Shown in pieces: positions 1 to 64,000 of a DNA stretch of 64,000 nt; within the stretch, counting starts at the first letter, position 1, and the number at the start of each line of letters is the position of its first letter. The position numbers and the translations under genes are program-made. This stretch comes from a virus, in the IMG/VR virus record IMGVR_UViG_3300021375_001810; one strand, 5' to 3'. The notes under the pieces are model-generated. The model was not told the origin of the DNA. It made no database searches and saw only the letters and a program-made list of their open reading frames with translations.

Positions 1-2
1 AA

Positions 3-674
3 CTAATATCATACAGCATGGTATCAAAAGAAATGTTTGATGCAGATAGTAGCCTACGTGACTTACAAGGTCTTGTTGCGTATTGTGCTAGAGTCAGTAA
101 TCCTGCAAACCAAATGAACAGTGAAACTAGTGAAAAACTTATCAAGTATTTGATTAAACATGCCCACTGGTCACCACTAGAAATGGTCAATGCTTGTTTG
201 CAAATTGATACCACACGTGACATTGCACATCAAGTTGTACGTCATCGTAGTTTTGCATTTCAAGAGTTTAGTCAACGTTATGCTAATCCAGAAGAAATGG
301 GCGAACAATTTGTAATACGTGAAGCACGTTTACAAGACACTAAAAATAGGCAAAACAGTATTGCACTTGATTTAGAAGATCCTGCACAGGCTGCTATTGC
401 CGATAGATGGGTACAAGAACAGCAAGATGTAATATGGAGAGCTCAACAAGCATATAATTGGGCTATTGAAGCAGGTATTGCAAAAGAACAAGCCCGAAGT
501 GTATTACCAGAAGGAAATACAAAAACAAGACTTTATATGAATGGTACACTTAGAAGCTGGATACATTATATCGATCTAAGAGGCGCTAATGGAACTCAAC
601 AAGAGCATATGGATATTGCACATGCTTGCGCCAAAGTCATCGCAGACATCTTTCCTTTAATGAAAGAAATTTAA
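3..674 (+). CDS. thyX: FAD-dependent thymidylate synthase (probably 5'-truncated by the window edge)
   Basis: ThyX motif RHRSFAFQEFSQRY, plus YCARVS, HWSPLE and NGTLRSW. The frame is open from position 3 (LISYS...), so the true start is probably upstream. Confidence 0.95.
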   Translation, partial: LISYSMVSKEMFDADSSLRDLQGLVAYCARVSNPANQMNSETSEKLIKYLIKHAHWSPLEMVNACLQIDTTRDIAHQVVRHRSFAFQEFSQRYANPEEMGEQFVIREARLQDTKNRQNSIALDLEDPAQAAIADRWVQEQQDVIWRAQQAYNWAIEAGIAKEQARSVLPEGNTKTRLYMNGTLRSWIHYIDLRGANGTQQEHMDIAHACAKVIADIFPLMKEI

Positions 675-681
675 TTAAAAA

Positions 682-710
682 TGCCCTGCACTTAAAAAAG
701 TTACAGGGCA
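682..710. terminator. Hairpin between convergent thyX and phoH, probable terminator
   Basis: TGCCCTG (682-688) / CAGGGCA (704-710) inverted repeat with an A-tract on the left. Confidence 0.55.
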
Positions 711-734
711 CAAATTAAGGATGTCTATTCTATA

Positions 735-1460
735 TTATTCATCTCCATATAGTTGTAATATTTCTTTGACTGCATTATGTCTTTCAATATCTCCTTGTTC
801 AAAGCGGACTATGTCCAAATGATTCGCCTTAGAGGCTTCTAGTAGTTTCACAAAGTCTAGTAAGCCGTTATCTAGTAGTCTATCAGCCTGAGCTAAGTCG
901 CCTGTGACTGCCATTCTAGATCCTTCTCCTAAACGTGTAAGTAACATTTTCATCTGATTTGGCGTAGCATTTTGCATTTCATCTGCCAGTATATAAGAAT
1001 TTTTAAATGTTCGCCCACGCATAAATGCTAACGGAGCAATCTCAATTATGCCTTCTTCGATCATGCCTTCAATTTCTTTTGCATTAAAGTATTCTCTAAG
1101 AACATCAAATATTGGTCTTGTCCAAGGAGCCATTTTTTGTTCTAATGTGCCTGGTAGAAAACCTAAATCTTCGTCGACCGATACCGCTGGTCTTGTTACG
1201 ATAATTTTATCAATAGCACCTTCTTTAAAAAGTTTTACCGCTACTTGCACAGCCAAAATGGTTTTGCCTGTTCCTGCTGGACCAATACCGAAGACTATGT
1301 CTTTCTTTTGATCTAACAGTCTTAACACGTAGGATTCTTGGTTTAAATTTCTTGGAAGTATGTTTACTGAAGTTTTCTTTTGATAAATGTTTATGTCTAC
1401 TACATTGTTACTGTAGTTGTTTACGCTTTGTCTCTGACGAGACTTCTTTTTTGCACCCAT
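735..1460 (-). CDS. phoH: PhoH-family ATPase
   Basis: GPAGTGKT, LGFLPG, RGRTF, DEMQN and TGDLAQ motifs; SD GGAGG. Confidence 0.95.
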   Translation of the reverse strand: MGAKKKSRQRQSVNNYSNNVVDINIYQKKTSVNILPRNLNQESYVLRLLDQKKDIVFGIGPAGTGKTILAVQVAVKLFKEGAIDKIIVTRPAVSVDEDLGFLPGTLEQKMAPWTRPIFDVLREYFNAKEIEGMIEEGIIEIAPLAFMRGRTFKNSYILADEMQNATPNQMKMLLTRLGEGSRMAVTGDLAQADRLLDNGLLDFVKLLEASKANHLDIVRFEQGDIERHNAVKEILQLYGDE

Positions 1461-1519
1461 TAAGTCCTCCCTATGGATTTATTAAGTAAGGCCTGTGTCG
1501 GGACACCGCCCTACAAAAA

Positions 1520-1527
1520 TATTTAGC
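1520..1527 (-). promoter_or_regulatory. T4-like late promoter box (GCTAAATA) for phoH
   Basis: TAAATA box that recurs upstream of late and structural genes in this window. Confidence 0.55.
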
Positions 1528-1570
1528 AATCTAACGCAAGGTAAAAATACATTGTTAACTGCTTAAAACC

Positions 1571-1578
1571 GATAAATA
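1571..1578 (+). promoter_or_regulatory. T4-like late promoter box (GATAAATA)
   Basis: Resembles the T4 late consensus TATAAATA; lies upstream of the operon containing the lysis genes. Confidence 0.65.
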
Positions 1579-1606
1579 AGTATACAAAGATATCAAGGAT
1601 ACCATC

Positions 1607-2128
1607 ATGCAAGACATAATGAACATTGTAAAGAACATTGACAACATCTACAACAGCAATACATCGTTTAATATTTTAAAGGATTTTGAACGTGTTTTAG
1701 ATGAATTAGATCTATATGTGTATAAAAACTGGAAGGATGGCGAATTATGTGCTGGTCCTATTATAGATCGTCATTGGGTTACATGCTCATTTATGTGGGA
1801 TAAAGATAACATGCCAGATCCAATGGGCGGCAAACGTTTACTTGATTATGATTGCAAAGTATCCTACGGTAAAGACTATCTTATTCAACCACGTAAAATT
1901 AAAGTACCAGACGATATTCGTCCTGGCACTAAGAAGGGTAAATTAGATAGAAAAGATATTTGGGTAGTAGAAATACAGATGCCTAAGAAACTTATAATAG
2001 ATATTTACGGTGGTAAGTTTGCTACAGAAGAATATCAAGAAGAACCTGCTGTAGCACCAGATGTTGCACCAGCGCCGCAAGCGGCTGACGAAGCTGTACC
2101 TACGGCTCCAGAAGGAGAAACAGTATAA
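1607..2128 (+). CDS. Hypothetical phage protein
   Basis: 173-aa ORF with SD AAGGA; stop overlaps the next start (TAATG). Confidence 0.8.
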   Translation: MQDIMNIVKNIDNIYNSNTSFNILKDFERVLDELDLYVYKNWKDGELCAGPIIDRHWVTCSFMWDKDNMPDPMGGKRLLDYDCKVSYGKDYLIQPRKIKVPDDIRPGTKKGKLDRKDIWVVEIQMPKKLIIDIYGGKFATEEYQEEPAVAPDVAPAPQAADEAVPTAPEGETV

Positions 2129-2844
2129 TGGGATTACAAGCAGGAGATTTAAAAAACATGATGTATGATATCTTCGAAGTTGATTCGTATGCGTCTAAAA
2201 TGGGCGATGATAAAAATATTGTTACACTAAGTTTTAGTGTAATGGAAAAGGCAGCGGCAGATGACTTAATGAACTTTTTAGAAAAAGGTTATTCATTTGT
2301 GTTAGATGCAGATGCAACACCAGGTGAGCAAAGTGACGGAACTTATAAAGTGTTTGTTGAAATGGAAAGAGACAGGGATGTCCACAATAACATTTTAGAA
2401 ATCGTTGACGGCGTAAAAGAACTTTCAAACATAGATGATTTTAAATTCCGTTACTATAAAGGATTTAAATCAAAGTCAGTAACAGAAGAAGAATTAACAG
2501 CAACTATACCTAATGATCCAGCAAACTATGGACTTAGAGTAGATGAAACAAATTTAGACAATTATAAAAACTTCTTTAGTAATAGTTTTGTTGAAAGTGT
2601 CAATTTATTAGAAAACAAATTAACAATTAAAAAAGCATTTGCAGACCCGATTAAATTTGAACTTATTGACTTTGGCGAAAGAACTGAAGTGTATTCAAAT
2701 ATTAAAGAAACATTAGACATTATGGAATCGTATCCTGAAGTACTCTATTTGACAAAGTACTTAGGTGACTATAATATAAGTAAGTATGGAGACAAACTTA
2801 TCTTTGAAAATAAAGATAAGGCTCTCGTTTTAAAAAGGATCTAA
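2128..2844 (+). CDS. Hypothetical phage protein
   Basis: 238-aa acidic ORF with SD GGAG. Confidence 0.8.
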   Translation: MGLQAGDLKNMMYDIFEVDSYASKMGDDKNIVTLSFSVMEKAAADDLMNFLEKGYSFVLDADATPGEQSDGTYKVFVEMERDRDVHNNILEIVDGVKELSNIDDFKFRYYKGFKSKSVTEEELTATIPNDPANYGLRVDETNLDNYKNFFSNSFVESVNLLENKLTIKKAFADPIKFELIDFGERTEVYSNIKETLDIMESYPEVLYLTKYLGDYNISKYGDKLIFENKDKALVLKRI

Positions 2845-2846
2845 AA

Positions 2847-3734
2847 ATGAGTTTTGAATTACAAAAAGAACAGTTAGCACAACTAATACCAGGTAACAAC
2901 GATGTCGATTCGTGGCACGAAGCACTGGTTGCTATTATGCCCAAGTATGGTATTAATACTGTAAGACGTGCGGCACACTTTATAAGTCAGTGTGCTCATG
3001 AAAGTAACAACTTTCGTTCATTGCAAGAAAACTTAAACTATAGTGAAAAATCACTTAATGCTGTATTTGGCAGGTACTTTGGTACTGGCGTTCATCCAGC
3101 AGGACACACAAGACGTAATGCAGCTGAGTATGCTCGCAACCCAGAAAAAATTGCAAACTATGTATACATGGATGAATTCCGTAAGTACAAAATGGGTAAC
3201 GTCAATGAAGGCGACGGTTGGTTATTTAGAGGCCGTGGCTTAAAACAATTAACAGGACGCGAAAACTATACACGTTTTGGTAAAACTGTAGATATGACAG
3301 CAGAAGAAGCTGCTGAATACGTTGCAACACCTAAAGGTGCTGTTGAGTCAGCATGTTGGTTTTGGGACGCAAATAATTTAAACTCAATTGCAGACACTGA
3401 TGATGTTGTAAAAATGACTAAAAAGATTAACGGTGGTAACATTGGTCTTGAGTCACGTCAGAAGCGTTATACAAAAGCAATGGAAGTATTTGGTAACCCT
3501 GTATCATTAGCAGACGATCATGGAGATGATGATTTTGATGTAGATGATATCGGCGTACTACGTAAAGGTTGCAAAGGCGAAGGTGTTAAATTAATGCAGG
3601 AAGCATTAGGCATTGGAGCAGATGGAATCTTTGGCCCAGGAACAGAACGGGCATTAAAAGAGTGGCAGTCTAGCAAAGGCTTAGTAGTAGACGGCATTGC
3701 AGGCCCTGCAACACTCGGCGAACTTTTGGGGTAA
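2847..3734 (+). CDS. Endolysin: glycoside hydrolase family 19 domain plus C-terminal peptidoglycan-binding domain
   Basis: QCAHES, ENLNYS, GDGWLFRGRGLKQLTGRENY and TKKINGG; C-terminal DGIFGPGT / DGIAGPAT PG-binding repeats. Confidence 0.9.
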   Translation: MSFELQKEQLAQLIPGNNDVDSWHEALVAIMPKYGINTVRRAAHFISQCAHESNNFRSLQENLNYSEKSLNAVFGRYFGTGVHPAGHTRRNAAEYARNPEKIANYVYMDEFRKYKMGNVNEGDGWLFRGRGLKQLTGRENYTRFGKTVDMTAEEAAEYVATPKGAVESACWFWDANNLNSIADTDDVVKMTKKINGGNIGLESRQKRYTKAMEVFGNPVSLADDHGDDDFDVDDIGVLRKGCKGEGVKLMQEALGIGADGIFGPGTERALKEWQSSKGLVVDGIAGPATLGELLG

Positions 3735-3739
3735 TAATT

Positions 3740-3967
3740 ATGTGGAAAGAACAAGTTATGCAAGTACTGGAAGGTCATTTCGGTACTAAAAAAGAGATCA
3801 CTGAAACAAGTCATTTTTTAGATGACCTAGACGGTGACGAGATTGATATAGTTGATGTAACAGTTCAAATATGTGAAAAGTTAGATATCAATATACCTGA
3901 AGAAGAAACATTTGATATAGGAACTGTACAAGAATTACTTGATGTAGTGGAGAAACACGTTGTTTAG
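3740..3967 (+). CDS. Acyl carrier protein-like protein lacking the phosphopantetheine Ser
   Basis: 75-aa acidic protein. FLDDLDGDEIDIVDV...EKLDINIPEE...IGTVQELLD aligns with ACP FVEDLGADSLDTVEL...EEFDIEIPDE...ITTVQAAID. Confidence 0.8.
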   Translation: MWKEQVMQVLEGHFGTKKEITETSHFLDDLDGDEIDIVDVTVQICEKLDINIPEEETFDIGTVQELLDVVEKHVV

Positions 3968-4445
3968 CTCTATTCGTATAGCACTTGTATTAGTGCTACT
4001 TGCATCTGCCGGTGGCGGCTATTTGTATGTTAAAAAATTACAAGGCGACCTTGATACAGCAAAAGCTAATATTATAAAACTTGAAGATGGTATCAACGAA
4101 CAAAAGGCTGTAATTGCACAACAAGAAGCAGACTTCGAAGCCATTATTAAGGTCAGAAATGATCTTGAAGATGTAAATAGAATGCTGGAGACTGCTAATA
4201 AAAACTTAAATGAAAAGTTTAATAAGTTAAATGCATCCGGTGAAAGACGTGACATTGGTGCGTTATCAACATCAAGACCAAAGTCGATAGAAAGAATTTT
4301 AAATAAAGACGAAGTTAACGAAAGACGTTGTTTTGAAATCATACAAGGTTCGGAGTTAACTGAAGAGGAACTAAATGCTACAAAAAAGTCAAAGATCAAT
4401 ACTGTATGTCCTGAGCTTGCTAATCCTAACTACATTCCTTACTAG
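3960..4445 (+). CDS. Inner-membrane spanin (Rz-like)
   Basis: N-terminal TM helix, long coiled coil, C-terminal Cys; overlaps a lipoprotein gene. Confidence 0.75.
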   Translation: MFSSIRIALVLVLLASAGGGYLYVKKLQGDLDTAKANIIKLEDGINEQKAVIAQQEADFEAIIKVRNDLEDVNRMLETANKNLNEKFNKLNASGERRDIGALSTSRPKSIERILNKDEVNERRCFEIIQGSELTEEELNATKKSKINTVCPELANPNYIPY

Positions 4446-4770
4446 TTGTAGTACGATTCAGCCATTAGAAGTTTTTAAGACAGAAGTAGAACGACGTCCT
4501 CTTAATTTGCCTTTACCTGCACCAGCAGAACTTGAACAAGTCCGTTGGATAATAATTAATCGAGAAAATGCTGAAGAAGTATTTGCAGATTTAGAAAAGA
4601 AAAATATTGATCCTGTTATAATAGGATTAACAGATGAAGATTACGAGAACTTCAGAAAAAATTATGCACAGATCCGTGCATATATGATAAAACAAAACTC
4701 AATCATTGACGCTTACAAAGAGTACTATGAAGGTGAGCAAGATGACCAAAAGGTTGACAACAACCAATAG
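4375..4770 (+). CDS. Outer-membrane spanin lipoprotein (Rz1-like)
   Basis: Signal peptide with lipobox LTS-C25, Pro-rich segment, 71-nt overlap with the i-spanin. Confidence 0.75.
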   Translation: MLQKSQRSILYVLSLLILTTFLTSCSTIQPLEVFKTEVERRPLNLPLPAPAELEQVRWIIINRENAEEVFADLEKKNIDPVIIGLTDEDYENFRKNYAQIRAYMIKQNSIIDAYKEYYEGEQDDQKVDNNQ

Positions 4771-4782
4771 TTTTGTTATAAT
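4754..4782 (+). promoter_or_regulatory. Sigma70-type early promoter for iscS-iscU
   Basis: TTGACA-N17-TATAAT, exact consensus. Confidence 0.85.
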
Positions 4783-4802
4783 ACATTTTTAACTAAAAAT
4801 TT

Positions 4803-6020
4803 ATGAAAAGGATATACCTAGACTACGCATCGACCACTCCATGCGATCCGAAAGTTGCTAACTTAATGGCAAAATACCTCACCTTTGAAGGAGAGTTTGG
4901 TAACCCTGCAAGTAGAAGTCATAGTTTTGGTTGGGAGGCTGATCAAGCAATTGACACAGCAAGACAACAAGTAGCAGACCTTATTGGTGCTGATCCAAGA
5001 GAAATTGTATTCACAAGTGGTGCTACTGAAGCAGATAACCTTGCTATCAAAGGCACAGCACAATTCTACGAAACAAATGGCAAGCACATTATCACAAGTA
5101 AAATCGAACACAAGGCAGTACTTGATCCTTGCAGAGAACTTGAACGCGACGGATTTGAAGTTACATATCTTGATCCAAATGATGACGGTATAATTACAGC
5201 AGATATGGTTGCTAATGCAATCAGAGAAGATACTATACTTGTAAGTATTATGTTTATTAATAATGAACTTGGTACTCTTAACGATATAGAAGGCATTGGT
5301 AAACTATGCTTCGATAAGAAAATTACATTTCATGTAGATGCAGCTCAGGCTACAGGCAAGGTTGAAATTAACTTAGCAGAACTTCCTGTAAATTTAATGA
5401 GTTTGTCCGCACACAAAACATATGGTCCAAAGGGTGTAGGAGCATTGTATATCAGACGTAAACCACGTGCAAGAATAAGAGCACAAATGCACGGTGGTGG
5501 TCACGAAAGAGGCAATAGAAGTGGAACATTACCTACACATCAAATAGTAGGAATGGGCGAAGCATACAGGATTGCTAAAGAAAGATTTGAACAAGACAAG
5601 GCTCATGTAAATATGTTGCATGATCGCTTGTTAGAAAGAGTCAACGAAGTTGACGAAGTGTATTTAAACGGAAGTCTTAATCACAAAGTTAAAAACATTC
5701 TAAATGTTAGTTTTAATTTTATTGAAGGCGAAAGTTTGATTATGGCTTTAGAAAATGTTGCTGTTAGTAGCGGTAGTGCATGTACAAGTGCAACACTTGA
5801 ACCAAGTTATGTATTACGTGCTTTGGGCAGAGCAGACGAACTAGCACACAGCAGTATACGATTTAGTTTTGGAAGACAAACTACAATCGAAGATATTGAC
5901 CAAACAGCAGATACATTATTAGACGTAGTTGAAAAATTAAGACAACTATCACCATTATGGGACATGTACCAAGACGGCGTTGACATGGAAGCGTTCAACT
6001 GGGACGAGTACATGCATTAA
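4803..6020 (+). CDS. iscS: Cysteine desulfurase IscS
   Basis: [27 protein letters not shown] Lys in [10 protein letters not shown], catalytic Cys in SGSACTS, and an IscS-type C-terminus LSPLWDM. Confidence 0.95.
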
Positions 6021-6030
6021 GGAAATTATT

Positions 6031-6456
6031 ATGGCATATTCAGAAGAAGTAACAAAAAGGTTTAAAGGTGTATTATCAGATCCTGAAGGATTTAATGTAG
6101 GAAAGTTTGATCCAAAAGATCCTAAAGTAGCAACAGGAATGTCTGGAGCACCGGCTTGTGGTGACGTAATGCGTCTACAACTTAAATTAGACGAAGATGA
6201 TAAAATTGAAGATGTAGTTTTTAAAACATATGGTTGTGGAAGTGCTATAGCAAGTTCAACAATGTTTGTTGAAATGCTTAAAGGTAAAACAGTAGACGAA
6301 GCAAGACAAATTAAAGATAAAGATATTGCAGAAGCATTAGATTTGCCGCCGATCAAAATACATTGTTCTGTACTAGCAGAAGATTCAATCAAAAAAGCAA
6401 TTGACGATTGGGATAAAAAGAGAGAAATAAGACAACACAACGGAGGACCTAAATAA
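6031..6456 (+). CDS. iscU: Fe-S cluster scaffold IscU
   Basis: GAPACGDVM, KTYGCGSAIASS and LPPIKIHCSVLAED; ATG at 6031 follows SD AAGGA. Confidence 0.93.
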   Translation: MAYSEEVTKRFKGVLSDPEGFNVGKFDPKDPKVATGMSGAPACGDVMRLQLKLDEDDKIEDVVFKTYGCGSAIASSTMFVEMLKGKTVDEARQIKDKDIAEALDLPPIKIHCSVLAEDSIKKAIDDWDKKREIRQHNGGPK

Positions 6457-6638
6457 TGCCAGAAAAATTTAAACCATCACAAGTTATTAGAGACAAGGCC
6501 TCTGGTAAAAAGAAAACACAACACTTCTATATAAAGTCTACACCAAAGCAAGAACTTTTAGACTATTTAGATAATCATAATGCAAAGCCCAAAATAAAAA
6601 CTAAAGTTAAAAAAGAACTTATTCGAAGAGGGGTATAA
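6456..6638 (+). CDS. Small basic hypothetical protein
   Basis: 60-aa ORF with TAATG overlaps at both ends and SD GGAGG. Confidence 0.7.
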   Translation: MPEKFKPSQVIRDKASGKKKTQHFYIKSTPKQELLDYLDNHNAKPKIKTKVKKELIRRGV

Positions 6639-6916
6639 TGAACTGGTGGGATCGATTCTTAGAGTGGAGTTGGCAAAGAGAAGCCGACAGGCAATTTGCT
6701 CAGGCCCAAACAACTATAGATGATATAGGTCACATTACTAAGCCTGCAAAAAAAGTAATTGATGTCATGGAAGATGATATCGATCCAAATGAAGTTACAA
6801 TAGAGAACGCATACAAAACAAGATGGATATGGTATCATACAATACTAGCAATAGGTATTTTTATGACAAACATATTATTAATAGCCATTTTAACAGCATT
6901 AATTATTAAGTTATGA
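6638..6916 (+). CDS. Hypothetical membrane protein
   Basis: 92 aa, C-terminal hydrophobic helix, coupled start. Confidence 0.7.
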   Translation: MNWWDRFLEWSWQREADRQFAQAQTTIDDIGHITKPAKKVIDVMEDDIDPNEVTIENAYKTRWIWYHTILAIGIFMTNILLIAILTALIIKL

Positions 6917-7110
6917 GTATACCAGAAATAATAGGATTTAGTTTTTTATTTGTAATAGTAGCAACTGTATTGGTAATACTATCTTGGTTTATGGCAGAAC
7001 TAATACACGGTAAAGGTCTTGGTACAAAAGGAATTGAAACAAAGCCTTATAGATCTAAATCAGGAAAGATTCGCACAGCGAGAAAATCTAGACAAAACCA
7101 CATAGTATAG
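6913..7110 (+). CDS. Small membrane protein
   Basis: N-terminal TM helix and basic tail; ATGA overlap. Confidence 0.65.
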   Translation: MSIPEIIGFSFLFVIVATVLVILSWFMAELIHGKGLGTKGIETKPYRSKSGKIRTARKSRQNHIV

Positions 7111-7331
7111 TGTCTTGTCCAAACCCAACCCCAACAAAACCCAACACTATAAGAATGACTGTTGAAGTTGAAATACCTTATGACCTTGAAGTAGTACAAT
7201 ACGTTGATAAGGGTAAACAAAAAATTATTGATTATATTAACAGTGACAAATTTCAGTCATACGAAATGATAATAGGACCTCATAATGAAGAAAGAAAAAG
7301 TACTCCAATACGCAAATCTAGCACCAAGTGA
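7110..7331 (+). CDS. Hypothetical protein
   Basis: 73-aa ORF filling the operon gap; start uncertain. Confidence 0.5.
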   Translation: MSCPNPTPTKPNTIRMTVEVEIPYDLEVVQYVDKGKQKIIDYINSDKFQSYEMIIGPHNEERKSTPIRKSSTK

Positions 7332-7455
7332 ATCTATAATAGAAAAACTAACAGAAATTCACCCAATGAAGCAAGTCTTTTGGGCTTCAATTCTTCAAAT
7401 ATCTGTGTTTGGGTTCATGCTTCTAGCCTTCTTTATTATAGATAAAATCAGCTAA
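7285..7455 (+). CDS. Small membrane protein (not in the ORF track)
   Basis: MKKEKVLQYANLAPSESIIEKLTEIHPMKQVFWASILQISVFGFMLLAFFIIDKIS, 56 aa, SD AGGA. Confidence 0.6.
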   Translation: MKKEKVLQYANLAPSESIIEKLTEIHPMKQVFWASILQISVFGFMLLAFFIIDKIS

Positions 7456-7458
7456 ATA
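7451..7458 (+). promoter_or_regulatory. Late promoter box (GCTAAATA)
   Basis: TAAATA box in the intergenic gap. Confidence 0.55.
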
Positions 7459-7490
7459 ATAGTACAATATAATAAACACGAGGGCACTTT

Positions 7491-7775
7491 ATGTGGGAAA
7501 TGATTGAGAGAATGGCGGACGACCGTCTATGGATTTATACAGCAATAGCCGGTAGTATATTTGGTGCATTGTTCATTGCATACATGCGTGATACTAAAAT
7601 GGCATTATGGGCATACAGTAAATGGGACTGGTTACTTGATTCTCTTAGAGACAGGTATGGATGGACTTGGTTAGATCAAGATCCTGATGCATGGAAGACG
7701 ATCAATCCTAGCATAGCAAACAAGATCGAAGAGATCGATGCTCGCTTATCTAAACTTGAGGGAAAGAAAAAATGA
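7491..7775 (+). CDS. Membrane protein
   Basis: One TM helix near the N-terminus; Trp-rich. Confidence 0.75.
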   Translation: MWEMIERMADDRLWIYTAIAGSIFGALFIAYMRDTKMALWAYSKWDWLLDSLRDRYGWTWLDQDPDAWKTINPSIANKIEEIDARLSKLEGKKK

Positions 7776-8065
7776 GTGAAGACACACAAACTAAGAAAGT
7801 TAATATTGAGCTAGAAGTAGATACTAGCACTGTAGACAGTTCTAAAAACAGATATCAAGGGCTTATTGACATGGCAAGAGCTGTTGATGCTTGGAGAATA
7901 TTCCCAAGATTATTCTTAACAGTTTATATTATTTTACTTTACAAATGTGTAATTTGGTATATGGACTTAGCGGCTCCTACTATGGAACAATCAGGTTTAA
8001 TTAGTATTGTTGTTGGTGCAGGTGCAGCATGGTTTGGACTATACACCGGAACTAGCAAGAAGTAG
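7772..8065 (+). CDS. Two-TM membrane protein, possible holin
   Basis: WRIFPRLFLTVYIILLY and SGLISIVVGAGAAWFGLY helices, basic C-terminus, downstream of a late box. Confidence 0.5.
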   Translation: MSEDTQTKKVNIELEVDTSTVDSSKNRYQGLIDMARAVDAWRIFPRLFLTVYIILLYKCVIWYMDLAAPTMEQSGLISIVVGAGAAWFGLYTGTSKK

Positions 8066-8088
8066 CTCACTAACAAATAAGTACTAGT

Positions 8089-8919
8089 ATGGACTATTAT
8101 GACGTACTAGGCGTTCCTAAAGGCGCTTCTGCCCAAGAACTTAAAAAAGCATACAAGAAACAAAGTATGAAACATCACCCTGACAGAGGTGGTGACGAAG
8201 AACAGTTCAAAAAAGTTAACGAAGCATACGCAACACTTAAAGACCCTAAAAAGAGATCTGAGTACGATAATCCAAGTCCGTTTGGACAAGGTGGACAACA
8301 AGGATTTAATGGCGGACAAGGGTTTGCCGGTTTTGAAAATATTAATGATGTTTTCAATAATATGTTTAGTGGAGGATTTCAGCCTAGAGGAAACATGGAC
8401 GTAACCTTAGGCATTAAGTTAACACTAGAAGAATCTTTTAGAGGTAAAAGTTTAATTGCTAATTACCAATTAAACACAGGCAAACAAGAAACAGTTACTA
8501 TTGATATTCCTAAAGGTGCAAAGGACGGCGATACAATTAGATATCAAGGACTTGGTAATGAGTTTCCTGGACGAGGTAGAGGCAATTTAAACTGTAGGGT
8601 ACAAATACAACCGCATAGACTTTATAGACGTGACGGTGACAACTTGTATACTCTACACAAAGTAGATGCACTAGGCATGATTGCTGGATGTAAAACTATA
8701 GTACAAACAATAGACGGTCGTAAGTTAGAACTAAAGATACCTAAAGGCACACAGAATCAAACGACATTCAATATTACAGATAACGGCATGCCTAATATAA
8801 ACACAGGTAGACGTGGAAACTTATATATAACTATAGAAGCAGAAATATTTAAAACTGACAGTGAAGAACTACTAAAATTGATTAGAGAGATAAATGAGAA
8901 AAGAAATGAAATTAGTTAA
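8089..8919 (+). CDS. DnaJ-family co-chaperone (class B/CbpA-like, no Zn finger)
   Basis: J-domain with HPD (KHHPDRGG), G/F-rich linker, C-terminal DnaJ domain. Confidence 0.92.
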   Translation: MDYYDVLGVPKGASAQELKKAYKKQSMKHHPDRGGDEEQFKKVNEAYATLKDPKKRSEYDNPSPFGQGGQQGFNGGQGFAGFENINDVFNNMFSGGFQPRGNMDVTLGIKLTLEESFRGKSLIANYQLNTGKQETVTIDIPKGAKDGDTIRYQGLGNEFPGRGRGNLNCRVQIQPHRLYRRDGDNLYTLHKVDALGMIAGCKTIVQTIDGRKLELKIPKGTQNQTTFNITDNGMPNINTGRRGNLYITIEAEIFKTDSEELLKLIREINEKRNEIS

Positions 8920-9409
8920 AAGCCCAGATCCGTGGTTAGAAAAAACAGTAAAAGAGTTTGATTTTAATGTATTAGATGCTAAGTCTATTGCAGAAGAAAT
9001 GATTACACTTATGACTACAGAAGGCGGAATTGGACTTAGTGCTAACCAAGTTGCATTAGATGCTCAAATTTTAGTAATGAAACCGCACCTGTTAGAAAAT
9101 AAAGAACCGTTTGCAATGATCAATCCTACAATTGAAAGTGTAACAATTAATATGGAAAATATGCCAGAAGGATGTTTAAGTTGGCCTGGGTTAATATTAT
9201 CGGTAAAACGTCCTAGAGGAATCATAGTCAAATATCTTGACACAGACGCTAAAGAGTGTATAATAGAATTATACGATTTAGATGCTAGATGTTTTTTACA
9301 TGAATACGATCACTTACAAGGGATTGAATTTGTAGATAGAGTATCGAGATTAAAATTAGATTTAGCTAAGAAAAAAATGAGAAAACAGAGGAAAAAACAG
9401 TATGGTTGA
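8906..9409 (+). CDS. def: Peptide deformylase
   Basis: GIGLSANQV, EGCLS and HEYDH motifs; start at 8894 or 8906. Confidence 0.93.
   Translation: MKLVKSPDPWLEKTVKEFDFNVLDAKSIAEEMITLMTTEGGIGLSANQVALDAQILVMKPHLLENKEPFAMINPTIESVTINMENMPEGCLSWPGLILSVKRPRGIIVKYLDTDAKECIIELYDLDARCFLHEYDHLQGIEFVDRVSRLKLDLAKKKMRKQRKKQYG
9237..9264 (+). promoter_or_regulatory. Sigma70-type promoter inside def, upstream of clpA
   Basis: TTGACA-N16-TATAAT. Confidence 0.6.
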
Positions 9410-11645
9410 ACCAAGTAAGGAACTACAGTTAGTTTTTGATAAAGCAATAAGTGATGCTAAGTCGCTTCAGCATGAGTATGTTACACTGGAGCATATCATG
9501 TTTGCCATGCTTTGTTCTGAGAACTTTTACAATATAGTTCAAGGATACGGAGCAGATCCTGATTTTGTAAAATCAAACTTAGAACATTACCTTAAAGAAA
9601 AACTTGGTGATATTAAAACTGAAGAAACAAAATATAAGCCAAAGAAAACATCATCTGTAGAACGTGTTCTTAATAGAGCATTTACACAAGTGTTATTTAG
9701 TGGCCGTCCTGAAATTACACTTCCTGACGTTATGTTAAGTTTGCTTAGTGAAAAGAAATCAATGGCTACTTACTATCTTGAAGAAGTAGGTATTACAAAA
9801 GAAAAATTTGCTGAATATATTAATTCAGAGTTCGAAGCTGAATACGAAGACGAAGAAATAAGCGGAGCTGCACAAAAGGCTTTACGTGCATTTACTACAA
9901 ACTTAAATGACGATGTTAAAAAGAACAAAGTTGATCCTGTTATTGGGCGAGCTGAAGAACTAGAATCGCTTGCATTGGCACTAGGTCGTAGAAGTAAAAA
10001 CAATGTTCTTATGGTAGGTGATCCTGGTGTAGGTAAAACAGCAATCGCCGAAGGCCTTGCATATAACATCGTTAATGACAATGTACCTGATTTCTTAAAA
10101 GAATTTAGTGTGTACAATCTTGACATTGGTAGTATGCTTGCTGGTAGTAAATATCGAGGCGACTTCGAAGAGCGTTTTAAACTTGTATTGACAGGCTTAA
10201 AAAGCAAAGGCAAAACTATTATGTTTATTGACGAAGCTCATATGATGAGTGGAGCAGGAGCTGCAGGTAGCAATAGTGCAAACGACTTAGCAAACATGCT
10301 AAAGCCTGCTCTTGCTAAAGGTAACATTAAAGTTGTTGCGTCAACTACGTGGGAAGAATATCGTAAATATTTTGAAAAGGACCGTGCATTAATGCGTAGG
10401 TTCCAACGTGTAACAATTGACGAGCCTAGTAATGAAGTCACTAAAGATATTTTGCGTGGTATTAAGAAATACTATGAGGACTATCATGCAACTACTATTA
10501 CAGACTCAGCAATTGATGCGGCTGTAAAATTAAGTGTAAAGTATCAATCAGATAAGAAATTACCTGATAAAGCAATTGACTTGCTTGATGTAGCATGTTC
10601 AAGATTTAAACTGTCTAATACTCCTGAAGGAGAGCGTACAGTTAGCGAAGAAGAAGTACAATTTGAACTTAGTAAAATGATTAACATTCCAACTGAACAA
10701 GTTGCTGAAAAAGAATCTGGAAACTTAGTTAATCTTGATAAAAATATTAAGAAAGTTGTATATGGGCAAGACACTGCTGTAGACGAAGTTGTTGATAAGA
10801 TACTTGTTAGTCAAGCAGGACTAAAGTCAGAAGATAAGCCTGTGGGTTCATTTGTGTTTATGGGACCAACTGGTACTGGTAAAACAGAAACAGCAAAAGC
10901 ACTATCAAACGAATTAGGTGTTAAACTTGTTAGATTTGATATGAGTGAATATCAAGAAAAACATGCTGTAGCAAAACTAATTGGTTCTCCTCCAGGTTAT
11001 GTAGGACACGAAGAAAATGCAGGTTTGTTAATTACAAAACTTCAAGAAAATCCTAACTGTGTATTACTACTAGACGAGATCGAAAAAGCACACCCTGATG
11101 TTTCACAACTGTTGTTACAAATTATGGACAACGGTAAAGTTACTGGTTCAAATGGTAAAGAGGCAGACGCCCGTAATAGCATTATTATCCTTACAACTAA
11201 CTTAGGTGCTAAACAAGCAGAAAAGAATTCAATCGGATTTGGTGACGAACAAGAAGAAGTTTACGAAGATACTGAATTGAAAAAGTTCTTTGCTCCAGAG
11301 TTTAGAAACAGACTTGACGGTGTAATTACATTTAACAAACTTGGTAAACCTGTAATGATGAAAATTGTTGGCAAGTTTCTTGTTGAACTTAAAAATATGG
11401 TTAAGGACAAAGGAGTTGTTATTAACATTACAGATGAAGCACTAGACTACTTAGTGGATAAAGGCTTCGATCCAAAGATGGGGGCAAGGCCATTACAACG
11501 TGTTATTGATAAAGAAATTAAAAGACCTTTATCAAGAGAATTGTTATTCGGTAAATTAAAAACTGGTGGAACACTAACAATCGACATTGTAAACGGTGAG
11601 GTCTCTCTAAATGTATTAGAGGAATCGACAGTTGAAAACACATGA
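9402..11645 (+). CDS. clpA: ClpA-like AAA+ unfoldase
   Basis: Clp N-domain, two AAA modules (GDPGVGKT, GPTGTGKT), GSPPGYVG, IGF ClpP-docking loop, no ClpB middle domain. Confidence 0.92.
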   Translation: MVEPSKELQLVFDKAISDAKSLQHEYVTLEHIMFAMLCSENFYNIVQGYGADPDFVKSNLEHYLKEKLGDIKTEETKYKPKKTSSVERVLNRAFTQVLFSGRPEITLPDVMLSLLSEKKSMATYYLEEVGITKEKFAEYINSEFEAEYEDEEISGAAQKALRAFTTNLNDDVKKNKVDPVIGRAEELESLALALGRRSKNNVLMVGDPGVGKTAIAEGLAYNIVNDNVPDFLKEFSVYNLDIGSMLAGSKYRGDFEERFKLVLTGLKSKGKTIMFIDEAHMMSGAGAAGSNSANDLANMLKPALAKGNIKVVASTTWEEYRKYFEKDRALMRRFQRVTIDEPSNEVTKDILRGIKKYYEDYHATTITDSAIDAAVKLSVKYQSDKKLPDKAIDLLDVACSRFKLSNTPEGERTVSEEEVQFELSKMINIPTEQVAEKESGNLVNLDKNIKKVVYGQDTAVDEVVDKILVSQAGLKSEDKPVGSFVFMGPTGTGKTETAKALSNELGVKLVRFDMSEYQEKHAVAKLIGSPPGYVGHEENAGLLITKLQENPNCVLLLDEIEKAHPDVSQLLLQIMDNGKVTGSNGKEADARNSIIILTTNLGAKQAEKNSIGFGDEQEEVYEDTELKKFFAPEFRNRLDGVITFNKLGKPVMMKIVGKFLVELKNMVKDKGVVINITDEALDYLVDKGFDPKMGARPLQRVIDKEIKRPLSRELLFGKLKTGGTLTIDIVNGEVSLNVLEESTVENT

Positions 11646-12279
11646 TACAACTAAACTTTTTTACGATCAATACGTATACAAACTAGTAATCAATAACGGT
11701 TTAGCCGACATATTTCGGAATAAAAATCTAACTCATGCAAGAATGGTACTTGACAAGTTAGATAGTGCCGAGCAAGACGGTGAACCGTTAGTTGTACAAC
11801 GTATGCGTAGAGAGATTCCTGTAACAACAGCTCACTTTAATGACGCAAAAAAGTTAATTCGATTCTTGTATAACTTTGACGACTATACATTACGTATTGA
11901 ATTATCTCATATGAGTATATATTCTAACTCAAAAGAATGGCTTACATCTATTAAGAATACACTAACTCCTGAGTGTTTTAGAGAGTTTTGGGAGCCTAAC
12001 TCAGCATATACACTTAAACCTAATGTTATTATAACTGACTCGTATCCTGACTTTGATTATAAAGTTACTTTAGGCAGAGCTAAAGGTACTCCTGAATTTG
12101 CTAAATTTGTACATAATAACCCTAATTTAATTAAGGCAGGTCCTACTCTAATTAGAAAGTGTGAAGAAAGCAGTTATGTAGACGGATATTATTTTTTTGT
12201 TAGAGATGAGAAAAGTCTTGCATTAATTAATCTATTTCTAAGTAATATTCGCCGCATCGACAAAATTGTAGCTATGTAG
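11632..12279 (+). CDS. Hypothetical protein
   Basis: 215-aa ORF, TTG start with SD GAGGA. Confidence 0.75.
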   Translation: MKTHDTTKLFYDQYVYKLVINNGLADIFRNKNLTHARMVLDKLDSAEQDGEPLVVQRMRREIPVTTAHFNDAKKLIRFLYNFDDYTLRIELSHMSIYSNSKEWLTSIKNTLTPECFREFWEPNSAYTLKPNVIITDSYPDFDYKVTLGRAKGTPEFAKFVHNNPNLIKAGPTLIRKCEESSYVDGYYFFVRDEKSLALINLFLSNIRRIDKIVAM

Positions 12280-12286
12280 TATTTTA

Positions 12287-12294
12287 GATAAATA
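12287..12294 (+). promoter_or_regulatory. Late promoter box (GATAAATA), 5 nt before the ATG
   Basis: Box-CTTAT-ATG with no SD. Confidence 0.65.
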
Positions 12295-12299
12295 CTTAT

Positions 12300-12668
12300 A
12301 TGGCACAGAGCGAAACAATATTATCAAATCAATCACATCCAGGTGATAGTACAATAGAATCTCACACAGGTGAAAAGTACAAGGGTGACGGTTATTATGG
12401 CCGTGCAGACGGTTTACATACCGTACAATATAACATAACTGGGTTCCAAGGTAAGATTAAAATGCAGGCAACACTTGCAATTGACCCAACTTCTAATGAT
12501 TGGTTTACATTAGATTCAACAGAACACGAAACTATTGGATTTGCTAACGATAGTGCAACTGCAACAGGTTCACATATAAAAAACTTTACAGGAAACTATG
12601 TATGGGTAAGAGCTGTTGTAAGTAGTTGGACAGATGGAACAGTTACTAGCATTCAATTAAATCATTAA
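12300..12668 (+). CDS. Hypothetical late (beta-rich) protein
   Basis: 122-aa ORF directly after a late box. Confidence 0.75.
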   Translation: MAQSETILSNQSHPGDSTIESHTGEKYKGDGYYGRADGLHTVQYNITGFQGKIKMQATLAIDPTSNDWFTLDSTEHETIGFANDSATATGSHIKNFTGNYVWVRAVVSSWTDGTVTSIQLNH

Positions 12669-12677
12669 GGAAGCATC

Positions 12678-13274
12678 ATGGAACATTTTATAAGAGTAGT
12701 AATGGAAAAACAGGACACACTAAGCGAAGGCTTAAATGAATCAGTATTTCCAGGAAGTTATGTATTTGAATCAGAGCAAGGTGCTACAATATTTGAAATG
12801 CCTTTAGCAAAAGAACTTACATCAGAAGAAGCAGACGAATTTGCACAAAAATTAAGTGAATATGTATTTGATCAAGGTTACAATGATTTTGACATTGAAA
12901 TATCTACAAATGATAAACTTGACGAAGACGAAGAAACATACGAAGACGATGATGACTTTTTTGAAGAATATGGTGTTTTGTGGTACAACGAAGATGATGA
13001 CCCGATAGACGAAGCAGAATACCGAGGACGTAAAGTTAAATTAGGCAAGCCTATGCAAGGTGATGTTAAGAAGTTTAAAGTTTATGTTAAAGACCCAAAG
13101 ACAGGTAATGTTAAAAAAGTAAACTTTGGACACGGTGGTAGTAGTGTTAAAGGTAAGTCAATGAAGATTAGAAAAAATAATCCGGCTGCAAGACGTTCAT
13201 TTAGAGCAAGACATAATTGCGACAATCCGGGCCCAAGAACAAAAGCAAGATACTGGTCATGTAGGAAGTGGTAA
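12678..13274 (+). CDS. Probable virion-internal protein: acidic N-terminal part and basic C-terminal module
   Basis: ...IDE/AEYRGRKVKLGKP...RARHNC...ARYWSCRKW module. Confidence 0.7.
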   Translation: MEHFIRVVMEKQDTLSEGLNESVFPGSYVFESEQGATIFEMPLAKELTSEEADEFAQKLSEYVFDQGYNDFDIEISTNDKLDEDEETYEDDDDFFEEYGVLWYNEDDDPIDEAEYRGRKVKLGKPMQGDVKKFKVYVKDPKTGNVKKVNFGHGGSSVKGKSMKIRKNNPAARRSFRARHNCDNPGPRTKARYWSCRKW

Positions 13275-13275
13275 T

Positions 13276-13632
13276 ATGCGTATTGACGAGTTAGGAAATA
13301 ATAATAGTAATTTAAGATTAGATTTTGATAACGTAGAAGACTTATGTATTTTTATACGTAATAATCCTATGTTTTATCGTAAGCAATTTTTCCCATGTAT
13401 GGCTAATATATCTGATAAACTTGATGCAGGTAAAAAATGTGATCCAGTTAAAGACATAGGTCCATGCGTTGATAATGCTTGTGACGCTTATTGTGATACA
13501 TATGATTTGCCACATGACTCTAAGACATTATTTCCGGTAGACGACAGACGTGCTGCAATAGAAAAACTATATGCAGAAGAAATGCCTAATGTTAAAAAAG
13601 GAATGTATAAGGCTGAATCATCATGTTCGTAA
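13276..13632 (+). CDS. Hypothetical late protein
   Basis: 118 aa, begins MRIDEL. Confidence 0.7.
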   Translation: MRIDELGNNNSNLRLDFDNVEDLCIFIRNNPMFYRKQFFPCMANISDKLDAGKKCDPVKDIGPCVDNACDAYCDTYDLPHDSKTLFPVDDRRAAIEKLYAEEMPNVKKGMYKAESSCS

Positions 13633-14555
13633 GAGAATTATTTGAAGCAGAAAAGAAAGTAGCGGTTGCGGCATTTGGTCGTATGAATCCACCTACTATT
13701 GGACATGAAAAACTTGTAAACAAAGTAAAAAGCCAAAGCGGCGATCATTATATCTTCCTAAGTCAAACACAAAAACCAAAAGATAATCCACTACCGTTCG
13801 ATGAGAAATTAAGATTTGCCAAAGAATTTTTTCCCGGTGTTAACGTAGGACATCCGCAAGTACGTACACCAATTCAAATGTTACAACTATTAGAAAAGTT
13901 AGGATATACTGATATTGTATATGTTGCAGGTTCTGATAGAGTAGAAAGTTTTGATAAACTGTTTAACGATTATAACGGTAAAGAATATAACTTCAATAGT
14001 ATTAAAGTAATAAATGCAGGCGAACGTGATCCGGATGCAGAAGGTGCTGAAGGCATGAGTGCAAGTAAGATGAGAGCGGCTGCCGCTCAAGGAGACTTAG
14101 ATTCATTTACTCAAGGTGTTCCTAAACTAGCAGCTGCAGAAGAAATGTATAATGCTGTACGTAAAGGTATGGGAATTAAAGACGAAGTTCCTGCAAACGA
14201 AATATTAGGCTTTGCTACCAAAAGCCCAAAACGTGCAACTATAAAAGTTAAAAAACGTCCACCAGAAGAAGATAGTGTAAAAGATAAAATTGCAAAACGT
14301 AGAGCAATGGCTGCTAAAGGAAATTCTCGTGCGTTTAAAGCAGGCGCACTAGATGAAGGCGACTTAGTAGTAGATAAAGGATCATTAATATCATACCTAC
14401 GTGATATGATACAAAAATACGTTATGGAAGAAAACGATGTTGAAAAACTTTCTCAACTATTAAAATTTATGGTAGGTAAAGAGATTAAGTCGCACGGTGA
14501 TAAAAGATACCGTATTACTTCTGAAGATATAGTTGAGGCTTTAGATCGTGGATGA
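13623..14555 (+). CDS. HUP-fold nucleotidyltransferase (cytidylyltransferase-like) with C-terminal extension
   Basis: FGRMNPPTIGH (HIGH-like), VAGSDR and MSASKMR. Confidence 0.85.
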   Translation: MFVRELFEAEKKVAVAAFGRMNPPTIGHEKLVNKVKSQSGDHYIFLSQTQKPKDNPLPFDEKLRFAKEFFPGVNVGHPQVRTPIQMLQLLEKLGYTDIVYVAGSDRVESFDKLFNDYNGKEYNFNSIKVINAGERDPDAEGAEGMSASKMRAAAAQGDLDSFTQGVPKLAAAEEMYNAVRKGMGIKDEVPANEILGFATKSPKRATIKVKKRPPEEDSVKDKIAKRRAMAAKGNSRAFKAGALDEGDLVVDKGSLISYLRDMIQKYVMEENDVEKLSQLLKFMVGKEIKSHGDKRYRITSEDIVEALDRG

Positions 14556-14763
14556 ACTTGCACAAATAGTAAAGTTAGCCGGGGTTAATGAGTTTAAAGG
14601 ATATCAAGAATATACTTTAGAGAACATGAGTCATACTGCTACTGAACTAAAGCAAAAAGAAAGAGAAATGGGTATAAAGCCCGGAGACCAAGAATGGTTT
14701 AAATTATGGTTTAGTTTACCTTATATGAACGGACCAGTAAAGTTTAGAGGACGTACAAAATGA
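14548..14763 (+). CDS. Hypothetical late protein
   Basis: 71 aa, KLAGV motif, overlapping neighbours. Confidence 0.7.
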   Translation: MDELAQIVKLAGVNEFKGYQEYTLENMSHTATELKQKEREMGIKPGDQEWFKLWFSLPYMNGPVKFRGRTK

Positions 14764-15782
14764 ATCTTCGTCAGTTATTTGAAAGAGGAAGAATTGTTCC
14801 AGGTGTTAACACTACGCCTGATGTTGGTCCTAACGAAATTAAAAAACAAGCTGCAAAGTTTGGATTTAAAGTAGACAAAGACGGCAGACCACAAAATCAT
14901 CCTAAAAAAGTAAAAGGTTCTAAAACGAATGTTGCATTTAACTTAGGCATGACTGAAGGCAACATGCTTGCTAATCCTAAAAATACATTCCTTACAAAAG
15001 CAGATACAGCATACGACTTTATTAAAGTAGGTACAAACTTAGCAAACTTAAAAGATGTTCCAGCAGGCGGAAATATGGACGAGCCAGACATAATGATTGC
15101 TCCATACGCAGGTGCTAAAGAAATGAAGTATCTTATGAAGCAACTTAATCGTATTGGTTATAAAACACAAGATGCTCAAGGCTACCAAGATGCACACTAT
15201 GACGAAGAGCCAACTGGTGGAGAAGCACCTCCACAAATGAAGGGGCAAGGTCCATTAGGTAAAATTAAAATATCTAAGTTACGTGGTGTGCAAAAAGAAA
15301 GAACATACGAAAAGTTAGCAAAGCAACTTGAACGTGTATTAGAAGACGACTATGCTCCATTACAAATTGACCGTAAAGGTAGAGTGATTAACGGACATCA
15401 CAGACTAGATGCATTGCGTTTAGTAGGCGAAGAATATGCTCGTGTGCATATGATTGATGACGTAGTAGAAAACGTAAAAGAAACTTATGCTGATGATCAA
15501 AGAGAGAAAACAAAACGTCAATTAGCTAAACACGATAAAGCAATGGTTAAGTCAGCTCGTGATTCTATTAAGAAATACGAAAAAGATAAAGAACAAAAAA
15601 CAGATGAAAACTTTGCTGACGGTAAGAAAAAAGGCAAAAGCAGACCTGGTAGAGTTAAGAAGTCAGGTGCTAGTTGTAACGGTAGTGTTACCAGTTTAAG
15701 AGCAAAAGCAAAGAAATCTAGTGGAGAACGTGCTAAAATGTACCACTGGTGTGCTAATATGAAGAGTGGAAAGAAGAAATAA
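14760..15782 (+). CDS. Multi-module probable virion-internal protein with a ParB/Srx-like domain
   Basis: PLQIDRKGRVINGHHRLDAL; C-terminal ENFADGKKKG...HWCANMKSG module. Confidence 0.7.
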   Translation: MNLRQLFERGRIVPGVNTTPDVGPNEIKKQAAKFGFKVDKDGRPQNHPKKVKGSKTNVAFNLGMTEGNMLANPKNTFLTKADTAYDFIKVGTNLANLKDVPAGGNMDEPDIMIAPYAGAKEMKYLMKQLNRIGYKTQDAQGYQDAHYDEEPTGGEAPPQMKGQGPLGKIKISKLRGVQKERTYEKLAKQLERVLEDDYAPLQIDRKGRVINGHHRLDALRLVGEEYARVHMIDDVVENVKETYADDQREKTKRQLAKHDKAMVKSARDSIKKYEKDKEQKTDENFADGKKKGKSRPGRVKKSGASCNGSVTSLRAKAKKSSGERAKMYHWCANMKSGKKK

Positions 15783-15784
15783 TA

Positions 15785-15985
15785 ATGTTTAGCAAACAAT
15801 GTAAATTACACTTAGATGAAAAAGGCGAAACAGGACTAGAACACATGAAAGAAGCACTAAGAGCTGCTGTTAGATTACAATTACTTGTACCAGCACTAGT
15901 AGTACACAGTGTTGCACCTAGGTTCTTTACAGATACAGCAACAAGAGTAATGAAAGATATTTTGCACGAGCGTAAAGATGCATAA
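15785..15985 (+). CDS. Small hypothetical protein
   Basis: 66 aa, HL..GET..EH...VHSVAPRFF pattern. Confidence 0.7.
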   Translation: MFSKQCKLHLDEKGETGLEHMKEALRAAVRLQLLVPALVVHSVAPRFFTDTATRVMKDILHERKDA

Positions 15986-15988
15986 ATA
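15981..15988 (+). promoter_or_regulatory. Late promoter box (CATAAATA)
   Basis: TAAATA box upstream of 16015. Confidence 0.6.
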
Positions 15989-16014
15989 CAATATAAGTTA
16001 ATTCGGGATTTAAA

Positions 16015-16761
16015 ATGAAGATATACGAAATTACATCAATTAAAAATAAGTCAAATCAATTAGACGAAGCATTACCTGCATTATTAATACCCGGTATTAT
16101 TGCAGGAGCAAGAATTGCTGGTCCTTGGTTAGCAAAACAGGGTGCAAAGATAATTGCAAAAAGAGGTGCGGCAGCCGCAGGCGCAAAAGAATTAGGCAAA
16201 CAGGCTGCTAAACAAACTGCTAAAGGCGCAGGTGCTGTTGCAAAAGGTGTTGCTAAAGCACCAATTAAGCACCCAGTTGCAACTGCTACAGTAGGTGGCG
16301 GAGCATATGTTGCTAAGAAAGCAGGCGATGCAATTGACGCTGTTGGTGATAATATTGACGAGTTAATAGCAAAAGGTGCAGATAGTATCGATGCTATAAA
16401 AGATCAAATAACTGCCGCATTGGGTGGTCCAGGATTTGCTAAAGTTGCAGCTTTTGCATCTAAATATGCAATTCCAGGGTTAGCTGCTGTTGCTATACTA
16501 TACGGTGGTAAAAAGATTTGGGATTATGCTACTAAAGCTGGTGAATCAGATCTTGCAACAGAGAGTGCTACTGTAGGTGCTACAGCATCAGGTAACGTGG
16601 CATCAGTTGCTAATCCAATTGCAGCTAATGCTAAAATAAAACGTGATAAAAATGGCGTTCCAATAGCGCCACAAAAGAAAAATAAAGACGGAACCGCTAT
16701 TAATGCACTTGATATGAAAAATAATATCATGGGCGGCAAAGCAATTAAGAGGGTACAATAA
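16015..16761 (+). CDS. Ala/Gly/Lys-rich probable virion-internal protein
   Basis: MKIYEI...LDE leader followed by hydrophobic and amphipathic segments. Confidence 0.7.
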   Translation: MKIYEITSIKNKSNQLDEALPALLIPGIIAGARIAGPWLAKQGAKIIAKRGAAAAGAKELGKQAAKQTAKGAGAVAKGVAKAPIKHPVATATVGGGAYVAKKAGDAIDAVGDNIDELIAKGADSIDAIKDQITAALGGPGFAKVAAFASKYAIPGLAAVAILYGGKKIWDYATKAGESDLATESATVGATASGNVASVANPIAANAKIKRDKNGVPIAPQKKNKDGTAINALDMKNNIMGGKAIKRVQ

Positions 16762-16762
16762 A

Positions 16763-17539
16763 ATGGCTAAAGTAGATCCAGACAAAAAACCTAAAGGAGC
16801 ATTTGCTCAAGGGTTTGCAAAAGGTTACCAAGTAACAGGTAAAGTAACAGATCCTGACTCATTACGTAAAGGTATTACAGGGTTAGGTAAAAGCATAACA
16901 ACTCCAGATGATGAGAAAAACAAAATGAAAGTTACTGCCGCAGACAAGAGAATGAATACTGTTGCATATCAAAGATTAATGAAAGGCGACCCACGCTATG
17001 TGGATGCCATTAAAGAAGGTCTTGCTGATAAAGCAGACATGGCTGAACGTGACCATGAAGTACAAATGGCTCGTGCAGACTTATACAAGATTGCAAAGTA
17101 TGCTATTGAACTACACGACATGATGAAAAAAGTTACAGAAGCAGAAGGTATTGAAGGTTGGCAACAGGCTAAAATTACTAAAGCGGCAGACTACATGAGT
17201 AGCGTTTTCCATTCATTAGATTATGATTTAAGATTTAACGAACCTCAAGAACCTACAGTTGAAGGCAAAAGCCCACACAAAAAAGGTACTAAAAAATATA
17301 AAGCACACATGGCTGCTATGCATGCCGAAAGTGTAAAAGATCCGTATAAAAAAGGATTAATGGATAAACTACACGAAGCAAAACAAAGTGTTTGTAAAGA
17401 GTGCGGGAATCCAAGTTATACTACACTCCCAGAAGAAAAGCAAAAAGGTGTTGATGGCAAAGTATGCTGGAAAGGCTACAAGCGTATGGGCACTAAGAAA
17501 AAAGGCGGTAAGACTGTAGATAACTGCGTGAAGATGTAA
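16763..17539 (+). CDS. Multi-module probable virion-internal protein
   Basis: DHEVQMAR...WQQAKITKAADY and CWKGYKRMGTKKKGGKTVDNCV modules. Confidence 0.7.
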   Translation: MAKVDPDKKPKGAFAQGFAKGYQVTGKVTDPDSLRKGITGLGKSITTPDDEKNKMKVTAADKRMNTVAYQRLMKGDPRYVDAIKEGLADKADMAERDHEVQMARADLYKIAKYAIELHDMMKKVTEAEGIEGWQQAKITKAADYMSSVFHSLDYDLRFNEPQEPTVEGKSPHKKGTKKYKAHMAAMHAESVKDPYKKGLMDKLHEAKQSVCKECGNPSYTTLPEEKQKGVDGKVCWKGYKRMGTKKKGGKTVDNCVKM

Positions 17540-17541
17540 TT

Positions 17542-18108
17542 ATGGCAGACGACTTTTACAAAATGAGTTCAATGATGAAGGATTTATTTCCTTCAAATCC
17601 TCAAGCAGATAGAGAAGCACTAATGGGTATGGCTAATGGCGGGCAACCGCAACAAAGTGCTGAATCCACAAAAAACTATGTGCAAGAAAGTGTAGATGTA
17701 CCACAGGGTAGTTTACAAATGGATAAGAACTATAGTGTAAACGATTTTGCTGCTCTTGCAGGTGTTACTAAAGCACAACCAAATCGTGTAGTAGAAACAA
17801 TAACAGATCAAGATTATCAACCAATTCCAGAAACATCAGACAAAGATTTACGTATTCAACAACTTGAAGAACGTGTATCTAAACTAGAGGCATTAATAAA
17901 AGAAAGACCATTATCAAAAGGCGAAGAAAAGAAAAAGGAAAAGATTGTAAAAGGCATGAAGAAAAATAAAGGCGATTTTGAGAAGCGTTACGGCAAAGAC
18001 GCAGAAGCAGTTATGTACGCAACTGCTACTAAAAATGCCAAAAAAGAGTCATTTATCAGAGATGAACTTTATCGTAAATTAAAAGAATACGAATTTAAAT
18101 CAAAATAA
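17542..18108 (+). CDS. Probable virion-internal or scaffold-like protein
   Basis: LAGV motif, coiled coil, RYGKDAEAVMYATATK module. Confidence 0.7.
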   Translation: MADDFYKMSSMMKDLFPSNPQADREALMGMANGGQPQQSAESTKNYVQESVDVPQGSLQMDKNYSVNDFAALAGVTKAQPNRVVETITDQDYQPIPETSDKDLRIQQLEERVSKLEALIKERPLSKGEEKKKEKIVKGMKKNKGDFEKRYGKDAEAVMYATATKNAKKESFIRDELYRKLKEYEFKSK

Positions 18109-18112
18109 TTGC

Positions 18113-18141
18113 TTGACTTCTAAGCAAATTTCCTATATAAT
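18113..18141 (+). promoter_or_regulatory. Sigma70-type early promoter for the replication operon
   Basis: TTGACT-N17-TATAAT. Confidence 0.8.
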
Positions 18142-18175
18142 ATACTAATTACAAACTAAACTCAAAGGAGAACTT

Positions 18176-18436
18176 ATGAGCAGTAGGACCTACGGCCCCG
18201 AAGAGAAGGCCAAATTAGAGCGGCTGGTAAACGAAGGCGTTACCGTGATGCAGGAAATAGAAGACTTGAATTTGGGTCTTAAAGAAACAGTTAAGGCTGT
18301 TGCAGAAGAACTAGACATTAAACCGTCTATGATTAATAAAGCAATTAAGATTGCACAAAAAGGTGATTGGGAGAAAGTAGCGAATGACTTTGACGACTTG
18401 GAAACATTGGTCGTTACTGTCGGTAAGGACAAATAA
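18176..18436 (+). CDS. Small helical putative dsDNA-binding protein (T4 DsbA/GapR-like)
   Basis: 86-aa helical pattern KLERLV.E...EIEDL...LKE...AEELDIKP..I.KAIKIA; located just upstream of polB. Confidence 0.55.
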   Translation: MSSRTYGPEEKAKLERLVNEGVTVMQEIEDLNLGLKETVKAVAEELDIKPSMINKAIKIAQKGDWEKVANDFDDLETLVVTVGKDK

Positions 18437-18437
18437 A

Positions 18438-18716
18438 GTGCAAAGCATAAGAGACTTTTACACAGATAGTCTTAAATCCGACCCCATTGCACACTATGCA
18501 GAAATGATTGGTGCTGTTGCTGTTATTATTGGAAGTAGCATACTAACATGGACTGTACTTACTCCTAGACCGGATATTTTTATACCGTTCTATTTTGTAG
18601 GTAGTTGTGCAAGTTTTTTTGGAGCATATCGACGTGGACTACCTTGGGTACTAGTACTTACAGGTTGGTTCATTATTATGAACATGATAGCACTAAGTAG
18701 GCTATATATTGTATAA
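18438..18716 (+). CDS. Three-TM membrane protein
   Basis: GTG start after SD AAGGA; three hydrophobic helices. Confidence 0.65.
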   Translation: MQSIRDFYTDSLKSDPIAHYAEMIGAVAVIIGSSILTWTVLTPRPDIFIPFYFVGSCASFFGAYRRGLPWVLVLTGWFIIMNMIALSRLYIV

Positions 18717-18782
18717 CGCCAAAGACAATTGTCAGGCATGTATGAAGGTTAAGTTGGCCATAAGCAACAGGAGAAAATATAA

Positions 18783-21452
18783 TTGAGTTACGTAGACGCA
18801 CTATTTGATCGCGACTCTGACATTATCAGAGTTGTCGAACGCAAAGATGGAAAAAGACATTTCCATGAATATCAAGCAAAATATACATTTTACTATAAAG
18901 ACCCTCGCGGTAAGTATAAGAGCGTTTATGGCGATCCTTTAAGTCGTATTGTTTGTAAGAATACAAAAGACTTTCGAAAAGAAGTAGCAATTAATCGAGA
19001 CAAACAACTTTTTGAAAGCGACATCAATCCTATTTTCCAATGTTTAAGCGAAAACTATCTTAACCAAGATGCTCCTAAACTAAACATTGCTTTCTTTGAT
19101 ATTGAGACAGACTTTGATCCAGAGCGTGGATTTGCCGATCCTGCTGATCCATTTATGCCTATTACTTCTATATCTGTATACTTACAGTGGTTAGAAACAA
19201 TGGTGTGTTTAGCAGTTCCGCCTAAGACACTTACAATGGAACAAGCTGAAAAAGAACTAGAAGGTATTGATAATGTAATGCTGTTTGAACAAGAAAGTGA
19301 AATGATTGATACTTTCTTAACACTAATTGAAGATGCTGATATTTTGTCAGGTTGGAACAGTGAAGGTTATGATATTCCGTATACTGTAAACAGAACTAGT
19401 CGTGTACTAAGCAAAGACGACACTAGACGTTTTTGTCTGTGGGGCCAGTTACCTAAAAAACGTGAATATGAAAAGTATGGCAAATCAGCTGTAACCTTTG
19501 ACCTAATAGGTAGAGTGCATTTAGATAGTTTAGAATTATATCGTAAATACACATATGAAGAACGACACACATATAGACTTGATGCCATTGGCGAAATCGA
19601 AGTTGGTGAAAACAAAGTCCCTTATGAAGGCACTTTGGACCAGTTGTACAACAATGACTTTAGAAAGTTCATCGAATACAACATACAAGATACCGCACTA
19701 CTGGACAAGTTGGACAAAAAACTAAGATTTATTGATCTTAGTAACGAACTTGCACACGCAAATACTGTTTTGCTACAGACCACAATGGGTGCTGTTGCTG
19801 TTACAGAACAAGCGATTGTAAACGAAGCACATCACAGAGGACTACAAGTTCCTAACAGACCTAAGCGAGATGACGAAAACACACAAGCCGCTGGTGCATA
19901 TGTAGCATTTCCGAAAAAAGGATTGCATAAATGGATTGCATCAATGGATTTGAATTCACTGTATCCGTCAGTAATTCGTGCATTGAATATGGCACCCGAA
20001 ACTATTATTGGACAAATACGTCCTGAGATGTCAGATGCTCGTGTACAAGAAGATATGGGCTTAAAGAAAAAGTCGTTTGCAGGAAGTTGGGAAGGACGTT
20101 TTAGTACAGAAGAATATGAAGCAGTCATGGAACAGAAACGTGACGTTGCTCTTACTGTTGACTTTGAAAACGGACAGACTGAAGTGTTTAGTGGTGCTGA
20201 ACTGTACAAGATTATTTTTGACAATAACAATCCATGGATGCTTAGTGCTAATGGTACAATCTTTACAACAGAGTTTGAAGGTGTTATTCCGGGTATTCTT
20301 GCAAGATGGTATAGTGAACGTAAAGACTTACAAGCACAACTTAAGAAAGCAAAAGATGCCGGTAATGCTGTTGAAACAGAATATTGGGATAAGCGACAGT
20401 TAGTTAAAAAGATTAACTTAAACAGTTTGTATGGTGCTATTCTTAATCCTGGTTGTAGGTTCTTTGATAAACGTATTGGTCAATCAACAACACTAACAGG
20501 TCGTACTATTGTTAAACACATGAGTGCAGAAGTTAACAAAGTTATTACAGGCACATATGACCATGTTGGTGAAGCAATGATATATGGTGATACTGACTCT
20601 TGTTACTTTAGTGCTTATCCAATCTTAAAAAATGACATTGACGCAGGAAAGATTCCTTGGGATAAAGATAATGTAATTACCCTTATGGATCAGGTGTGCG
20701 AAAAAGCAAATACAACGTTTGGCGACTTTATGATGAAAGCATTTCATTGTCCAAAGAGCCGTTCAGATGTTATTGCTGCAGGACGTGAAATTATTGCACA
20801 GTCTGGGTTATATATTACTAAGAAGCGTTATGCGGCATTAGTTATTGACAACGAAGGCTTTAGAACAGATATTGACGGTAAAGCAGGTAAGGTTAAAGCA
20901 ATGGGCTTAGACTTACGTAGATCAGATACACCTGTGTTTATGCAAGAGTTCTTAAGTGAGATATTACTTATGGTACTAACAGACGTACCGCAAGATGAAA
21001 TACTTGAACGTATTACTGTATTTAGAAAAGAATTCAGTGAACGTCCTGGTTGGGAAAAAGGTAGTCCGAAACGTGCAAACAAAGTAGGTCACTATAAGCG
21101 ATTAGAAGAAAAGCAAGGTAAGGCAAATATGCCAGGCCATGTACGGGCAAGCATTAACTGGAATACGCTGAAGCGTATGAACGGAGACAAATACTCACAA
21201 GAGATTGTTGACGGTATGAAAGTTATTGTTTGTAAACTAAAACAAAACCCTTTAGGATATACAAGTGTTGCTTATCCAACTGATGAGCTAAGACTTCCTG
21301 AATGGTTTAAGGACCTGCCATTTGACGATGCGGCAATGGCAGAAACTATTATTGATAATAAGTTAGACAACTTAATTGGTGTGTTAGATTATCCTTTAGA
21401 AGATACTAAACGTAATAATACATTCAATAGTTTGTTTGACTTCGGAGAATAA
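18783..21452 (+). CDS. Family B DNA polymerase (T4 gp43-like)
   Basis: Exonuclease FDIETD and GWNSEGYD; polymerase DLNSLYPS, KINLNSLYG, YGDTDS and KKRY. Confidence 0.97.
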   Translation: MSYVDALFDRDSDIIRVVERKDGKRHFHEYQAKYTFYYKDPRGKYKSVYGDPLSRIVCKNTKDFRKEVAINRDKQLFESDINPIFQCLSENYLNQDAPKLNIAFFDIETDFDPERGFADPADPFMPITSISVYLQWLETMVCLAVPPKTLTMEQAEKELEGIDNVMLFEQESEMIDTFLTLIEDADILSGWNSEGYDIPYTVNRTSRVLSKDDTRRFCLWGQLPKKREYEKYGKSAVTFDLIGRVHLDSLELYRKYTYEERHTYRLDAIGEIEVGENKVPYEGTLDQLYNNDFRKFIEYNIQDTALLDKLDKKLRFIDLSNELAHANTVLLQTTMGAVAVTEQAIVNEAHHRGLQVPNRPKRDDENTQAAGAYVAFPKKGLHKWIASMDLNSLYPSVIRALNMAPETIIGQIRPEMSDARVQEDMGLKKKSFAGSWEGRFSTEEYEAVMEQKRDVALTVDFENGQTEVFSGAELYKIIFDNNNPWMLSANGTIFTTEFEGVIPGILARWYSERKDLQAQLKKAKDAGNAVETEYWDKRQLVKKINLNSLYGAILNPGCRFFDKRIGQSTTLTGRTIVKHMSAEVNKVITGTYDHVGEAMIYGDTDSCYFSAYPILKNDIDAGKIPWDKDNVITLMDQVCEKANTTFGDFMMKAFHCPKSRSDVIAAGREIIAQSGLYITKKRYAALVIDNEGFRTDIDGKAGKVKAMGLDLRRSDTPVFMQEFLSEILLMVLTDVPQDEILERITVFRKEFSERPGWEKGSPKRANKVGHYKRLEEKQGKANMPGHVRASINWNTLKRMNGDKYSQEIVDGMKVIVCKLKQNPLGYTSVAYPTDELRLPEWFKDLPFDDAAMAETIIDNKLDNLIGVLDYPLEDTKRNNTFNSLFDFGE

Positions 21453-21453
21453 A

Positions 21454-21564
21454 ATGAAAGTTAATATACAATTGGAAATAGATACTGACAATAGTCAAGA
21501 CCTAAATACCATTGAAGAATTAATTGCAATGCTAAGACAATTAGCAGAAAATTACGAGGATTAG
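21454..21564 (+). CDS. 36-aa hypothetical protein (not in the ORF track)
   Basis: MKVNIQLEIDTDNSQDLNTIEELIAMLRQLAENYED with SD GGAG; fills the gap exactly. Confidence 0.55.
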   Translation: MKVNIQLEIDTDNSQDLNTIEELIAMLRQLAENYED

Positions 21565-21566
21565 TT

Positions 21567-21761
21567 ATGGAATGGGTATTAGTATACATCACTCTTACAT
21601 TTCACGGTCATCCAATAGCTGAAGAACAGGGTCGTTTTGACTCAATGGTTGAGTGCTTTAAGGCTAGAGAATACTTATCTTTAGAACTAGGTAGTACTGA
21701 TGGATATTATCCTGTAGGCTCACAGGCTGTGTGTGTAACAAACTTAAAGGAAATGCACTAA
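21567..21761 (+). CDS. Small hypothetical protein
   Basis: 64 aa, SD GAGG, two Cys. Confidence 0.65.
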   Translation: MEWVLVYITLTFHGHPIAEEQGRFDSMVECFKAREYLSLELGSTDGYYPVGSQAVCVTNLKEMH

Positions 21762-22177
21762 TGGATAGAGTAGGATTCACATGTAGTACATTTGATTTAT
21801 TACATGCAGGTCATGTACAAATGTTACGTGAAGCAAAAGAACAATGTGATTATCTAATTGTTGGATTGCAAGTTGATCCAAGTATGGACAGACCTGAAAA
21901 GAACTGTCCTATACAAACTATTGTTGAACGATATACTCAATTAAAAGCAGTAGGATATGTAGACGAAATCATTCCTTACGGAACTGAACAAGACCTAGAA
22001 GATATTTTAAGTATGTATACCATACATGTACGTATCCTAGGCGAAGAATATAGAGATAAAGAGTTTACCGGCAGAGATATCTGCAGAAAACGTGATATTG
22101 AAATATTCTTTAACAAACGAGATCATAGGTTTAGTTCGAGCGACCTACGAAAACGTGTTTCTGACAGACAGAAATAA
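21761..22177 (+). CDS. Glycerol-3-phosphate cytidylyltransferase-like (TagD family)
   Basis: FTCSTFDLLHAGH, YLIVGL, ER...VDEIIPY and RDHRFSSSDLR; ATG at 21761. Confidence 0.85.
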   Translation: MDRVGFTCSTFDLLHAGHVQMLREAKEQCDYLIVGLQVDPSMDRPEKNCPIQTIVERYTQLKAVGYVDEIIPYGTEQDLEDILSMYTIHVRILGEEYRDKEFTGRDICRKRDIEIFFNKRDHRFSSSDLRKRVSDRQK

Positions 22178-22186
22178 AATTAATGC

Positions 22187-22215
22187 TTGACAAAAACCTA
22201 AATATACTTTATAAT
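22187..22215 (+). promoter_or_regulatory. Composite promoter: sigma70 with a late box (CCTAAATA) in the spacer
   Basis: TTGACA-AAAACCTAAATATACTT-TATAAT. Confidence 0.85.
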
Positions 22216-22239
22216 AGAACTTAACATAGGAGAATATAA

Positions 22240-22968
22240 ATGAAAGATATATTACAAGACGTAGTCGCACACACACATGCACTAGGTTTTCTATCACTGG
22301 TTAAAGTTAACGCTGAAACAGAAACGGCTATTGATGCAATGGCAGAAGACAGATCAGTTATTTTAACAGCAACTACACATAACCCTGTATCAGAGTTTAT
22401 TGGAACGTTTGGTATGCCTAACTTAGACAAACTAAGTTTGCATTTAAAGAATCCAGAATACAAAGATAACGCAAAACTTGAAGTAGTTCAAGCAGACCGC
22501 AATGGCGAAACTATCCCAACACACATCCACTTTGAAAATGCAACAGGTGACTTTGAAAATGATTATCGCTTTATGAACAAAGCAATCATTGAAGAAAAAC
22601 TAAAGACTGTTAAGTTTAAAGGTGCATCATGGGACGTAACATTTGAACCAAGCATGGCAAGTATTGCACGTATGAAGTTACAAAGTGCTGCACACGCCGA
22701 AGAGCCTACATTTAATGTAACAACTACTGATGGTAATCTTGTGTTTAGTTTTGGTGATGCAAGTACACACGCAGGTAGTTTTATCTTCCAACATGCTGTT
22801 GAAGGTGAATTAAGTCATACTTGGAGTTGGCCTGTAGCACAAGTACAGTCTATCTTAAACTTAGATGGTAATATTACAATGAGTATTTCCAATCAAGGTG
22901 CTATGATGATTACTGTAGACAGTGGCTTAGCAAAATACGATTACATTTTGCCAGCACAGAGTAAGTAG
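22240..22968 (+). CDS. Putative sliding clamp (gp45/PCNA-like)
   Basis: 242 aa, apparent two-domain alpha/beta pattern, PCNA-like end (KYDYILPAQ), close to polB. Fold is inferred, not verified. Confidence 0.5.
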   Translation: MKDILQDVVAHTHALGFLSLVKVNAETETAIDAMAEDRSVILTATTHNPVSEFIGTFGMPNLDKLSLHLKNPEYKDNAKLEVVQADRNGETIPTHIHFENATGDFENDYRFMNKAIIEEKLKTVKFKGASWDVTFEPSMASIARMKLQSAAHAEEPTFNVTTTDGNLVFSFGDASTHAGSFIFQHAVEGELSHTWSWPVAQVQSILNLDGNITMSISNQGAMMITVDSGLAKYDYILPAQSK

Positions 22969-22971
22969 AAT

Positions 22972-24537
22972 ATGCGTAAAGACTTAACAGCAGAACAAAA
23001 TGACTATGCACATTTTCTTCCAGCATTAAGTGGTTTTTATGCAACGTATGTAGGCAAGCAGAGATTTCTAGATCCTGTAAAAGGTCCATATATTGAAGAT
23101 GCTCGTATACCTGCTAATTGGAATAATGGTGTAGAAAGTCTAAACTATCTTAATAAAAAAGAAGGTGCGTTTACATACAAGTGGACACTATATTCAGCAG
23201 GTCATGCTGACTTAGATACAAATAAAATCGTCCCAAAAGAAGATATGGTGCGTAATAGAGACAGAGCAAACACATGGATACTTGGAGACTCAGGTGGTTT
23301 CCAAATTGGTAAAGGTGTTTGGGAAGGAGACTGGAAAGATCCTAACTGTCCAAAGGCACAAAAGAAACGTGACGGTGTTTTACGTTGGATGGATGCATAT
23401 ATGGACTATGGTATGGTCCTTGATATTCCAGCCTGGGTAGCACGTTCACCCGAAGGTGCAAAAGCCACTGGCATTAGTACATATGATGAGGCTGTAAAAG
23501 CAACACGTATAAACAATGACTATTGGATGAAGCATAGAACAGGTGCTTGTAAATTCTTAAATGTATTACAAGGCGAGAATCATGCTGATGCAGAAGATTG
23601 GTATCAGCAAATGAAAGACTATTGTGATCCTAACATATATCCAGACAAACATTTTAATGGCTGGGCAATGGGTGGTCAGAATATGTGTGATGTACATTTG
23701 GTTCTTAAACGTCTAGTTGCATTGAGATTCGACGGACTACTGGAACAAGGCGTACATGATGTAATGCACTTCTTAGGTACAAGTAAACTAGAATGGGCTA
23801 CATTACTAACAGACATACAAAGAGCTGTTCGTAAGTATCATAACCCAAACTTTATGGTTACATTTGATTGTGCTAGTCCTTTCCTTGCTACAGCAAACGG
23901 GCAAGTATACATTCAAAACGAAACACCTGATAGAGGTAAGTGGACTTATCGAATGGTGCCTAGTATAGATGATAAAAAATATGCAACTGATACTAGAACA
24001 TTCCGCGATGCTGTATTACAAGACGGTATCTTTAAAAACTTTGAAGATAGTCCAGTAACTGACGGTATGCTTGTAAATGATGTATGTTACTATAAGCCCG
24101 GTGATCTAAACAAAATAGGTAAAGAAGGTAAAACATCTTGGGATTCATTTAGTTATGCAATACAAATGGGTCACAATGTATGGAGTCATATCAATGCTGT
24201 ACAAGAAGCAAACAGACAGTATGATGCAGGTATAACTCCTAAGATGTTAGTAGACGAACGTTTTGATAGAGTTTACTTTAAAGACATAGTCGAAGCAATC
24301 TTTATGACAGATGATAGAGATGAAGCAAATGCAATTATCGAAGAGTTCAGTAAATTTTGGATGAGCATACCTGGTACTAGAGGTGCTATTGGTAAAAAGA
24401 CTGTAAATTCTAGTACATATTTTAACGCATTGTTTGATGTAGAAGAATCGTCACAACAAGAAGAATTAGAAGCTGGCGAATATACTGAAGAACAAGAAAG
24501 TAAGTTAGGAGAACTTGAGGATGAGCAATTACAGTGA
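22972..24537 (+). CDS. TGT-fold guanine transglycosylase, DpdA-like (7-deazaguanine insertion)
   Basis: TGT motifs GDSGGFQ, MVLDIP, VLQG, GWAMGG, HFLG, TFDCASP and GHN; clustered with folE and queE. Confidence 0.85.
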   Translation: MRKDLTAEQNDYAHFLPALSGFYATYVGKQRFLDPVKGPYIEDARIPANWNNGVESLNYLNKKEGAFTYKWTLYSAGHADLDTNKIVPKEDMVRNRDRANTWILGDSGGFQIGKGVWEGDWKDPNCPKAQKKRDGVLRWMDAYMDYGMVLDIPAWVARSPEGAKATGISTYDEAVKATRINNDYWMKHRTGACKFLNVLQGENHADAEDWYQQMKDYCDPNIYPDKHFNGWAMGGQNMCDVHLVLKRLVALRFDGLLEQGVHDVMHFLGTSKLEWATLLTDIQRAVRKYHNPNFMVTFDCASPFLATANGQVYIQNETPDRGKWTYRMVPSIDDKKYATDTRTFRDAVLQDGIFKNFEDSPVTDGMLVNDVCYYKPGDLNKIGKEGKTSWDSFSYAIQMGHNVWSHINAVQEANRQYDAGITPKMLVDERFDRVYFKDIVEAIFMTDDRDEANAIIEEFSKFWMSIPGTRGAIGKKTVNSSTYFNALFDVEESSQQEELEAGEYTEEQESKLGELEDEQLQ

Positions 24538-24721
24538 CGAACACGAAAAAATAGCGAATCAATTAGATATTTTATATAAGCGTCATAGAGAACTTGACGA
24601 TAACATAATTAATCGTTATAATAAGTTTGCAACCGACACTGAAATTAATATGTTAAAGACCAAAAAGTTATGGTTCAAAGACGAAATATATAGATTAGAA
24701 AAGAGGCTGAAAGAGACATGA
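24521..24721 (+). CDS. YdcH/DUF465-like coiled-coil protein
   Basis: HRELDDNI...LKTKKLWFKDEI pattern. Confidence 0.65.
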   Translation: MSNYSDEHEKIANQLDILYKRHRELDDNIINRYNKFATDTEINMLKTKKLWFKDEIYRLEKRLKET

Positions 24722-25239
24722 AACGAGATTATGATGAAGGCGTTTTAGAAACACCTGTTTTATTTGTAGGTGTAGAAGTTGAAAAGACCCCGGCATTTGG
24801 TATGCAAACACTGTTTGTAGACGGCATCCAAGACATCGAAACTATACTTGAATACTATAACAAGTTAGAGTGTAAGCACATATTCTTTGGTGCAAATCAT
24901 TCATATAGTCCAAAAACAGCAGACGAGTTCGAACAGTGGGACAAATACATTTTAGAATTTGTAAAAGAAGGCTACTTATGTAGTTTAGATATTCCAAGTA
25001 CTATTAACTTAGAATGGTTCTTAGAAGGCGGATTAGTAGAGTATGATAACTTTATTCCGCAAATACGTGTTGTAGTACCTTATGTGAAACAGTGGAACTA
25101 TAATACTATGGTTAAGATTGACGACAAAGACTTTAAAGCAAGTAACCCAGGTGTTTGGTGTCATAGTCTACATGACTTAATGGATAGAGAAAAATTTACC
25201 GATTGGGGCAAATATGGCCTTGACAAAGTTATTAAATGA
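24718..25239 (+). CDS. Hypothetical protein in the deazaguanine operon
   Basis: 173 aa; FVGVEVEKTP..G..TLFV and HIFFGANHS. Confidence 0.8.
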   Translation: MKRDYDEGVLETPVLFVGVEVEKTPAFGMQTLFVDGIQDIETILEYYNKLECKHIFFGANHSYSPKTADEFEQWDKYILEFVKEGYLCSLDIPSTINLEWFLEGGLVEYDNFIPQIRVVVPYVKQWNYNTMVKIDDKDFKASNPGVWCHSLHDLMDREKFTDWGKYGLDKVIK

Positions 25240-25248
25240 AAGTATAAT
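25220..25248 (+). promoter_or_regulatory. Sigma70-type promoter
   Basis: TTGACA-N17-TATAAT. Confidence 0.8.
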
Positions 25249-25255
25249 ATAAACA

Positions 25256-25723
25256 ATGCAAGAACGTTATTACGACTACATGGTACGTAGAATGAGAGAG
25301 GAAGATAATAAAATGGCTGAAGAAAAAGCAATAAATAATGCACAAAAGAGTATATGGGTAACCTTTAGAAAAGAAGGTATTCATAAATATCCGGCGGCAC
25401 TAGATGACCCAAAACTTGCAACAGGCGATGACATGGACGTTTCGTTCCTTGGTTATCCTCATCGTCATATTTTCCACTTCAGGGTGCGTATCGAAGTGTT
25501 CCATGACGATAGAGACATCGAATTCATCCAGTTCAAAAGATGGCTCGAAAAGCTCTATAATGATTCCGACGGTGCGGTGCTCGTACTAGATTACAAATCG
25601 TGTGAAATGATCGCAGACGATCTATATTCACAAATTTCAGCAAAGTATCCCGGCCGCTTTGTTGAGATTGATGTCTCCGAAGATGGAGAGAATGGCTGTC
25701 AAATCTTTTACCCAAAACCCTAA
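25256..25723 (+). CDS. QueD-like T-fold protein, DpdL-like (putative 7-carboxy-7-deazaguanine decarboxylase)
   Basis: EGIH...LGYPHRHIF (LxxxHRHxF where QueD has CxxxHGH), SCE, VSED; alternative start at 25313. Confidence 0.7.
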   Translation: MQERYYDYMVRRMREEDNKMAEEKAINNAQKSIWVTFRKEGIHKYPAALDDPKLATGDDMDVSFLGYPHRHIFHFRVRIEVFHDDRDIEFIQFKRWLEKLYNDSDGAVLVLDYKSCEMIADDLYSQISAKYPGRFVEIDVSEDGENGCQIFYPKP

Positions 25724-25749
25724 ATGCTATTATCAAAAGGAAAACTACA

Positions 25750-25959
25750 ATGGCAAAGAACTTTCCGAAAGTTATGGATATCTATGACGATCTTGACAAG
25801 TTTCGCGACTACTGTCGCTTTGAAGGTAAAGTCTTTAATGAAAAAGACTTATACAAAGAAGGTGCACCTGTATGGGAAGCATATAAAAAATACCAAGGCT
25901 GGCTTCGTGCAAAAGCTCGCAATGCAGGACGTAACAATATAAACAACCGGAGGAACTAA
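25750..25959 (+). CDS. Small hypothetical protein
   Basis: 69 aa, SD AAGGA, coupled to the next gene. Confidence 0.7.
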   Translation: MAKNFPKVMDIYDDLDKFRDYCRFEGKVFNEKDLYKEGAPVWEAYKKYQGWLRAKARNAGRNNINNRRN

Positions 25960-27023
25960 TGACTATCTATATCGTAGACATTGAAGCAGTTGATACACGC
26001 TATACTAAACAATGGAAAGAACATCTTCCAAAGCAACTGCAACGAGCTACGAATGAAAAAGTAGAAGTTGTTAGTGGTGGAGATACTCCTCAGGCTACAA
26101 CACCCGGGGCGTTTCTTAACTTCGGCGGTACAAATGTTTATAAAAGCAAACAGTTAGAAAAAATAGGGGAAATGTTTTGTAACGGAACTATTAATGATGG
26201 TGATTATTTCCTATACACTGATGCTTGGAATCCTACTGTTATACAACTTCGTTACATGGCAGAACTATTAGGCGTTGATATTTGTGTTGGCGGCTTGTGG
26301 CATGCTGGCAGTTATGATCCACAAGATTTTCTAGGCAGACTTATAGGAGATAAACCTTGGGTCAGACATGCAGAATATTCAATGTTTGAATGTTACGATG
26401 ACAATTTTTTTGCAAGTGAATTTCATTGGGATATGTTTGCAGAAACGTTTGCACTCGAAATGGGTGTAGTTGATCAAACTAAAATGAAACGTGTAGGATG
26501 GCCTATGGAATATCTAAAGAACAGTTTAGATAGTTACAAAGGTATGGAGAAGAAAGATTTAATCTTATTCCCGCATCGAGTTGCTCCTGAAAAACAAGTT
26601 GATATTTTTAGAGACTTAAAAGAACGTTTACCTCAATATGAATTTGTAGTATGTCAAGAACAACAACTTACAAAAAATGAATATCACAATTTACTAGGCG
26701 AAGCTAAAATTGTGTTTAGTGCTAACCTACAAGAAACATTAGGTATTAGTTGGTATGAAGGAGCATTAGTTAATGCTATACCTATGGTGCCAGATAGACT
26801 AAGTTACAGTGAAATGGCACTGCCTGAATTTAAATACGACAGCAAATGGACTGAAGACTTTGATGCATACTTACATCACAAAGACAAAGTCGTTGCCCAA
26901 ATAGTTGAATACATAGAAAACTATGAGTCTTTCCTTCCAAGTATTGCAAAACAAGTATCTAAACTTAATAAAGAATTCTTTAGCGGTAAAGACTTGTATA
27001 CGGTGATTAGTAATGAACGATGA
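25959..27023 (+). CDS. GT-B fold glycosyltransferase
   Basis: FPHRVAPEKQ, LLGEAKIVFSANLQETLGISWYEG and PDRLSYSE, typical of a GT-B C-terminal domain. Confidence 0.8.
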   Translation: MTIYIVDIEAVDTRYTKQWKEHLPKQLQRATNEKVEVVSGGDTPQATTPGAFLNFGGTNVYKSKQLEKIGEMFCNGTINDGDYFLYTDAWNPTVIQLRYMAELLGVDICVGGLWHAGSYDPQDFLGRLIGDKPWVRHAEYSMFECYDDNFFASEFHWDMFAETFALEMGVVDQTKMKRVGWPMEYLKNSLDSYKGMEKKDLILFPHRVAPEKQVDIFRDLKERLPQYEFVVCQEQQLTKNEYHNLLGEAKIVFSANLQETLGISWYEGALVNAIPMVPDRLSYSEMALPEFKYDSKWTEDFDAYLHHKDKVVAQIVEYIENYESFLPSIAKQVSKLNKEFFSGKDLYTVISNER

Positions 27024-27393
27024 TACAGAAACATATACAATTGACCTTGGATCAGGTGCAGATACCTTACAAACAATTTATACTAATGACACATTGTATA
27101 CTGATAACAGTATTACTATAAACACTTCTAGTTGGGATGATAGTTTTAGTACTGATCCTTCATCAATTTATACTACTGGCATAAACAATGGTAATGTTAG
27201 TATCGAAGGTGAATTAAAAGTAGGCGGTGTAGACGTTATGCAGTCTATTAAAGATCTACAACGTGTACTAGGTGTTGTAAGTAGAGATATTGAAAAAGAA
27301 GAAAAGTATGCAGGACTAAAACGTGCCGCAGAAGCATACGAACGCGAACTAGCAAAAATTGAAACATTAGAAACTATAAAGGGTTCGACCTAA
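27013..27393 (+). CDS. Hypothetical protein
   Basis: 126 aa, Thr/Asp-rich N-terminus, helical C-terminus. Confidence 0.7.
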   Translation: MNDDTETYTIDLGSGADTLQTIYTNDTLYTDNSITINTSSWDDSFSTDPSSIYTTGINNGNVSIEGELKVGGVDVMQSIKDLQRVLGVVSRDIEKEEKYAGLKRAAEAYERELAKIETLETIKGST

Positions 27394-27857
27394 TGCTAAA
27401 CTTTTTTAAAGGACGTAAACGTGTAATTAAAGACAGAGACAGTAACGAACCATACTTAGTTCGCTACTATCTTTTCTTAAAAGACAGAAAGAACTTTCCG
27501 TTTAATATCACATTACACAAAGTTTTAAAAAGCGATGAAGACGTTCTCCATGATCATCCGTGGAGTTATGCAACATTAATTCTTAAAGGTGGCTATTGGG
27601 AAAATCTTCCTATATATGCTCGTGAAGGACATGTATGCGGTTCCCATAAAGTATGGAGAGGACCAGGACACTTTCGATATCGTAAGTCAGACGACTTACA
27701 CTTTTTAGAATTAGAAAAAGACGCCAATGGAAATGAGATTCCATGTTGGAGTTTATTTTATATGGGTAAGAAAGCCAAGAGTTGGGGATTTTTACCTTGG
27801 ATTAAAAATACCGGTTATCGGTGGATAGATAGTGAGACATACCTCACTAAGGATTAA
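27393..27857 (+). CDS. Cupin-fold protein
   Basis: LHDHPW...ILKGGYWE...H cupin metal motif. Confidence 0.75.
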   Translation: MLNFFKGRKRVIKDRDSNEPYLVRYYLFLKDRKNFPFNITLHKVLKSDEDVLHDHPWSYATLILKGGYWENLPIYAREGHVCGSHKVWRGPGHFRYRKSDDLHFLELEKDANGNEIPCWSLFYMGKKAKSWGFLPWIKNTGYRWIDSETYLTKD

Positions 27858-27858
27858 T

Positions 27859-28131
27859 ATGATGAGTCAATATAATGATGTTGTTGAAAGGCAAAGAGTG
27901 AAATTGGAAGCAGAAGTTTGGGCTAAACAAGTCAAATCTATACATGCACATACTACAAAAAGTATGTGGTATGAAACTAATCCTGAGGATTTTGAACACG
28001 GGCCTGTAACTGATGTTGAATACAATAGTGGTGTTATAGAAAGAACACTTGCAAATGGTGACAAAAGAACAATTGGCAAGAGATTAAGTTCAGATGAACT
28101 AGTTGATGAATATAAAAGGAATTCTGTTTGA
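27859..28131 (+). CDS. Hypothetical protein
   Basis: ORF with SD AAGGA. Confidence 0.65.
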   Translation: MMSQYNDVVERQRVKLEAEVWAKQVKSIHAHTTKSMWYETNPEDFEHGPVTDVEYNSGVIERTLANGDKRTIGKRLSSDELVDEYKRNSV

Positions 28132-28715
28132 AACATACTAATTACTTTAATGGCGACATACAAACATATGACGACATATTTACAGAAGAGCAACTAAATG
28201 CAATAGCGGCTGAAGTTACAACACTGAACTATGGCTATGGAAGTATTGATCAAATGTCATTACAAAACTTTCAAGCACCTACTGGGATGGTTAACGTAGG
28301 TAAAGGTAACGACAACTGGTATAAAGTAGTTGAAGACTATTGCCGTAAAAACATTCCGGAACTAAAAGATATTCCAGAAGGCAGGCATCACGTTAATTTA
28401 TTTGGACCACGTGAAAATGCAATGTATCACGAAGATTCCGAAGACGGGTGGACTGCTATTTTTTATGCAAACCAGTATTGGGACATAAACGAAGGCGGCG
28501 AAACTAAATTTATAATGCCCGCTGATATGTTAGATGATAGTAAAGAAATTAAAACGGACACATTAGATTATCCTGTTGTACTTTCAATAGCACCTATACC
28601 AGGAAGGTTAGTGATATTTAAAGGTAACTTACTACATTCAGCAACTGGGTTTAGAAATACATGGCGTTTTACACCTACTATACAATTTTATAAGACCGGA
28701 GATAAAGAAGAATGA
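28128..28715 (+). CDS. 2OG-Fe(II) dioxygenase
   Basis: YHED (HxD), WDINEGGET, PGRLVIF, distal H in LLHSA, and R in WRFT. Confidence 0.85.
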   Translation: MKHTNYFNGDIQTYDDIFTEEQLNAIAAEVTTLNYGYGSIDQMSLQNFQAPTGMVNVGKGNDNWYKVVEDYCRKNIPELKDIPEGRHHVNLFGPRENAMYHEDSEDGWTAIFYANQYWDINEGGETKFIMPADMLDDSKEIKTDTLDYPVVLSIAPIPGRLVIFKGNLLHSATGFRNTWRFTPTIQFYKTGDKEE

Positions 28716-29269
28716 AGAAACATTATTACACATGGGGACACGTTGAAAAAATGTGTATCGATATCGCAATGCAGATGCAGAAAGATAACTGGAAGCCAGA
28801 CTATATTGTAGGTATTACACGTGGTGGTAATGTGCCTGCTACAATACTGTCGCATATGTTAGGCGTTCGTTGTGAAGCACTTAAAGTAGCATTACGTGAT
28901 GGAGATAGTCATCAGGAAAGCAACTGTTGGATGTCTAGTGATGCGTTTGGTTACGTTGACGAAGAAGAACGTGCTGTAACTAAAAGCCGTTGGGACGTTA
29001 ACAAACGTAAAAATATTTTAATTGTAGACGATATTAACGATACAGGTGCAACACTTGAGTGGATCAAACAAGATTGGCAGGCAAGTTGTTTACCTAACGA
29101 AAGTAGTTGGGATACTGTATGGAATAAAAATGTAAGATTTGCTACACTAACTGAAAACCTTGCAAGTAATTTTGACGGTGTTAATTATTCGGCACACGAA
29201 GTTAACAAAGCAGATGAAGATATTTGGTTAGTTTATCCTTGGGAAATAGTAGGCACGTATGATGCATGA
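28712..29269 (+). CDS. Purine phosphoribosyltransferase (Gpt-like)
   Basis: IVGITRGG, PRPP loop ILIVDDINDTGATL, WLVYPWE. Confidence 0.88.
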   Translation: MKKHYYTWGHVEKMCIDIAMQMQKDNWKPDYIVGITRGGNVPATILSHMLGVRCEALKVALRDGDSHQESNCWMSSDAFGYVDEEERAVTKSRWDVNKRKNILIVDDINDTGATLEWIKQDWQASCLPNESSWDTVWNKNVRFATLTENLASNFDGVNYSAHEVNKADEDIWLVYPWEIVGTYDA

Positions 29270-29633
29270 TACATTAGAAAAAGCTCAGCAAGATGGCAGA
29301 GCACCATGGAGTAAAGTTTTTTTAGACACTAGAGACTTTGTAGTGTTTGAAGATAAGTATCCGGTAACCGAAGGACACTTATTGATAGTACCAAAAGAAG
29401 CAACACAAGACGAAATTAATAAATGTTTTAAGTTTGCTTTATCAATGGGAAATGACAATGTTGAGTCAGATAAGACTACTATAACAGGTTATAACATTGG
29501 CTTAAATATAGGTACTAGTGCGGGACAGACAGTTATGTATCCGCATGTACATTTAATCTTCCGTCGTGATGGAGACATGGAAGATCCGAAAGGCGGCGTA
29601 CGGGGCGTCATTCCATCTAAACAAAAATATTAA
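29259..29633 (+). CDS. HIT-family nucleotide hydrolase
   Basis: DKYPVTEGHLLIVPK, GYNIGLN.G..AGQTVMYPHVHLI. Confidence 0.88.
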   Translation: MMHDTLEKAQQDGRAPWSKVFLDTRDFVVFEDKYPVTEGHLLIVPKEATQDEINKCFKFALSMGNDNVESDKTTITGYNIGLNIGTSAGQTVMYPHVHLIFRRDGDMEDPKGGVRGVIPSKQKY

Positions 29634-29644
29634 GGAAAGGAACT

Positions 29645-29851
29645 ATGGACTTGAAGGAACAAATGATTAAAGCGGCAAGGCTACACGCTGAAGCGGAGAT
29701 AGAATTGCACAAAACTAATATTGAAGTATACATGCAAAAAGTTGTAGGCATTGGAGAACATTCTGATATTATCGAAACGATACAAAAAGAATTAGATCAA
29801 ATGGCTACAGCACATGATCGCTTAGAAATGTTAGAAAAGTATTTTGCATAA
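29645..29851 (+). CDS. Small helical hypothetical protein
   Basis: 68 aa, VGIGEHSDI motif. Confidence 0.75.
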   Translation: MDLKEQMIKAARLHAEAEIELHKTNIEVYMQKVVGIGEHSDIIETIQKELDQMATAHDRLEMLEKYFA

Positions 29852-29856
29852 AATAC

Positions 29857-29885
29857 TTGACAAAAACCTAAATACAATGTATAAT
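29857..29885 (+). promoter_or_regulatory. Composite promoter (sigma70 plus late box), twin of 22187
   Basis: TTGACA-AAAACCTAAATACAATG-TATAAT. Confidence 0.85.
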
Positions 29886-29947
29886 GTAAATTATATTGTA
29901 CATTGTATTTTAAACGGCAATCCACTGCCTTAACATCGGAGATTAAA

Positions 29948-30637
29948 ATGGGTAAAGTAAGACAAATTAGAGCAAAGTTAGAAGATGCTGGCATTCGTTA
30001 TTGGGCGGGTGACAACATTTCAAAAGTGCTACAAAAACACGACAAAGAAGAATTAATTAACGAAGCAACTAGAGCTTTTGAAGGTGTGTTAGATGCACTG
30101 TTAATTGATCGAATTAATGATCCTAACAGCCAAGGTACAGCAAGGCGTCTTGCTAAAATGTACTACAATGAAATTATGGCAGGACGTTATGATCCAGCAC
30201 CAAGTGCAACATCATTTCCAAACGATTCAACAGACCGTTATGAAGGTATGCTAGTAGTGCGTTCGGAACTAAAAAGTATGTGTTCACATCATCACCAGCC
30301 AGTAGCAGGTGTTGCATACATTGGTATTATTGCCGCAGACAAATTAATTGGTCTAAGCAAGTACACACGTATTGCACAGTGGTGTGCTAGACGTGGAACA
30401 CTACAAGAAGAACTTGCAAACGAAATTGCACGTGAAATTCAAAAAGTTACAGATGCAGAACACTTAGGTGTTTATATTCAAGCAACACACGGTTGTTGTG
30501 AGAATAGAGGCATTATGGCAACTAGCAGTCTTACACAAACAACTGTGTTGCGTGGTGCGTTTAAGGATGACGCTGGTACAAAGAAAGAGTTCTTTGACAA
30601 TATTAAATTACAACAAGAATATGCTTGTGGAAAGTAG
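29948..30637 (+). CDS. folE: GTP cyclohydrolase I
   Basis: SMCSHHHQP, IGLSKYTR, LQEEL and ATHGCCENRG; ATG at 29948 after GGAG. Confidence 0.93.
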   Translation: MGKVRQIRAKLEDAGIRYWAGDNISKVLQKHDKEELINEATRAFEGVLDALLIDRINDPNSQGTARRLAKMYYNEIMAGRYDPAPSATSFPNDSTDRYEGMLVVRSELKSMCSHHHQPVAGVAYIGIIAADKLIGLSKYTRIAQWCARRGTLQEELANEIAREIQKVTDAEHLGVYIQATHGCCENRGIMATSSLTQTTVLRGAFKDDAGTKKEFFDNIKLQQEYACGK

Positions 30638-30642
30638 ATAAT

Positions 30643-31527
30643 ATGAAATTAAGATATTCAGAAGCGTTTTATAGCGTACAAGGTGAAGGCAAGTTTGTAG
30701 GTGTGCCTAGTGTATTCCTACGTACATTCGGTTGCAACTTTCGTTGTATGAACTTTGGACTAGAACGTGGGACACCTGCTAGAGCAGACGGTGTAAAACA
30801 TAATCCCGAAGTAAAAGAATTACTTGACAGCAATATAATTAACACTGTTGAAAAATTTACAGACTTACCTGTAATACATACAGGCTGTGATACATATGCA
30901 AGTATCTATCCAGAATTTAAAAAGTTTATGATGGATAGAACTGTAGATGAAGTAGTTGAACACTTATTGAGTTTGACTCCTAACGGACAGTGGACATTAG
31001 ATAATGGACAAGATATTCATTTAATATTCACAGGCGGAGAACCTTTGTTAGGGTGGCAAAGATTCTATACAGAGCTATTAGAACACCCGCGTATGAAGGA
31101 CTTAAAAAATGTTACATTTGAAACAAATACTTCGCAGAAGTTACGACCTGATTTTAGAGACTATCTTAACAATCAAGACAGATTTGAAGTCACTTGGAGT
31201 TGTTCCCCAAAACTTAGTGTCAGCGGAGAACGCTGGGAGGATGCTATTAACCCTGATATTGCTAGTGAGTATTTCAGTGTTCTTAATAGTAAACTTTATC
31301 TTAAGTTTGTTGTGGCTGATAGCATTGACGTTGAAGAAGTTAAAAGAGCTGTTGCTGAGTATAGGAGCGCCGGGGTCGAGTGTCCGGTATATCTTATGCC
31401 GCTCGGAGGACGCTCTGAAGAATATAAACTTAACGTTAAAGAAGTGGCTGAATTATGTATGGCGCAAGGATGGAGGTTTACACCAAGACTCCATATCGAC
31501 CTTTTCGGCAATGCATGGGGGACTTAG
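30643..31527 (+). CDS. queE: 7-carboxy-7-deazaguanine synthase (radical SAM)
   Basis: EAFYSVQGEG...FLRTFGC, GCDT, FTGGEPL, ETN, SPKL, LKFVV and PRLH. Confidence 0.9.
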   Translation: MKLRYSEAFYSVQGEGKFVGVPSVFLRTFGCNFRCMNFGLERGTPARADGVKHNPEVKELLDSNIINTVEKFTDLPVIHTGCDTYASIYPEFKKFMMDRTVDEVVEHLLSLTPNGQWTLDNGQDIHLIFTGGEPLLGWQRFYTELLEHPRMKDLKNVTFETNTSQKLRPDFRDYLNNQDRFEVTWSCSPKLSVSGERWEDAINPDIASEYFSVLNSKLYLKFVVADSIDVEEVKRAVAEYRSAGVECPVYLMPLGGRSEEYKLNVKEVAELCMAQGWRFTPRLHIDLFGNAWGT

Positions 31528-31627
31528 TCGAAATGAACTTGATAGGTACCATAATAAACAACATGAACGTGCAATGAATGCACCAATTGAAACACCAGAG
31601 CATAGAGCTCGGAAGGCAGGACTGTAA

Positions 31628-32017
31628 ATGAAAGATATAATTAATAAATTAAATCCTTTTGCCACAAAAGAAAAAACTGTAGAAGATGTAAAAACTACAG
31701 AACAAGAGCGTAGAGCTATTCTTGATAAAGAAAAAGCAGCCGCTACAGCAAAAGGCAAACCTTGGGTTGCTGTATTAGATACACAAGTCAATCCTGAAAA
31801 CATTAGAAATGGGTTTTTTGAACTTGATTGGAATAACGAGTTTATTGAACAACTATTGGATGCAGGATATAAAGGCGAAACTAACGAAGAAATTATCGAC
31901 AAGTGGTTTAGAAGTATTGTAATTCAAATGCTTGAAGAAGAAGGCCAAAGTATTGATAGAGATATGGGCTATATTAACGTAGTTCCGTTAGATAAAGACA
32001 AAAGCGAAGTATCTTAA
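31628..32017 (+). CDS. Hypothetical phage protein
   Basis: 129 aa, GFFELDWN motif. Confidence 0.75.
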   Translation: MKDIINKLNPFATKEKTVEDVKTTEQERRAILDKEKAAATAKGKPWVAVLDTQVNPENIRNGFFELDWNNEFIEQLLDAGYKGETNEEIIDKWFRSIVIQMLEEEGQSIDRDMGYINVVPLDKDKSEVS

Positions 32018-32020
32018 TGC

Positions 32021-32049
32021 TTGACTTTGTATGCAAAAGAGCGTACAAT
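32021..32049 (+). promoter_or_regulatory. Sigma70-type promoter
   Basis: TTGACT-N17-TACAAT. Confidence 0.75.
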
Positions 32050-32081
32050 ATAGTTATTAACACAACACTAAAGGCAATATA

Positions 32082-33068
32082 ATGGCAACTTATGTATTAG
32101 TAGATACAGCAAACACTTTTTTTAGAGCTCGACACGTAGTTCGTGGCGACTTAGATACTAAAGTAGGCATGGCTTTACACATCACACTTAGTGGTGTTAA
32201 AAAGGCATGGCAAGACTTTGAAGCAGATCATGTTGTATTTTGTTTAGAAGGACGTAGCTGGCGTAAAGACTTTTACGAACCTTACAAGCGTAATAGACAA
32301 GTTACACGTGATAAGATGACTGTTACTGAGTCTGAAGAAGATAAAGTGTTTTGGGAGATCTTTGACGAGTTTAAAAACTTTGTAGATACTAAGACTAATT
32401 GTACAGTTATGCAACATCCGCAATTAGAAGCAGATGATCTTATTGCAGGTTGGGTACAATCACATCCTAATGATAATCATGTTATTATTAGTACTGACGG
32501 TGACTTTGCACAACTTATTGCACCTAATGTAAAACAGTACAATGGCATTCAAGACGTTACTATTACACATGAAGGTTACTTTGATAAGAAAGGTAATCCT
32601 GTAATTGACAAGAAAACTAAAGAGGCTAAGCCTGCACCTGACCCTGCATTTATGTTGTTTGAAAAGTGTATGCGTGGCGACACTAGTGACAACGTGTTTA
32701 GTGCATATCCAGGTGTACGTAAAAAAGGCACTAAGAACAAAGTAGGTCTTATAGAAGCGTTTGAAGACAAAGACAGCAAAGGCTTTAATTGGAATAACAT
32801 GATGTTACAACGTTGGACTGATCATGAAGGTACTGAACATCGTGTACTAGATGATTATACTCGTAATGTTGTACTATGTGACTTAACAGCACAACCTACA
32901 GACATTAGAGAGATAATTAATAACACTATTGAAGAAAACGCAAAGCCCAAAGAAGTACAACAAGTAGGTATGCGTCTTATGAAATTTTGTGCTAAGTGGG
33001 ATATGCAACGTATTGCAGATCAAGCACAATACTTTGCAGAACCGCTAAATGCAAGGTATCCGGAGTAA
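32082..33068 (+). CDS. 5'-3' exonuclease / T4 RNase H-like (FEN/PIN fold)
   Basis: LVDTAN, WRKDFYEPYKRNR, LEADDLI, STDGDFAQL and GDTSDNV. Confidence 0.9.
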   Translation: MATYVLVDTANTFFRARHVVRGDLDTKVGMALHITLSGVKKAWQDFEADHVVFCLEGRSWRKDFYEPYKRNRQVTRDKMTVTESEEDKVFWEIFDEFKNFVDTKTNCTVMQHPQLEADDLIAGWVQSHPNDNHVIISTDGDFAQLIAPNVKQYNGIQDVTITHEGYFDKKGNPVIDKKTKEAKPAPDPAFMLFEKCMRGDTSDNVFSAYPGVRKKGTKNKVGLIEAFEDKDSKGFNWNNMMLQRWTDHEGTEHRVLDDYTRNVVLCDLTAQPTDIREIINNTIEENAKPKEVQQVGMRLMKFCAKWDMQRIADQAQYFAEPLNARYPE

Positions 33069-33075
33069 GGAATAA

Positions 33076-33549
33076 ATGATGAAAGCAAAGACTATTTTAA
33101 AAGATAAATTTTGGATTGTTGAAAGTGATGGAGAACGAGTAGGAACTCTTTCATTATCAGAAGACAAGTATCTTTTCAGTTCGGGTGCCGCAACTCAATA
33201 TTTTGATAGCGAACGTGCCTTAAAGAAAACATTTGGTAAAGATGTTTTTGTAGATGCTATTACACAAGTTGTACCAGAAGAAGTTCCAACTAAAGAAGTG
33301 TATAACTTTCCAACAAGTTGTGTTCCTTATAATAGTTTGTATGATGTAAAAAATAAATTACCATTGTTTACTAAAAGTAATAAAAGTAAAAGTCTGTATT
33401 GTGCAGGTTATTATATTATACATTTTGATAAGGGATGGGTCAAAAGTTTTTGTCCTAAACTAATTACAATTGAGCGTTACGACTTTAAAGGTCCATTCAA
33501 AACAGATATTGAAATGCGTCAAGCATTGAGTATTGAAAATGCAAAATGA
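33076..33549 (+). CDS. Hypothetical phage protein
   Basis: 157 aa, SD AAGGA. Confidence 0.75.
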   Translation: MMKAKTILKDKFWIVESDGERVGTLSLSEDKYLFSSGAATQYFDSERALKKTFGKDVFVDAITQVVPEEVPTKEVYNFPTSCVPYNSLYDVKNKLPLFTKSNKSKSLYCAGYYIIHFDKGWVKSFCPKLITIERYDFKGPFKTDIEMRQALSIENAK

Positions 33550-33784
33550 ACCACTAAACACATTCCCTATTCAGCAATTCTTACAAAAGGTAAAGGTTGC
33601 TGACAGCGGGAACGCTAAAGAAGTTAAACTTAGTATAACAGAAGCAAAGGCATTAGCGTATACATTAGGTATCACTATGTCACGCTTAGAAGGCGATTTA
33701 GAGCGTCTTATAGCGTCATACAGCAAGGGTAATGACGAAGTTATACAAGTGAGCTTAGATGGCGGAAGTGGCGACTGGAAGTAA
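33539..33784 (+). CDS. Hypothetical protein
   Basis: ORF of about 81 aa; start at 33533 or 33539. Confidence 0.7.
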   Translation: MQNEPLNTFPIQQFLQKVKVADSGNAKEVKLSITEAKALAYTLGITMSRLEGDLERLIASYSKGNDEVIQVSLDGGSGDWK

Positions 33785-33809
33785 ACTACGTAGTTTACCA
33801 ATAAAAAGA

Positions 33810-33847
33810 GATAAATATATGCGTACATAATTAAGGATTACGCATAT
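33810..33847 (+). promoter_or_regulatory. Late box (GATAAATA) plus a 9-bp hairpin covering the start codon
   Basis: ATATGCGTA (33817-33825) / TACGCATAT (33839-33847); SD in the loop, ATG at 33846. Confidence 0.7.
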
Positions 33848-34136
33848 GAGCAGACCTAAACCAAAAATACTTTTAGAGCATATAGATAAGAAAACTTATC
33901 GTGCTGAACAAATTTTAGATGCAGAAGCAATATGGGCTGTATTTTATAAAAACAAACCTTTTAATCTTAAAAGTCTAAATGCTATCACAAATTATCCTGG
34001 ACCAAAATATAAAAAAGTTTCCTTTTCAAATCCAGGACATGCAATAAACTTATCAAAAAAACTTAACGATCTATTCAACTGTGAGGACTTTACAGTTGTA
34101 ATGTTAACCTCTGGTGAGATTGTTACGACAGAATGA
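33846..34136 (+). CDS. Hypothetical phage protein
   Basis: 96 aa, MSRPKP...GPKYKKVSFSNPGHA. Confidence 0.8.
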   Translation: MSRPKPKILLEHIDKKTYRAEQILDAEAIWAVFYKNKPFNLKSLNAITNYPGPKYKKVSFSNPGHAINLSKKLNDLFNCEDFTVVMLTSGEIVTTE

Positions 34137-34516
34137 ACTGGAAAGAGACATACACTAAGGTCTTTCTAAAACAACTTGACAAAACTGTGAACGATGCAGC
34201 TGTAGCCGAGTACATGCCGTTGTGGTGGCAAAATACAAGAGAAAAAACAACCGGAGGTTTGCGTCTTACTGAAACAGGCTTTGATGTTATTAACACTATA
34301 CAATTAGCCACATACGAAATACCTTATCCTGCCGATATGCCTATAACTACACAAATTATTATATTCTTAGACAAATTTTATGACTGTCCTTACTACATAT
34401 CAAGACATAGTATCTTTGTTACAAGCGAACGAAAGGCTGTCGAATTGGGTCTCTTTTCAGGAGATCTACGCAAGTACGGACTAGCCAAAGCATTATCTAG
34501 ACAAGAAAAAAATTAA
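34133..34516 (+). CDS. Hypothetical phage protein
   Basis: 127 aa, GGLRLTETG, ATGA overlap. Confidence 0.75.
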   Translation: MNWKETYTKVFLKQLDKTVNDAAVAEYMPLWWQNTREKTTGGLRLTETGFDVINTIQLATYEIPYPADMPITTQIIIFLDKFYDCPYYISRHSIFVTSERKAVELGLFSGDLRKYGLAKALSRQEKN

Positions 34517-34533
34517 TTATCTGCCAAAAAAGG

Positions 34534-34562
34534 TTGACTTTGTCCCTTATTGAGCGTATTAT
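34534..34562 (+). promoter_or_regulatory. Sigma70-type promoter
   Basis: TTGACT-N17-TATTAT. Confidence 0.7.
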
Positions 34563-34620
34563 ATATACATAGTTAGAAATTAGCACTGATAACTGAAATA
34601 CACCAAGAGAGGTAATACAT

Positions 34621-35709
34621 ATGGAAAACGTAGCTATTCGACAAATCACTCCTAACAGAGCAAAGAGCAGTATTTTTCACGCAATGAAAAAGAAGCGTCC
34701 GATCTTTTTATGGGGTCCCCCAGGTATTGGCAAATCAGAGATTGTACACCAAATTGGTAATGACCTTGATGCCCATGTAACTGACATTCGTTTGTCATTA
34801 TGGGAGCCAACTGATATTAAAGGTATTCCTTACTTCAATAGTAATGAGAATACAATGGTTTGGGCTCCGCCTGCAGAACTTCCTACAGAAGAATTTGCAA
34901 AGAAGCACAAATATATTATTCTTTTCTTAGATGAAATGAATTCTGCGGCACCTAGTGTACAGGCGGCTGCATATCAACTTATTCTTAATCGTAAGATTGG
35001 CACTTACAAACTGCCAGACAATGTACTAATTGTTGCGGCAGGTAACCGTGATGCAGATAAAGGTGTAACATACAGAATGCCAGCACCGTTGGCAAACCGT
35101 TTTGTTCACTTAGAACTTACTGTATCATTTGACGATTGGTTCCAGTGGGCTGTAGAACACAATATCCATGCTGATGTTGCAGGTTACTTACAGTTTGCAA
35201 AGAAAGACTTATATGACTTTGATCCAAAAAGTCCAAGCCGTTCTTTTGCAACTCCACGTTCGTGGACTTTTGTATCCGAGTTGTTAGATGATGACTTAGA
35301 TGCAGAAACTACAACCGACCTTGTATCAGGTGCCATTGGTGAAGGTCTTGCTGTTAAGTTTATGGCACACCGTAAAGTAGCGTCAACTATGCCTAACCCA
35401 TCAGATATTTTAGATGGTAAGGTAAATGAGTTGAAACAGAAAGAAATCAGTGCTATGTATTCCCTCACTGTTTCACTTTGCTACGAACTAAAAGAAAGCT
35501 CGGATAAAAACGATAAGAAGTTTAACGATAAAGTTAATAACTTTTTACGTTTTGCAATGGATAACTTCGAAACTGAACTGGTAGTTATGGGTATGAAATT
35601 GGCGTTGACACAATATGAATTGCCTATTGATCCAGACGAAATTGATTGTTTTGATGAGTTCCATGAGCGTTTTGGAAAGTATATTAAGGCCGCTCAAACA
35701 AGGTCTTAA
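34621..35709 (+). CDS. MoxR-like AAA+ ATPase
   Basis: WGPPGIGKS, LFLDEMN, AAGNR, PLANRF and ATPRSW. Confidence 0.9.
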   Translation: MENVAIRQITPNRAKSSIFHAMKKKRPIFLWGPPGIGKSEIVHQIGNDLDAHVTDIRLSLWEPTDIKGIPYFNSNENTMVWAPPAELPTEEFAKKHKYIILFLDEMNSAAPSVQAAAYQLILNRKIGTYKLPDNVLIVAAGNRDADKGVTYRMPAPLANRFVHLELTVSFDDWFQWAVEHNIHADVAGYLQFAKKDLYDFDPKSPSRSFATPRSWTFVSELLDDDLDAETTTDLVSGAIGEGLAVKFMAHRKVASTMPNPSDILDGKVNELKQKEISAMYSLTVSLCYELKESSDKNDKKFNDKVNNFLRFAMDNFETELVVMGMKLALTQYELPIDPDEIDCFDEFHERFGKYIKAAQTRS

Positions 35710-35722
35710 GGTGTGTTGGGTT

Positions 35723-35758
35723 TGGACGTTCCCGTACAAAAAACGTCCATTTCTTCTT
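35723..35758 (+). terminator. Probable intrinsic terminator
   Basis: TGGACGTT / AACGTCCA stem followed by TTTCTTCTT. Confidence 0.55.
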
Positions 35759-35785
35759 GACTTTTATGTCGATTTACTATATACT
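35757..35785 (+). promoter_or_regulatory. Sigma70-type promoter
   Basis: TTGACT-N17-TATACT. Confidence 0.7.
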
Positions 35786-35818
35786 AACAGTATAAACAAT
35801 GCAAAGAGGATATAGCAC

Positions 35819-37105
35819 ATGAGCGTTGCAGGAACTAAACACTGGACACCCGACCCGGATATTACACCCGAAGCATTAGAAGAAATGCGTAAAGATGTAA
35901 TGGATAGGATTATTGTTGCACGTATTGGTCTTTTGTTACGTCATCCATTCTTTGGTAATATGGCTACACGTTTACGTATTCAATCCGCAGACGATTGGTT
36001 GCCTACTGCCGCTGTAGACGGTAGAAACTTATTTTTTAACACACAATTCTTTAATGCAATGTCAAATCAAGAAATTGAATTTGTTATTGCACACGAAATC
36101 TTACACTGTGTATTTGATCACTTAACACGTAGAGAAGATAGAGATCCTCAAATACATAATATTGCCGCCGACTATATTGTAAACAATTTACTTGTTCGTG
36201 ATCGTATTGGACAGAAGCCTACCTTTATTGATTGTTTCCAAGACTTTAAATATGACGGTTGGTCTTCTGAAGAAGTATATGATGACATTTATGAACAAGC
36301 AAAAGAAAACGGTAAAGAGTTACTTGAACAACTAGGCGAATTGCTTGATGAACATTTAGACTGGGAAGGCGAAGACGGAGAAGCTGAAGAAGAAAGCGGT
36401 GGTAACGGTAATAAATCTACAAAACAACCTAAGTACTCAAAAGAACAATTACGCGAAATCCGTGATGAAATTAAAGAAAATATGATGACAGCGGCTCAGT
36501 CGTCAGGTGCTGGAAACACACCTAAAGAAGTTGAAAGAATGATTACTCAACTTACAGAGCCTAAAATGAATTGGCGTGAAATTTTACGTCAGCAAATTCA
36601 GAGTACTATTAAAAACGATTTTACATTTATGCGTCCTTCACGTAAAGGTTGGCATATGAGTGCTGTACTACCTGGACAGAACTTTGACGAAACAATTGAC
36701 ATTTGTGTTGCTGTTGATATGTCTGGTTCAATTGGTAATAAACAAGCAGAAGACTTCTTAGGTGAAGTACAAGGTATTATGGATGAGTATCAAGACTATA
36801 ATATTAAATTATGGTGTTTTGATACAGCCGTTTATAACGAAGCAGAGTTTAGTGCAGACGGTGGTGAAAGATTAGAAGACTACGAAATTATCGGTGGCGG
36901 TGGAACTGAATTTGACTGCAACTGGGAATACATGAAAGAACATGATATACAACCTAAAAAGTTTATTATGTTTACAGATGGTTACCCATGGGGTAGTTGG
37001 GGTGACGAAGATTACTGTGAAACAGTATTTGTTATTCATTCAAATCATGAGAGGAGTTTACAAGCACCGTTTGGTATAACTACTCACTATGAGGATGCCG
37101 CTTAA
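35819..37105 (+). CDS. HExxH metallopeptidase-like plus vWA domain protein (DUF2201-type)
   Basis: AHEILH; MIDAS residues in DMSGS, GGGT and FTDG; follows the MoxR ATPase. Confidence 0.88.
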   Translation: MSVAGTKHWTPDPDITPEALEEMRKDVMDRIIVARIGLLLRHPFFGNMATRLRIQSADDWLPTAAVDGRNLFFNTQFFNAMSNQEIEFVIAHEILHCVFDHLTRREDRDPQIHNIAADYIVNNLLVRDRIGQKPTFIDCFQDFKYDGWSSEEVYDDIYEQAKENGKELLEQLGELLDEHLDWEGEDGEAEEESGGNGNKSTKQPKYSKEQLREIRDEIKENMMTAAQSSGAGNTPKEVERMITQLTEPKMNWREILRQQIQSTIKNDFTFMRPSRKGWHMSAVLPGQNFDETIDICVAVDMSGSIGNKQAEDFLGEVQGIMDEYQDYNIKLWCFDTAVYNEAEFSADGGERLEDYEIIGGGGTEFDCNWEYMKEHDIQPKKFIMFTDGYPWGSWGDEDYCETVFVIHSNHERSLQAPFGITTHYEDAA

Positions 37106-37386
37106 TGGTAAAACTTAAAGAACCAAATCCATTGAATGTGTTTGGCCTTAGGAGAACTAAGATTCAGCCTAAGCACTTTGAGTCTATAGCCATTAATTAT
37201 ACCTATAATATGGAAGAAGCATTAAATAAATGGATACGAAAAAACCTTAAAGGAAGGTTTTACGTAGGTAAAGTTTTAAAGGTAGATGAGCAAAATCAAG
37301 TCAACTCTATGCTTAATGTAGCGTTTGAAGACGGTAAAGAGCTTGCATACTTTATGCTGGCTTGTCCACTTTTAAAATACAAATAA
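37105..37386 (+). CDS. Hypothetical protein
   Basis: 93 aa, TAATG coupling. Confidence 0.7.
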   Translation: MVKLKEPNPLNVFGLRRTKIQPKHFESIAINYTYNMEEALNKWIRKNLKGRFYVGKVLKVDEQNQVNSMLNVAFEDGKELAYFMLACPLLKYK

Positions 37387-37426
37387 ACAACGACAGTTAA
37401 ATACTACTATTATTAAGGAGATAATT

Positions 37427-37702
37427 ATGTCAGAAGAAACTAAAGTAAATGAAGCAGCAGCTCCAGAAGCAACAGGTGAAGCACCTCAAGCAGCTCCGGA
37501 TCTTACTGTTCAAGACCTAAATGCATTAAAAACTATTATTGATGTTGCTAGTCAACGTGGTGCATTTAAACCAAACGAAATGACCACTGTAGGACAAACC
37601 TACACTAAATTAGAAAACTTCTTGCTTGCTGTACAAGCCCAACAAGCACAGCCAGAAGGCGAAAAAGCGGAAACAGCGGCTGACGCTCCCGCAGGAGAAT
37701 AA
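37427..37702 (+). CDS. Hypothetical protein
   Basis: 91 aa, LTVQDL...IIDVASQRGAFK; late box GTTAAATA at 37396-37403. Confidence 0.75.
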   Translation: MSEETKVNEAAAPEATGEAPQAAPDLTVQDLNALKTIIDVASQRGAFKPNEMTTVGQTYTKLENFLLAVQAQQAQPEGEKAETAADAPAGE

Positions 37703-37703
37703 T

Positions 37704-38300
37704 ATGGCCCAGTCACTAAAGCATATCGGAAGACACGTAGGCTCTAAGAAAAAGGTTGCTGTAGCATTTAGAGTGCTACCAGGTGAACCTGATAATTGCT
37801 TAGTAGTTCCTACTGAGTCATTGGATGCGGCAGAACACGATTCATTAATGTCATTGATTGAATCAAATGCAGCACAAAATGCTGACGAACTAGCGGATGC
37901 AATGAATAGAGTTACATTGCCCAACGGCATAAACATGCTAAAAGGTTTTCACAAGTATGGTAAACTATACAAAATGAAAACTGAAGAAATTGAAATGACT
38001 CCAGATAATAAAAGTTCAGTCATGCTAAATGAACTTAATAAACTGATTGCAGATCAAAAAGGAATTACAGTTGAAGATCTTGCTGTTACAGGTGGAAGTG
38101 GACAAGCGGTTTCTGCTACAACAGATACAGTTGCTCCTACAACAGTAACAGATGAGACAGTGTTAGACGATGCTACACTAGCTGCTCAGTACCGTTCACA
38201 AGCAGACACTTTGTATAAAGAGGCAAAGAGACTGAGAGAACAGGCAGAGGAGTTGGTCCCTACGAAAAGGAAGACCAAAGCCAGTGCCAAAGCAACCTAA
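37704..38300 (+). CDS. Hypothetical protein
   Basis: ATG at 37704 after SD AGGAG. Confidence 0.75.
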   Translation: MAQSLKHIGRHVGSKKKVAVAFRVLPGEPDNCLVVPTESLDAAEHDSLMSLIESNAAQNADELADAMNRVTLPNGINMLKGFHKYGKLYKMKTEEIEMTPDNKSSVMLNELNKLIADQKGITVEDLAVTGGSGQAVSATTDTVAPTTVTDETVLDDATLAAQYRSQADTLYKEAKRLREQAEELVPTKRKTKASAKAT

Positions 38301-38604
38301 AAAGAAGAAGTTACCTCCCGAAGTAATAGGTCATTGGCCAGAAGTTTTTGACGAAATTGATATGAATGTAGTACCTTTAGAGTATCTACATTCTATCAGA
38401 GTTACGTTTAAAGACGGCAAGGTATGGGATATTGATCTTAATAGTCCTAAAAATAAAGAGATTACTAGCGTTCAAGACAGTTTAGATGAGCTATTTAACG
38501 AGTATGAAGATGCTATCCAAACTGTAGACTTTAGACTGGATACTGACCGTGTTAAGAAAGATATCACCAAAAGAACTCGCCGATTTCTTAAACTTGGAAA
38601 GTAA
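38284..38604 (+). CDS. Hypothetical protein
   Basis: 106 aa, GTG start. Confidence 0.7.
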   Translation: MPKQPKKKKLPPEVIGHWPEVFDEIDMNVVPLEYLHSIRVTFKDGKVWDIDLNSPKNKEITSVQDSLDELFNEYEDAIQTVDFRLDTDRVKKDITKRTRRFLKLGK

Positions 38605-38622
38605 TTGTTTCTGTGTAAAAGG

Positions 38623-38630
38623 CATAAATA
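38623..38630 (+). promoter_or_regulatory. Late promoter box (CATAAATA)
   Basis: Upstream of a fibre gene. Confidence 0.65.
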
Positions 38631-38663
38631 CTAGTAGAAACTATTATTACTAGGAGTTAACGA

Positions 38664-40256
38664 ATGGCTTTACAGATCAGACGAGGTATTGAGTCAGAAC
38701 GCACAGGTGTTGTATTTGCCGAGGGCGAACTGGTCTACATTACGGATACCGACAAATTATATATTGGTGACAATACTACAGCAGGCGGTATTGAAATTGG
38801 ACCAAAGACTTTATCCGAACTAGGAGCTGCTTCATTAGGCGGTGACTTAACACTAGGCGGAAACAATATTATAGGAACTGGTAATATTAATATTACTGGT
38901 GACATCCAAGCAACAGGAAGCATTACAGCAGGCGGCAATATTGACATTGGCGATGCTGCAGGCGACACACTTACAATCACAGCACAAGTTGATAGCGGCA
39001 TTACTCCTAACGCTGATTCAACTTATGACTTAGGTTCAACTTCATTAAAATGGAATACTGTACACGCCGCTAAACTAGACGGTGATGTATCCGGTAGTGT
39101 GTTTGCAGATGACTCAACACTATTAGTAGATGCTGTTAATAATATTATACCTAGTGCAGTTGTTTCAGGTACAGAAGCAACTAACTGGAACACAGCATAT
39201 GGTTGGGGCGACCATTCAACACAAAACTATATTGTCGACGGGACCGCTGATGCTATTACAGCAAACATGGTAAATGAAAATGTTATTACATCACGAGAAC
39301 TTGCTGATGGAAATAGTTACAACGGTACATTTGACGGTGATATTACAGGCTCTGTATTTGCAGATAATTCAACATTATTAGTAGACGGTGTAAATGGTAC
39401 AATACCAGCAACGGTAATAAGTGGTACACTTTCTAACGATACATCAGGTACAGCGGCTATAGCAACTGCAGTTGATGTAAATGACGAAAGTACAGATGCA
39501 ACTTGTTTTCCAATGTTTGGAACTGGCGCAACTGGTACTTTAACTATAAAAACAGATCAAAGTGCATACACATATAATGCCTCTACTGGTACACTATACG
39601 CAACCGCATTTGTTGGAAATATCACAGGTGATGTAACAGGTGACGTTGCAGGTAATTTAACTGGTAACGTGTTTACTAATTTAATTGATAGTGCTGACTC
39701 GTCAGCTATTGTTGTAACTCCTTCTTTGCAAACATTATCAGATGTACAAGTAGATCAAGATTTAAGAGTTGGTAGTGGAAATACTCAAGGTCCTAATGGA
39801 ACAGATGTAAGAATTGTTCCTGCAACAGGTAGCGGAGTTGGTAGAGTCTTAACAGACACTATTGAAGTAAAAACTATTGAAATTGCAGACGGCGATGGTG
39901 GTGAAATATTTGTAAAAGGTAACTTAGACATATCAGGTTCGTTAACTACAAATGGTGGACATTTAGGGTTTGGTGATAATGACTTACTAACCTTTGGTGG
40001 AACATCTGCAAGTTTAAGAGTTGCTGAGTTTACTGGTGATTTTGATACACCAGGAGACTTTGAAAATAGTGCAAACTTTAATAACTATATGACTGTTAAT
40101 AGTACAGTTGCAGACTTTGGTACTGCTGTTCAGTTTGCTAGTATGACGACTACACAACGTGATGCACTAACAGCGGCAGCTGGTATGGTAGTGTTTAACA
40201 CTACAGATACAAAATTACAAGTATACACAGGCTCTACTTGGGCAGACTTACATTAA
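38664..40256 (+). CDS. Tail/head fibre-like structural protein
   Basis: MALQIRRG...AEGELVY N-terminus; Gly/Thr/Asp-rich beta repeats. Confidence 0.75.
   Translation: MALQIRRGIESERTGVVFAEGELVYITDTDKLYIGDNTTAGGIEIGPKTLSELGAASLGGDLTLGGNNIIGTGNINITGDIQATGSITAGGNIDIGDAAGDTLTITAQVDSGITPNADSTYDLGSTSLKWNTVHAAKLDGDVSGSVFADDSTLLVDAVNNIIPSAVVSGTEATNWNTAYGWGDHSTQNYIVDGTADAITANMVNENVITSRELADGNSYNGTFDGDITGSVFADNSTLLVDGVNGTIPATVISGTLSNDTSGTAAIATAVDVNDESTDATCFPMFGTGATGTLTIKTDQSAYTYNASTGTLYATAFVGNITGDVTGDVAGNLTGNVFTNLIDSADSSAIVVTPSLQTLSDVQVDQDLRVGSGNTQGPNGTDVRIVPATGSGVGRVLTDTIEVKTIEIADGDGGEIFVKGNLDISGSLTTNGGHLGFGDNDLLTFGGTSASLRVAEFTGDFDTPGDFENSANFNNYMTVNSTVADFGTAVQFASMTTTQRDALTAAAGMVVFNTTDTKLQVYTGSTWADLH
39078..39395 (+). 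repeat. Internal protein repeat in the fibre gene
   Basis: DGDVSGSVFADDSTLLVDAVN (39078-39140) and DGDITGSVFADNSTLLVDGVN (39333-39395). Confidence 0.8.
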
Positions 40257-40274
40257 TAATTAAAATGTATTCAT

Positions 40275-40305
40275 AAAAAAAGCACCATAAAGGTGCTTTT
40301 TTTTT
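40275..40305. terminator. Bidirectional intrinsic terminator
   Basis: A7-GCACC-ataaa-GGTGC-T9 between convergent genes. Confidence 0.9.
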
Positions 40306-40325
40306 GGCTTTAATTTGTTAGTGTA

Positions 40326-42917
40326 TTACAATTTTAGTATACATTCAACTAGTTTAGTACCTTCTTCTTCGCTTGATTCTAACGCTACGCCTACTATTTG
40401 TTGTCCGTTAAACTGTGTACTAGCAATTCCGTTATCATGCACGTAAACCGCCTGTCCTTTGCTTACAGAGCCCGTTACAAGCACTGGAACTCGTCCTTTA
40501 AGTGCTAGTGGTTGTCCGTCTGCTTCTGCATTCATTAAGAACGCTGGTTTTGCAGATATAACACCTACTGGTATTGCTCCAAATACAGCTCTTTCTGCTT
40601 CAAAACTTGACTGTGCGCCAATTGCCATTACTGTACCTGTTGGATGTTTTTCGTTAGTTGTATATTTCTCTGCTAAGTCAGCATAGTTTGCAGTTACAGC
40701 ATTACCTGATAGGTTGCCTACAAAAGTACCTACGGATAATTCAATTCCGTTTGCTGTAAATTCAGCATGAGTTGCACCTGATCTTGTTACAGTAATATCG
40801 CCGCCTGCACCAGTTATTGCTACACTACTAGTACCATTAGATATTGAAGTTGTACTTACACCTCCTACACCTGTTGAAATAGCACTATCAATTTCTGCTT
40901 GTGTATATGTTTCTGCTTTAGAATAAACATCTAAGTTAGTTCTTGCTTCTGCAGCTGTAGTACCAGCAGTACCACCTTCGGTTATTGCTAGTGTACCTGT
41001 TGCTCCTGCTAAGTTAAGTGAAGCAGAAGTAAGTGTTCCTACAGTTAAGTTATCAAAGTAACCGTCATTTGCTGTTCCTGATTCATTAACTTGTCCTATA
41101 AATTTACTTGCTGTTACAACATTAGCTGCAAAGTCACCTGAAGCATCTCTAGCAACTACATAGTTTGCTGTATTTGCAGAAGCTGCATTTAAGCCTAACT
41201 TAATAGAAGCATTTTCTGCTGAGGAAGGATAACTTGAAGGATTAACACTATTATTAACTGTTACATTTAAATATGTTTCACCAGTATCACGTATAACACG
41301 CTCAACAAAATTACCTGTTGTGTCAGTACCTAATGTTACTGAATCTCCTGATGTTGTTAGTGCAATATCTAATGATCCTTCATCACCATTAAATGTTACT
41401 GAACCTGTTGCATCGCCTGTGAAGTTAAGTGTTAAATCATTCTGCCATTTAGTAGCATTGTCTGCTGTTCCGTCTAATGCTCCGTAGAATGTTGAAGCAT
41501 TAATTGCACCAGTTGCGTCTCTAACTACTACTGTATCTGGTGTTGGTATAACTGCCGCCGATCTGTTTTCGCTACCTTCTTGTAACGTAGCTGCTCTAGT
41601 AGCAACACCATTAAATTGATTTGCTGTTAAGTTACCACTGGCGTCTCTAACCGCTACAGAGCTTGCTGTAGCACTTGCAGAGCCTGTTGCGTAACTAGAC
41701 CCATCAACAGCAATATTTGTTGCGTTAACCGCTAAATCTGCGTTTGTAGCGGTACCTTGGAAATAGTTTGCATATAAGTCGCCTGAGCCATCTCTTGTTG
41801 CTATTGTGTTCGCTGTAGCCGCTGTTGATGCACTTCTATAGTTTACACCTACTTTTAATAAGTCTGCTTTTTCACTAGTACCCGTAAAGTTTACAGCATG
41901 TACAGTACTCCATCTATTTCCTGAAGTACCTAAACTATAAACTCCGTCACCGTCAGGTCTAATACTTGCCGGTGTGCTGTTTGGATCAATAATAAGTGGA
42001 GTATGCTTAGTTCCTGTTCCATCATGTGCAGCTATTTTAATTAAGCCGCCATGTAGGTTGTGTGTAACTTGTGCATTACCGCCTGATGTGTTTAATACAA
42101 ATTCTGTTGAACTACCAATACGTAGCCCGTCTGCATCTGCAATATCAACTCTATCAGTAAATACGGCTGTTGCACGTTGTACAAATTCTGCAGCATCAGT
42201 GCCACCTAATCTATCTGAGTTAGATGCTGTACCGTGGAATCTTTCTACACCATTTTGAACACCTGTTGAATCGTCTGAATCAACTAACGTAATCCCTTGA
42301 TGTATATAATTAAATCCTTGAATAGAACTTCCAGTATCAAGTGTAAATGCATCTTTCGATGCAACAAACATTACTTTGTTATCAACAACACCCTTTAATA
42401 CATAGTGTTCATGTGGTTCTTTTAATTCTGCTGTTGTGTCGCTTGGGGATAATAAGTTATCATAAACTAGTGTTTCTACCCATTCTGTTTGGTTCGCACT
42501 TGCTTGCTTAGGACCAACTAGTACAAACGCAGAGCCGTTATAAACGTGTAACTGTTGTTGTACATCATCAAACCATAGGTCGCCTTTATTTACATTAGAC
42601 GCTGATGGAGTTCCTGGCAATACTCCAATTCTTAAATTTGCTAAAGGGTTGAAAAACTTATTTGCGTTACCGTCATATACTTTTAATCTGCCTTGACCAT
42701 CGTCGTCTGTATCAAACCAAAGTTGACCTGCAATTGGTCTTGGAGGTTGATTTGCCGAAGCAAAGTTTTCTAACAATGATACAAAGTTTTCGTTTTGTAT
42801 TTCACCGTACCCTGAATAGTTTTTACCAACTAGTTTTAAGTCAGTTGTATTATCAATGGTACCGTCTTCTATTATTGTTAGAATGGTATTATTTGTTTTT
42901 TCAATAGTATATGCCAT
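40326..42917 (-). CDS. Tail fibre protein with a probable C-terminal chaperone-type domain
   Basis: N-terminal domain shared with the next two genes, RDxxG repeats, C-terminal YADLAEKY...ALKGRVPV. Confidence 0.8.
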   Translation of the reverse strand: MAYTIEKTNNTILTIIEDGTIDNTTDLKLVGKNYSGYGEIQNENFVSLLENFASANQPPRPIAGQLWFDTDDDGQGRLKVYDGNANKFFNPLANLRIGVLPGTPSASNVNKGDLWFDDVQQQLHVYNGSAFVLVGPKQASANQTEWVETLVYDNLLSPSDTTAELKEPHEHYVLKGVVDNKVMFVASKDAFTLDTGSSIQGFNYIHQGITLVDSDDSTGVQNGVERFHGTASNSDRLGGTDAAEFVQRATAVFTDRVDIADADGLRIGSSTEFVLNTSGGNAQVTHNLHGGLIKIAAHDGTGTKHTPLIIDPNSTPASIRPDGDGVYSLGTSGNRWSTVHAVNFTGTSEKADLLKVGVNYRSASTAATANTIATRDGSGDLYANYFQGTATNADLAVNATNIAVDGSSYATGSASATASSVAVRDASGNLTANQFNGVATRAATLQEGSENRSAAVIPTPDTVVVRDATGAINASTFYGALDGTADNATKWQNDLTLNFTGDATGSVTFNGDEGSLDIALTTSGDSVTLGTDTTGNFVERVIRDTGETYLNVTVNNSVNPSSYPSSAENASIKLGLNAASANTANYVVARDASGDFAANVVTASKFIGQVNESGTANDGYFDNLTVGTLTSASLNLAGATGTLAITEGGTAGTTAAEARTNLDVYSKAETYTQAEIDSAISTGVGGVSTTSISNGTSSVAITGAGGDITVTRSGATHAEFTANGIELSVGTFVGNLSGNAVTANYADLAEKYTTNEKHPTGTVMAIGAQSSFEAERAVFGAIPVGVISAKPAFLMNAEADGQPLALKGRVPVLVTGSVSKGQAVYVHDNGIASTQFNGQQIVGVALESSEEEGTKLVECILKL

Positions 42918-42946
42918 TATTTTTCATTCCCTATGTGCGGTATATG

Positions 42947-42954
42947 TATTTATC
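42947..42954 (-). promoter_or_regulatory. Late promoter box (GATAAATA)
   Basis: TATTTATC on the + strand, upstream of 42917. Confidence 0.6.
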
Positions 42955-42958
42955 AGTA

Positions 42959-45208
42959 TTAAGTCCAATTAGTCTCTGACTGTTTGGTCCATACTTTACC
43001 ACTACCAGGATCAGTAACTTTCCAAACTTGTTGCTTACGTGTAACTGACAATGATACTGTACCTGTCGCACTGTTAAAGTTAATATCTTCTAATAAGGCT
43101 TGCGGATTTTGCCCTCCATCTGCCCCACCAATACCAGTAAAGTCTACTGATATAGTTTCTTTTGTTGCAGAACCTGCAACATCAATACCTGTAACTGCAC
43201 CGCCATACTGTGTAGTAATAACGTTTGCTACAGCATTAAGTGTTTTTGCTGTTGGATCTTGATAGAATGTAAGCATTGCTTGTACTTCTTCATCAACACT
43301 TGAATAATTTGTTGTCGGTAACCCAGTAACATCAATTTGTAACATGACTGGTGAAAATGCTACTTCAGTATCTACATATCCTTTAGTTACTACATGATCG
43401 TCTGTATCTTCAGTATCACTAGGATTATCTACAACGTGTCTAGCACTTAGCGGAGTAGTAACATTTTTAATTTTTGTGTCATTAAAGTCAACTGATGATT
43501 GACTTACTATTTTTAGTCCTGCATTATACGTAGTTATTGTAGGTGTTGCAGGATTTGTTCCTTCATCATAAGTAATTGTTAATCCTGGTCCAGGTAATGC
43601 ACTACTTTGTCTTACTCTTACAGTATCTAAAATACCAACATTTGCTAATCCTGATGCTGTTGTAATTTCTGCAGCAAGTGCGGCTGACGATATTACATCA
43701 TGACCATTAATTTTATATGTTTCGCCTGTAGGAATATTAACACTATCATTTAATTCAAAATATGGACCATTAGTTAAGTCATTAGTCCATTTAATAGTTT
43801 TGTCGTTAGCATTAGTACTGCTTGGAGCACCTTTAATAGTAATACCTGCACCAGTTGCAGTTGCGTCTGAACGCTGTATTATATTAGTTGCTGTAATGTT
43901 TACACTACCACTTGTTTGTAAATCACCTTTGCCAACTACTGTTATTTCATCACTACTAACAAGAAAACTATTGTTTGTTGGTTCAATAACTAATTTGTAT
44001 ACGTTGTTAACAGTATCAACTTGATATTCTTTAAATGTACCTGTTGCTAATACAGTATCACCTGTATGGCTTTGTGTTATTTGGTCGCCTACAGCAAGTG
44101 TGTCAGCAAATGAGCTATCAATTTGTCCTGATAAAGTTATAATTGTATCTGCATGTCCAAGTTCAATATTATAATCATCAACCGTTAATGTTGCTGTTTC
44201 TAAAGTAGTATTACTACCTTCAATAGTAATATCGCCTCTAACTCTCATATCACCAAATACATCTAACGTTGCTGTTGGTTCGTCAACCGTTACATTAATA
44301 CCCATATAGCGATTAACAGCATCAACACGTATTGGATCAAACTGTCCAGATATGTTTGAAGCAACTAATCTAAATCCTTGGTTAACAAGGTTACTTGATA
44401 AGTTAAGGAACTCACCTGATATTGCCAATCCTGCTTGACCAGTATCACCAATAGTTAGTCCGCCTTTAGTTTGAATATTTAAAATACCAGTAGTTGTACC
44501 TTCTGCATCTGACGGTAAAAACTGTGATGCTGTTTTTCTTCTTAGTAATCCTGTATTAGGATCAGTTTCTGAAGTAATCAAACTGGTTGCTGAGTCAGAA
44601 ACACCATAAATTCTAAAGTTATCTTTATCAACAATATTAATACCTTTTAACACATCGCCAGTTAATCCTGGTAATAAGTCAACATCATCTGCTCTTGGTG
44701 TAAATGTATCGTTACTAATATAAGCAAACACAGCATTACCAACTGACCATTTAATAACTGTATATCCTAAACTTCTTGTATCAACAATTCTTAAAGTTTC
44801 AAATCCACTTTTACCTTGTGCTGATGTATATGGAGGACCTACAAGTACTATATCACTTCCGTCAAAGAAGTATAACTGGTTGTCATCGTTGTTTATCCAA
44901 AGGTCGCCTGCAACCATTTGCGGTTGTGAAGCACTAATAATTGGACCGTTTGCTTTAAATGTTGTACCGTCATATACTTTTAATCTATTTTCGCTAGTAT
45001 CAAACCATAGTTGTCCTGTAATAGGTGTACCTGGAGTTGCTGTACCGCTAAAGTTTTCTAAAAGTTTAATAAAGTTTTCATTTATAACTTCACCAAACCC
45101 TACATAGTTTCTTCCTATTAGTGTAATGTCCGATGATGTAGTGTCAATCTGTCCGTCAACTAGTTCTACTAGCAATGAACCATCTGTTTTGTTTAGTTTA
45201 TAACTCAT
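42959..45208 (-). CDS. Tail fibre / baseplate-associated protein
   Basis: Shared N-terminal domain (NENFIKLLENF...GQLWFD). Confidence 0.8.
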   Translation of the reverse strand: MSYKLNKTDGSLLVELVDGQIDTTSSDITLIGRNYVGFGEVINENFIKLLENFSGTATPGTPITGQLWFDTSENRLKVYDGTTFKANGPIISASQPQMVAGDLWINNDDNQLYFFDGSDIVLVGPPYTSAQGKSGFETLRIVDTRSLGYTVIKWSVGNAVFAYISNDTFTPRADDVDLLPGLTGDVLKGINIVDKDNFRIYGVSDSATSLITSETDPNTGLLRRKTASQFLPSDAEGTTTGILNIQTKGGLTIGDTGQAGLAISGEFLNLSSNLVNQGFRLVASNISGQFDPIRVDAVNRYMGINVTVDEPTATLDVFGDMRVRGDITIEGSNTTLETATLTVDDYNIELGHADTIITLSGQIDSSFADTLAVGDQITQSHTGDTVLATGTFKEYQVDTVNNVYKLVIEPTNNSFLVSSDEITVVGKGDLQTSGSVNITATNIIQRSDATATGAGITIKGAPSSTNANDKTIKWTNDLTNGPYFELNDSVNIPTGETYKINGHDVISSAALAAEITTASGLANVGILDTVRVRQSSALPGPGLTITYDEGTNPATPTITTYNAGLKIVSQSSVDFNDTKIKNVTTPLSARHVVDNPSDTEDTDDHVVTKGYVDTEVAFSPVMLQIDVTGLPTTNYSSVDEEVQAMLTFYQDPTAKTLNAVANVITTQYGGAVTGIDVAGSATKETISVDFTGIGGADGGQNPQALLEDINFNSATGTVSLSVTRKQQVWKVTDPGSGKVWTKQSETNWT

Positions 45209-47223
45209 TAGCCCCCAACTCCTGTGTATATGATATAATTAACTGTTAAGTATGGATTCATTAAGTTTACAGCATCGCCGTTTCCGCCAATTTCCATGCC
45301 GCCCGTTCTTGGATATTTTAATCCGTTTGCTGTACCTACCAAGTCTGTATCAATAATTGCATCACTATCGCCTGAAACAGTTGAGTCCGGATTAATGACA
45401 TAGTACTGTTGTGGTGTTGCTCCATCATCTTTAAGTTCGTGTTTGTGATCTGGTAAGTTGTCAACTGTAATAGTTGCTGTTTCAGCACCACTTTTAGCAC
45501 CTAATGTATCTGCTGACGGAACAATGTTTGCCGCTGTGCCGCCCATGTTGTCTGCACCTAGTGGCATTCTACCTCTTAAATCAGGTAGTGTAAAGTATCC
45601 TGTTGGAGCAGAGTTATCATATGTATTGCCAATAACTTGTTCAAGTTTTTCATACGCTGATGCTAACTCATTTTGTCCATGACATAGTAGCCATCCATCT
45701 GGTGCTGTACTTCCTGCATAAGGAACAATAGTACCTACCGGTGTTAATCCTGTTATTTGATCAAATATAGTTGAGCGTCTTACTTTGTAAATACCAATTT
45801 CGCCGCTAACTCTGTTAACTAAGAATTCATCATCTGTTTGTGAATTCTCTTTTATAGTTTTTTGAGATATAAATTCGTTTGTAACTTGTGTTTGGAAAGT
45901 AACTGTACCTTGTTGTCCGTCAAAGTCAATATCAAGTAGACTTTCAACATCACCTGTCATTCTAAATACACTTGGTGATGACAGTTTATCTGCACTACCT
46001 GCTCTACCACTTACACTACCTTGTACGTTACCGTTCAACGATCCTATAAACTCAGTAGCATACATTGCTTTCCATTTGTCTGTTGTACTACCAATTGATC
46101 TTAAATTACTATCTTGTGGTAATATATCATTAAATGTTGAACTTCCAAGTACACTAATACCTGATCCAACTGTTAGATTTTTTGCTACAGCTGCGCCACC
46201 CGCAACTATTAATGAACCTGTGCTAACTGATGTACTATCTGTTAAACCGTTTACAAGTAAATTAGAATCTGTTTGGATGTCTCCGCCTACATCTAATGAT
46301 TTTTCAGGATTTAAATTATTAACACCGATATTAGTATTACTATTAATTCTTAATGGAGTTGCTGTTACACCAGCATTATTAGTTTTAAAGTCAATACTTG
46401 AGCCACTAATATCGTGGCTAATAACACCTGCTTGTCCAGTAATTCTTAATCTTAATGAGTTACTAAGACCAACACTTATTCCTCCGTCATTTTTAATATT
46501 AAGTTCTTGCTCTGCAATATTAATTGCACTTTTTCTCATAAAGTCTGTTGCAGGAACTGACGCACCACTAATAACTAAGTTTTCTGCTTTTTCTGCTGTA
46601 CCAATATACCTAGGAATACCATCGCCTGTAATATCTGCTGTAGATAAATTGTATCCTGGTTTGATAATATCAAAGCCTTCAATGTCTGTTTTAGGAATAA
46701 ATGTATCTTTTGCTAGAATAGCAATAACTTTACCGCCTATTTCAACTTGTAAAATGTCAAATACCGCATCAGTAGTTGAAGTAACTTTTACAGGTTTAGT
46801 ACCTGTTGCTAATCCTTCAGCAAACTCAGGACCTACTAATAACCAGTTTGAACCTGCAAACAAATATAACTGTTGGTTGTCTGTATCAACCCAAAGGTCG
46901 CCAACAACTGAATTGGCTGCTTCTGGTGCTAAATTTGCTTTCTTAAGTCCGCCTGCTGCAACCCATGTAGTACCATCATAAAGTTTAAGTTGGTCAACAC
47001 CTGGTGTAGTGTCGTACCATAATTGTCCTTCAGTAGGATTAGTAGGTGATACAGTGTGTGCAAAGTTTTCTAATAAGTGTAAAAAGTTTTCCGATATTGC
47101 TTGTCCGTATGCTGTTATATTTCTTCCTGGTAAACTTAAACTGGTTTCTGTATTAAGTGTACTGTCCTCAATAACAATTACACCTTTGTTAACCTGATCT
47201 GAATATCTAATATTATATGCCAT
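45208..47223 (-). CDS. Tail fibre protein with a phage tail-collar domain
   Basis: PVGTIVPYAGSTAPDGWLLCHG...FTLPDLRGR...PYLTVNYIIY. Confidence 0.85.
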   Translation of the reverse strand: MAYNIRYSDQVNKGVIVIEDSTLNTETSLSLPGRNITAYGQAISENFLHLLENFAHTVSPTNPTEGQLWYDTTPGVDQLKLYDGTTWVAAGGLKKANLAPEAANSVVGDLWVDTDNQQLYLFAGSNWLLVGPEFAEGLATGTKPVKVTSTTDAVFDILQVEIGGKVIAILAKDTFIPKTDIEGFDIIKPGYNLSTADITGDGIPRYIGTAEKAENLVISGASVPATDFMRKSAINIAEQELNIKNDGGISVGLSNSLRLRITGQAGVISHDISGSSIDFKTNNAGVTATPLRINSNTNIGVNNLNPEKSLDVGGDIQTDSNLLVNGLTDSTSVSTGSLIVAGGAAVAKNLTVGSGISVLGSSTFNDILPQDSNLRSIGSTTDKWKAMYATEFIGSLNGNVQGSVSGRAGSADKLSSPSVFRMTGDVESLLDIDFDGQQGTVTFQTQVTNEFISQKTIKENSQTDDEFLVNRVSGEIGIYKVRRSTIFDQITGLTPVGTIVPYAGSTAPDGWLLCHGQNELASAYEKLEQVIGNTYDNSAPTGYFTLPDLRGRMPLGADNMGGTAANIVPSADTLGAKSGAETATITVDNLPDHKHELKDDGATPQQYYVINPDSTVSGDSDAIIDTDLVGTANGLKYPRTGGMEIGGNGDAVNLMNPYLTVNYIIYTGVGG

Positions 47224-47225
47224 GT

Positions 47226-47840
47226 CTACGCCTCATTAAATCCGGTTAAACTTTGAACTCTTACAGTATAGTCAATTTGTATAAGTCTGTTTAAACTCTT
47301 TTGTACAGGGTGGAAAATAACATGTGTTAATAGTTTACCTGTGCCTGTGCCTGCCGCTGAACTTACTAGTCCTAATTCATCAAACACATATAAACTTTCA
47401 GTATCAGATGCTGTATCAAATGCATCTTGCCCACTTGGCTCACCGTAATCTAGTAAACAACTTACCAATATGTCAGTATAGTTTGTACCACTTACGTGCC
47501 TTGTTTCAATTTTGTTTCTTACAGGATCAGTATTGTTTGGATCAACAGCAACTATTTTTTCAAATGTTTGATTGTATAAACTTGCGTTTGAACCAGTTGA
47601 GTTAGGAGTTAGATAGGTAATAATTCCTGTCGGATCTACTGATGTTCCGCCGTTACCAAATGCCATTTTATATATTGGCCCTTGCCCTGCTGATGCTAAA
47701 CTTTCAGCAAGTGCAATACTCATGTTCTCATAGTGGATAGCGTTCCTTTTATCAATAAGAACTTCTCCAGATGCTGGGTCTGTAATTTTAATGTGTCCTT
47801 GTAAAAGTACACCATTCATGTCTTTAAATTTGTCTGTCAT
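47226..47840 (-). CDS. Structural (tail/baseplate) protein
   Basis: GHIKI...NAIHYEN, FDELGL and KSLNRLIQIDYTVR; likely ATG at 47840; late box at 47858-47865. Confidence 0.7.
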   Translation of the reverse strand: MTDKFKDMNGVLLQGHIKITDPASGEVLIDKRNAIHYENMSIALAESLASAGQGPIYKMAFGNGGTSVDPTGIITYLTPNSTGSNASLYNQTFEKIVAVDPNNTDPVRNKIETRHVSGTNYTDILVSCLLDYGEPSGQDAFDTASDTESLYVFDELGLVSSAAGTGTGKLLTHVIFHPVQKSLNRLIQIDYTVRVQSLTGFNEA

Positions 47841-47860
47841 AATATCCACCTATACTGTAT

Positions 47861-50800
47861 TTATTTTGGTAAGTCAATTGTTTGATCTCTCAAGAACTCT
47901 GCAATTGGATTTTGTGCAACTCTTAGTGATTCTCCTGACTCTTGCCATGTTTTTCCTATCTTTCTTATTATAAACACTTTAGTTCCTGCTACTGGAATGG
48001 TGTTCAATGTTATTGCATTGTTACTTATCGTAAATTCTGCATCTACGGTAATATCTGCTTCTGGGCTATCTTGATCAATAGTGGTGTCAAATACACTTAT
48101 TGCTTGTTTTCTTAGTCGTCTACCTGCAACAAACACTTCAAACTCATTAATATTAGTTGTAGCCCAATCTAATGCATATGTTGCTGTTGAACCGTCTGCT
48201 TCAAATTGCAATGTTCTTATCTCATCAGTATAAGGAACTGTTTGATAAGCACTTTGATCCATTAATTCGGTGCCTGCATTGTATGTTGTTTTAACACCTG
48301 TTCCTAATGTACCACGTCTTAATTGTGATAAAACATTATCTTCTACTTTAAAGTATTCAATCCTTTCACCGTCAATAAACACTACTCCTGGAACATTAAT
48401 GCTAGGATCTGGTTGACTAATTCCTGTAGCATTAACTAGTTTAATATCCTTATCAAAATAATTTAATTCTTGATCTAGCACAAATATCTTACTACTATTT
48501 AAGCGTTTATAATGAGTACGATTTAACATATCCTTAAATATTCTAAATCCAAATCTATCATTAACTCTATTACCTGCAAAGTGTACAACATCTAACCTGT
48601 CATCTTTTACTAAAGGTTTAGTAACTTTTAAATATCTTAAATCTTCAGTTATAGTATAATCTACGTTAGCACTTAGTAGTTGTCCATTTAATGATACCCA
48701 AAGATATGCTGGATCAACTGCTGGTAAACGAAGTTCTACTAAACCTTGTGTTAACTTGTTATATTCGTAATAATCATCACTGCCTAATACTAGTGTACTT
48801 CTTGAAACAACGTCTTGTGTTACACGTTCTATATTTTGTATATCGTGTTTGTTAAATTTGTAAACATCTACTTTAGCATCAAGTGCAGGGGTATCTGTTA
48901 ATATAATTCTATCACCAGATTCTACACCTTTAAATCCTGTTACAGAAGTTGCTATTGCGCCACTTAGTAAGCCTTGAATTTGTATTGTTGGATCAGTAGT
49001 TAACGAAGCAATTATATTAGCCGAGTCGCCAATTACAACAAGTATATTACCTGCAAAAGTTTTTACTGTTGCTTCAAACTGTGTACTATCCGCTGAACCT
49101 ATACGAACTTCTTCACCTTGCGAGAACTGGCCTGTAATACTATCCGAGTCTAATGTTAGTTCAACGTTTCTATCAAATTCATATTCACCGTCATTAAGAA
49201 CAAATACGTCTAATGTATCTCCATTTACGCCTACGTTATCAAATAATACAACAGCACTATTATTAAAGTCCCAGTTAAAGTCCTGTAAGTAACTTAACTG
49301 TACGTCATTTAGATAAACTGCAATATCTTCTGGACTTACTGATGCCCTTGCTACTTGATGTAGATCAAATGTATATTCTCTGCTTGGAGATATTATAAAT
49401 TGTTGATTATATCCTGGATATAATATTTTGTTATCTACTTTAACAACTACATTATGGCTTAATGGTAAAGAACTAGATGGTGGTGTACTTAAAGTAAATC
49501 CAACACTACTTCCGTCGCCTTCAAATCTATCTACAGTTACTTCACTATAACTTAAACTAGATGAAGCATATACAGCATAGTATATAAATGCACCAGGAGC
49601 AGGTGGTGTAATAAATTTAAGGCCTACTAATCCTGCTCTACCGTCATATGTTGAATCTGTTTCAAATATATCTGCAACTGCTTTCTTTCCGTCAACACTA
49701 ATGTATGTTGAGATATTATCATTCCATAATACGTTAGTTACAAATATTTGTGTACTACCGTCTGCAACAAAGTTATCAATGTCAAGTATGTTTTCACCGT
49801 TACCACTCATTGATATAATTGATACACGCTGACCAACTGTTAATGCCTCATTAAATGTTAATGTTTTTTCAACAAAGTCAATTTCATATGGATAAGATGA
49901 GTCATCTATTGGTCCTTGGATCACATTATCTACTTTAACAATTAATGATTCTATGTTGTGCGGTAATAAACTTAAATCAAACGTTTTATTTTGTGTTGCT
50001 GATGCTGTATAATTTCTTACAGCAATAGTACTTCCGCCGTCTGCTACTTTATCATAAACTTTAATATCTAGTGTATCAAGTACTTGTCCAGGAACTAATT
50101 CTTCAGGTCCTTTAGATGTAGTTAGTGTAACAAATCCGTCGCCATCAATTGTTATATCTTCTGATTTTAATCCCGTTGCTGTACCATATGCTAAATTTCC
50201 GCCTTCAATTACAGTATCAAGTGTGAAAGTATCAGGAAGGAAACTACCATCACTAGATGCTTTCCTAACAATAATAGTGTCTCCTGCACCAACTTCGTCG
50301 CCTGATGAAATTACATCAACAACATAACCCGACACGCCTGTGTCATTTTCGCCAAAGATACTTTCTATTGTGGCAAAATCTGGTTTGCTCAACACTGGAG
50401 CAAAGTATGTATTGAACAATGCATAACCTAATGGGTTATTTGCCAACATACCTGCTGGTGTCTTTAAACTATCATCCCATTCAGGACTAAGGGAGCCGCC
50501 ATCCCAGTATACACTCATATCCCACATTGACCAGTTTACCAAGTAAGTGTATTCTGTGTATGCCACTGCAGCTTTCTCTGGATCTGTATTCCAATCAGTA
50601 GCATAACCACTCGGATCATATAATCCTGCGTCAATTGCTTCTTTCATAGCAAGATGTAATGCTGTGGTTTTCCAATCGAAACTTGGTTCATTACCAATTC
50701 TAATATCTGGATTCATTTCCACTGCGTCTGAACTACCAGGCACTGCACCCGGAATACCAAATGCGTGTATGGTGTGAAATATGTGTTCAAATATTTCTTC

Positions 50801-53800
50801 TATATCTCTACGCTGTGTTGGAGGATTGTTTCCGTTAATATTCTTATACCATACCATATCCTTTTGAGCAACACTGTCATTGAATGCTTGTAGTCCTGCA
50901 TAACTTGGTATGCCGGCATCTTCTAACCAGTTAGGTGTATATGTACTTCCGCCGCCATAGCCAACTCTTTGTATTGTAGGTATTCCTGCGTGTTTCGTTC
51001 CAGCGTCACCTTTTAGTGTTTTAAGAAAATTGCGTTGATGTGTAGTGTTAATGCCAGCACCGTTAGGATCAGTCATTAATTCAAATGTTCTTGCAGTTTT
51101 CTTTGCCCATTCATTTGGTACTGCTAGTTGTCCGCCTACTGCTCCTGCAACAACAAGTTTCAATCCGTTAACAGTTAATGCCCTGTCAAACACTGTACCA
51201 TTGTTCTCAGCAATTAATGCACCGTTGTTGTATTCTGAGTCTAACGAACTTCCTTCTCCATTAATATTAAGTCCGTCATTGTCTAAGAATATAGTTGTTT
51301 GAACACCATCACCTGTTAAACTTTGTGTTATTGCATTTGGATTTGCTACAGGATTACCTGTGCCAAAGTTTGGATCATCAATTCTTACACCATTTAGATA
51401 TACATTATACACTACATCGTTTTCTAAAGGTTTAGAAAGAGTTATTTGTATTGTACTTCCGTCTAGTGTAATTATTTCATCTTCAAATCCGTCATCGTAA
51501 CTATCCCAAGTAGTTGCATACCAAGGATCATTATCCCAACCTAGTTTGGCACCAAATTCAAAACTCTTAACTTGTACTCCACCGTAGTCAACACCATCCA
51601 TTAACTGTGCAAAATCTTTTCCGTATAATCCTGATTGTGCTTCATATAAGAATTGTATGCGTTCTGCAGCATTTAGTAAGTCTAATGATCTGTTGTATGT
51701 TATTAATACAGTCGAATCTTTTGCTGGAGCAAAACTAAACTCAATTTGCCCTGTTTTTCTAGTATACCCCTTTGTCGAATCCTCAACATTTTTATATTCG
51801 TATTGGCTACTTAATGCTTGTATACCATCTATAGTTACGTTAATTGTATTAGTACTCAACTGTAAAGGCCATTTAGTATTAAATTTAAGTTGGCTGCCTG
51901 ATGCTACAAACGTTTCTTGTTCTTGTATATCTGCTAGTACAATATCTGTTGTAATCCTATCAAACTTTTGGGCAATTTTTGTTGCTCGAACTTTACCGTT
52001 GCCTATTATTACTGATACTACAGGTTGTGTACCTTCTTGTGTTTGTGTTCCTTCAAACTGTATTAACGGTGCTGAGTAATATCCTGTACCTGGATTTGTA
52101 ATTTCAATCTTTTTAATAACACCGTTACCAATAAACGCTTTTGCTGTTGCGCCTGTTCCGCCGCCACCTACAAATGTTACTAGAGGAGTTTCAGTATATC
52201 CTGATCCTCCGTCTTTAATAAGTACTGAATCAATAAAGTATGAAGAATTATCTACCCAATGTCTTGCAGGATAGTCTGATACGTCTGTAAGTACACTTGA
52301 TAATCTGTCATTCTCCACAATAAAGTCTGATGGTACAATTTTACCAATATTACTATTATACACAGCAGGTAAATCATAATCAGTTATAACCGAACTAGTA
52401 TTATCTTTACCTTCGTATGCACTTAAATATTCACGTATATTAGTCTTATAAGGTTTAACTTCGTTAACATACTCTTCAAAACTAGGTAAGTTGTCGTTTT
52501 GATAATTTGTTTTCTGTACTAAATTACCAACATTATGTTTTGCTTTGATGAAACTTGTTTTGAACGCCCAGTCTACATATGATTGCTCTGAGAATACATA
52601 TCGTAAACATGCAAAGAATAAATTGTTATATTCTAACTCTAAATTACCTACAAAAATGTTATCTCGTAATGCTGTTAATATTTTGCGTAATGCAATCTTG
52701 TTAGTTGAATCAGAGCTAATTGTAGTTACAAATTGCAATGTACCATCTTGCCTACCAATTGTTCTATAGTTAACAGTATAGTCTGGAACGTCAGCATTTA
52801 GTGTTTTTTCTAATAGTAACCAACCGCCTGTGCCAACATTTTCAACTTTAACAATATCACCAATTTTATCATCAATTTCATTTAATTCGTATGTTTCTTG
52901 TACAAGGTAATCAATTGATGTTAATTGACTAAATCCTGTATCGTACCAGTCAATGTAATTCCAATAATCAGATACATCATACTTTTCTTTTGATGTAATT
53001 GTAAATTCTTGTGTTTCTAAATCCCATCCGTAAATAGCCCAATCACCGTCAAGTGTTGAATCAGCACCAACAAGTACACTTAGTGGACGTACTATTAGTG
53101 TTAACGAATCTGCATAATTTCTACCGCCGTTAACAACTGTTACAGATGTAATTTGACCTAGTGCATTAATTGTACTTTCTAATTCTAATCCTTCACCCGT
53201 TCCAATTGCTGTAATTTTTGGACCTTTTCTTATTCCACCTATTGTTGTGTTGTAAGATGGGTCTGAATAACTATAACCCTTATTAATGATGTTTACTTGT
53301 GTTACTATTCCGTTAACAACTACAGGTTCTAGTATTGCAACTTGTGCTTTGGCAGTACCAATAATACTTAACTCAGCATCTGTGTCAACTCGACGATCCC
53401 ATGTTGCAGAAATTGCACTAGGCTCTGGATCTTTTTCTAATAAAGTAGTAATATTATAATTGTCATCAATTAATTCTTGCTTAATAACTTTATTAATTCT
53501 AGTAAATGCTTGACTTACTGCTTCTTCTCTATTTACAAACCAACTTTGTCTTGGTCTATTTAATACGCCATATTTTTGTTTTGCACTCAGAGCTGGATCT
53601 GGAACCGGTCTACCGTATGCATCTTGGCCAATAAGACTATCAAACCATTTAAGTTCTAATGTAGACTTAGGCTTACTAGTGTAAAGTCCTTCACTAATAA
53701 TTTGATATTCGTTGTGTACGTTAATACTCTGATCGTCAATTGTCCAATATCTAAAGTTTACTGCAATATCTTGATTTTCAAGTAACTTGTCGCAATTTCT

Positions 53801-56800
53801 AATTACTAAACTATTAGTAGTGAGCAAATTAGCAAACTTTAAGTTTTGTGAAACAGGATCTATTATTATTGCCGCAACATCAAATGCTGATTTATTACGG
53901 TTTTCAATATTAGGCGTTGTTTTCTTATCTTTAACCCAGTAATAATACTTTGTAGTAAATGTACCAGATATTTTATCATAATCCTGTCTAGTACAGTATG
54001 CAGATTCACCGTATTTTGTTTTGCCACTAATGCCTAAACGTATTCCTGCAGGAGTATCTGCTTGTGTGTCCCATTGTGTAGGTGTTAGTGTAGTTTCTAC
54101 CCATTCATAAATGTCTACTGACGCACCTGGTGCTAATGTATTCCAACTATTTGCACTATAAATTGCATCTCCTTGATACGCATTTAAAAACTTAACTGTA
54201 CTTAAATCCCACCAAAGTTTTCCAATATTTTTTACACTCCAACTATTATACTGATCAACAGTAACTGCTGTATTTGTTGCTGTTGTGTAAGTTGCTGGAT
54301 CATAATATGTTTTAAATGATAATTCTTGTTCTGCAAGACCTGATATCTTACCTTGTACTGGATCAATTAAATCTAATGATGTTAGGTATTCATTTGATGA
54401 CGTATTGTACATAAACGAACCTTTAAATTTATCAAGATTAATTTGATCATTTGGTGTTCTGTGTTCTGTCCAAGTATTAACGCCATCTTTTTCAAACTGT
54501 ACTACTTTACCAATTGTTCCATCAATATTATCATTTATTAATCCAACATAAATTTTATCATTCTTAACAATAATGTCTCTACCAAAGTCTTTAACATCAA
54601 AGTCTCTATAGGATAATTGCTGTCCATATACTAATGCATCTCTAACTCTTTCATATAGATATATTGATCCACTGTCAATAAGTGTTCTACTAAAGTTAGT
54701 AAATCCGTTATCGAATACTGTACCATCGTTATCATATGTAGTATCTAATTCTATGTTTCCGTTGGCACTTGATACCGCTAACTGATTGCCGTCGAAACTT
54801 AACTGGTATCCGAAGTTTTCAATTGGTTCACTATTCTGTGCAACTAGTGTTTGAATTAATTCGTATCCTGTTTCTTTTTGTGCATAAACAAAAACTTGTC
54901 CTTGTCTAGCAGATAAGTATGTTGATCCAGGGGCACCTACTGCAATTAGTTTACCGTCGTCGGCTACGCTAACAGTTTCTCCAAACTCCATTGACGAATT
55001 AGGTATTTCTAATATTTGGAATAACTCGTAATGTTCGTCATGATATTTGTAAACAGCAATACGTTTTAAATCTCCGTATGCTGAAATTGAAGCAATAGTT
55101 TTCCCGTCATCACTAACATCAAACGATGTGCCAAATGCTGTAACATCATTTTCTAATACAGAATCATCTGCAAACTTATAACCTATTGTATTAGGAATAG
55201 CTCCAATAAAGTCAATATGATCTTTAAGTTGTGTCCATTTAGTTGCTGTAAATTCTTCGCCTTGTATATTAGTTAATGCTTTATAAAAATTACCATTATA
55301 ATATACAACATCATCTATGTAATAAATTACTGAATTATTATATATGCCTCTAAACTTAACGTCTTTTGAAAGTTGCCAATCATAAACTGTACCTGTTTCG
55401 CTAGTACCGTTTAGTACTGTATAAATTTTACCAGCACCTTCTTTACTGTTTATTAATAATTTGTATAAGTTGCCAGTTTTGATTATTTTTATTTGCTGGC
55501 CTAGTCTTCTACTACTTACTCTGTTAGGTAATATGTATCCATTTACTAAGTCGTATTCACTTGTTGTTGCATTACGTTGATAAACATAAAACACACCTTC
55601 ATTAGTAAATGAACTTGCTTCGCCTGTACTTACTACAGGAATGTTATAAACTTTTTCCCAGTCATTGTTTGCAACTTCAGGTACTAGTGATAAGCGTTGT
55701 GTACCGTTTCTATTTTCTTGAATCCATGTAAAGTATTCTAAATCAAATCCTGATATTACATCACTATTAAATGACGCAAGGTCAGTTGCTCTGTTTCTAG
55801 TTGGGATAGGTAAATTTTGTGAGTGTTCAAACACCATTAACTTACCAATTGTATTATCATCAATTGAAGTTCTTAATGATGTTCCAATTACTGGACTTAG
55901 TACTTGTTGACTATCAATTTTTCTTATTTGGTATGCTGGTAAACTTTGTGCGCCAGCAGGTCCGTAATCAGCACCTTGTGTAAATGTGCCTGACTGAACT
56001 TTGATATAGTATCTTGCATCATTACCATCTCTTTGATAGTAAACAATTTCAGCTCTACCATTAGTACCTTCTACTAAGATATCACCAACTTGTGCCTGGT
56101 CTGTTGTGTTTGTTAATACTACATCAACATAGCCGTCCCATACATCAACTATTGTGTGAGTATCATTAATAATTTCACTAGTTAGTCCGCTAAATGTTTC
56201 GTCTTGGATTGTACCGTCTGGTCTGACAATTTGATTTAACCAAATACCAAGTTGTGGACTATTGCTTAAGGCACGTTCAGCTACAACTTTATCACTTATT
56301 GCTTTGTCTGCTCTAAGTAACCATTTGTTTGATAAGATGTCAATCCTTGCATCAGCAACTGTATTAGCATTACCGTTATAACTTATATTAGTTATGTAAT
56401 GACTTTGCTTCTGTAATACTTTACCTGTTGTAAGTTGTACAGGTGGAACAGTAAGTAAACTTTGAATACTTGATTTGTACGGTAACGGTGAACTTGCATC
56501 ACCTATTAAACGTACATCTCTAAGTACAATGCTTGGTGCATAGTCAATAGTTCTTGCATTAGGGTTAATTTTAAAACCAGTTTCAATTGTGTCTAATGAT
56601 ATTTTCCAATATCCGCCCAGTACATCGCTTGTTTCAATTTGTTCGTGTGCAGGTCTTGTAAATTCACCAATTCTAAATGTAGAACTTATTTCTAATGTAC
56701 CTGTTTCAGTAAATACACCATTTTTGTTATTAGCGTATATTACTAATTTACCTAATTCAAATTTTGTATATACTACTGTTGCGTTACCTGTACTAGTTGT

Positions 56801-59800
56801 TACTATATCACCTATCTCAGGAACATTTAAAGGATCAAGTATATAAAATATTTCATCTACTTTTGATTGGATTGTATGTACGTTAGATGTAAGCCATTCA
56901 GTGTTTACACGAGTTTCTGTGTCAACTATTTCAATATTAATAGTACTGTCAGTATAATCTACTCCGCCTGCAACTAAGTTTACAGCGGTTATTCTGCCAT
57001 TCGTAACTGTTGCAGTTGCTACAGCACTATTGCCGGTGCCAGTGTCTGTAATTTTTATTACTGGATTAGTATATCCAGTACCTTGTATTGGTGTAGGATT
57101 ACTAGGGTCTGATAAATCATTTTTAATTGTTAAATTATATATTGTACCGTTATCATCTAGTTCATACTCTAATTCACAACCAAAGCCGACCATCCTATTG
57201 TCAAATAATGATCTAACTTTTCTTAAGTTACCGTTAAACTGACCACCTGGAATAGCACTTCCTTGGAATGCCGCACCTTGTATATTATTTGTACCATTAA
57301 CTAACGTATCTATAGCATATGTTGTGTACAAGTATACTTCTTTAGTTGATTTAACTTTAACATAGTACTTGTTGTATTCTAATCCTGTAACACCTTTATT
57401 TTGTACTTCATTAAGTGGTAATGTTTGATCCGAATTATCAAACCCTGATGTTGAAATAGTATTATTAGGAACATCAGTAATTATTATTTGGTCGCCATCT
57501 ACTAGACCGTGTTCAAGATTTGTCTGTAGTCTAATACCTGTAGTAACATTTGTCACATTAGGAAATTCTGGCGGTACACTTTCAAATTTAATATCAATTA
57601 TTTCAGATTTATCAATTGGCTCATACGCATGACTTACTTCGTTCCAGTCAAAATATACTTTGTCTCCAGTAACACTACCTTCGTATGCTGTAGCTGGTGC
57701 TCTTACAAGTATATGGTCCGTCTCAGTATTAGTTAGTGGATAATCACCTGTTAAAATATTTTTATTTTCACCTACACTAGACCAATTAGCAGGTATTCTT
57801 GGACCTGGGTTTGATCTTGCTGTAGCAATATAGATATCTCCAAGATACGTTGTAATATTTCCAACATTATAAATTATAGATTCGTCAAATTCGGCATACT
57901 TGTCTAGTAAATATTCTTTAACTTGAGGTGCCGAATCAAATGTATCAAACACAACATTTGATGTCTGTCCTTTAACAATTCTTCTTGCTTTCCACAGACT
58001 ATTGTTATATTCAACAACAGATGCAAATGGATATGTTATACTTGCATCAAAGTCGTCTTTGAAATTAGATTTTACATTTGATGCTTCAGGAGATGCAATT
58101 ACAAGGTATTCACCATCTGGGCTCATTGTAATAGATTCGCCAAATTTTGAATTAACACTTGATAGTCCAGAAATTGGTGAAAGCACTTGACTTAAACTTG
58201 CACTTGAATCGTCACTAGTATAAACAAACACTTTGCCGTCTTCGTTGTTTGGTGCTCCTACAACAATTACTGTGTTATCATCTGATGCTGTAATTGAACT
58301 ACCAAATAACGGATTTGTAGAATCTGCTTCTAAAGGATTTATTATTGTTAAGTTATCGTGATAAGACGCAGAATTTTTAAGAACTCCCCATCTACCGTCG
58401 CCCATATCATCAACCCAAAGTAGCTCTCTATTGTCAATAGTGTTTTGTGTATACGAATTTGCTTCGGGCAATGATTTTACTCTGTTACTTACAAATTTAG
58501 TTAACACGCCTTTGGCGTTAACAATAGGATCATCTAGCGTTATTGTTGTTGCAACGGTTACTGTATTTGTTGCTGAACTAGTAACTTTAAAGAATCCTTC
58601 AAATCCTGTTAAATTTGTAATACCAATAATATCGTCTTTTACAAATGAACTTCTTCTATCTAATGATATAGTAGCACTTGTTCCGTTTGCTGTTACACCA
58701 GTTACTATAAATCCACTGTCAATATGTTTATAAACATTCCAGCTTTGATCTTCAAAAGTTACCCAAACATATTCGCCTTGATTTAAATCGTCAATAGCAA
58801 TATTTAAAATATCACTTTTGTCTACAACAGTATATTTTATATCCTCAGTTCTAACATACCCTGCTGTTCTAACTTGTGTTTCGCCTTCTGGTACAAACTT
58901 AGTTGGAAACGGAGTATTATTATAGTTAGACGGTTTTAAATATACTTCGCTTTCGGGTATATTATATATTAAGTTGTCTGTTTCTGGCTCTTCTGTTAAC
59001 TGTATTGGCTGAGGACTTAATTTAAACTTTTCTTCATCTAGTTTAATTTCTAATTCGTCAAAGCCGTCAGCAGCACCGTATTGTCCTAAACGTAATGCCC
59101 ATTCTTCAAAAAACTCTAAACTTTCTTTGTCTGCTGCTCCAAGTGCATCAAACAATTTAGTAAGTGCATTTTTAGTACCTTTGTCTTGAATATAACCTTG
59201 GTAGAATTTATACTGGCTAACATCGTCATTAATTATATTAGCAAGATAGTTTCTCTTTTGATAACCAATTAAATGTTGAGCAACTTCTTGTTGATCAAGA
59301 TCAAAATTATCAGTATCTAGATCATAAAAGTCTGCAAACTGATCAACTTTGTAATTAATGTTAGTTAGTAATTGCGACTCTGGTTTGGCATCAAGTCTTA
59401 ACCAGTCATTTTCAGTAAAGTTTTGTGTTCCTGATACTTTTTTGTAAGCACTATAATAAAATTCTTTGTTTTTAACAATGCTTCCAATTTCATAATCTTT
59501 GTATTGCTCCCACAAAGTAATTTCAGCACTGTCATATAAAAAGCCCGGTATATTTAAACTTCCGTTCCAGTCTGCTGTTCTATATCCTAAGACTCTAATT
59601 CTTTCTTGTCTATATCCTGCTTGACGATCATATATTACATCTTTAAACTCAGTTTCGTTATCTAAAATAACAACGTGTTCTGTCTGCTCAGCTGCTAACT
59701 TAATAGCATATATTCCGTCTGCTGTATTCTTAGGTTTAATATTAAATTCATCATCAGTTCTTGATACTGTTAATACATCTTCTTTAAGTTTTGTTCCGTC

Positions 59801-62800
59801 GGCTTTAAAAATTGAGTATCCAAAGAAATTATTAAATACATCTCCAATTACAGTAAAGTCGCGTTTAAATTTAACGCCGTCTGCCAATGGACTTAATGAT
59901 ATTAAACTTCCTGTGTCCCAGCCTTGTGTTGTCCAGAATAAGAATTCTTTAGCACTTAACTTAAAGTTTTTAATTGATTGCATATCTGCATCAAAGCCTT
60001 CAAAGTTAAAACCTAATGTTTCTAAATATCTTTGATACCCTAATAGAAAGTCTACTACTTCTTGACTTGTTCTAAATAGTGTTCCGTAAGGTAAACTTAA
60101 TATTTCTGATTTCCAGGATGAACGGAAAATTGCTTCGCGGCCACCTTCTTGTGGAAGAGCTGCTAATTTTATAAATTTGCTTCCATCAAATGTTTGTCCA
60201 CTAGTATGTGCTTCTTTAACTCTGTAGTACAAATCGTTATACTCTACAACTTGTCCTTCTAAGTATTGTTTTGATTCACTCCACTGTACAAATATCTCGC
60301 TAACGCCTCCAATACTTACTAGAGGATCGCCATTAATAACATTGTAATCGTAATATTTGAATACAGGATTAGTACTATCATATCCTCTAACTATATAACC
60401 CAGAGCACTTCGTTCAATAACAACTCCGCTGTAAGTAATAATATCAGTTGGTGAACTTTGTGAAAGTATTATATTGTAGTTTTCTTGTGGTATAAAAACA
60501 TTACCTTCATTCAACGGTGTTCTTGAATCCAGTATTAAATTAAATTTAGATTTATCAGTAAACCCGCCTAGTCTAAATGATAATTGATTTGTAAGGTTTG
60601 CTAATTTATCTTGATACTCTGTATAATTAGTAAGAACATTACTTGACAAATAGTTTGCAATAAAGTTTACTAGTCCTGCTGTTAACACTCGCACATCAAC
60701 TGCTTGACTATTATTAGGGAATTTTAATTCACTAAGATTGATTCTTTTTGATGTATCAGAATAAACAATTTGTCCTGCATTATTTCTTATAGTTCTAGAT
60801 CTATCAAATCCAAGTCCTATAATTTTTGAAGGTTGATTCAAACACCAAGATCTTAATAATGCAAATGGATACTCACTACTTCTGCGCCAGGCTGTTTCTG
60901 CAGGTGCTTCGTCACCAAATACAAACGGTGACGCTGTTAAGTTACTAATAAATCCTTGTGCATATCCACTCTCTAATGGGCTTATTAAATTGCCGCCATC
61001 GTCGACCGGTAAATGATCAGTTAAGTTTGTTCTCTTGTATTGTTCCTTAATTACAATAGGCTTATTAGGTTGTCTAATTACACCATTTTGTATATCTTCC
61101 CATAGGAATAAATTATCTTTAGTGTATGGTGCAGGACCATATACAGCTTCCCACCAACTTGGCTGTTTAAAGAATCCTTGCATTTCCCAAGGATGTGTAT
61201 GTGGACGATCTGTATCATATGCATCTTTGTAAACAGCTCTCCAATATCCTGCTAATTTCTTGCCACTTGGGGATGTCATAAAACTATAATTGTAAGTAAA
61301 CGGGTTACCTCTTACATAACCTGTATTTTCAGTATAGTCTACATCACCTACTGAAGCAAGCCAACTTGCAAAATCACTAATTAATGCATTATCAATATCT
61401 TTTTTGTATACGCCTGTATTTCTATCTTCCCCACCAATAAAATCATGTATATTAACAACATTTGAATCGTAGGATATTTTAATGTTATTGTATATTCTTT
61501 TTTCTAATTCTAATATTAGATCATCTCTATAATCATTAAATGCTAAAATCTTAGAACCATCATGTCCTTGAATAACTTTTCTAGTAGTAATGTAAGTACT
61601 ATCATCAAAAATCTGAGGGACAAACTTGGGATATAATCCTAGTTTGGTTGGTGTTGGTGGAATAAACGAACCGTCTGTTGTTTCATATTCAAAAATATCA
61701 ATTATGTCGCCGTTTGTTGTAGGCTTACTTATTACACAAAACCCTTCATTGTTAAATGTATAATCGTTTCCGTAAATAAGTTGTTCACCATTAATATAAA
61801 CTGTTACTGCTTTTACGCTTAGTTCATTATTATTATGTGTTTGTGAAAGTGCATAAAACTGATTATTTGTATCAAAGACAGTATATGTAATTTTCTTTTC
61901 ACCGCCCGACGGTGCCATATCACTAAAGTAAAACGGCATGTCTATACTTCTATTTTGGCCTAGTTCTTTAAGTATAACATCAACGTGACCTTTTACAGTT
62001 CCGTCATATCCTGTTGTTAAACTAGTTTGTAAAAATGTTCTTTTAAACTTTGCATACTCGCGTCTATTAAATTCAAGAGCTTTAATAATGTTTGTATCTT
62101 TGTCTGTTAAATGATATAACGATAAATTAATTGGACCAGTGTGTTGTACAAACTTTTTACCATATAATGCAATATTACCTAAATCTCTAAGATTACTATT
62201 ACCAGGATATACACCACTAAAGTTATTAATTTCTTCAACTACTGTACTAATATGATCATTAACTTCACCTAGTGTAAATGTTTCAATATTATCGTTACTA
62301 GGATTTCTTTCAAAGTTTGCTGGTACTTCATACAATCCATTGTTATTTTTAAGTGTATGGGATTTAGTTTTAATTAAAACAATATCATTTTCATTTAATT
62401 CTGATGTAAATATAATTTTTGCATCATGGTTTGTTCTATCAATAGTGTAATCAGTATTTTCAAATTTAAGTGAATTGTTAACAAAGACTTTTACTATTAG
62501 ATCAGTTAGCTCGGCACTTCGATCATATGTATCAATAACAAATTCGGTTTGGTTATCTAAACTAGTATACTGTCTCAATACATATTGACTACTAGACATT
62601 GGTGCTTTAATCCAAGCATTTACATAATCAAATGTATCAATGTTTTTAAATTTTTGTAAACTATACGTATCAGTTTTATTAGTAATAACGTCAGTACTAA
62701 TTACTGTAGGTGTATATGTAAATGTATCTGATAATAAATTAAAATCAAAAACAATATCACCTACATTAGAAATACTTCTATAACTTAACGGAAAGCCTAG

Positions 62801-64000
62801 TTCAGAATCATTAGATCCTGTACCTACTTTATACGAAAATACTTTGTTACCTTCAAACGTTGTATTAGGATAGTATTCTGAATCGCCTATACTGTATCCA
62901 GACTCGTCAAATAAGTCAAATAACGGTTGCTGGTTAACGTCAGTTTTTTCTTGTGTAACATTCCAAGTTGAACCGTTAAAGTAAAACATTTTACCTTTAT
63001 TTTCAACACCATTTAATACTAGTACTGTTTCGTTAGTAGTCGGTGAAGAGTCTGTTTCTTCTATCAAAGATATTTGACGTCTGCCTTTGTGTTTGATAAA
63101 TGAAACTTTAAATATTTTTCCAGACTGACGTATGTCTTCTTCTGCTGTAAATAGTACACGCATACCATTAACAAGTTTTACTCCGTCAACTGTATATCCT
63201 ATTGCACCTTCAATAGTAGAAAATATATCTTTAGTAAATGTATCAACTAAATCTACATTAGTTTTACTTTGTGATCCAAATTGGAAAAGTTTTAATCCTG
63301 AATTAAATTCAATAATAGGTCTTGATGCTCTTGCACTTTGGTCAACTGATATGCCTTGATTATTATAGGCTGCAGATTTTTCGATTACATCTCTATGGAA
63401 CCATCTATTGTGTCTTGACCAAGGACTTCTTTCAGGAGAAGCACGATTAATAACAATATAATCTTTAGTATTTGTATAACCACTAGCATTGTCAAATGGC
63501 AATCTATCAAATGAATTTGTATCAAACGGTATTGATAAGTCTGTTACATAACTACTAGTAACTTCTAAGTCAGTTTCACTAACTAACTTAATTTTATCAC
63601 CTACTCCTTCAACATACCATTCGCCTTCTGCATATTTTGCAGGAGTTACATTTCCTAAAAATTCAACTTTCATACCATTTGATAATGAAAGTCCTTTTAC
63701 TGTAGTATAATTCTTTTTACCAATAATTTCGTTTTCAACATTAAGGTCTGTATTTTCGTCAATGTCTTTAATTTTAATTAAGCCGCCATTATTAATATCA
63801 TTGTTTGCAACGTAATATAATAGTTCAGGTGCACCCGGAGCCACTGTAAATGTAATAGAACCTTTTTCTACATTTTGTGCCGAAACGCCGTCATCATAAT
63901 TAAACTCTGGATCTAATGTTTTTTTAGTTTTTATTGTAAACGGAAATCCTTCTGAATTAATTTCAAAAGTATAAGTCTGACCTCTATATAAAGTTAAACT
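47861..64000 (-). CDS. Giant (>5,370 aa) virion structural protein, probably baseplate/adhesin; 5' end outside the window
   Basis: Frame is open to 64000. Contains beta-propeller-like FG...VGAP repeats, CBM-like W..Y..G.VV.Y modules and GSGY..P..GGGG.GA repeats. Confidence 0.85.
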   Translation of the reverse strand, partial: SLTLYRGQTYTFEINSEGFPFTIKTKKTLDPEFNYDDGVSAQNVEKGSITFTVAPGAPELLYYVANNDINNGGLIKIKDIDENTDLNVENEIIGKKNYTTVKGLSLSNGMKVEFLGNVTPAKYAEGEWYVEGVGDKIKLVSETDLEVTSSYVTDLSIPFDTNSFDRLPFDNASGYTNTKDYIVINRASPERSPWSRHNRWFHRDVIEKSAAYNNQGISVDQSARASRPIIEFNSGLKLFQFGSQSKTNVDLVDTFTKDIFSTIEGAIGYTVDGVKLVNGMRVLFTAEEDIRQSGKIFKVSFIKHKGRRQISLIEETDSSPTTNETVLVLNGVENKGKMFYFNGSTWNVTQEKTDVNQQPLFDLFDESGYSIGDSEYYPNTTFEGNKVFSYKVGTGSNDSELGFPLSYRSISNVGDIVFDFNLLSDTFTYTPTVISTDVITNKTDTYSLQKFKNIDTFDYVNAWIKAPMSSSQYVLRQYTSLDNQTEFVIDTYDRSAELTDLIVKVFVNNSLKFENTDYTIDRTNHDAKIIFTSELNENDIVLIKTKSHTLKNNNGLYEVPANFERNPSNDNIETFTLGEVNDHISTVVEEINNFSGVYPGNSNLRDLGNIALYGKKFVQHTGPINLSLYHLTDKDTNIIKALEFNRREYAKFKRTFLQTSLTTGYDGTVKGHVDVILKELGQNRSIDMPFYFSDMAPSGGEKKITYTVFDTNNQFYALSQTHNNNELSVKAVTVYINGEQLIYGNDYTFNNEGFCVISKPTTNGDIIDIFEYETTDGSFIPPTPTKLGLYPKFVPQIFDDSTYITTRKVIQGHDGSKILAFNDYRDDLILELEKRIYNNIKISYDSNVVNIHDFIGGEDRNTGVYKKDIDNALISDFASWLASVGDVDYTENTGYVRGNPFTYNYSFMTSPSGKKLAGYWRAVYKDAYDTDRPHTHPWEMQGFFKQPSWWEAVYGPAPYTKDNLFLWEDIQNGVIRQPNKPIVIKEQYKRTNLTDHLPVDDGGNLISPLESGYAQGFISNLTASPFVFGDEAPAETAWRRSSEYPFALLRSWCLNQPSKIIGLGFDRSRTIRNNAGQIVYSDTSKRINLSELKFPNNSQAVDVRVLTAGLVNFIANYLSSNVLTNYTEYQDKLANLTNQLSFRLGGFTDKSKFNLILDSRTPLNEGNVFIPQENYNIILSQSSPTDIITYSGVVIERSALGYIVRGYDSTNPVFKYYDYNVINGDPLVSIGGVSEIFVQWSESKQYLEGQVVEYNDLYYRVKEAHTSGQTFDGSKFIKLAALPQEGGREAIFRSSWKSEILSLPYGTLFRTSQEVVDFLLGYQRYLETLGFNFEGFDADMQSIKNFKLSAKEFLFWTTQGWDTGSLISLSPLADGVKFKRDFTVIGDVFNNFFGYSIFKADGTKLKEDVLTVSRTDDEFNIKPKNTADGIYAIKLAAEQTEHVVILDNETEFKDVIYDRQAGYRQERIRVLGYRTADWNGSLNIPGFLYDSAEITLWEQYKDYEIGSIVKNKEFYYSAYKKVSGTQNFTENDWLRLDAKPESQLLTNINYKVDQFADFYDLDTDNFDLDQQEVAQHLIGYQKRNYLANIINDDVSQYKFYQGYIQDKGTKNALTKLFDALGAADKESLEFFEEWALRLGQYGAADGFDELEIKLDEEKFKLSPQPIQLTEEPETDNLIYNIPESEVYLKPSNYNNTPFPTKFVPEGETQVRTAGYVRTEDIKYTVVDKSDILNIAIDDLNQGEYVWVTFEDQSWNVYKHIDSGFIVTGVTANGTSATISLDRRSSFVKDDIIGITNLTGFEGFFKVTSSATNTVTVATTITLDDPIVNAKGVLTKFVSNRVKSLPEANSYTQNTIDNRELLWVDDMGDGRWGVLKNSASYHDNLTIINPLEADSTNPLFGSSITASDDNTVIVVGAPNNEDGKVFVYTSDDSSASLSQVLSPISGLSSVNSKFGESITMSPDGEYLVIASPEASNVKSNFKDDFDASITYPFASVVEYNNSLWKARRIVKGQTSNVVFDTFDSAPQVKEYLLDKYAEFDESIIYNVGNITTYLGDIYIATARSNPGPRIPANWSSVGENKNILTGDYPLTNTETDHILVRAPATAYEGSVTGDKVYFDWNEVSHAYEPIDKSEIIDIKFESVPPEFPNVTNVTTGIRLQTNLEHGLVDGDQIIITDVPNNTISTSGFDNSDQTLPLNEVQNKGVTGLEYNKYYVKVKSTKEVYLYTTYAIDTLVNGTNNIQGAAFQGSAIPGGQFNGNLRKVRSLFDNRMVGFGCELEYELDDNGTIYNLTIKNDLSDPSNPTPIQGTGYTNPVIKITDTGTGNSAVATATVTNGRITAVNLVAGGVDYTDSTINIEIVDTETRVNTEWLTSNVHTIQSKVDEIFYILDPLNVPEIGDIVTTSTGNATVVYTKFELGKLVIYANNKNGVFTETGTLEISSTFRIGEFTRPAHEQIETSDVLGGYWKISLDTIETGFKINPNARTIDYAPSIVLRDVRLIGDASSPLPYKSSIQSLLTVPPVQLTTGKVLQKQSHYITNISYNGNANTVADARIDILSNKWLLRADKAISDKVVAERALSNSPQLGIWLNQIVRPDGTIQDETFSGLTSEIINDTHTIVDVWDGYVDVVLTNTTDQAQVGDILVEGTNGRAEIVYYQRDGNDARYYIKVQSGTFTQGADYGPAGAQSLPAYQIRKIDSQQVLSPVIGTSLRTSIDDNTIGKLMVFEHSQNLPIPTRNRATDLASFNSDVISGFDLEYFTWIQENRNGTQRLSLVPEVANNDWEKVYNIPVVSTGEASSFTNEGVFYVYQRNATTSEYDLVNGYILPNRVSSRRLGQQIKIIKTGNLYKLLINSKEGAGKIYTVLNGTSETGTVYDWQLSKDVKFRGIYNNSVIYYIDDVVYYNGNFYKALTNIQGEEFTATKWTQLKDHIDFIGAIPNTIGYKFADDSVLENDVTAFGTSFDVSDDGKTIASISAYGDLKRIAVYKYHDEHYELFQILEIPNSSMEFGETVSVADDGKLIAVGAPGSTYLSARQGQVFVYAQKETGYELIQTLVAQNSEPIENFGYQLSFDGNQLAVSSANGNIELDTTYDNDGTVFDNGFTNFSRTLIDSGSIYLYERVRDALVYGQQLSYRDFDVKDFGRDIIVKNDKIYVGLINDNIDGTIGKVVQFEKDGVNTWTEHRTPNDQINLDKFKGSFMYNTSSNEYLTSLDLIDPVQGKISGLAEQELSFKTYYDPATYTTATNTAVTVDQYNSWSVKNIGKLWWDLSTVKFLNAYQGDAIYSANSWNTLAPGASVDIYEWVETTLTPTQWDTQADTPAGIRLGISGKTKYGESAYCTRQDYDKISGTFTTKYYYWVKDKKTTPNIENRNKSAFDVAAIIIDPVSQNLKFANLLTTNSLVIRNCDKLLENQDIAVNFRYWTIDDQSINVHNEYQIISEGLYTSKPKSTLELKWFDSLIGQDAYGRPVPDPALSAKQKYGVLNRPRQSWFVNREEAVSQAFTRINKVIKQELIDDNYNITTLLEKDPEPSAISATWDRRVDTDAELSIIGTAKAQVAILEPVVVNGIVTQVNIINKGYSYSDPSYNTTIGGIRKGPKITAIGTGEGLELESTINALGQITSVTVVNGGRNYADSLTLIVRPLSVLVGADSTLDGDWAIYGWDLETQEFTITSKEKYDVSDYWNYIDWYDTGFSQLTSIDYLVQETYELNEIDDKIGDIVKVENVGTGGWLLLEKTLNADVPDYTVNYRTIGRQDGTLQFVTTISSDSTNKIALRKILTALRDNIFVGNLELEYNNLFFACLRYVFSEQSYVDWAFKTSFIKAKHNVGNLVQKTNYQNDNLPSFEEYVNEVKPYKTNIREYLSAYEGKDNTSSVITDYDLPAVYNSNIGKIVPSDFIVENDRLSSVLTDVSDYPARHWVDNSSYFIDSVLIKDGGSGYTETPLVTFVGGGGTGATAKAFIGNGVIKKIEITNPGTGYYSAPLIQFEGTQTQEGTQPVVSVIIGNGKVRATKIAQKFDRITTDIVLADIQEQETFVASGSQLKFNTKWPLQLSTNTINVTIDGIQALSSQYEYKNVEDSTKGYTRKTGQIEFSFAPAKDSTVLITYNRSLDLLNAAERIQFLYEAQSGLYGKDFAQLMDGVDYGGVQVKSFEFGAKLGWDNDPWYATTWDSYDDGFEDEIITLDGSTIQITLSKPLENDVVYNVYLNGVRIDDPNFGTGNPVANPNAITQSLTGDGVQTTIFLDNDGLNINGEGSSLDSEYNNGALIAENNGTVFDRALTVNGLKLVVAGAVGGQLAVPNEWAKKTARTFELMTDPNGAGINTTHQRNFLKTLKGDAGTKHAGIPTIQRVGYGGGSTYTPNWLEDAGIPSYAGLQAFNDSVAQKDMVWYKNINGNNPPTQRRDIEEIFEHIFHTIHAFGIPGAVPGSSDAVEMNPDIRIGNEPSFDWKTTALHLAMKEAIDAGLYDPSGYATDWNTDPEKAAVAYTEYTYLVNWSMWDMSVYWDGGSLSPEWDDSLKTPAGMLANNPLGYALFNTYFAPVLSKPDFATIESIFGENDTGVSGYVVDVISSGDEVGAGDTIIVRKASSDGSFLPDTFTLDTVIEGGNLAYGTATGLKSEDITIDGDGFVTLTTSKGPEELVPGQVLDTLDIKVYDKVADGGSTIAVRNYTASATQNKTFDLSLLPHNIESLIVKVDNVIQGPIDDSSYPYEIDFVEKTLTFNEALTVGQRVSIISMSGNGENILDIDNFVADGSTQIFVTNVLWNDNISTYISVDGKKAVADIFETDSTYDGRAGLVGLKFITPPAPGAFIYYAVYASSSLSYSEVTVDRFEGDGSSVGFTLSTPPSSSLPLSHNVVVKVDNKILYPGYNQQFIISPSREYTFDLHQVARASVSPEDIAVYLNDVQLSYLQDFNWDFNNSAVVLFDNVGVNGDTLDVFVLNDGEYEFDRNVELTLDSDSITGQFSQGEEVRIGSADSTQFEATVKTFAGNILVVIGDSANIIASLTTDPTIQIQGLLSGAIATSVTGFKGVESGDRIILTDTPALDAKVDVYKFNKHDIQNIERVTQDVVSRSTLVLGSDDYYEYNKLTQGLVELRLPAVDPAYLWVSLNGQLLSANVDYTITEDLRYLKVTKPLVKDDRLDVVHFAGNRVNDRFGFRIFKDMLNRTHYKRLNSSKIFVLDQELNYFDKDIKLVNATGISQPDPSINVPGVVFIDGERIEYFKVEDNVLSQLRRGTLGTGVKTTYNAGTELMDQSAYQTVPYTDEIRTLQFEADGSTATYALDWATTNINEFEVFVAGRRLRKQAISVFDTTIDQDSPEADITVDAEFTISNNAITLNTIPVAGTKVFIIRKIGKTWQESGESLRVAQNPIAEFLRDQTIDLPK

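Follow-up and report, generated by a model that had tools for sequence, protein, structure and literature searches.

Genes for a T4-type family B DNA polymerase (PolB, 889 aa; 18783–21452) and a 521-aa transglycosylase (22972–24537) flank a third gene at 22240–22968 in the 64,000-nucleotide stretch of viral DNA analyzed here (IMG/VR record IMGVR_UViG_3300021375_001810; hereafter the window). These three genes, the promoter at 22187–22215, and the tail and 7-deazaguanine-context features described below are on the plus strand. The first-pass annotation had placed a putative clamp gene between the other two, and this arrangement is borne out, although the gene does not directly follow PolB. PolB lies 0.8 kb upstream, and the interval holds a 64-aa ORF and a cytidylyltransferase-like gene (21731–22177, PF01467). 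A sigma-70 consensus promoter (22187–22215; 12/12 match to TTGACA-17-TATAAT) is found upstream of the clamp and transglycosylase genes, the gap between the clamp stop and the transglycosylase start is 3 nt, and no terminator is predicted between these two genes. These features fit the earlier proposal that the two genes share a promoter. The window has four such 12/12 sites (0.06 expected), and the spacer of this one is almost identical to that of the promoter at 29857–29885, which lies upstream of folE-queE. The phage is of an abundant marine jumbo type.

The window also provides a 7-deazaguanine context. Genes for precursor synthesis include folE (29903–30637; PF01227, 2e-38) and a queE-like gene (30625–31527; phrog_2076 QueE-like, 1.5e-49). 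In addition, a T-fold protein (25256–25723; phrog_17812) that contains LGYPHRHIF is a DpdL-type paralogue of QueD, and LxxxHRHxF is the signature of the proposed CDG decarboxylase DpdL (PMC10516641). A glycosyltransferase-like gene (25959–27023) travels with the transglycosylase and has 43–48% identity to its counterparts in PA5oct and Phosso. These counterparts are the gene after the PA5oct transglycosylase and a Phosso 'glycosyltransferase' beside the Phosso clamp.

PolB (PF00136, 9e-35; PF03104, 6e-18; phrog_262, 3e-198) is 42–46% identical to the PolB of Atu_ph07, Phosso, Vibrio phage 2.275.O, and the 121Q group. Its C-terminal end is NNTFNSLFDFGE (longer stretch, ...DTKRNNTFNSLFDFGE). The first-pass annotation described this end as an FN[SA]LFD-type tail, and FNSLFD is indeed found at 21423–21440, within the peptide TFNSLFDFGE (21420–21449) that is presumed to be the clamp-binding tail. 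The pattern TF[NSGT]SLF[DE]FG[EDG] is kept at the PolB end in 80 related loci, and a C-terminal [LMF]F-x-aromatic pattern is also present in PA5oct, 2.275.O, Phosso, Atu_ph07, 121Q, and metagenomic lineages.

The product of 22240–22968 (242 aa) had been suspected to be a ring-type clamp, and its AlphaFold2 model (pLDDT 92.9, pTM 0.90) has a clamp fold. The model matches PCNA in Foldseek (E 1.4e-11, TM 0.68–0.72) and yeast PCNA in VIA-align (Z 18.4, rmsd 3.2, 224 of the 242 residues). By its predicted structure, the protein is a full PCNA/gp45-type clamp protomer with two topologically repeated domains. Its sequence has no match in Pfam or among PDB sequences, the PDB profile search returned only DnaN at E 0.78, and hhalign detected no sequence similarity to T4 gp45 (E 0.13). 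The clamp gene always adjoins PolB in related jumbo phages. A gp44-type clamp loader (phrog_168, E 1.9e-76) is encoded by G002, a complete relative of 357,559 bp, and none was seen within the 64-kb window. The clamp has marine homologues that number in the thousands.

The transglycosylase model (AlphaFold2 pLDDT 91) has the TGT/DpdA fold. It matches Z. mobilis TGT in Foldseek (E 8e-7, prob 1.00) and, in VIA, the TGTs of T. maritima, P. horikoshii, Z. mobilis, and human (Z 18–19.1 over 293–319 residues), while hhalign gives 98.7% against the GR7B phage TGT-domain protein. Among 62 diverse homologues, S75, D106, S107, G109, D151, P153, H266, G269, and D299 are invariant. The three Asp residues lie in DSGGFQ (D106), LDIP (D151), and FDCASP (D299), all of which align with motifs of the GR7B protein, including its own DSGGFQ. 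We take the DSGGFQ active-site motif (D106–Q111; 23287–23304) to correspond to D102–Q107 (DSGGYQ) of Z. mobilis TGT, and the catalytic roles of the Asp residues are presumed from the same numbering. The Y106F mutants named among the Z. mobilis TGT structure matches agree with that numbering.

The alignment to the GR7B protein shows that the CxCxxC...H zinc site is absent, with PCNCPVCS of GR7B facing NFEDSPVT in the window protein, in columns that have a non-Cys consensus in the family. No Pfam match, including PF01702, was obtained for the transglycosylase or any of the 62 homologues. PDB sequence searches with the single sequence and with the profile gave no match, and there was no PHROG match. 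Among BFVD neighbors, a TGT of Motura (E 4e-11) and a protein of Vibrio phage nt-1 (E 4e-10), which we take to be DpdA2, are nearer than M4SLA5 of phiST (E 3e-3), presumably the DpdA3 of that phage. The first-pass label 'DpdA-like' holds for the fold and catalytic motifs; a Pfam TGT match and the zinc motif are both absent. This subfamily without the canonical zinc motif, missed by Pfam and PHROGs, has about 976 metagenome cluster representatives. Genes beside its members include queC, queF, queE, folE, PRTase genes, PolB, and the clamp, and in most lineages the transglycosylase gene directly follows the clamp gene. PA5oct, which has a homologue (gp316), has DNA that resists restriction at G-containing sites, indicating modified G (PMC12191111), and in published work a DpdA is the signature gene for phages with 7-deazaguanine DNA. 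Taken together, the enzyme probably exchanges guanine in DNA for a 7-deazaguanine.

The C-terminal region of this enzyme has a composite architecture. A basic linker, IPGTRGAIGKKTVNSS (24367–24414), has column identities of at least 80–95% in 57 unique clade tails. It is followed by the polymerase-like peptide TYFNALFDV (24415–24441), in which FNALFD occupies 24421–24438. As the first-pass annotation had noted, the peptide sits just ahead of an acidic tail: 32 residues follow FNALFD and end in LGELEDEQLQ. Within the disordered tail, the stretch that holds the peptide reads STYFNALFDVEE (wider stretch, ...KKTVNSSTYFNALFDVEE). Residues 474–504 have pLDDT below 50 in the AlphaFold2 model, with a short helix (481–488) over the LF motif. 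The remainder (24442–24534) comprises a variable acidic linker and a terminal amphipathic helix (KLGELEDEQL; model helix 506–520). F-x-x-L-F is kept in clade tails, with the linker after it varying, and KLExLEDEQL is conserved in the clade and can be recognized in further representatives, PA5oct among them. In the complete relative G002, this sequence is found in no other ORF. STYFNALFDV is not a canonical PIP box (QxxLxxFF), since it contains no Q and, in the PIP-box register, lacks the two aromatic residues (positions 7 and 8).

Among six-frame ORFs of at least 50 aa in the window, FN[SA]LFD occurs only in PolB and the transglycosylase. However, the transglycosylase motif ranks only 7th in the window with a matrix built from 11 PolB tails alone, and in G002 the folded domain of an unrelated protein yields an equally good match. 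Within one genome, the resemblance is therefore no more than chance can produce and is not significant by itself. What makes the shared tail significant is its conservation among lineages and its co-variation with the cognate polymerase tail. In 80 close loci the [LMF]F tail is retained, and 48 of the 91 full-length distant representatives have an LF-type tail at or near the C-terminus, compared with 12% of shuffled tails. The polymerase-like tail is also found in the homologues of PA5oct, 2.275.O, and five metagenomic lineages. PolB and transglycosylase tails are alike in eight clamp-encoding lineages (e.g., TDLFDW/NDLFGW, DDLFDF/NNLFDF, AMKLFNY/AKSLFEF, and STFFEF/LSLFEF). When the [LM]F core is left out of the comparison, cognate pairs score 75 in their flanks against a permuted mean of 27 (exact permutation p = 0.017). 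A 125-aa protein encoded nearby in G002 also ends in SLF and served as a negative control; its SLF is not conserved. Of the outcomes that the first-pass annotation had listed as counting against its idea, two, a product of 22240–22968 without a clamp fold and a motif not conserved in transglycosylase homologues, were examined and neither occurred.

One explanation for these patterns is that the resemblance is convergent or generic and that the peptide serves the transglycosylase itself, as a dimer contact, in autoinhibition with the acidic tail, or in turnover, without any partner in common with PolB. Short LF peptides arise readily (the scoring rule is passed by about 12% of shuffled tails, and chance matches score as well as the window motif), and by this rule the motif is absent in 43 of the 91 representatives. 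In the clades of the window and PA5oct, moreover, its D is followed by V rather than by the aromatic residue of polymerase tails. Nevertheless, cognate tails co-vary, lineages with 30–45% identity keep the motif at or near the C-terminus even though the surrounding tail cannot be aligned, and the model leaves the tail undocked from the catalytic domain. We consider this explanation unlikely, albeit deserving of some weight.

Alternatively, the peptide may bind some other common partner of the two proteins, such as the host beta clamp, the phage single-strand-binding protein, or the helicase-primase, in which case modification would still be linked to replication. The LF core is similar to the bacterial beta-clamp motif QL[SD]LF, and one lineage (L097) reads LSLFEF. 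In addition, more than one contact of the tail is likely because of its second conserved helix. On the other hand, PolB is of the T4 type, and the C-terminal hydrophobic tail of the T4/RB69 polymerase gp43 is the gp45-binding element. These phages also encode their own PCNA-fold clamp and loader, in most lineages the transglycosylase gene immediately follows that of the clamp, and homologues without the motif have no phage clamp nearby (for two tail-less homologues, some 10 kb of surrounding sequence contains neither PolB nor a clamp). We judge a different common partner rather improbable. Finally, a tRNA-modifying TGT or an inactive relative that lies beside replisome genes incidentally is very improbable, for although the identity of the protein rests on fold and motifs, with no Pfam match or zinc motif, DSGGFQ and the three Asp residues persist in the 62 diverse homologues, the gene recurs beside folE, queE, queC, PRTase genes, PolB, and the clamp, PA5oct DNA behaves as G-modified (PMC12191111), and published work links DpdA to phage 7-deazaguanine DNA.

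The reading that we favor, and judge reasonably likely from the sequence comparisons, is that the tail peptide of the transglycosylase docks on the phage clamp and couples base exchange to replication. DNA modification in this phage would then probably be tied physically to replication. The replisome is of the T4 type: alongside PolB there are a PCNA-fold clamp of the homotrimer type and a gp44-type loader (the last known from the complete relative G002). The TGT-fold enzyme, co-promoted with the clamp from an early-type promoter, would most likely replace G in double-stranded phage DNA, with 7-deazaguanine supplied by FolE, QueE, and the DpdL-like enzyme. The [F]-x-x-[LM]-F-[DE] peptide, common to the PolB C-terminus, may dock in a hydrophobic pocket of the clamp, which would hold the enzyme at or just behind the fork. 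One trimeric ring may carry both polymerase and transglycosylase, or clamps left on the DNA may carry the enzyme, and the clamp-held transglycosylase could scan the new duplex processively. Points against this reading are the internal position of the motif in the window and PA5oct clades, its absence in 43 of the 91 representatives, the divergent tail (IVEGLF) of the Phosso homologue, the gene of which does not adjoin the clamp, and the missing CxCxxC zinc motif of canonical TGTs. A bolder and more tentative extension is that the TGT-fold DNA transglycosylases of this family, which is large and abundant in the environment, are bona fide clients of phage PCNA-like clamps, such that the tether makes a slow post-replicative exchange processive and replication-coupled, and that the second conserved acidic helix recruits another part of the replisome, of which the enzyme would then be an integral subunit.

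7-Deazaguanines have been concluded to enter phage DNA by base exchange after replication, and the mechanism by which nearly all G is replaced in some phages but <1% in others was left open (PMC10516641). A clamp tether would be a concrete answer to this variable extent and, if true, could explain near-complete replacement in some phages; the base in the present phage is possibly a glycosylated 7-deazaguanine. The region from gp314 to gp316 of PA5oct offers a culturable model in which the DNA already behaves as G-modified. More generally, scanning with polymerase tail peptides can reveal new clamp clients in uncharacterized phages. In our literature search, no paper connected DpdA with a clamp.

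Several known systems bear comparison. In T4, gp43, gp55, and the ligase gp30 are established partners of gp45 (see also Shi 2018, cited in PMC7824862). On T4 DNA, LDFL[FY] is found at the C-termini of gp43 (KASLDFLFG) and gp55 (SPSLDFLYEAND) and inside the ligase (EGLDFLFD), such that the three have a SLDFL[FY]-type peptide in common. As in T4/RB69, unrelated proteins of one phage share a hydrophobic-acidic peptide that is similar to the polymerase tail and usually C-terminal, the polymerase belongs to the same family (phrog_262), and the clamp is likewise a two-domain protomer. There are also differences: the predicted client exchanges DNA bases, a type of enzyme absent from the T4 clients; the peptide core is x-x-[LM]-F-[DE], not LDFL[FY]; and no similarity between the clamp and gp45 can be detected in sequence.

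Phage DpdA1–4 resemble the present enzyme in having a TGT fold and in being encoded with FolE, QueD, QueE, and sometimes DpdL, and their insertion of 7-deazaguanine into DNA has been proposed to be post-replicative (Hutinet 2019; Cui 2023, PMC10516641). The present enzyme differs in being longer (521 aa), in lacking CxCxxC and Pfam or PHROG matches, and in its polymerase-like tail, which we did not find described in the DpdA literature.

In eukaryotes, DNMT1 and UNG2 are recruited to replication sites via a short peptide (the PIP box) in a pocket of PCNA. The clamp here also has the PCNA fold, and peptide recruitment of a DNA-modifying or base-excising enzyme is the common theme, whereas the present motif is not the canonical QxxLxxFF, the system is that of a phage, and the enzyme family is a different one. 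T4 alpha-glucosyltransferase co-purifies with gp45, and modification concomitant with replication has been proposed for it (Sommer 2004; PMC13216743). It too is a phage DNA-modifying enzyme that binds a phage sliding clamp, as is predicted here, but it glucosylates hmC already in DNA instead of exchanging whole bases, and its tail (KEQFDIITK) is unlike that of gp43. Its contact with gp45 is not the main determinant of the modification level (PMC13216743); by analogy, tethering need not matter much functionally in the present case. The T4 alpha-glucosyltransferase–gp45 pair and the DNMT1–PCNA pair are the closest precedents for the proposed association.

The 889-aa T4-type family B DNA polymerase of the window (PolB; 18783–21452, +) ends in NNTFNSLFDFGE, and the 521-aa transglycosylase with a tRNA-guanine transglycosylase (TGT) fold (22972–24537, +) contains STYFNALFDVEE ahead of an acidic tail finishing in LGELEDEQLQ. 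The first-pass annotation had reported a shared FN[SA]LFD tail in these two proteins; the hexapeptide is indeed present in both and in no other six-frame ORF of at least 50 aa in the window. In the transglycosylase model, residues 474–504 are disordered, with a short helix (481–488) spanning the motif. An acidic amphipathic helix (residues 506–520; 24487–24531) closes the protein in the model, and its sequence, KLExLEDEQL, is conserved in the clade. Among 57 unique clade tails, in which the acidic linker varies, the conserved islands are IPGTRGAIGKKTVN, ST-F--LF, and the terminal KLE-LEDEQL. The latter helix is recognizable in PA5oct and in other lineages with an internal LF motif (the short [LMF]F peptide common to both tails), and is absent from the other ORFs of G002, the complete relative of 357,559 bp on which the genome-wide checks were run. 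In the clades of the window and PA5oct, the internal transglycosylase motif is followed by V, where the polymerase tails have an aromatic residue.

Within a single genome, the resemblance is within chance, because the transglycosylase motif ranks 7th in the window when scored with a matrix built from polymerase tails only and an equal match lies inside a folded region of an unrelated G002 protein. Conservation in homologs, on which the shared-tail proposal depended, held up: 80/80 close IMG/VR relatives retain TF-x-SLF[DE]FG at the end of PolB as well as the motif in the transglycosylase. Among distant full-length family members, 48 of 91 carry [LMIF]F either C-terminally or before an acidic tail, compared with 12% of shuffled tails, and the motif is absent in nearly half of the distant representatives. 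The decisive material is provided by the more distant lineages with both genes readable. The respective PolB and transglycosylase tails are HFDSLFGW and SFNSLFDVD in PA5oct, NNTDLFDW and NNNDLFGW in Vibrio phage 2.275.O, and FNDLFTF and IVEGLF in Phosso, which departs from the pattern in its tail as well as in the location of the gene. In metagenomic loci, they are VNKMFTF and AMKLFDFGG (L090), LDDLFDF and VNNLFDFS (L092), AMKLFNY and AKSLFEF (L093), and LSTFFEF and NLSLFEF (L097). With the [LM]F core excluded, the flanks resemble each other more closely in cognate than in permuted pairs (score 75 versus a mean of 27; p = 0.017, with 692 of 40,320 permutations reaching the observed score).

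The 242-aa ORF at 22240–22968 (+) had been proposed as a clamp gene located between those for PolB and the transglycosylase. This placement is correct, although a 64-aa ORF and a cytidylyltransferase-like gene intervene between PolB and the clamp ORF. The protein has no sequence match in Pfam or PDB (the PDB search was not significant), and its hhalign comparison with T4 gp45 was not significant. Its AlphaFold2 model (pLDDT 92.9, pTM 0.90) matches entire PCNA protomers (Foldseek E 1.4e-11, TM 0.68–0.72; VIA-align Z 18.4, rmsd 3.2, 224/242 residues), in agreement with the suggested clamp fold. The clamp gene adjoins PolB in PA5oct, 2.275.O, Phosso, Atu_ph07, 121Q, and SCTP-2, and a clamp loader of the gp44 type is encoded in G002 (phrog_168, E 1.9e-76). 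Public metagenomes contain 7838 relatives of the clamp, many of them in marine samples such as those of Tara; a 339-kb contig carries an identical copy. Phosso gene 439, which lies beside the Phosso transglycosylase gene, was considered as a second clamp and ruled out by profile search.

The clamp and transglycosylase genes are separated by 3 nt with no predicted terminator between them, and a sigma-70 promoter matching the consensus at 12/12 positions (TTGACA-17-TATAAT; 22187–22215) precedes the pair, which fits the shared promoter suggested earlier. The window contains four such perfect promoters, compared with 0.06 expected by chance; the others are at 4754–4782, 25220–25248, and 29857–29885, the last being ahead of folE-queE. 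The promoters at 22187–22215 and 29857–29885 have nearly the entire spacer in common (TTGACAAAAACCTAAATA...), which suggests that both halves of the pathway, clamp-transglycosylase and folE-queE, may be co-regulated. This promoter arrangement fits co-expression alongside early replication functions.

A search of T4 DNA for LDFL[FY] returned five sites, three of which are the gp43 C-terminus (KASLDFLFG), the gp55 C-terminus (SPSLDFLYEAND), and a site in ligase gp30 (EGLDFLFD). All three of these proteins bind gp45. The ligase–clamp contact is cited in PMC7824862. The window PolB belongs to the family of gp43 (phrog_262) and has a tail of the same character. By homology, the PolB tail is a predicted clamp-binding element, so a second protein bearing the same tail is a candidate clamp client. 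The LF peptide may instead bind a different replisome protein or the beta clamp of the host. Binding of the transglycosylase peptide to the phage clamp appears somewhat the likelier outcome, and overall the clamp-tether interpretation is supported by every computational test run. Counting against it are the internal position of the motif and the V after it in the window and PA5oct clades, the exceptional Phosso case, the distant representatives without the motif, and the T4 alpha-glucosyltransferase precedent discussed below. A homotrimeric ring could hold the polymerase and the transglycosylase at once; alternatively, clamps remaining on the DNA could carry the transglycosylase. That modification is truly co-replicative through such a tether is proposed with lower confidence than the binding itself.

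Other candidate clients were sought by motif in G002. The best extra motif match in G002, QTFDDLFDES of a 412-aa protein, lies inside a folded region and was judged to be due to chance. A neighboring 125-aa G002 protein ending in TSLF was rejected, and its C-terminal SLF, which is not conserved, provided a negative control. Two methyltransferase-like proteins of G002 may be further clients or chance matches: a PF05050 FkbM-type protein (8481–9410, -) ends in DPQLFEVEQ, closely resembling the G002 transglycosylase motif DALFEVEQ, and an O-methyltransferase-type protein (50021–50602, -) ends in ARLFELNV. The C-terminus of the window QueE-like protein reads HIDLFGNAWGT, which we take to be an ordinary QueE end, and it was set aside.

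For the transglycosylase, searches of Pfam, PHROGs, and PDB were empty with either the single sequence or a 62-homolog profile; the family was assigned only from the fold search and from hhalign to a phage TGT-domain protein. The model (pLDDT 91) has a TGT fold (Foldseek E 8e-7) and aligns over about 300 residues with bacterial, archaeal, and human enzymes (VIA-align Z 18–19). Hhalign matched the family to the phage protein with 98.7% probability and with the catalytic motifs in register; the partner's CxCxxC zinc-motif cysteines align to non-cysteine residues of the family. Invariant residues in the family alignment are S75, H266, and G269, D106, S107, and G109 in DSGGFQ, D151 and P153 in LDIP, and D299 in FDCASP. 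The closest viral model is the 2.275.O homolog, after which come the TGT of Achromobacter phage Motura and a protein of Vibrio phage nt-1; phiST protein M4SLA5, presumably DpdA3, is farther away. The PA5oct homolog is 32% identical and is encoded behind the PA5oct clamp gene. With a cutoff of E 1e-3, the family comprises 976 representatives, and an IMG/VR search found no loci related to the PA5oct and 2.275.O homologs.

Two members without the tail occur in contexts that lack PolB and clamp within about 10 kb. One (P0240, locus L150) lies in a bacterial-looking stretch with topoisomerase I, adjoining an OGG-like glycosylase and near a TIR protein, and had no match in a search of genome contigs; the other is in an element with integrases. 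The L150 context suggests that the family may also serve in cellular or defense settings. In a TGT-domain sister family from 200–230-kb phages (Vibrio phage GR7B, locus L100, 4602–6218), NKTLFGKEEED precedes a long basic tail; a profile search found no homolog of the clamp family in GR7B.

Also present in the window are folE, a queE-like gene, and, at 25256–25723, a T-fold gene whose LGYPHRHIF fits LxxxHRHxF rather than the CxxxHGH of QueD. In PMC10516641, LxxxHRHxF is proposed to mark the CDG decarboxylase DpdL. Since no queC was seen in the window, 7-deazaguanine itself or one of its derivatives may be the base inserted. Elsewhere, the neighbors of homologs include folE, queC, queE, queF, and a phosphoribosyltransferase gene. 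PA5oct DNA resists enzymes having G in GA or GG contexts (PMC12191111), and an earlier comparative study attributed to PA5oct a system that makes and incorporates deazaguanine. In view of these data, the pathway genes, and the TGT fold, the best reading of the transglycosylase is an enzyme that exchanges guanine in DNA for 7-deazaguanine, with both substrate and base being predicted. Several unrelated lineages have a phosphoribosyltransferase gene close to that for the transglycosylase (window 28712–29269; L090 7981–8430; L095 2846–3301; L098 5962–6489); the phosphoribosyltransferase might recycle the guanine freed by base exchange or act on a deazapurine. Moreover, a glycosyltransferase-like gene accompanies the transglycosylase or clamp gene in the window (25959–27023), PA5oct (L002 7626–8687), and Phosso (L086 5832–6923), with 43–48% identity among the three, which hints at a deazaguanine bearing a sugar.

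The window derives from a jumbo myovirus of marine origin, of the type represented by Rak2/121Q, Atu_ph07, and PA5oct. The G+C content is about 36%, and plus-strand genes extend until about 40 kb. Genes for ThyX (3–674, +; PF02511) and PhoH (735–1460, -; PF02562) lie at the start, and a giant ORF (47861–64000, -; more than 5379 residues) extends past the end. PolB is 42–46% identical to its homologs in Atu_ph07, Phosso, Vibrio phage 2.275.O, and the 121Q group, and megablast of the region found no nucleotide-level match to deposited phage records. The window PolB is uninterrupted, whereas the gene is interrupted by a Hef-like homing endonuclease in PA5oct (L002 1–4840), contains an intein in L093 (4955–9154), and consists of two ORFs in Atu_ph07 (L087 966–3935).

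DNA-modifying enzymes bound to clamps are already known, namely T4 alpha-glucosyltransferase and, on PCNA, DNMT1 and UNG2. The PA5oct deazaguanine system and PCNA-type clamps in these jumbo phages are known too, both from an earlier comparative study. The new element would be a putative clamp-client peptide on a base-exchange transglycosylase, from a subfamily that has no canonical zinc motif and is missed by Pfam. The literature search found no report linking sliding clamps to DpdA or TGT enzymes, and in the publications consulted on phage DpdA insertion is placed after replication, with no mention of the replisome. The closest functional precedent for the transglycosylase is T4 alpha-glucosyltransferase, which co-purifies with gp45 (PMC13216743). 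Its contact with gp45, however, recently proved not to be what mainly determines the modification level (PMC13216743), and its tail is unlike that of gp43.
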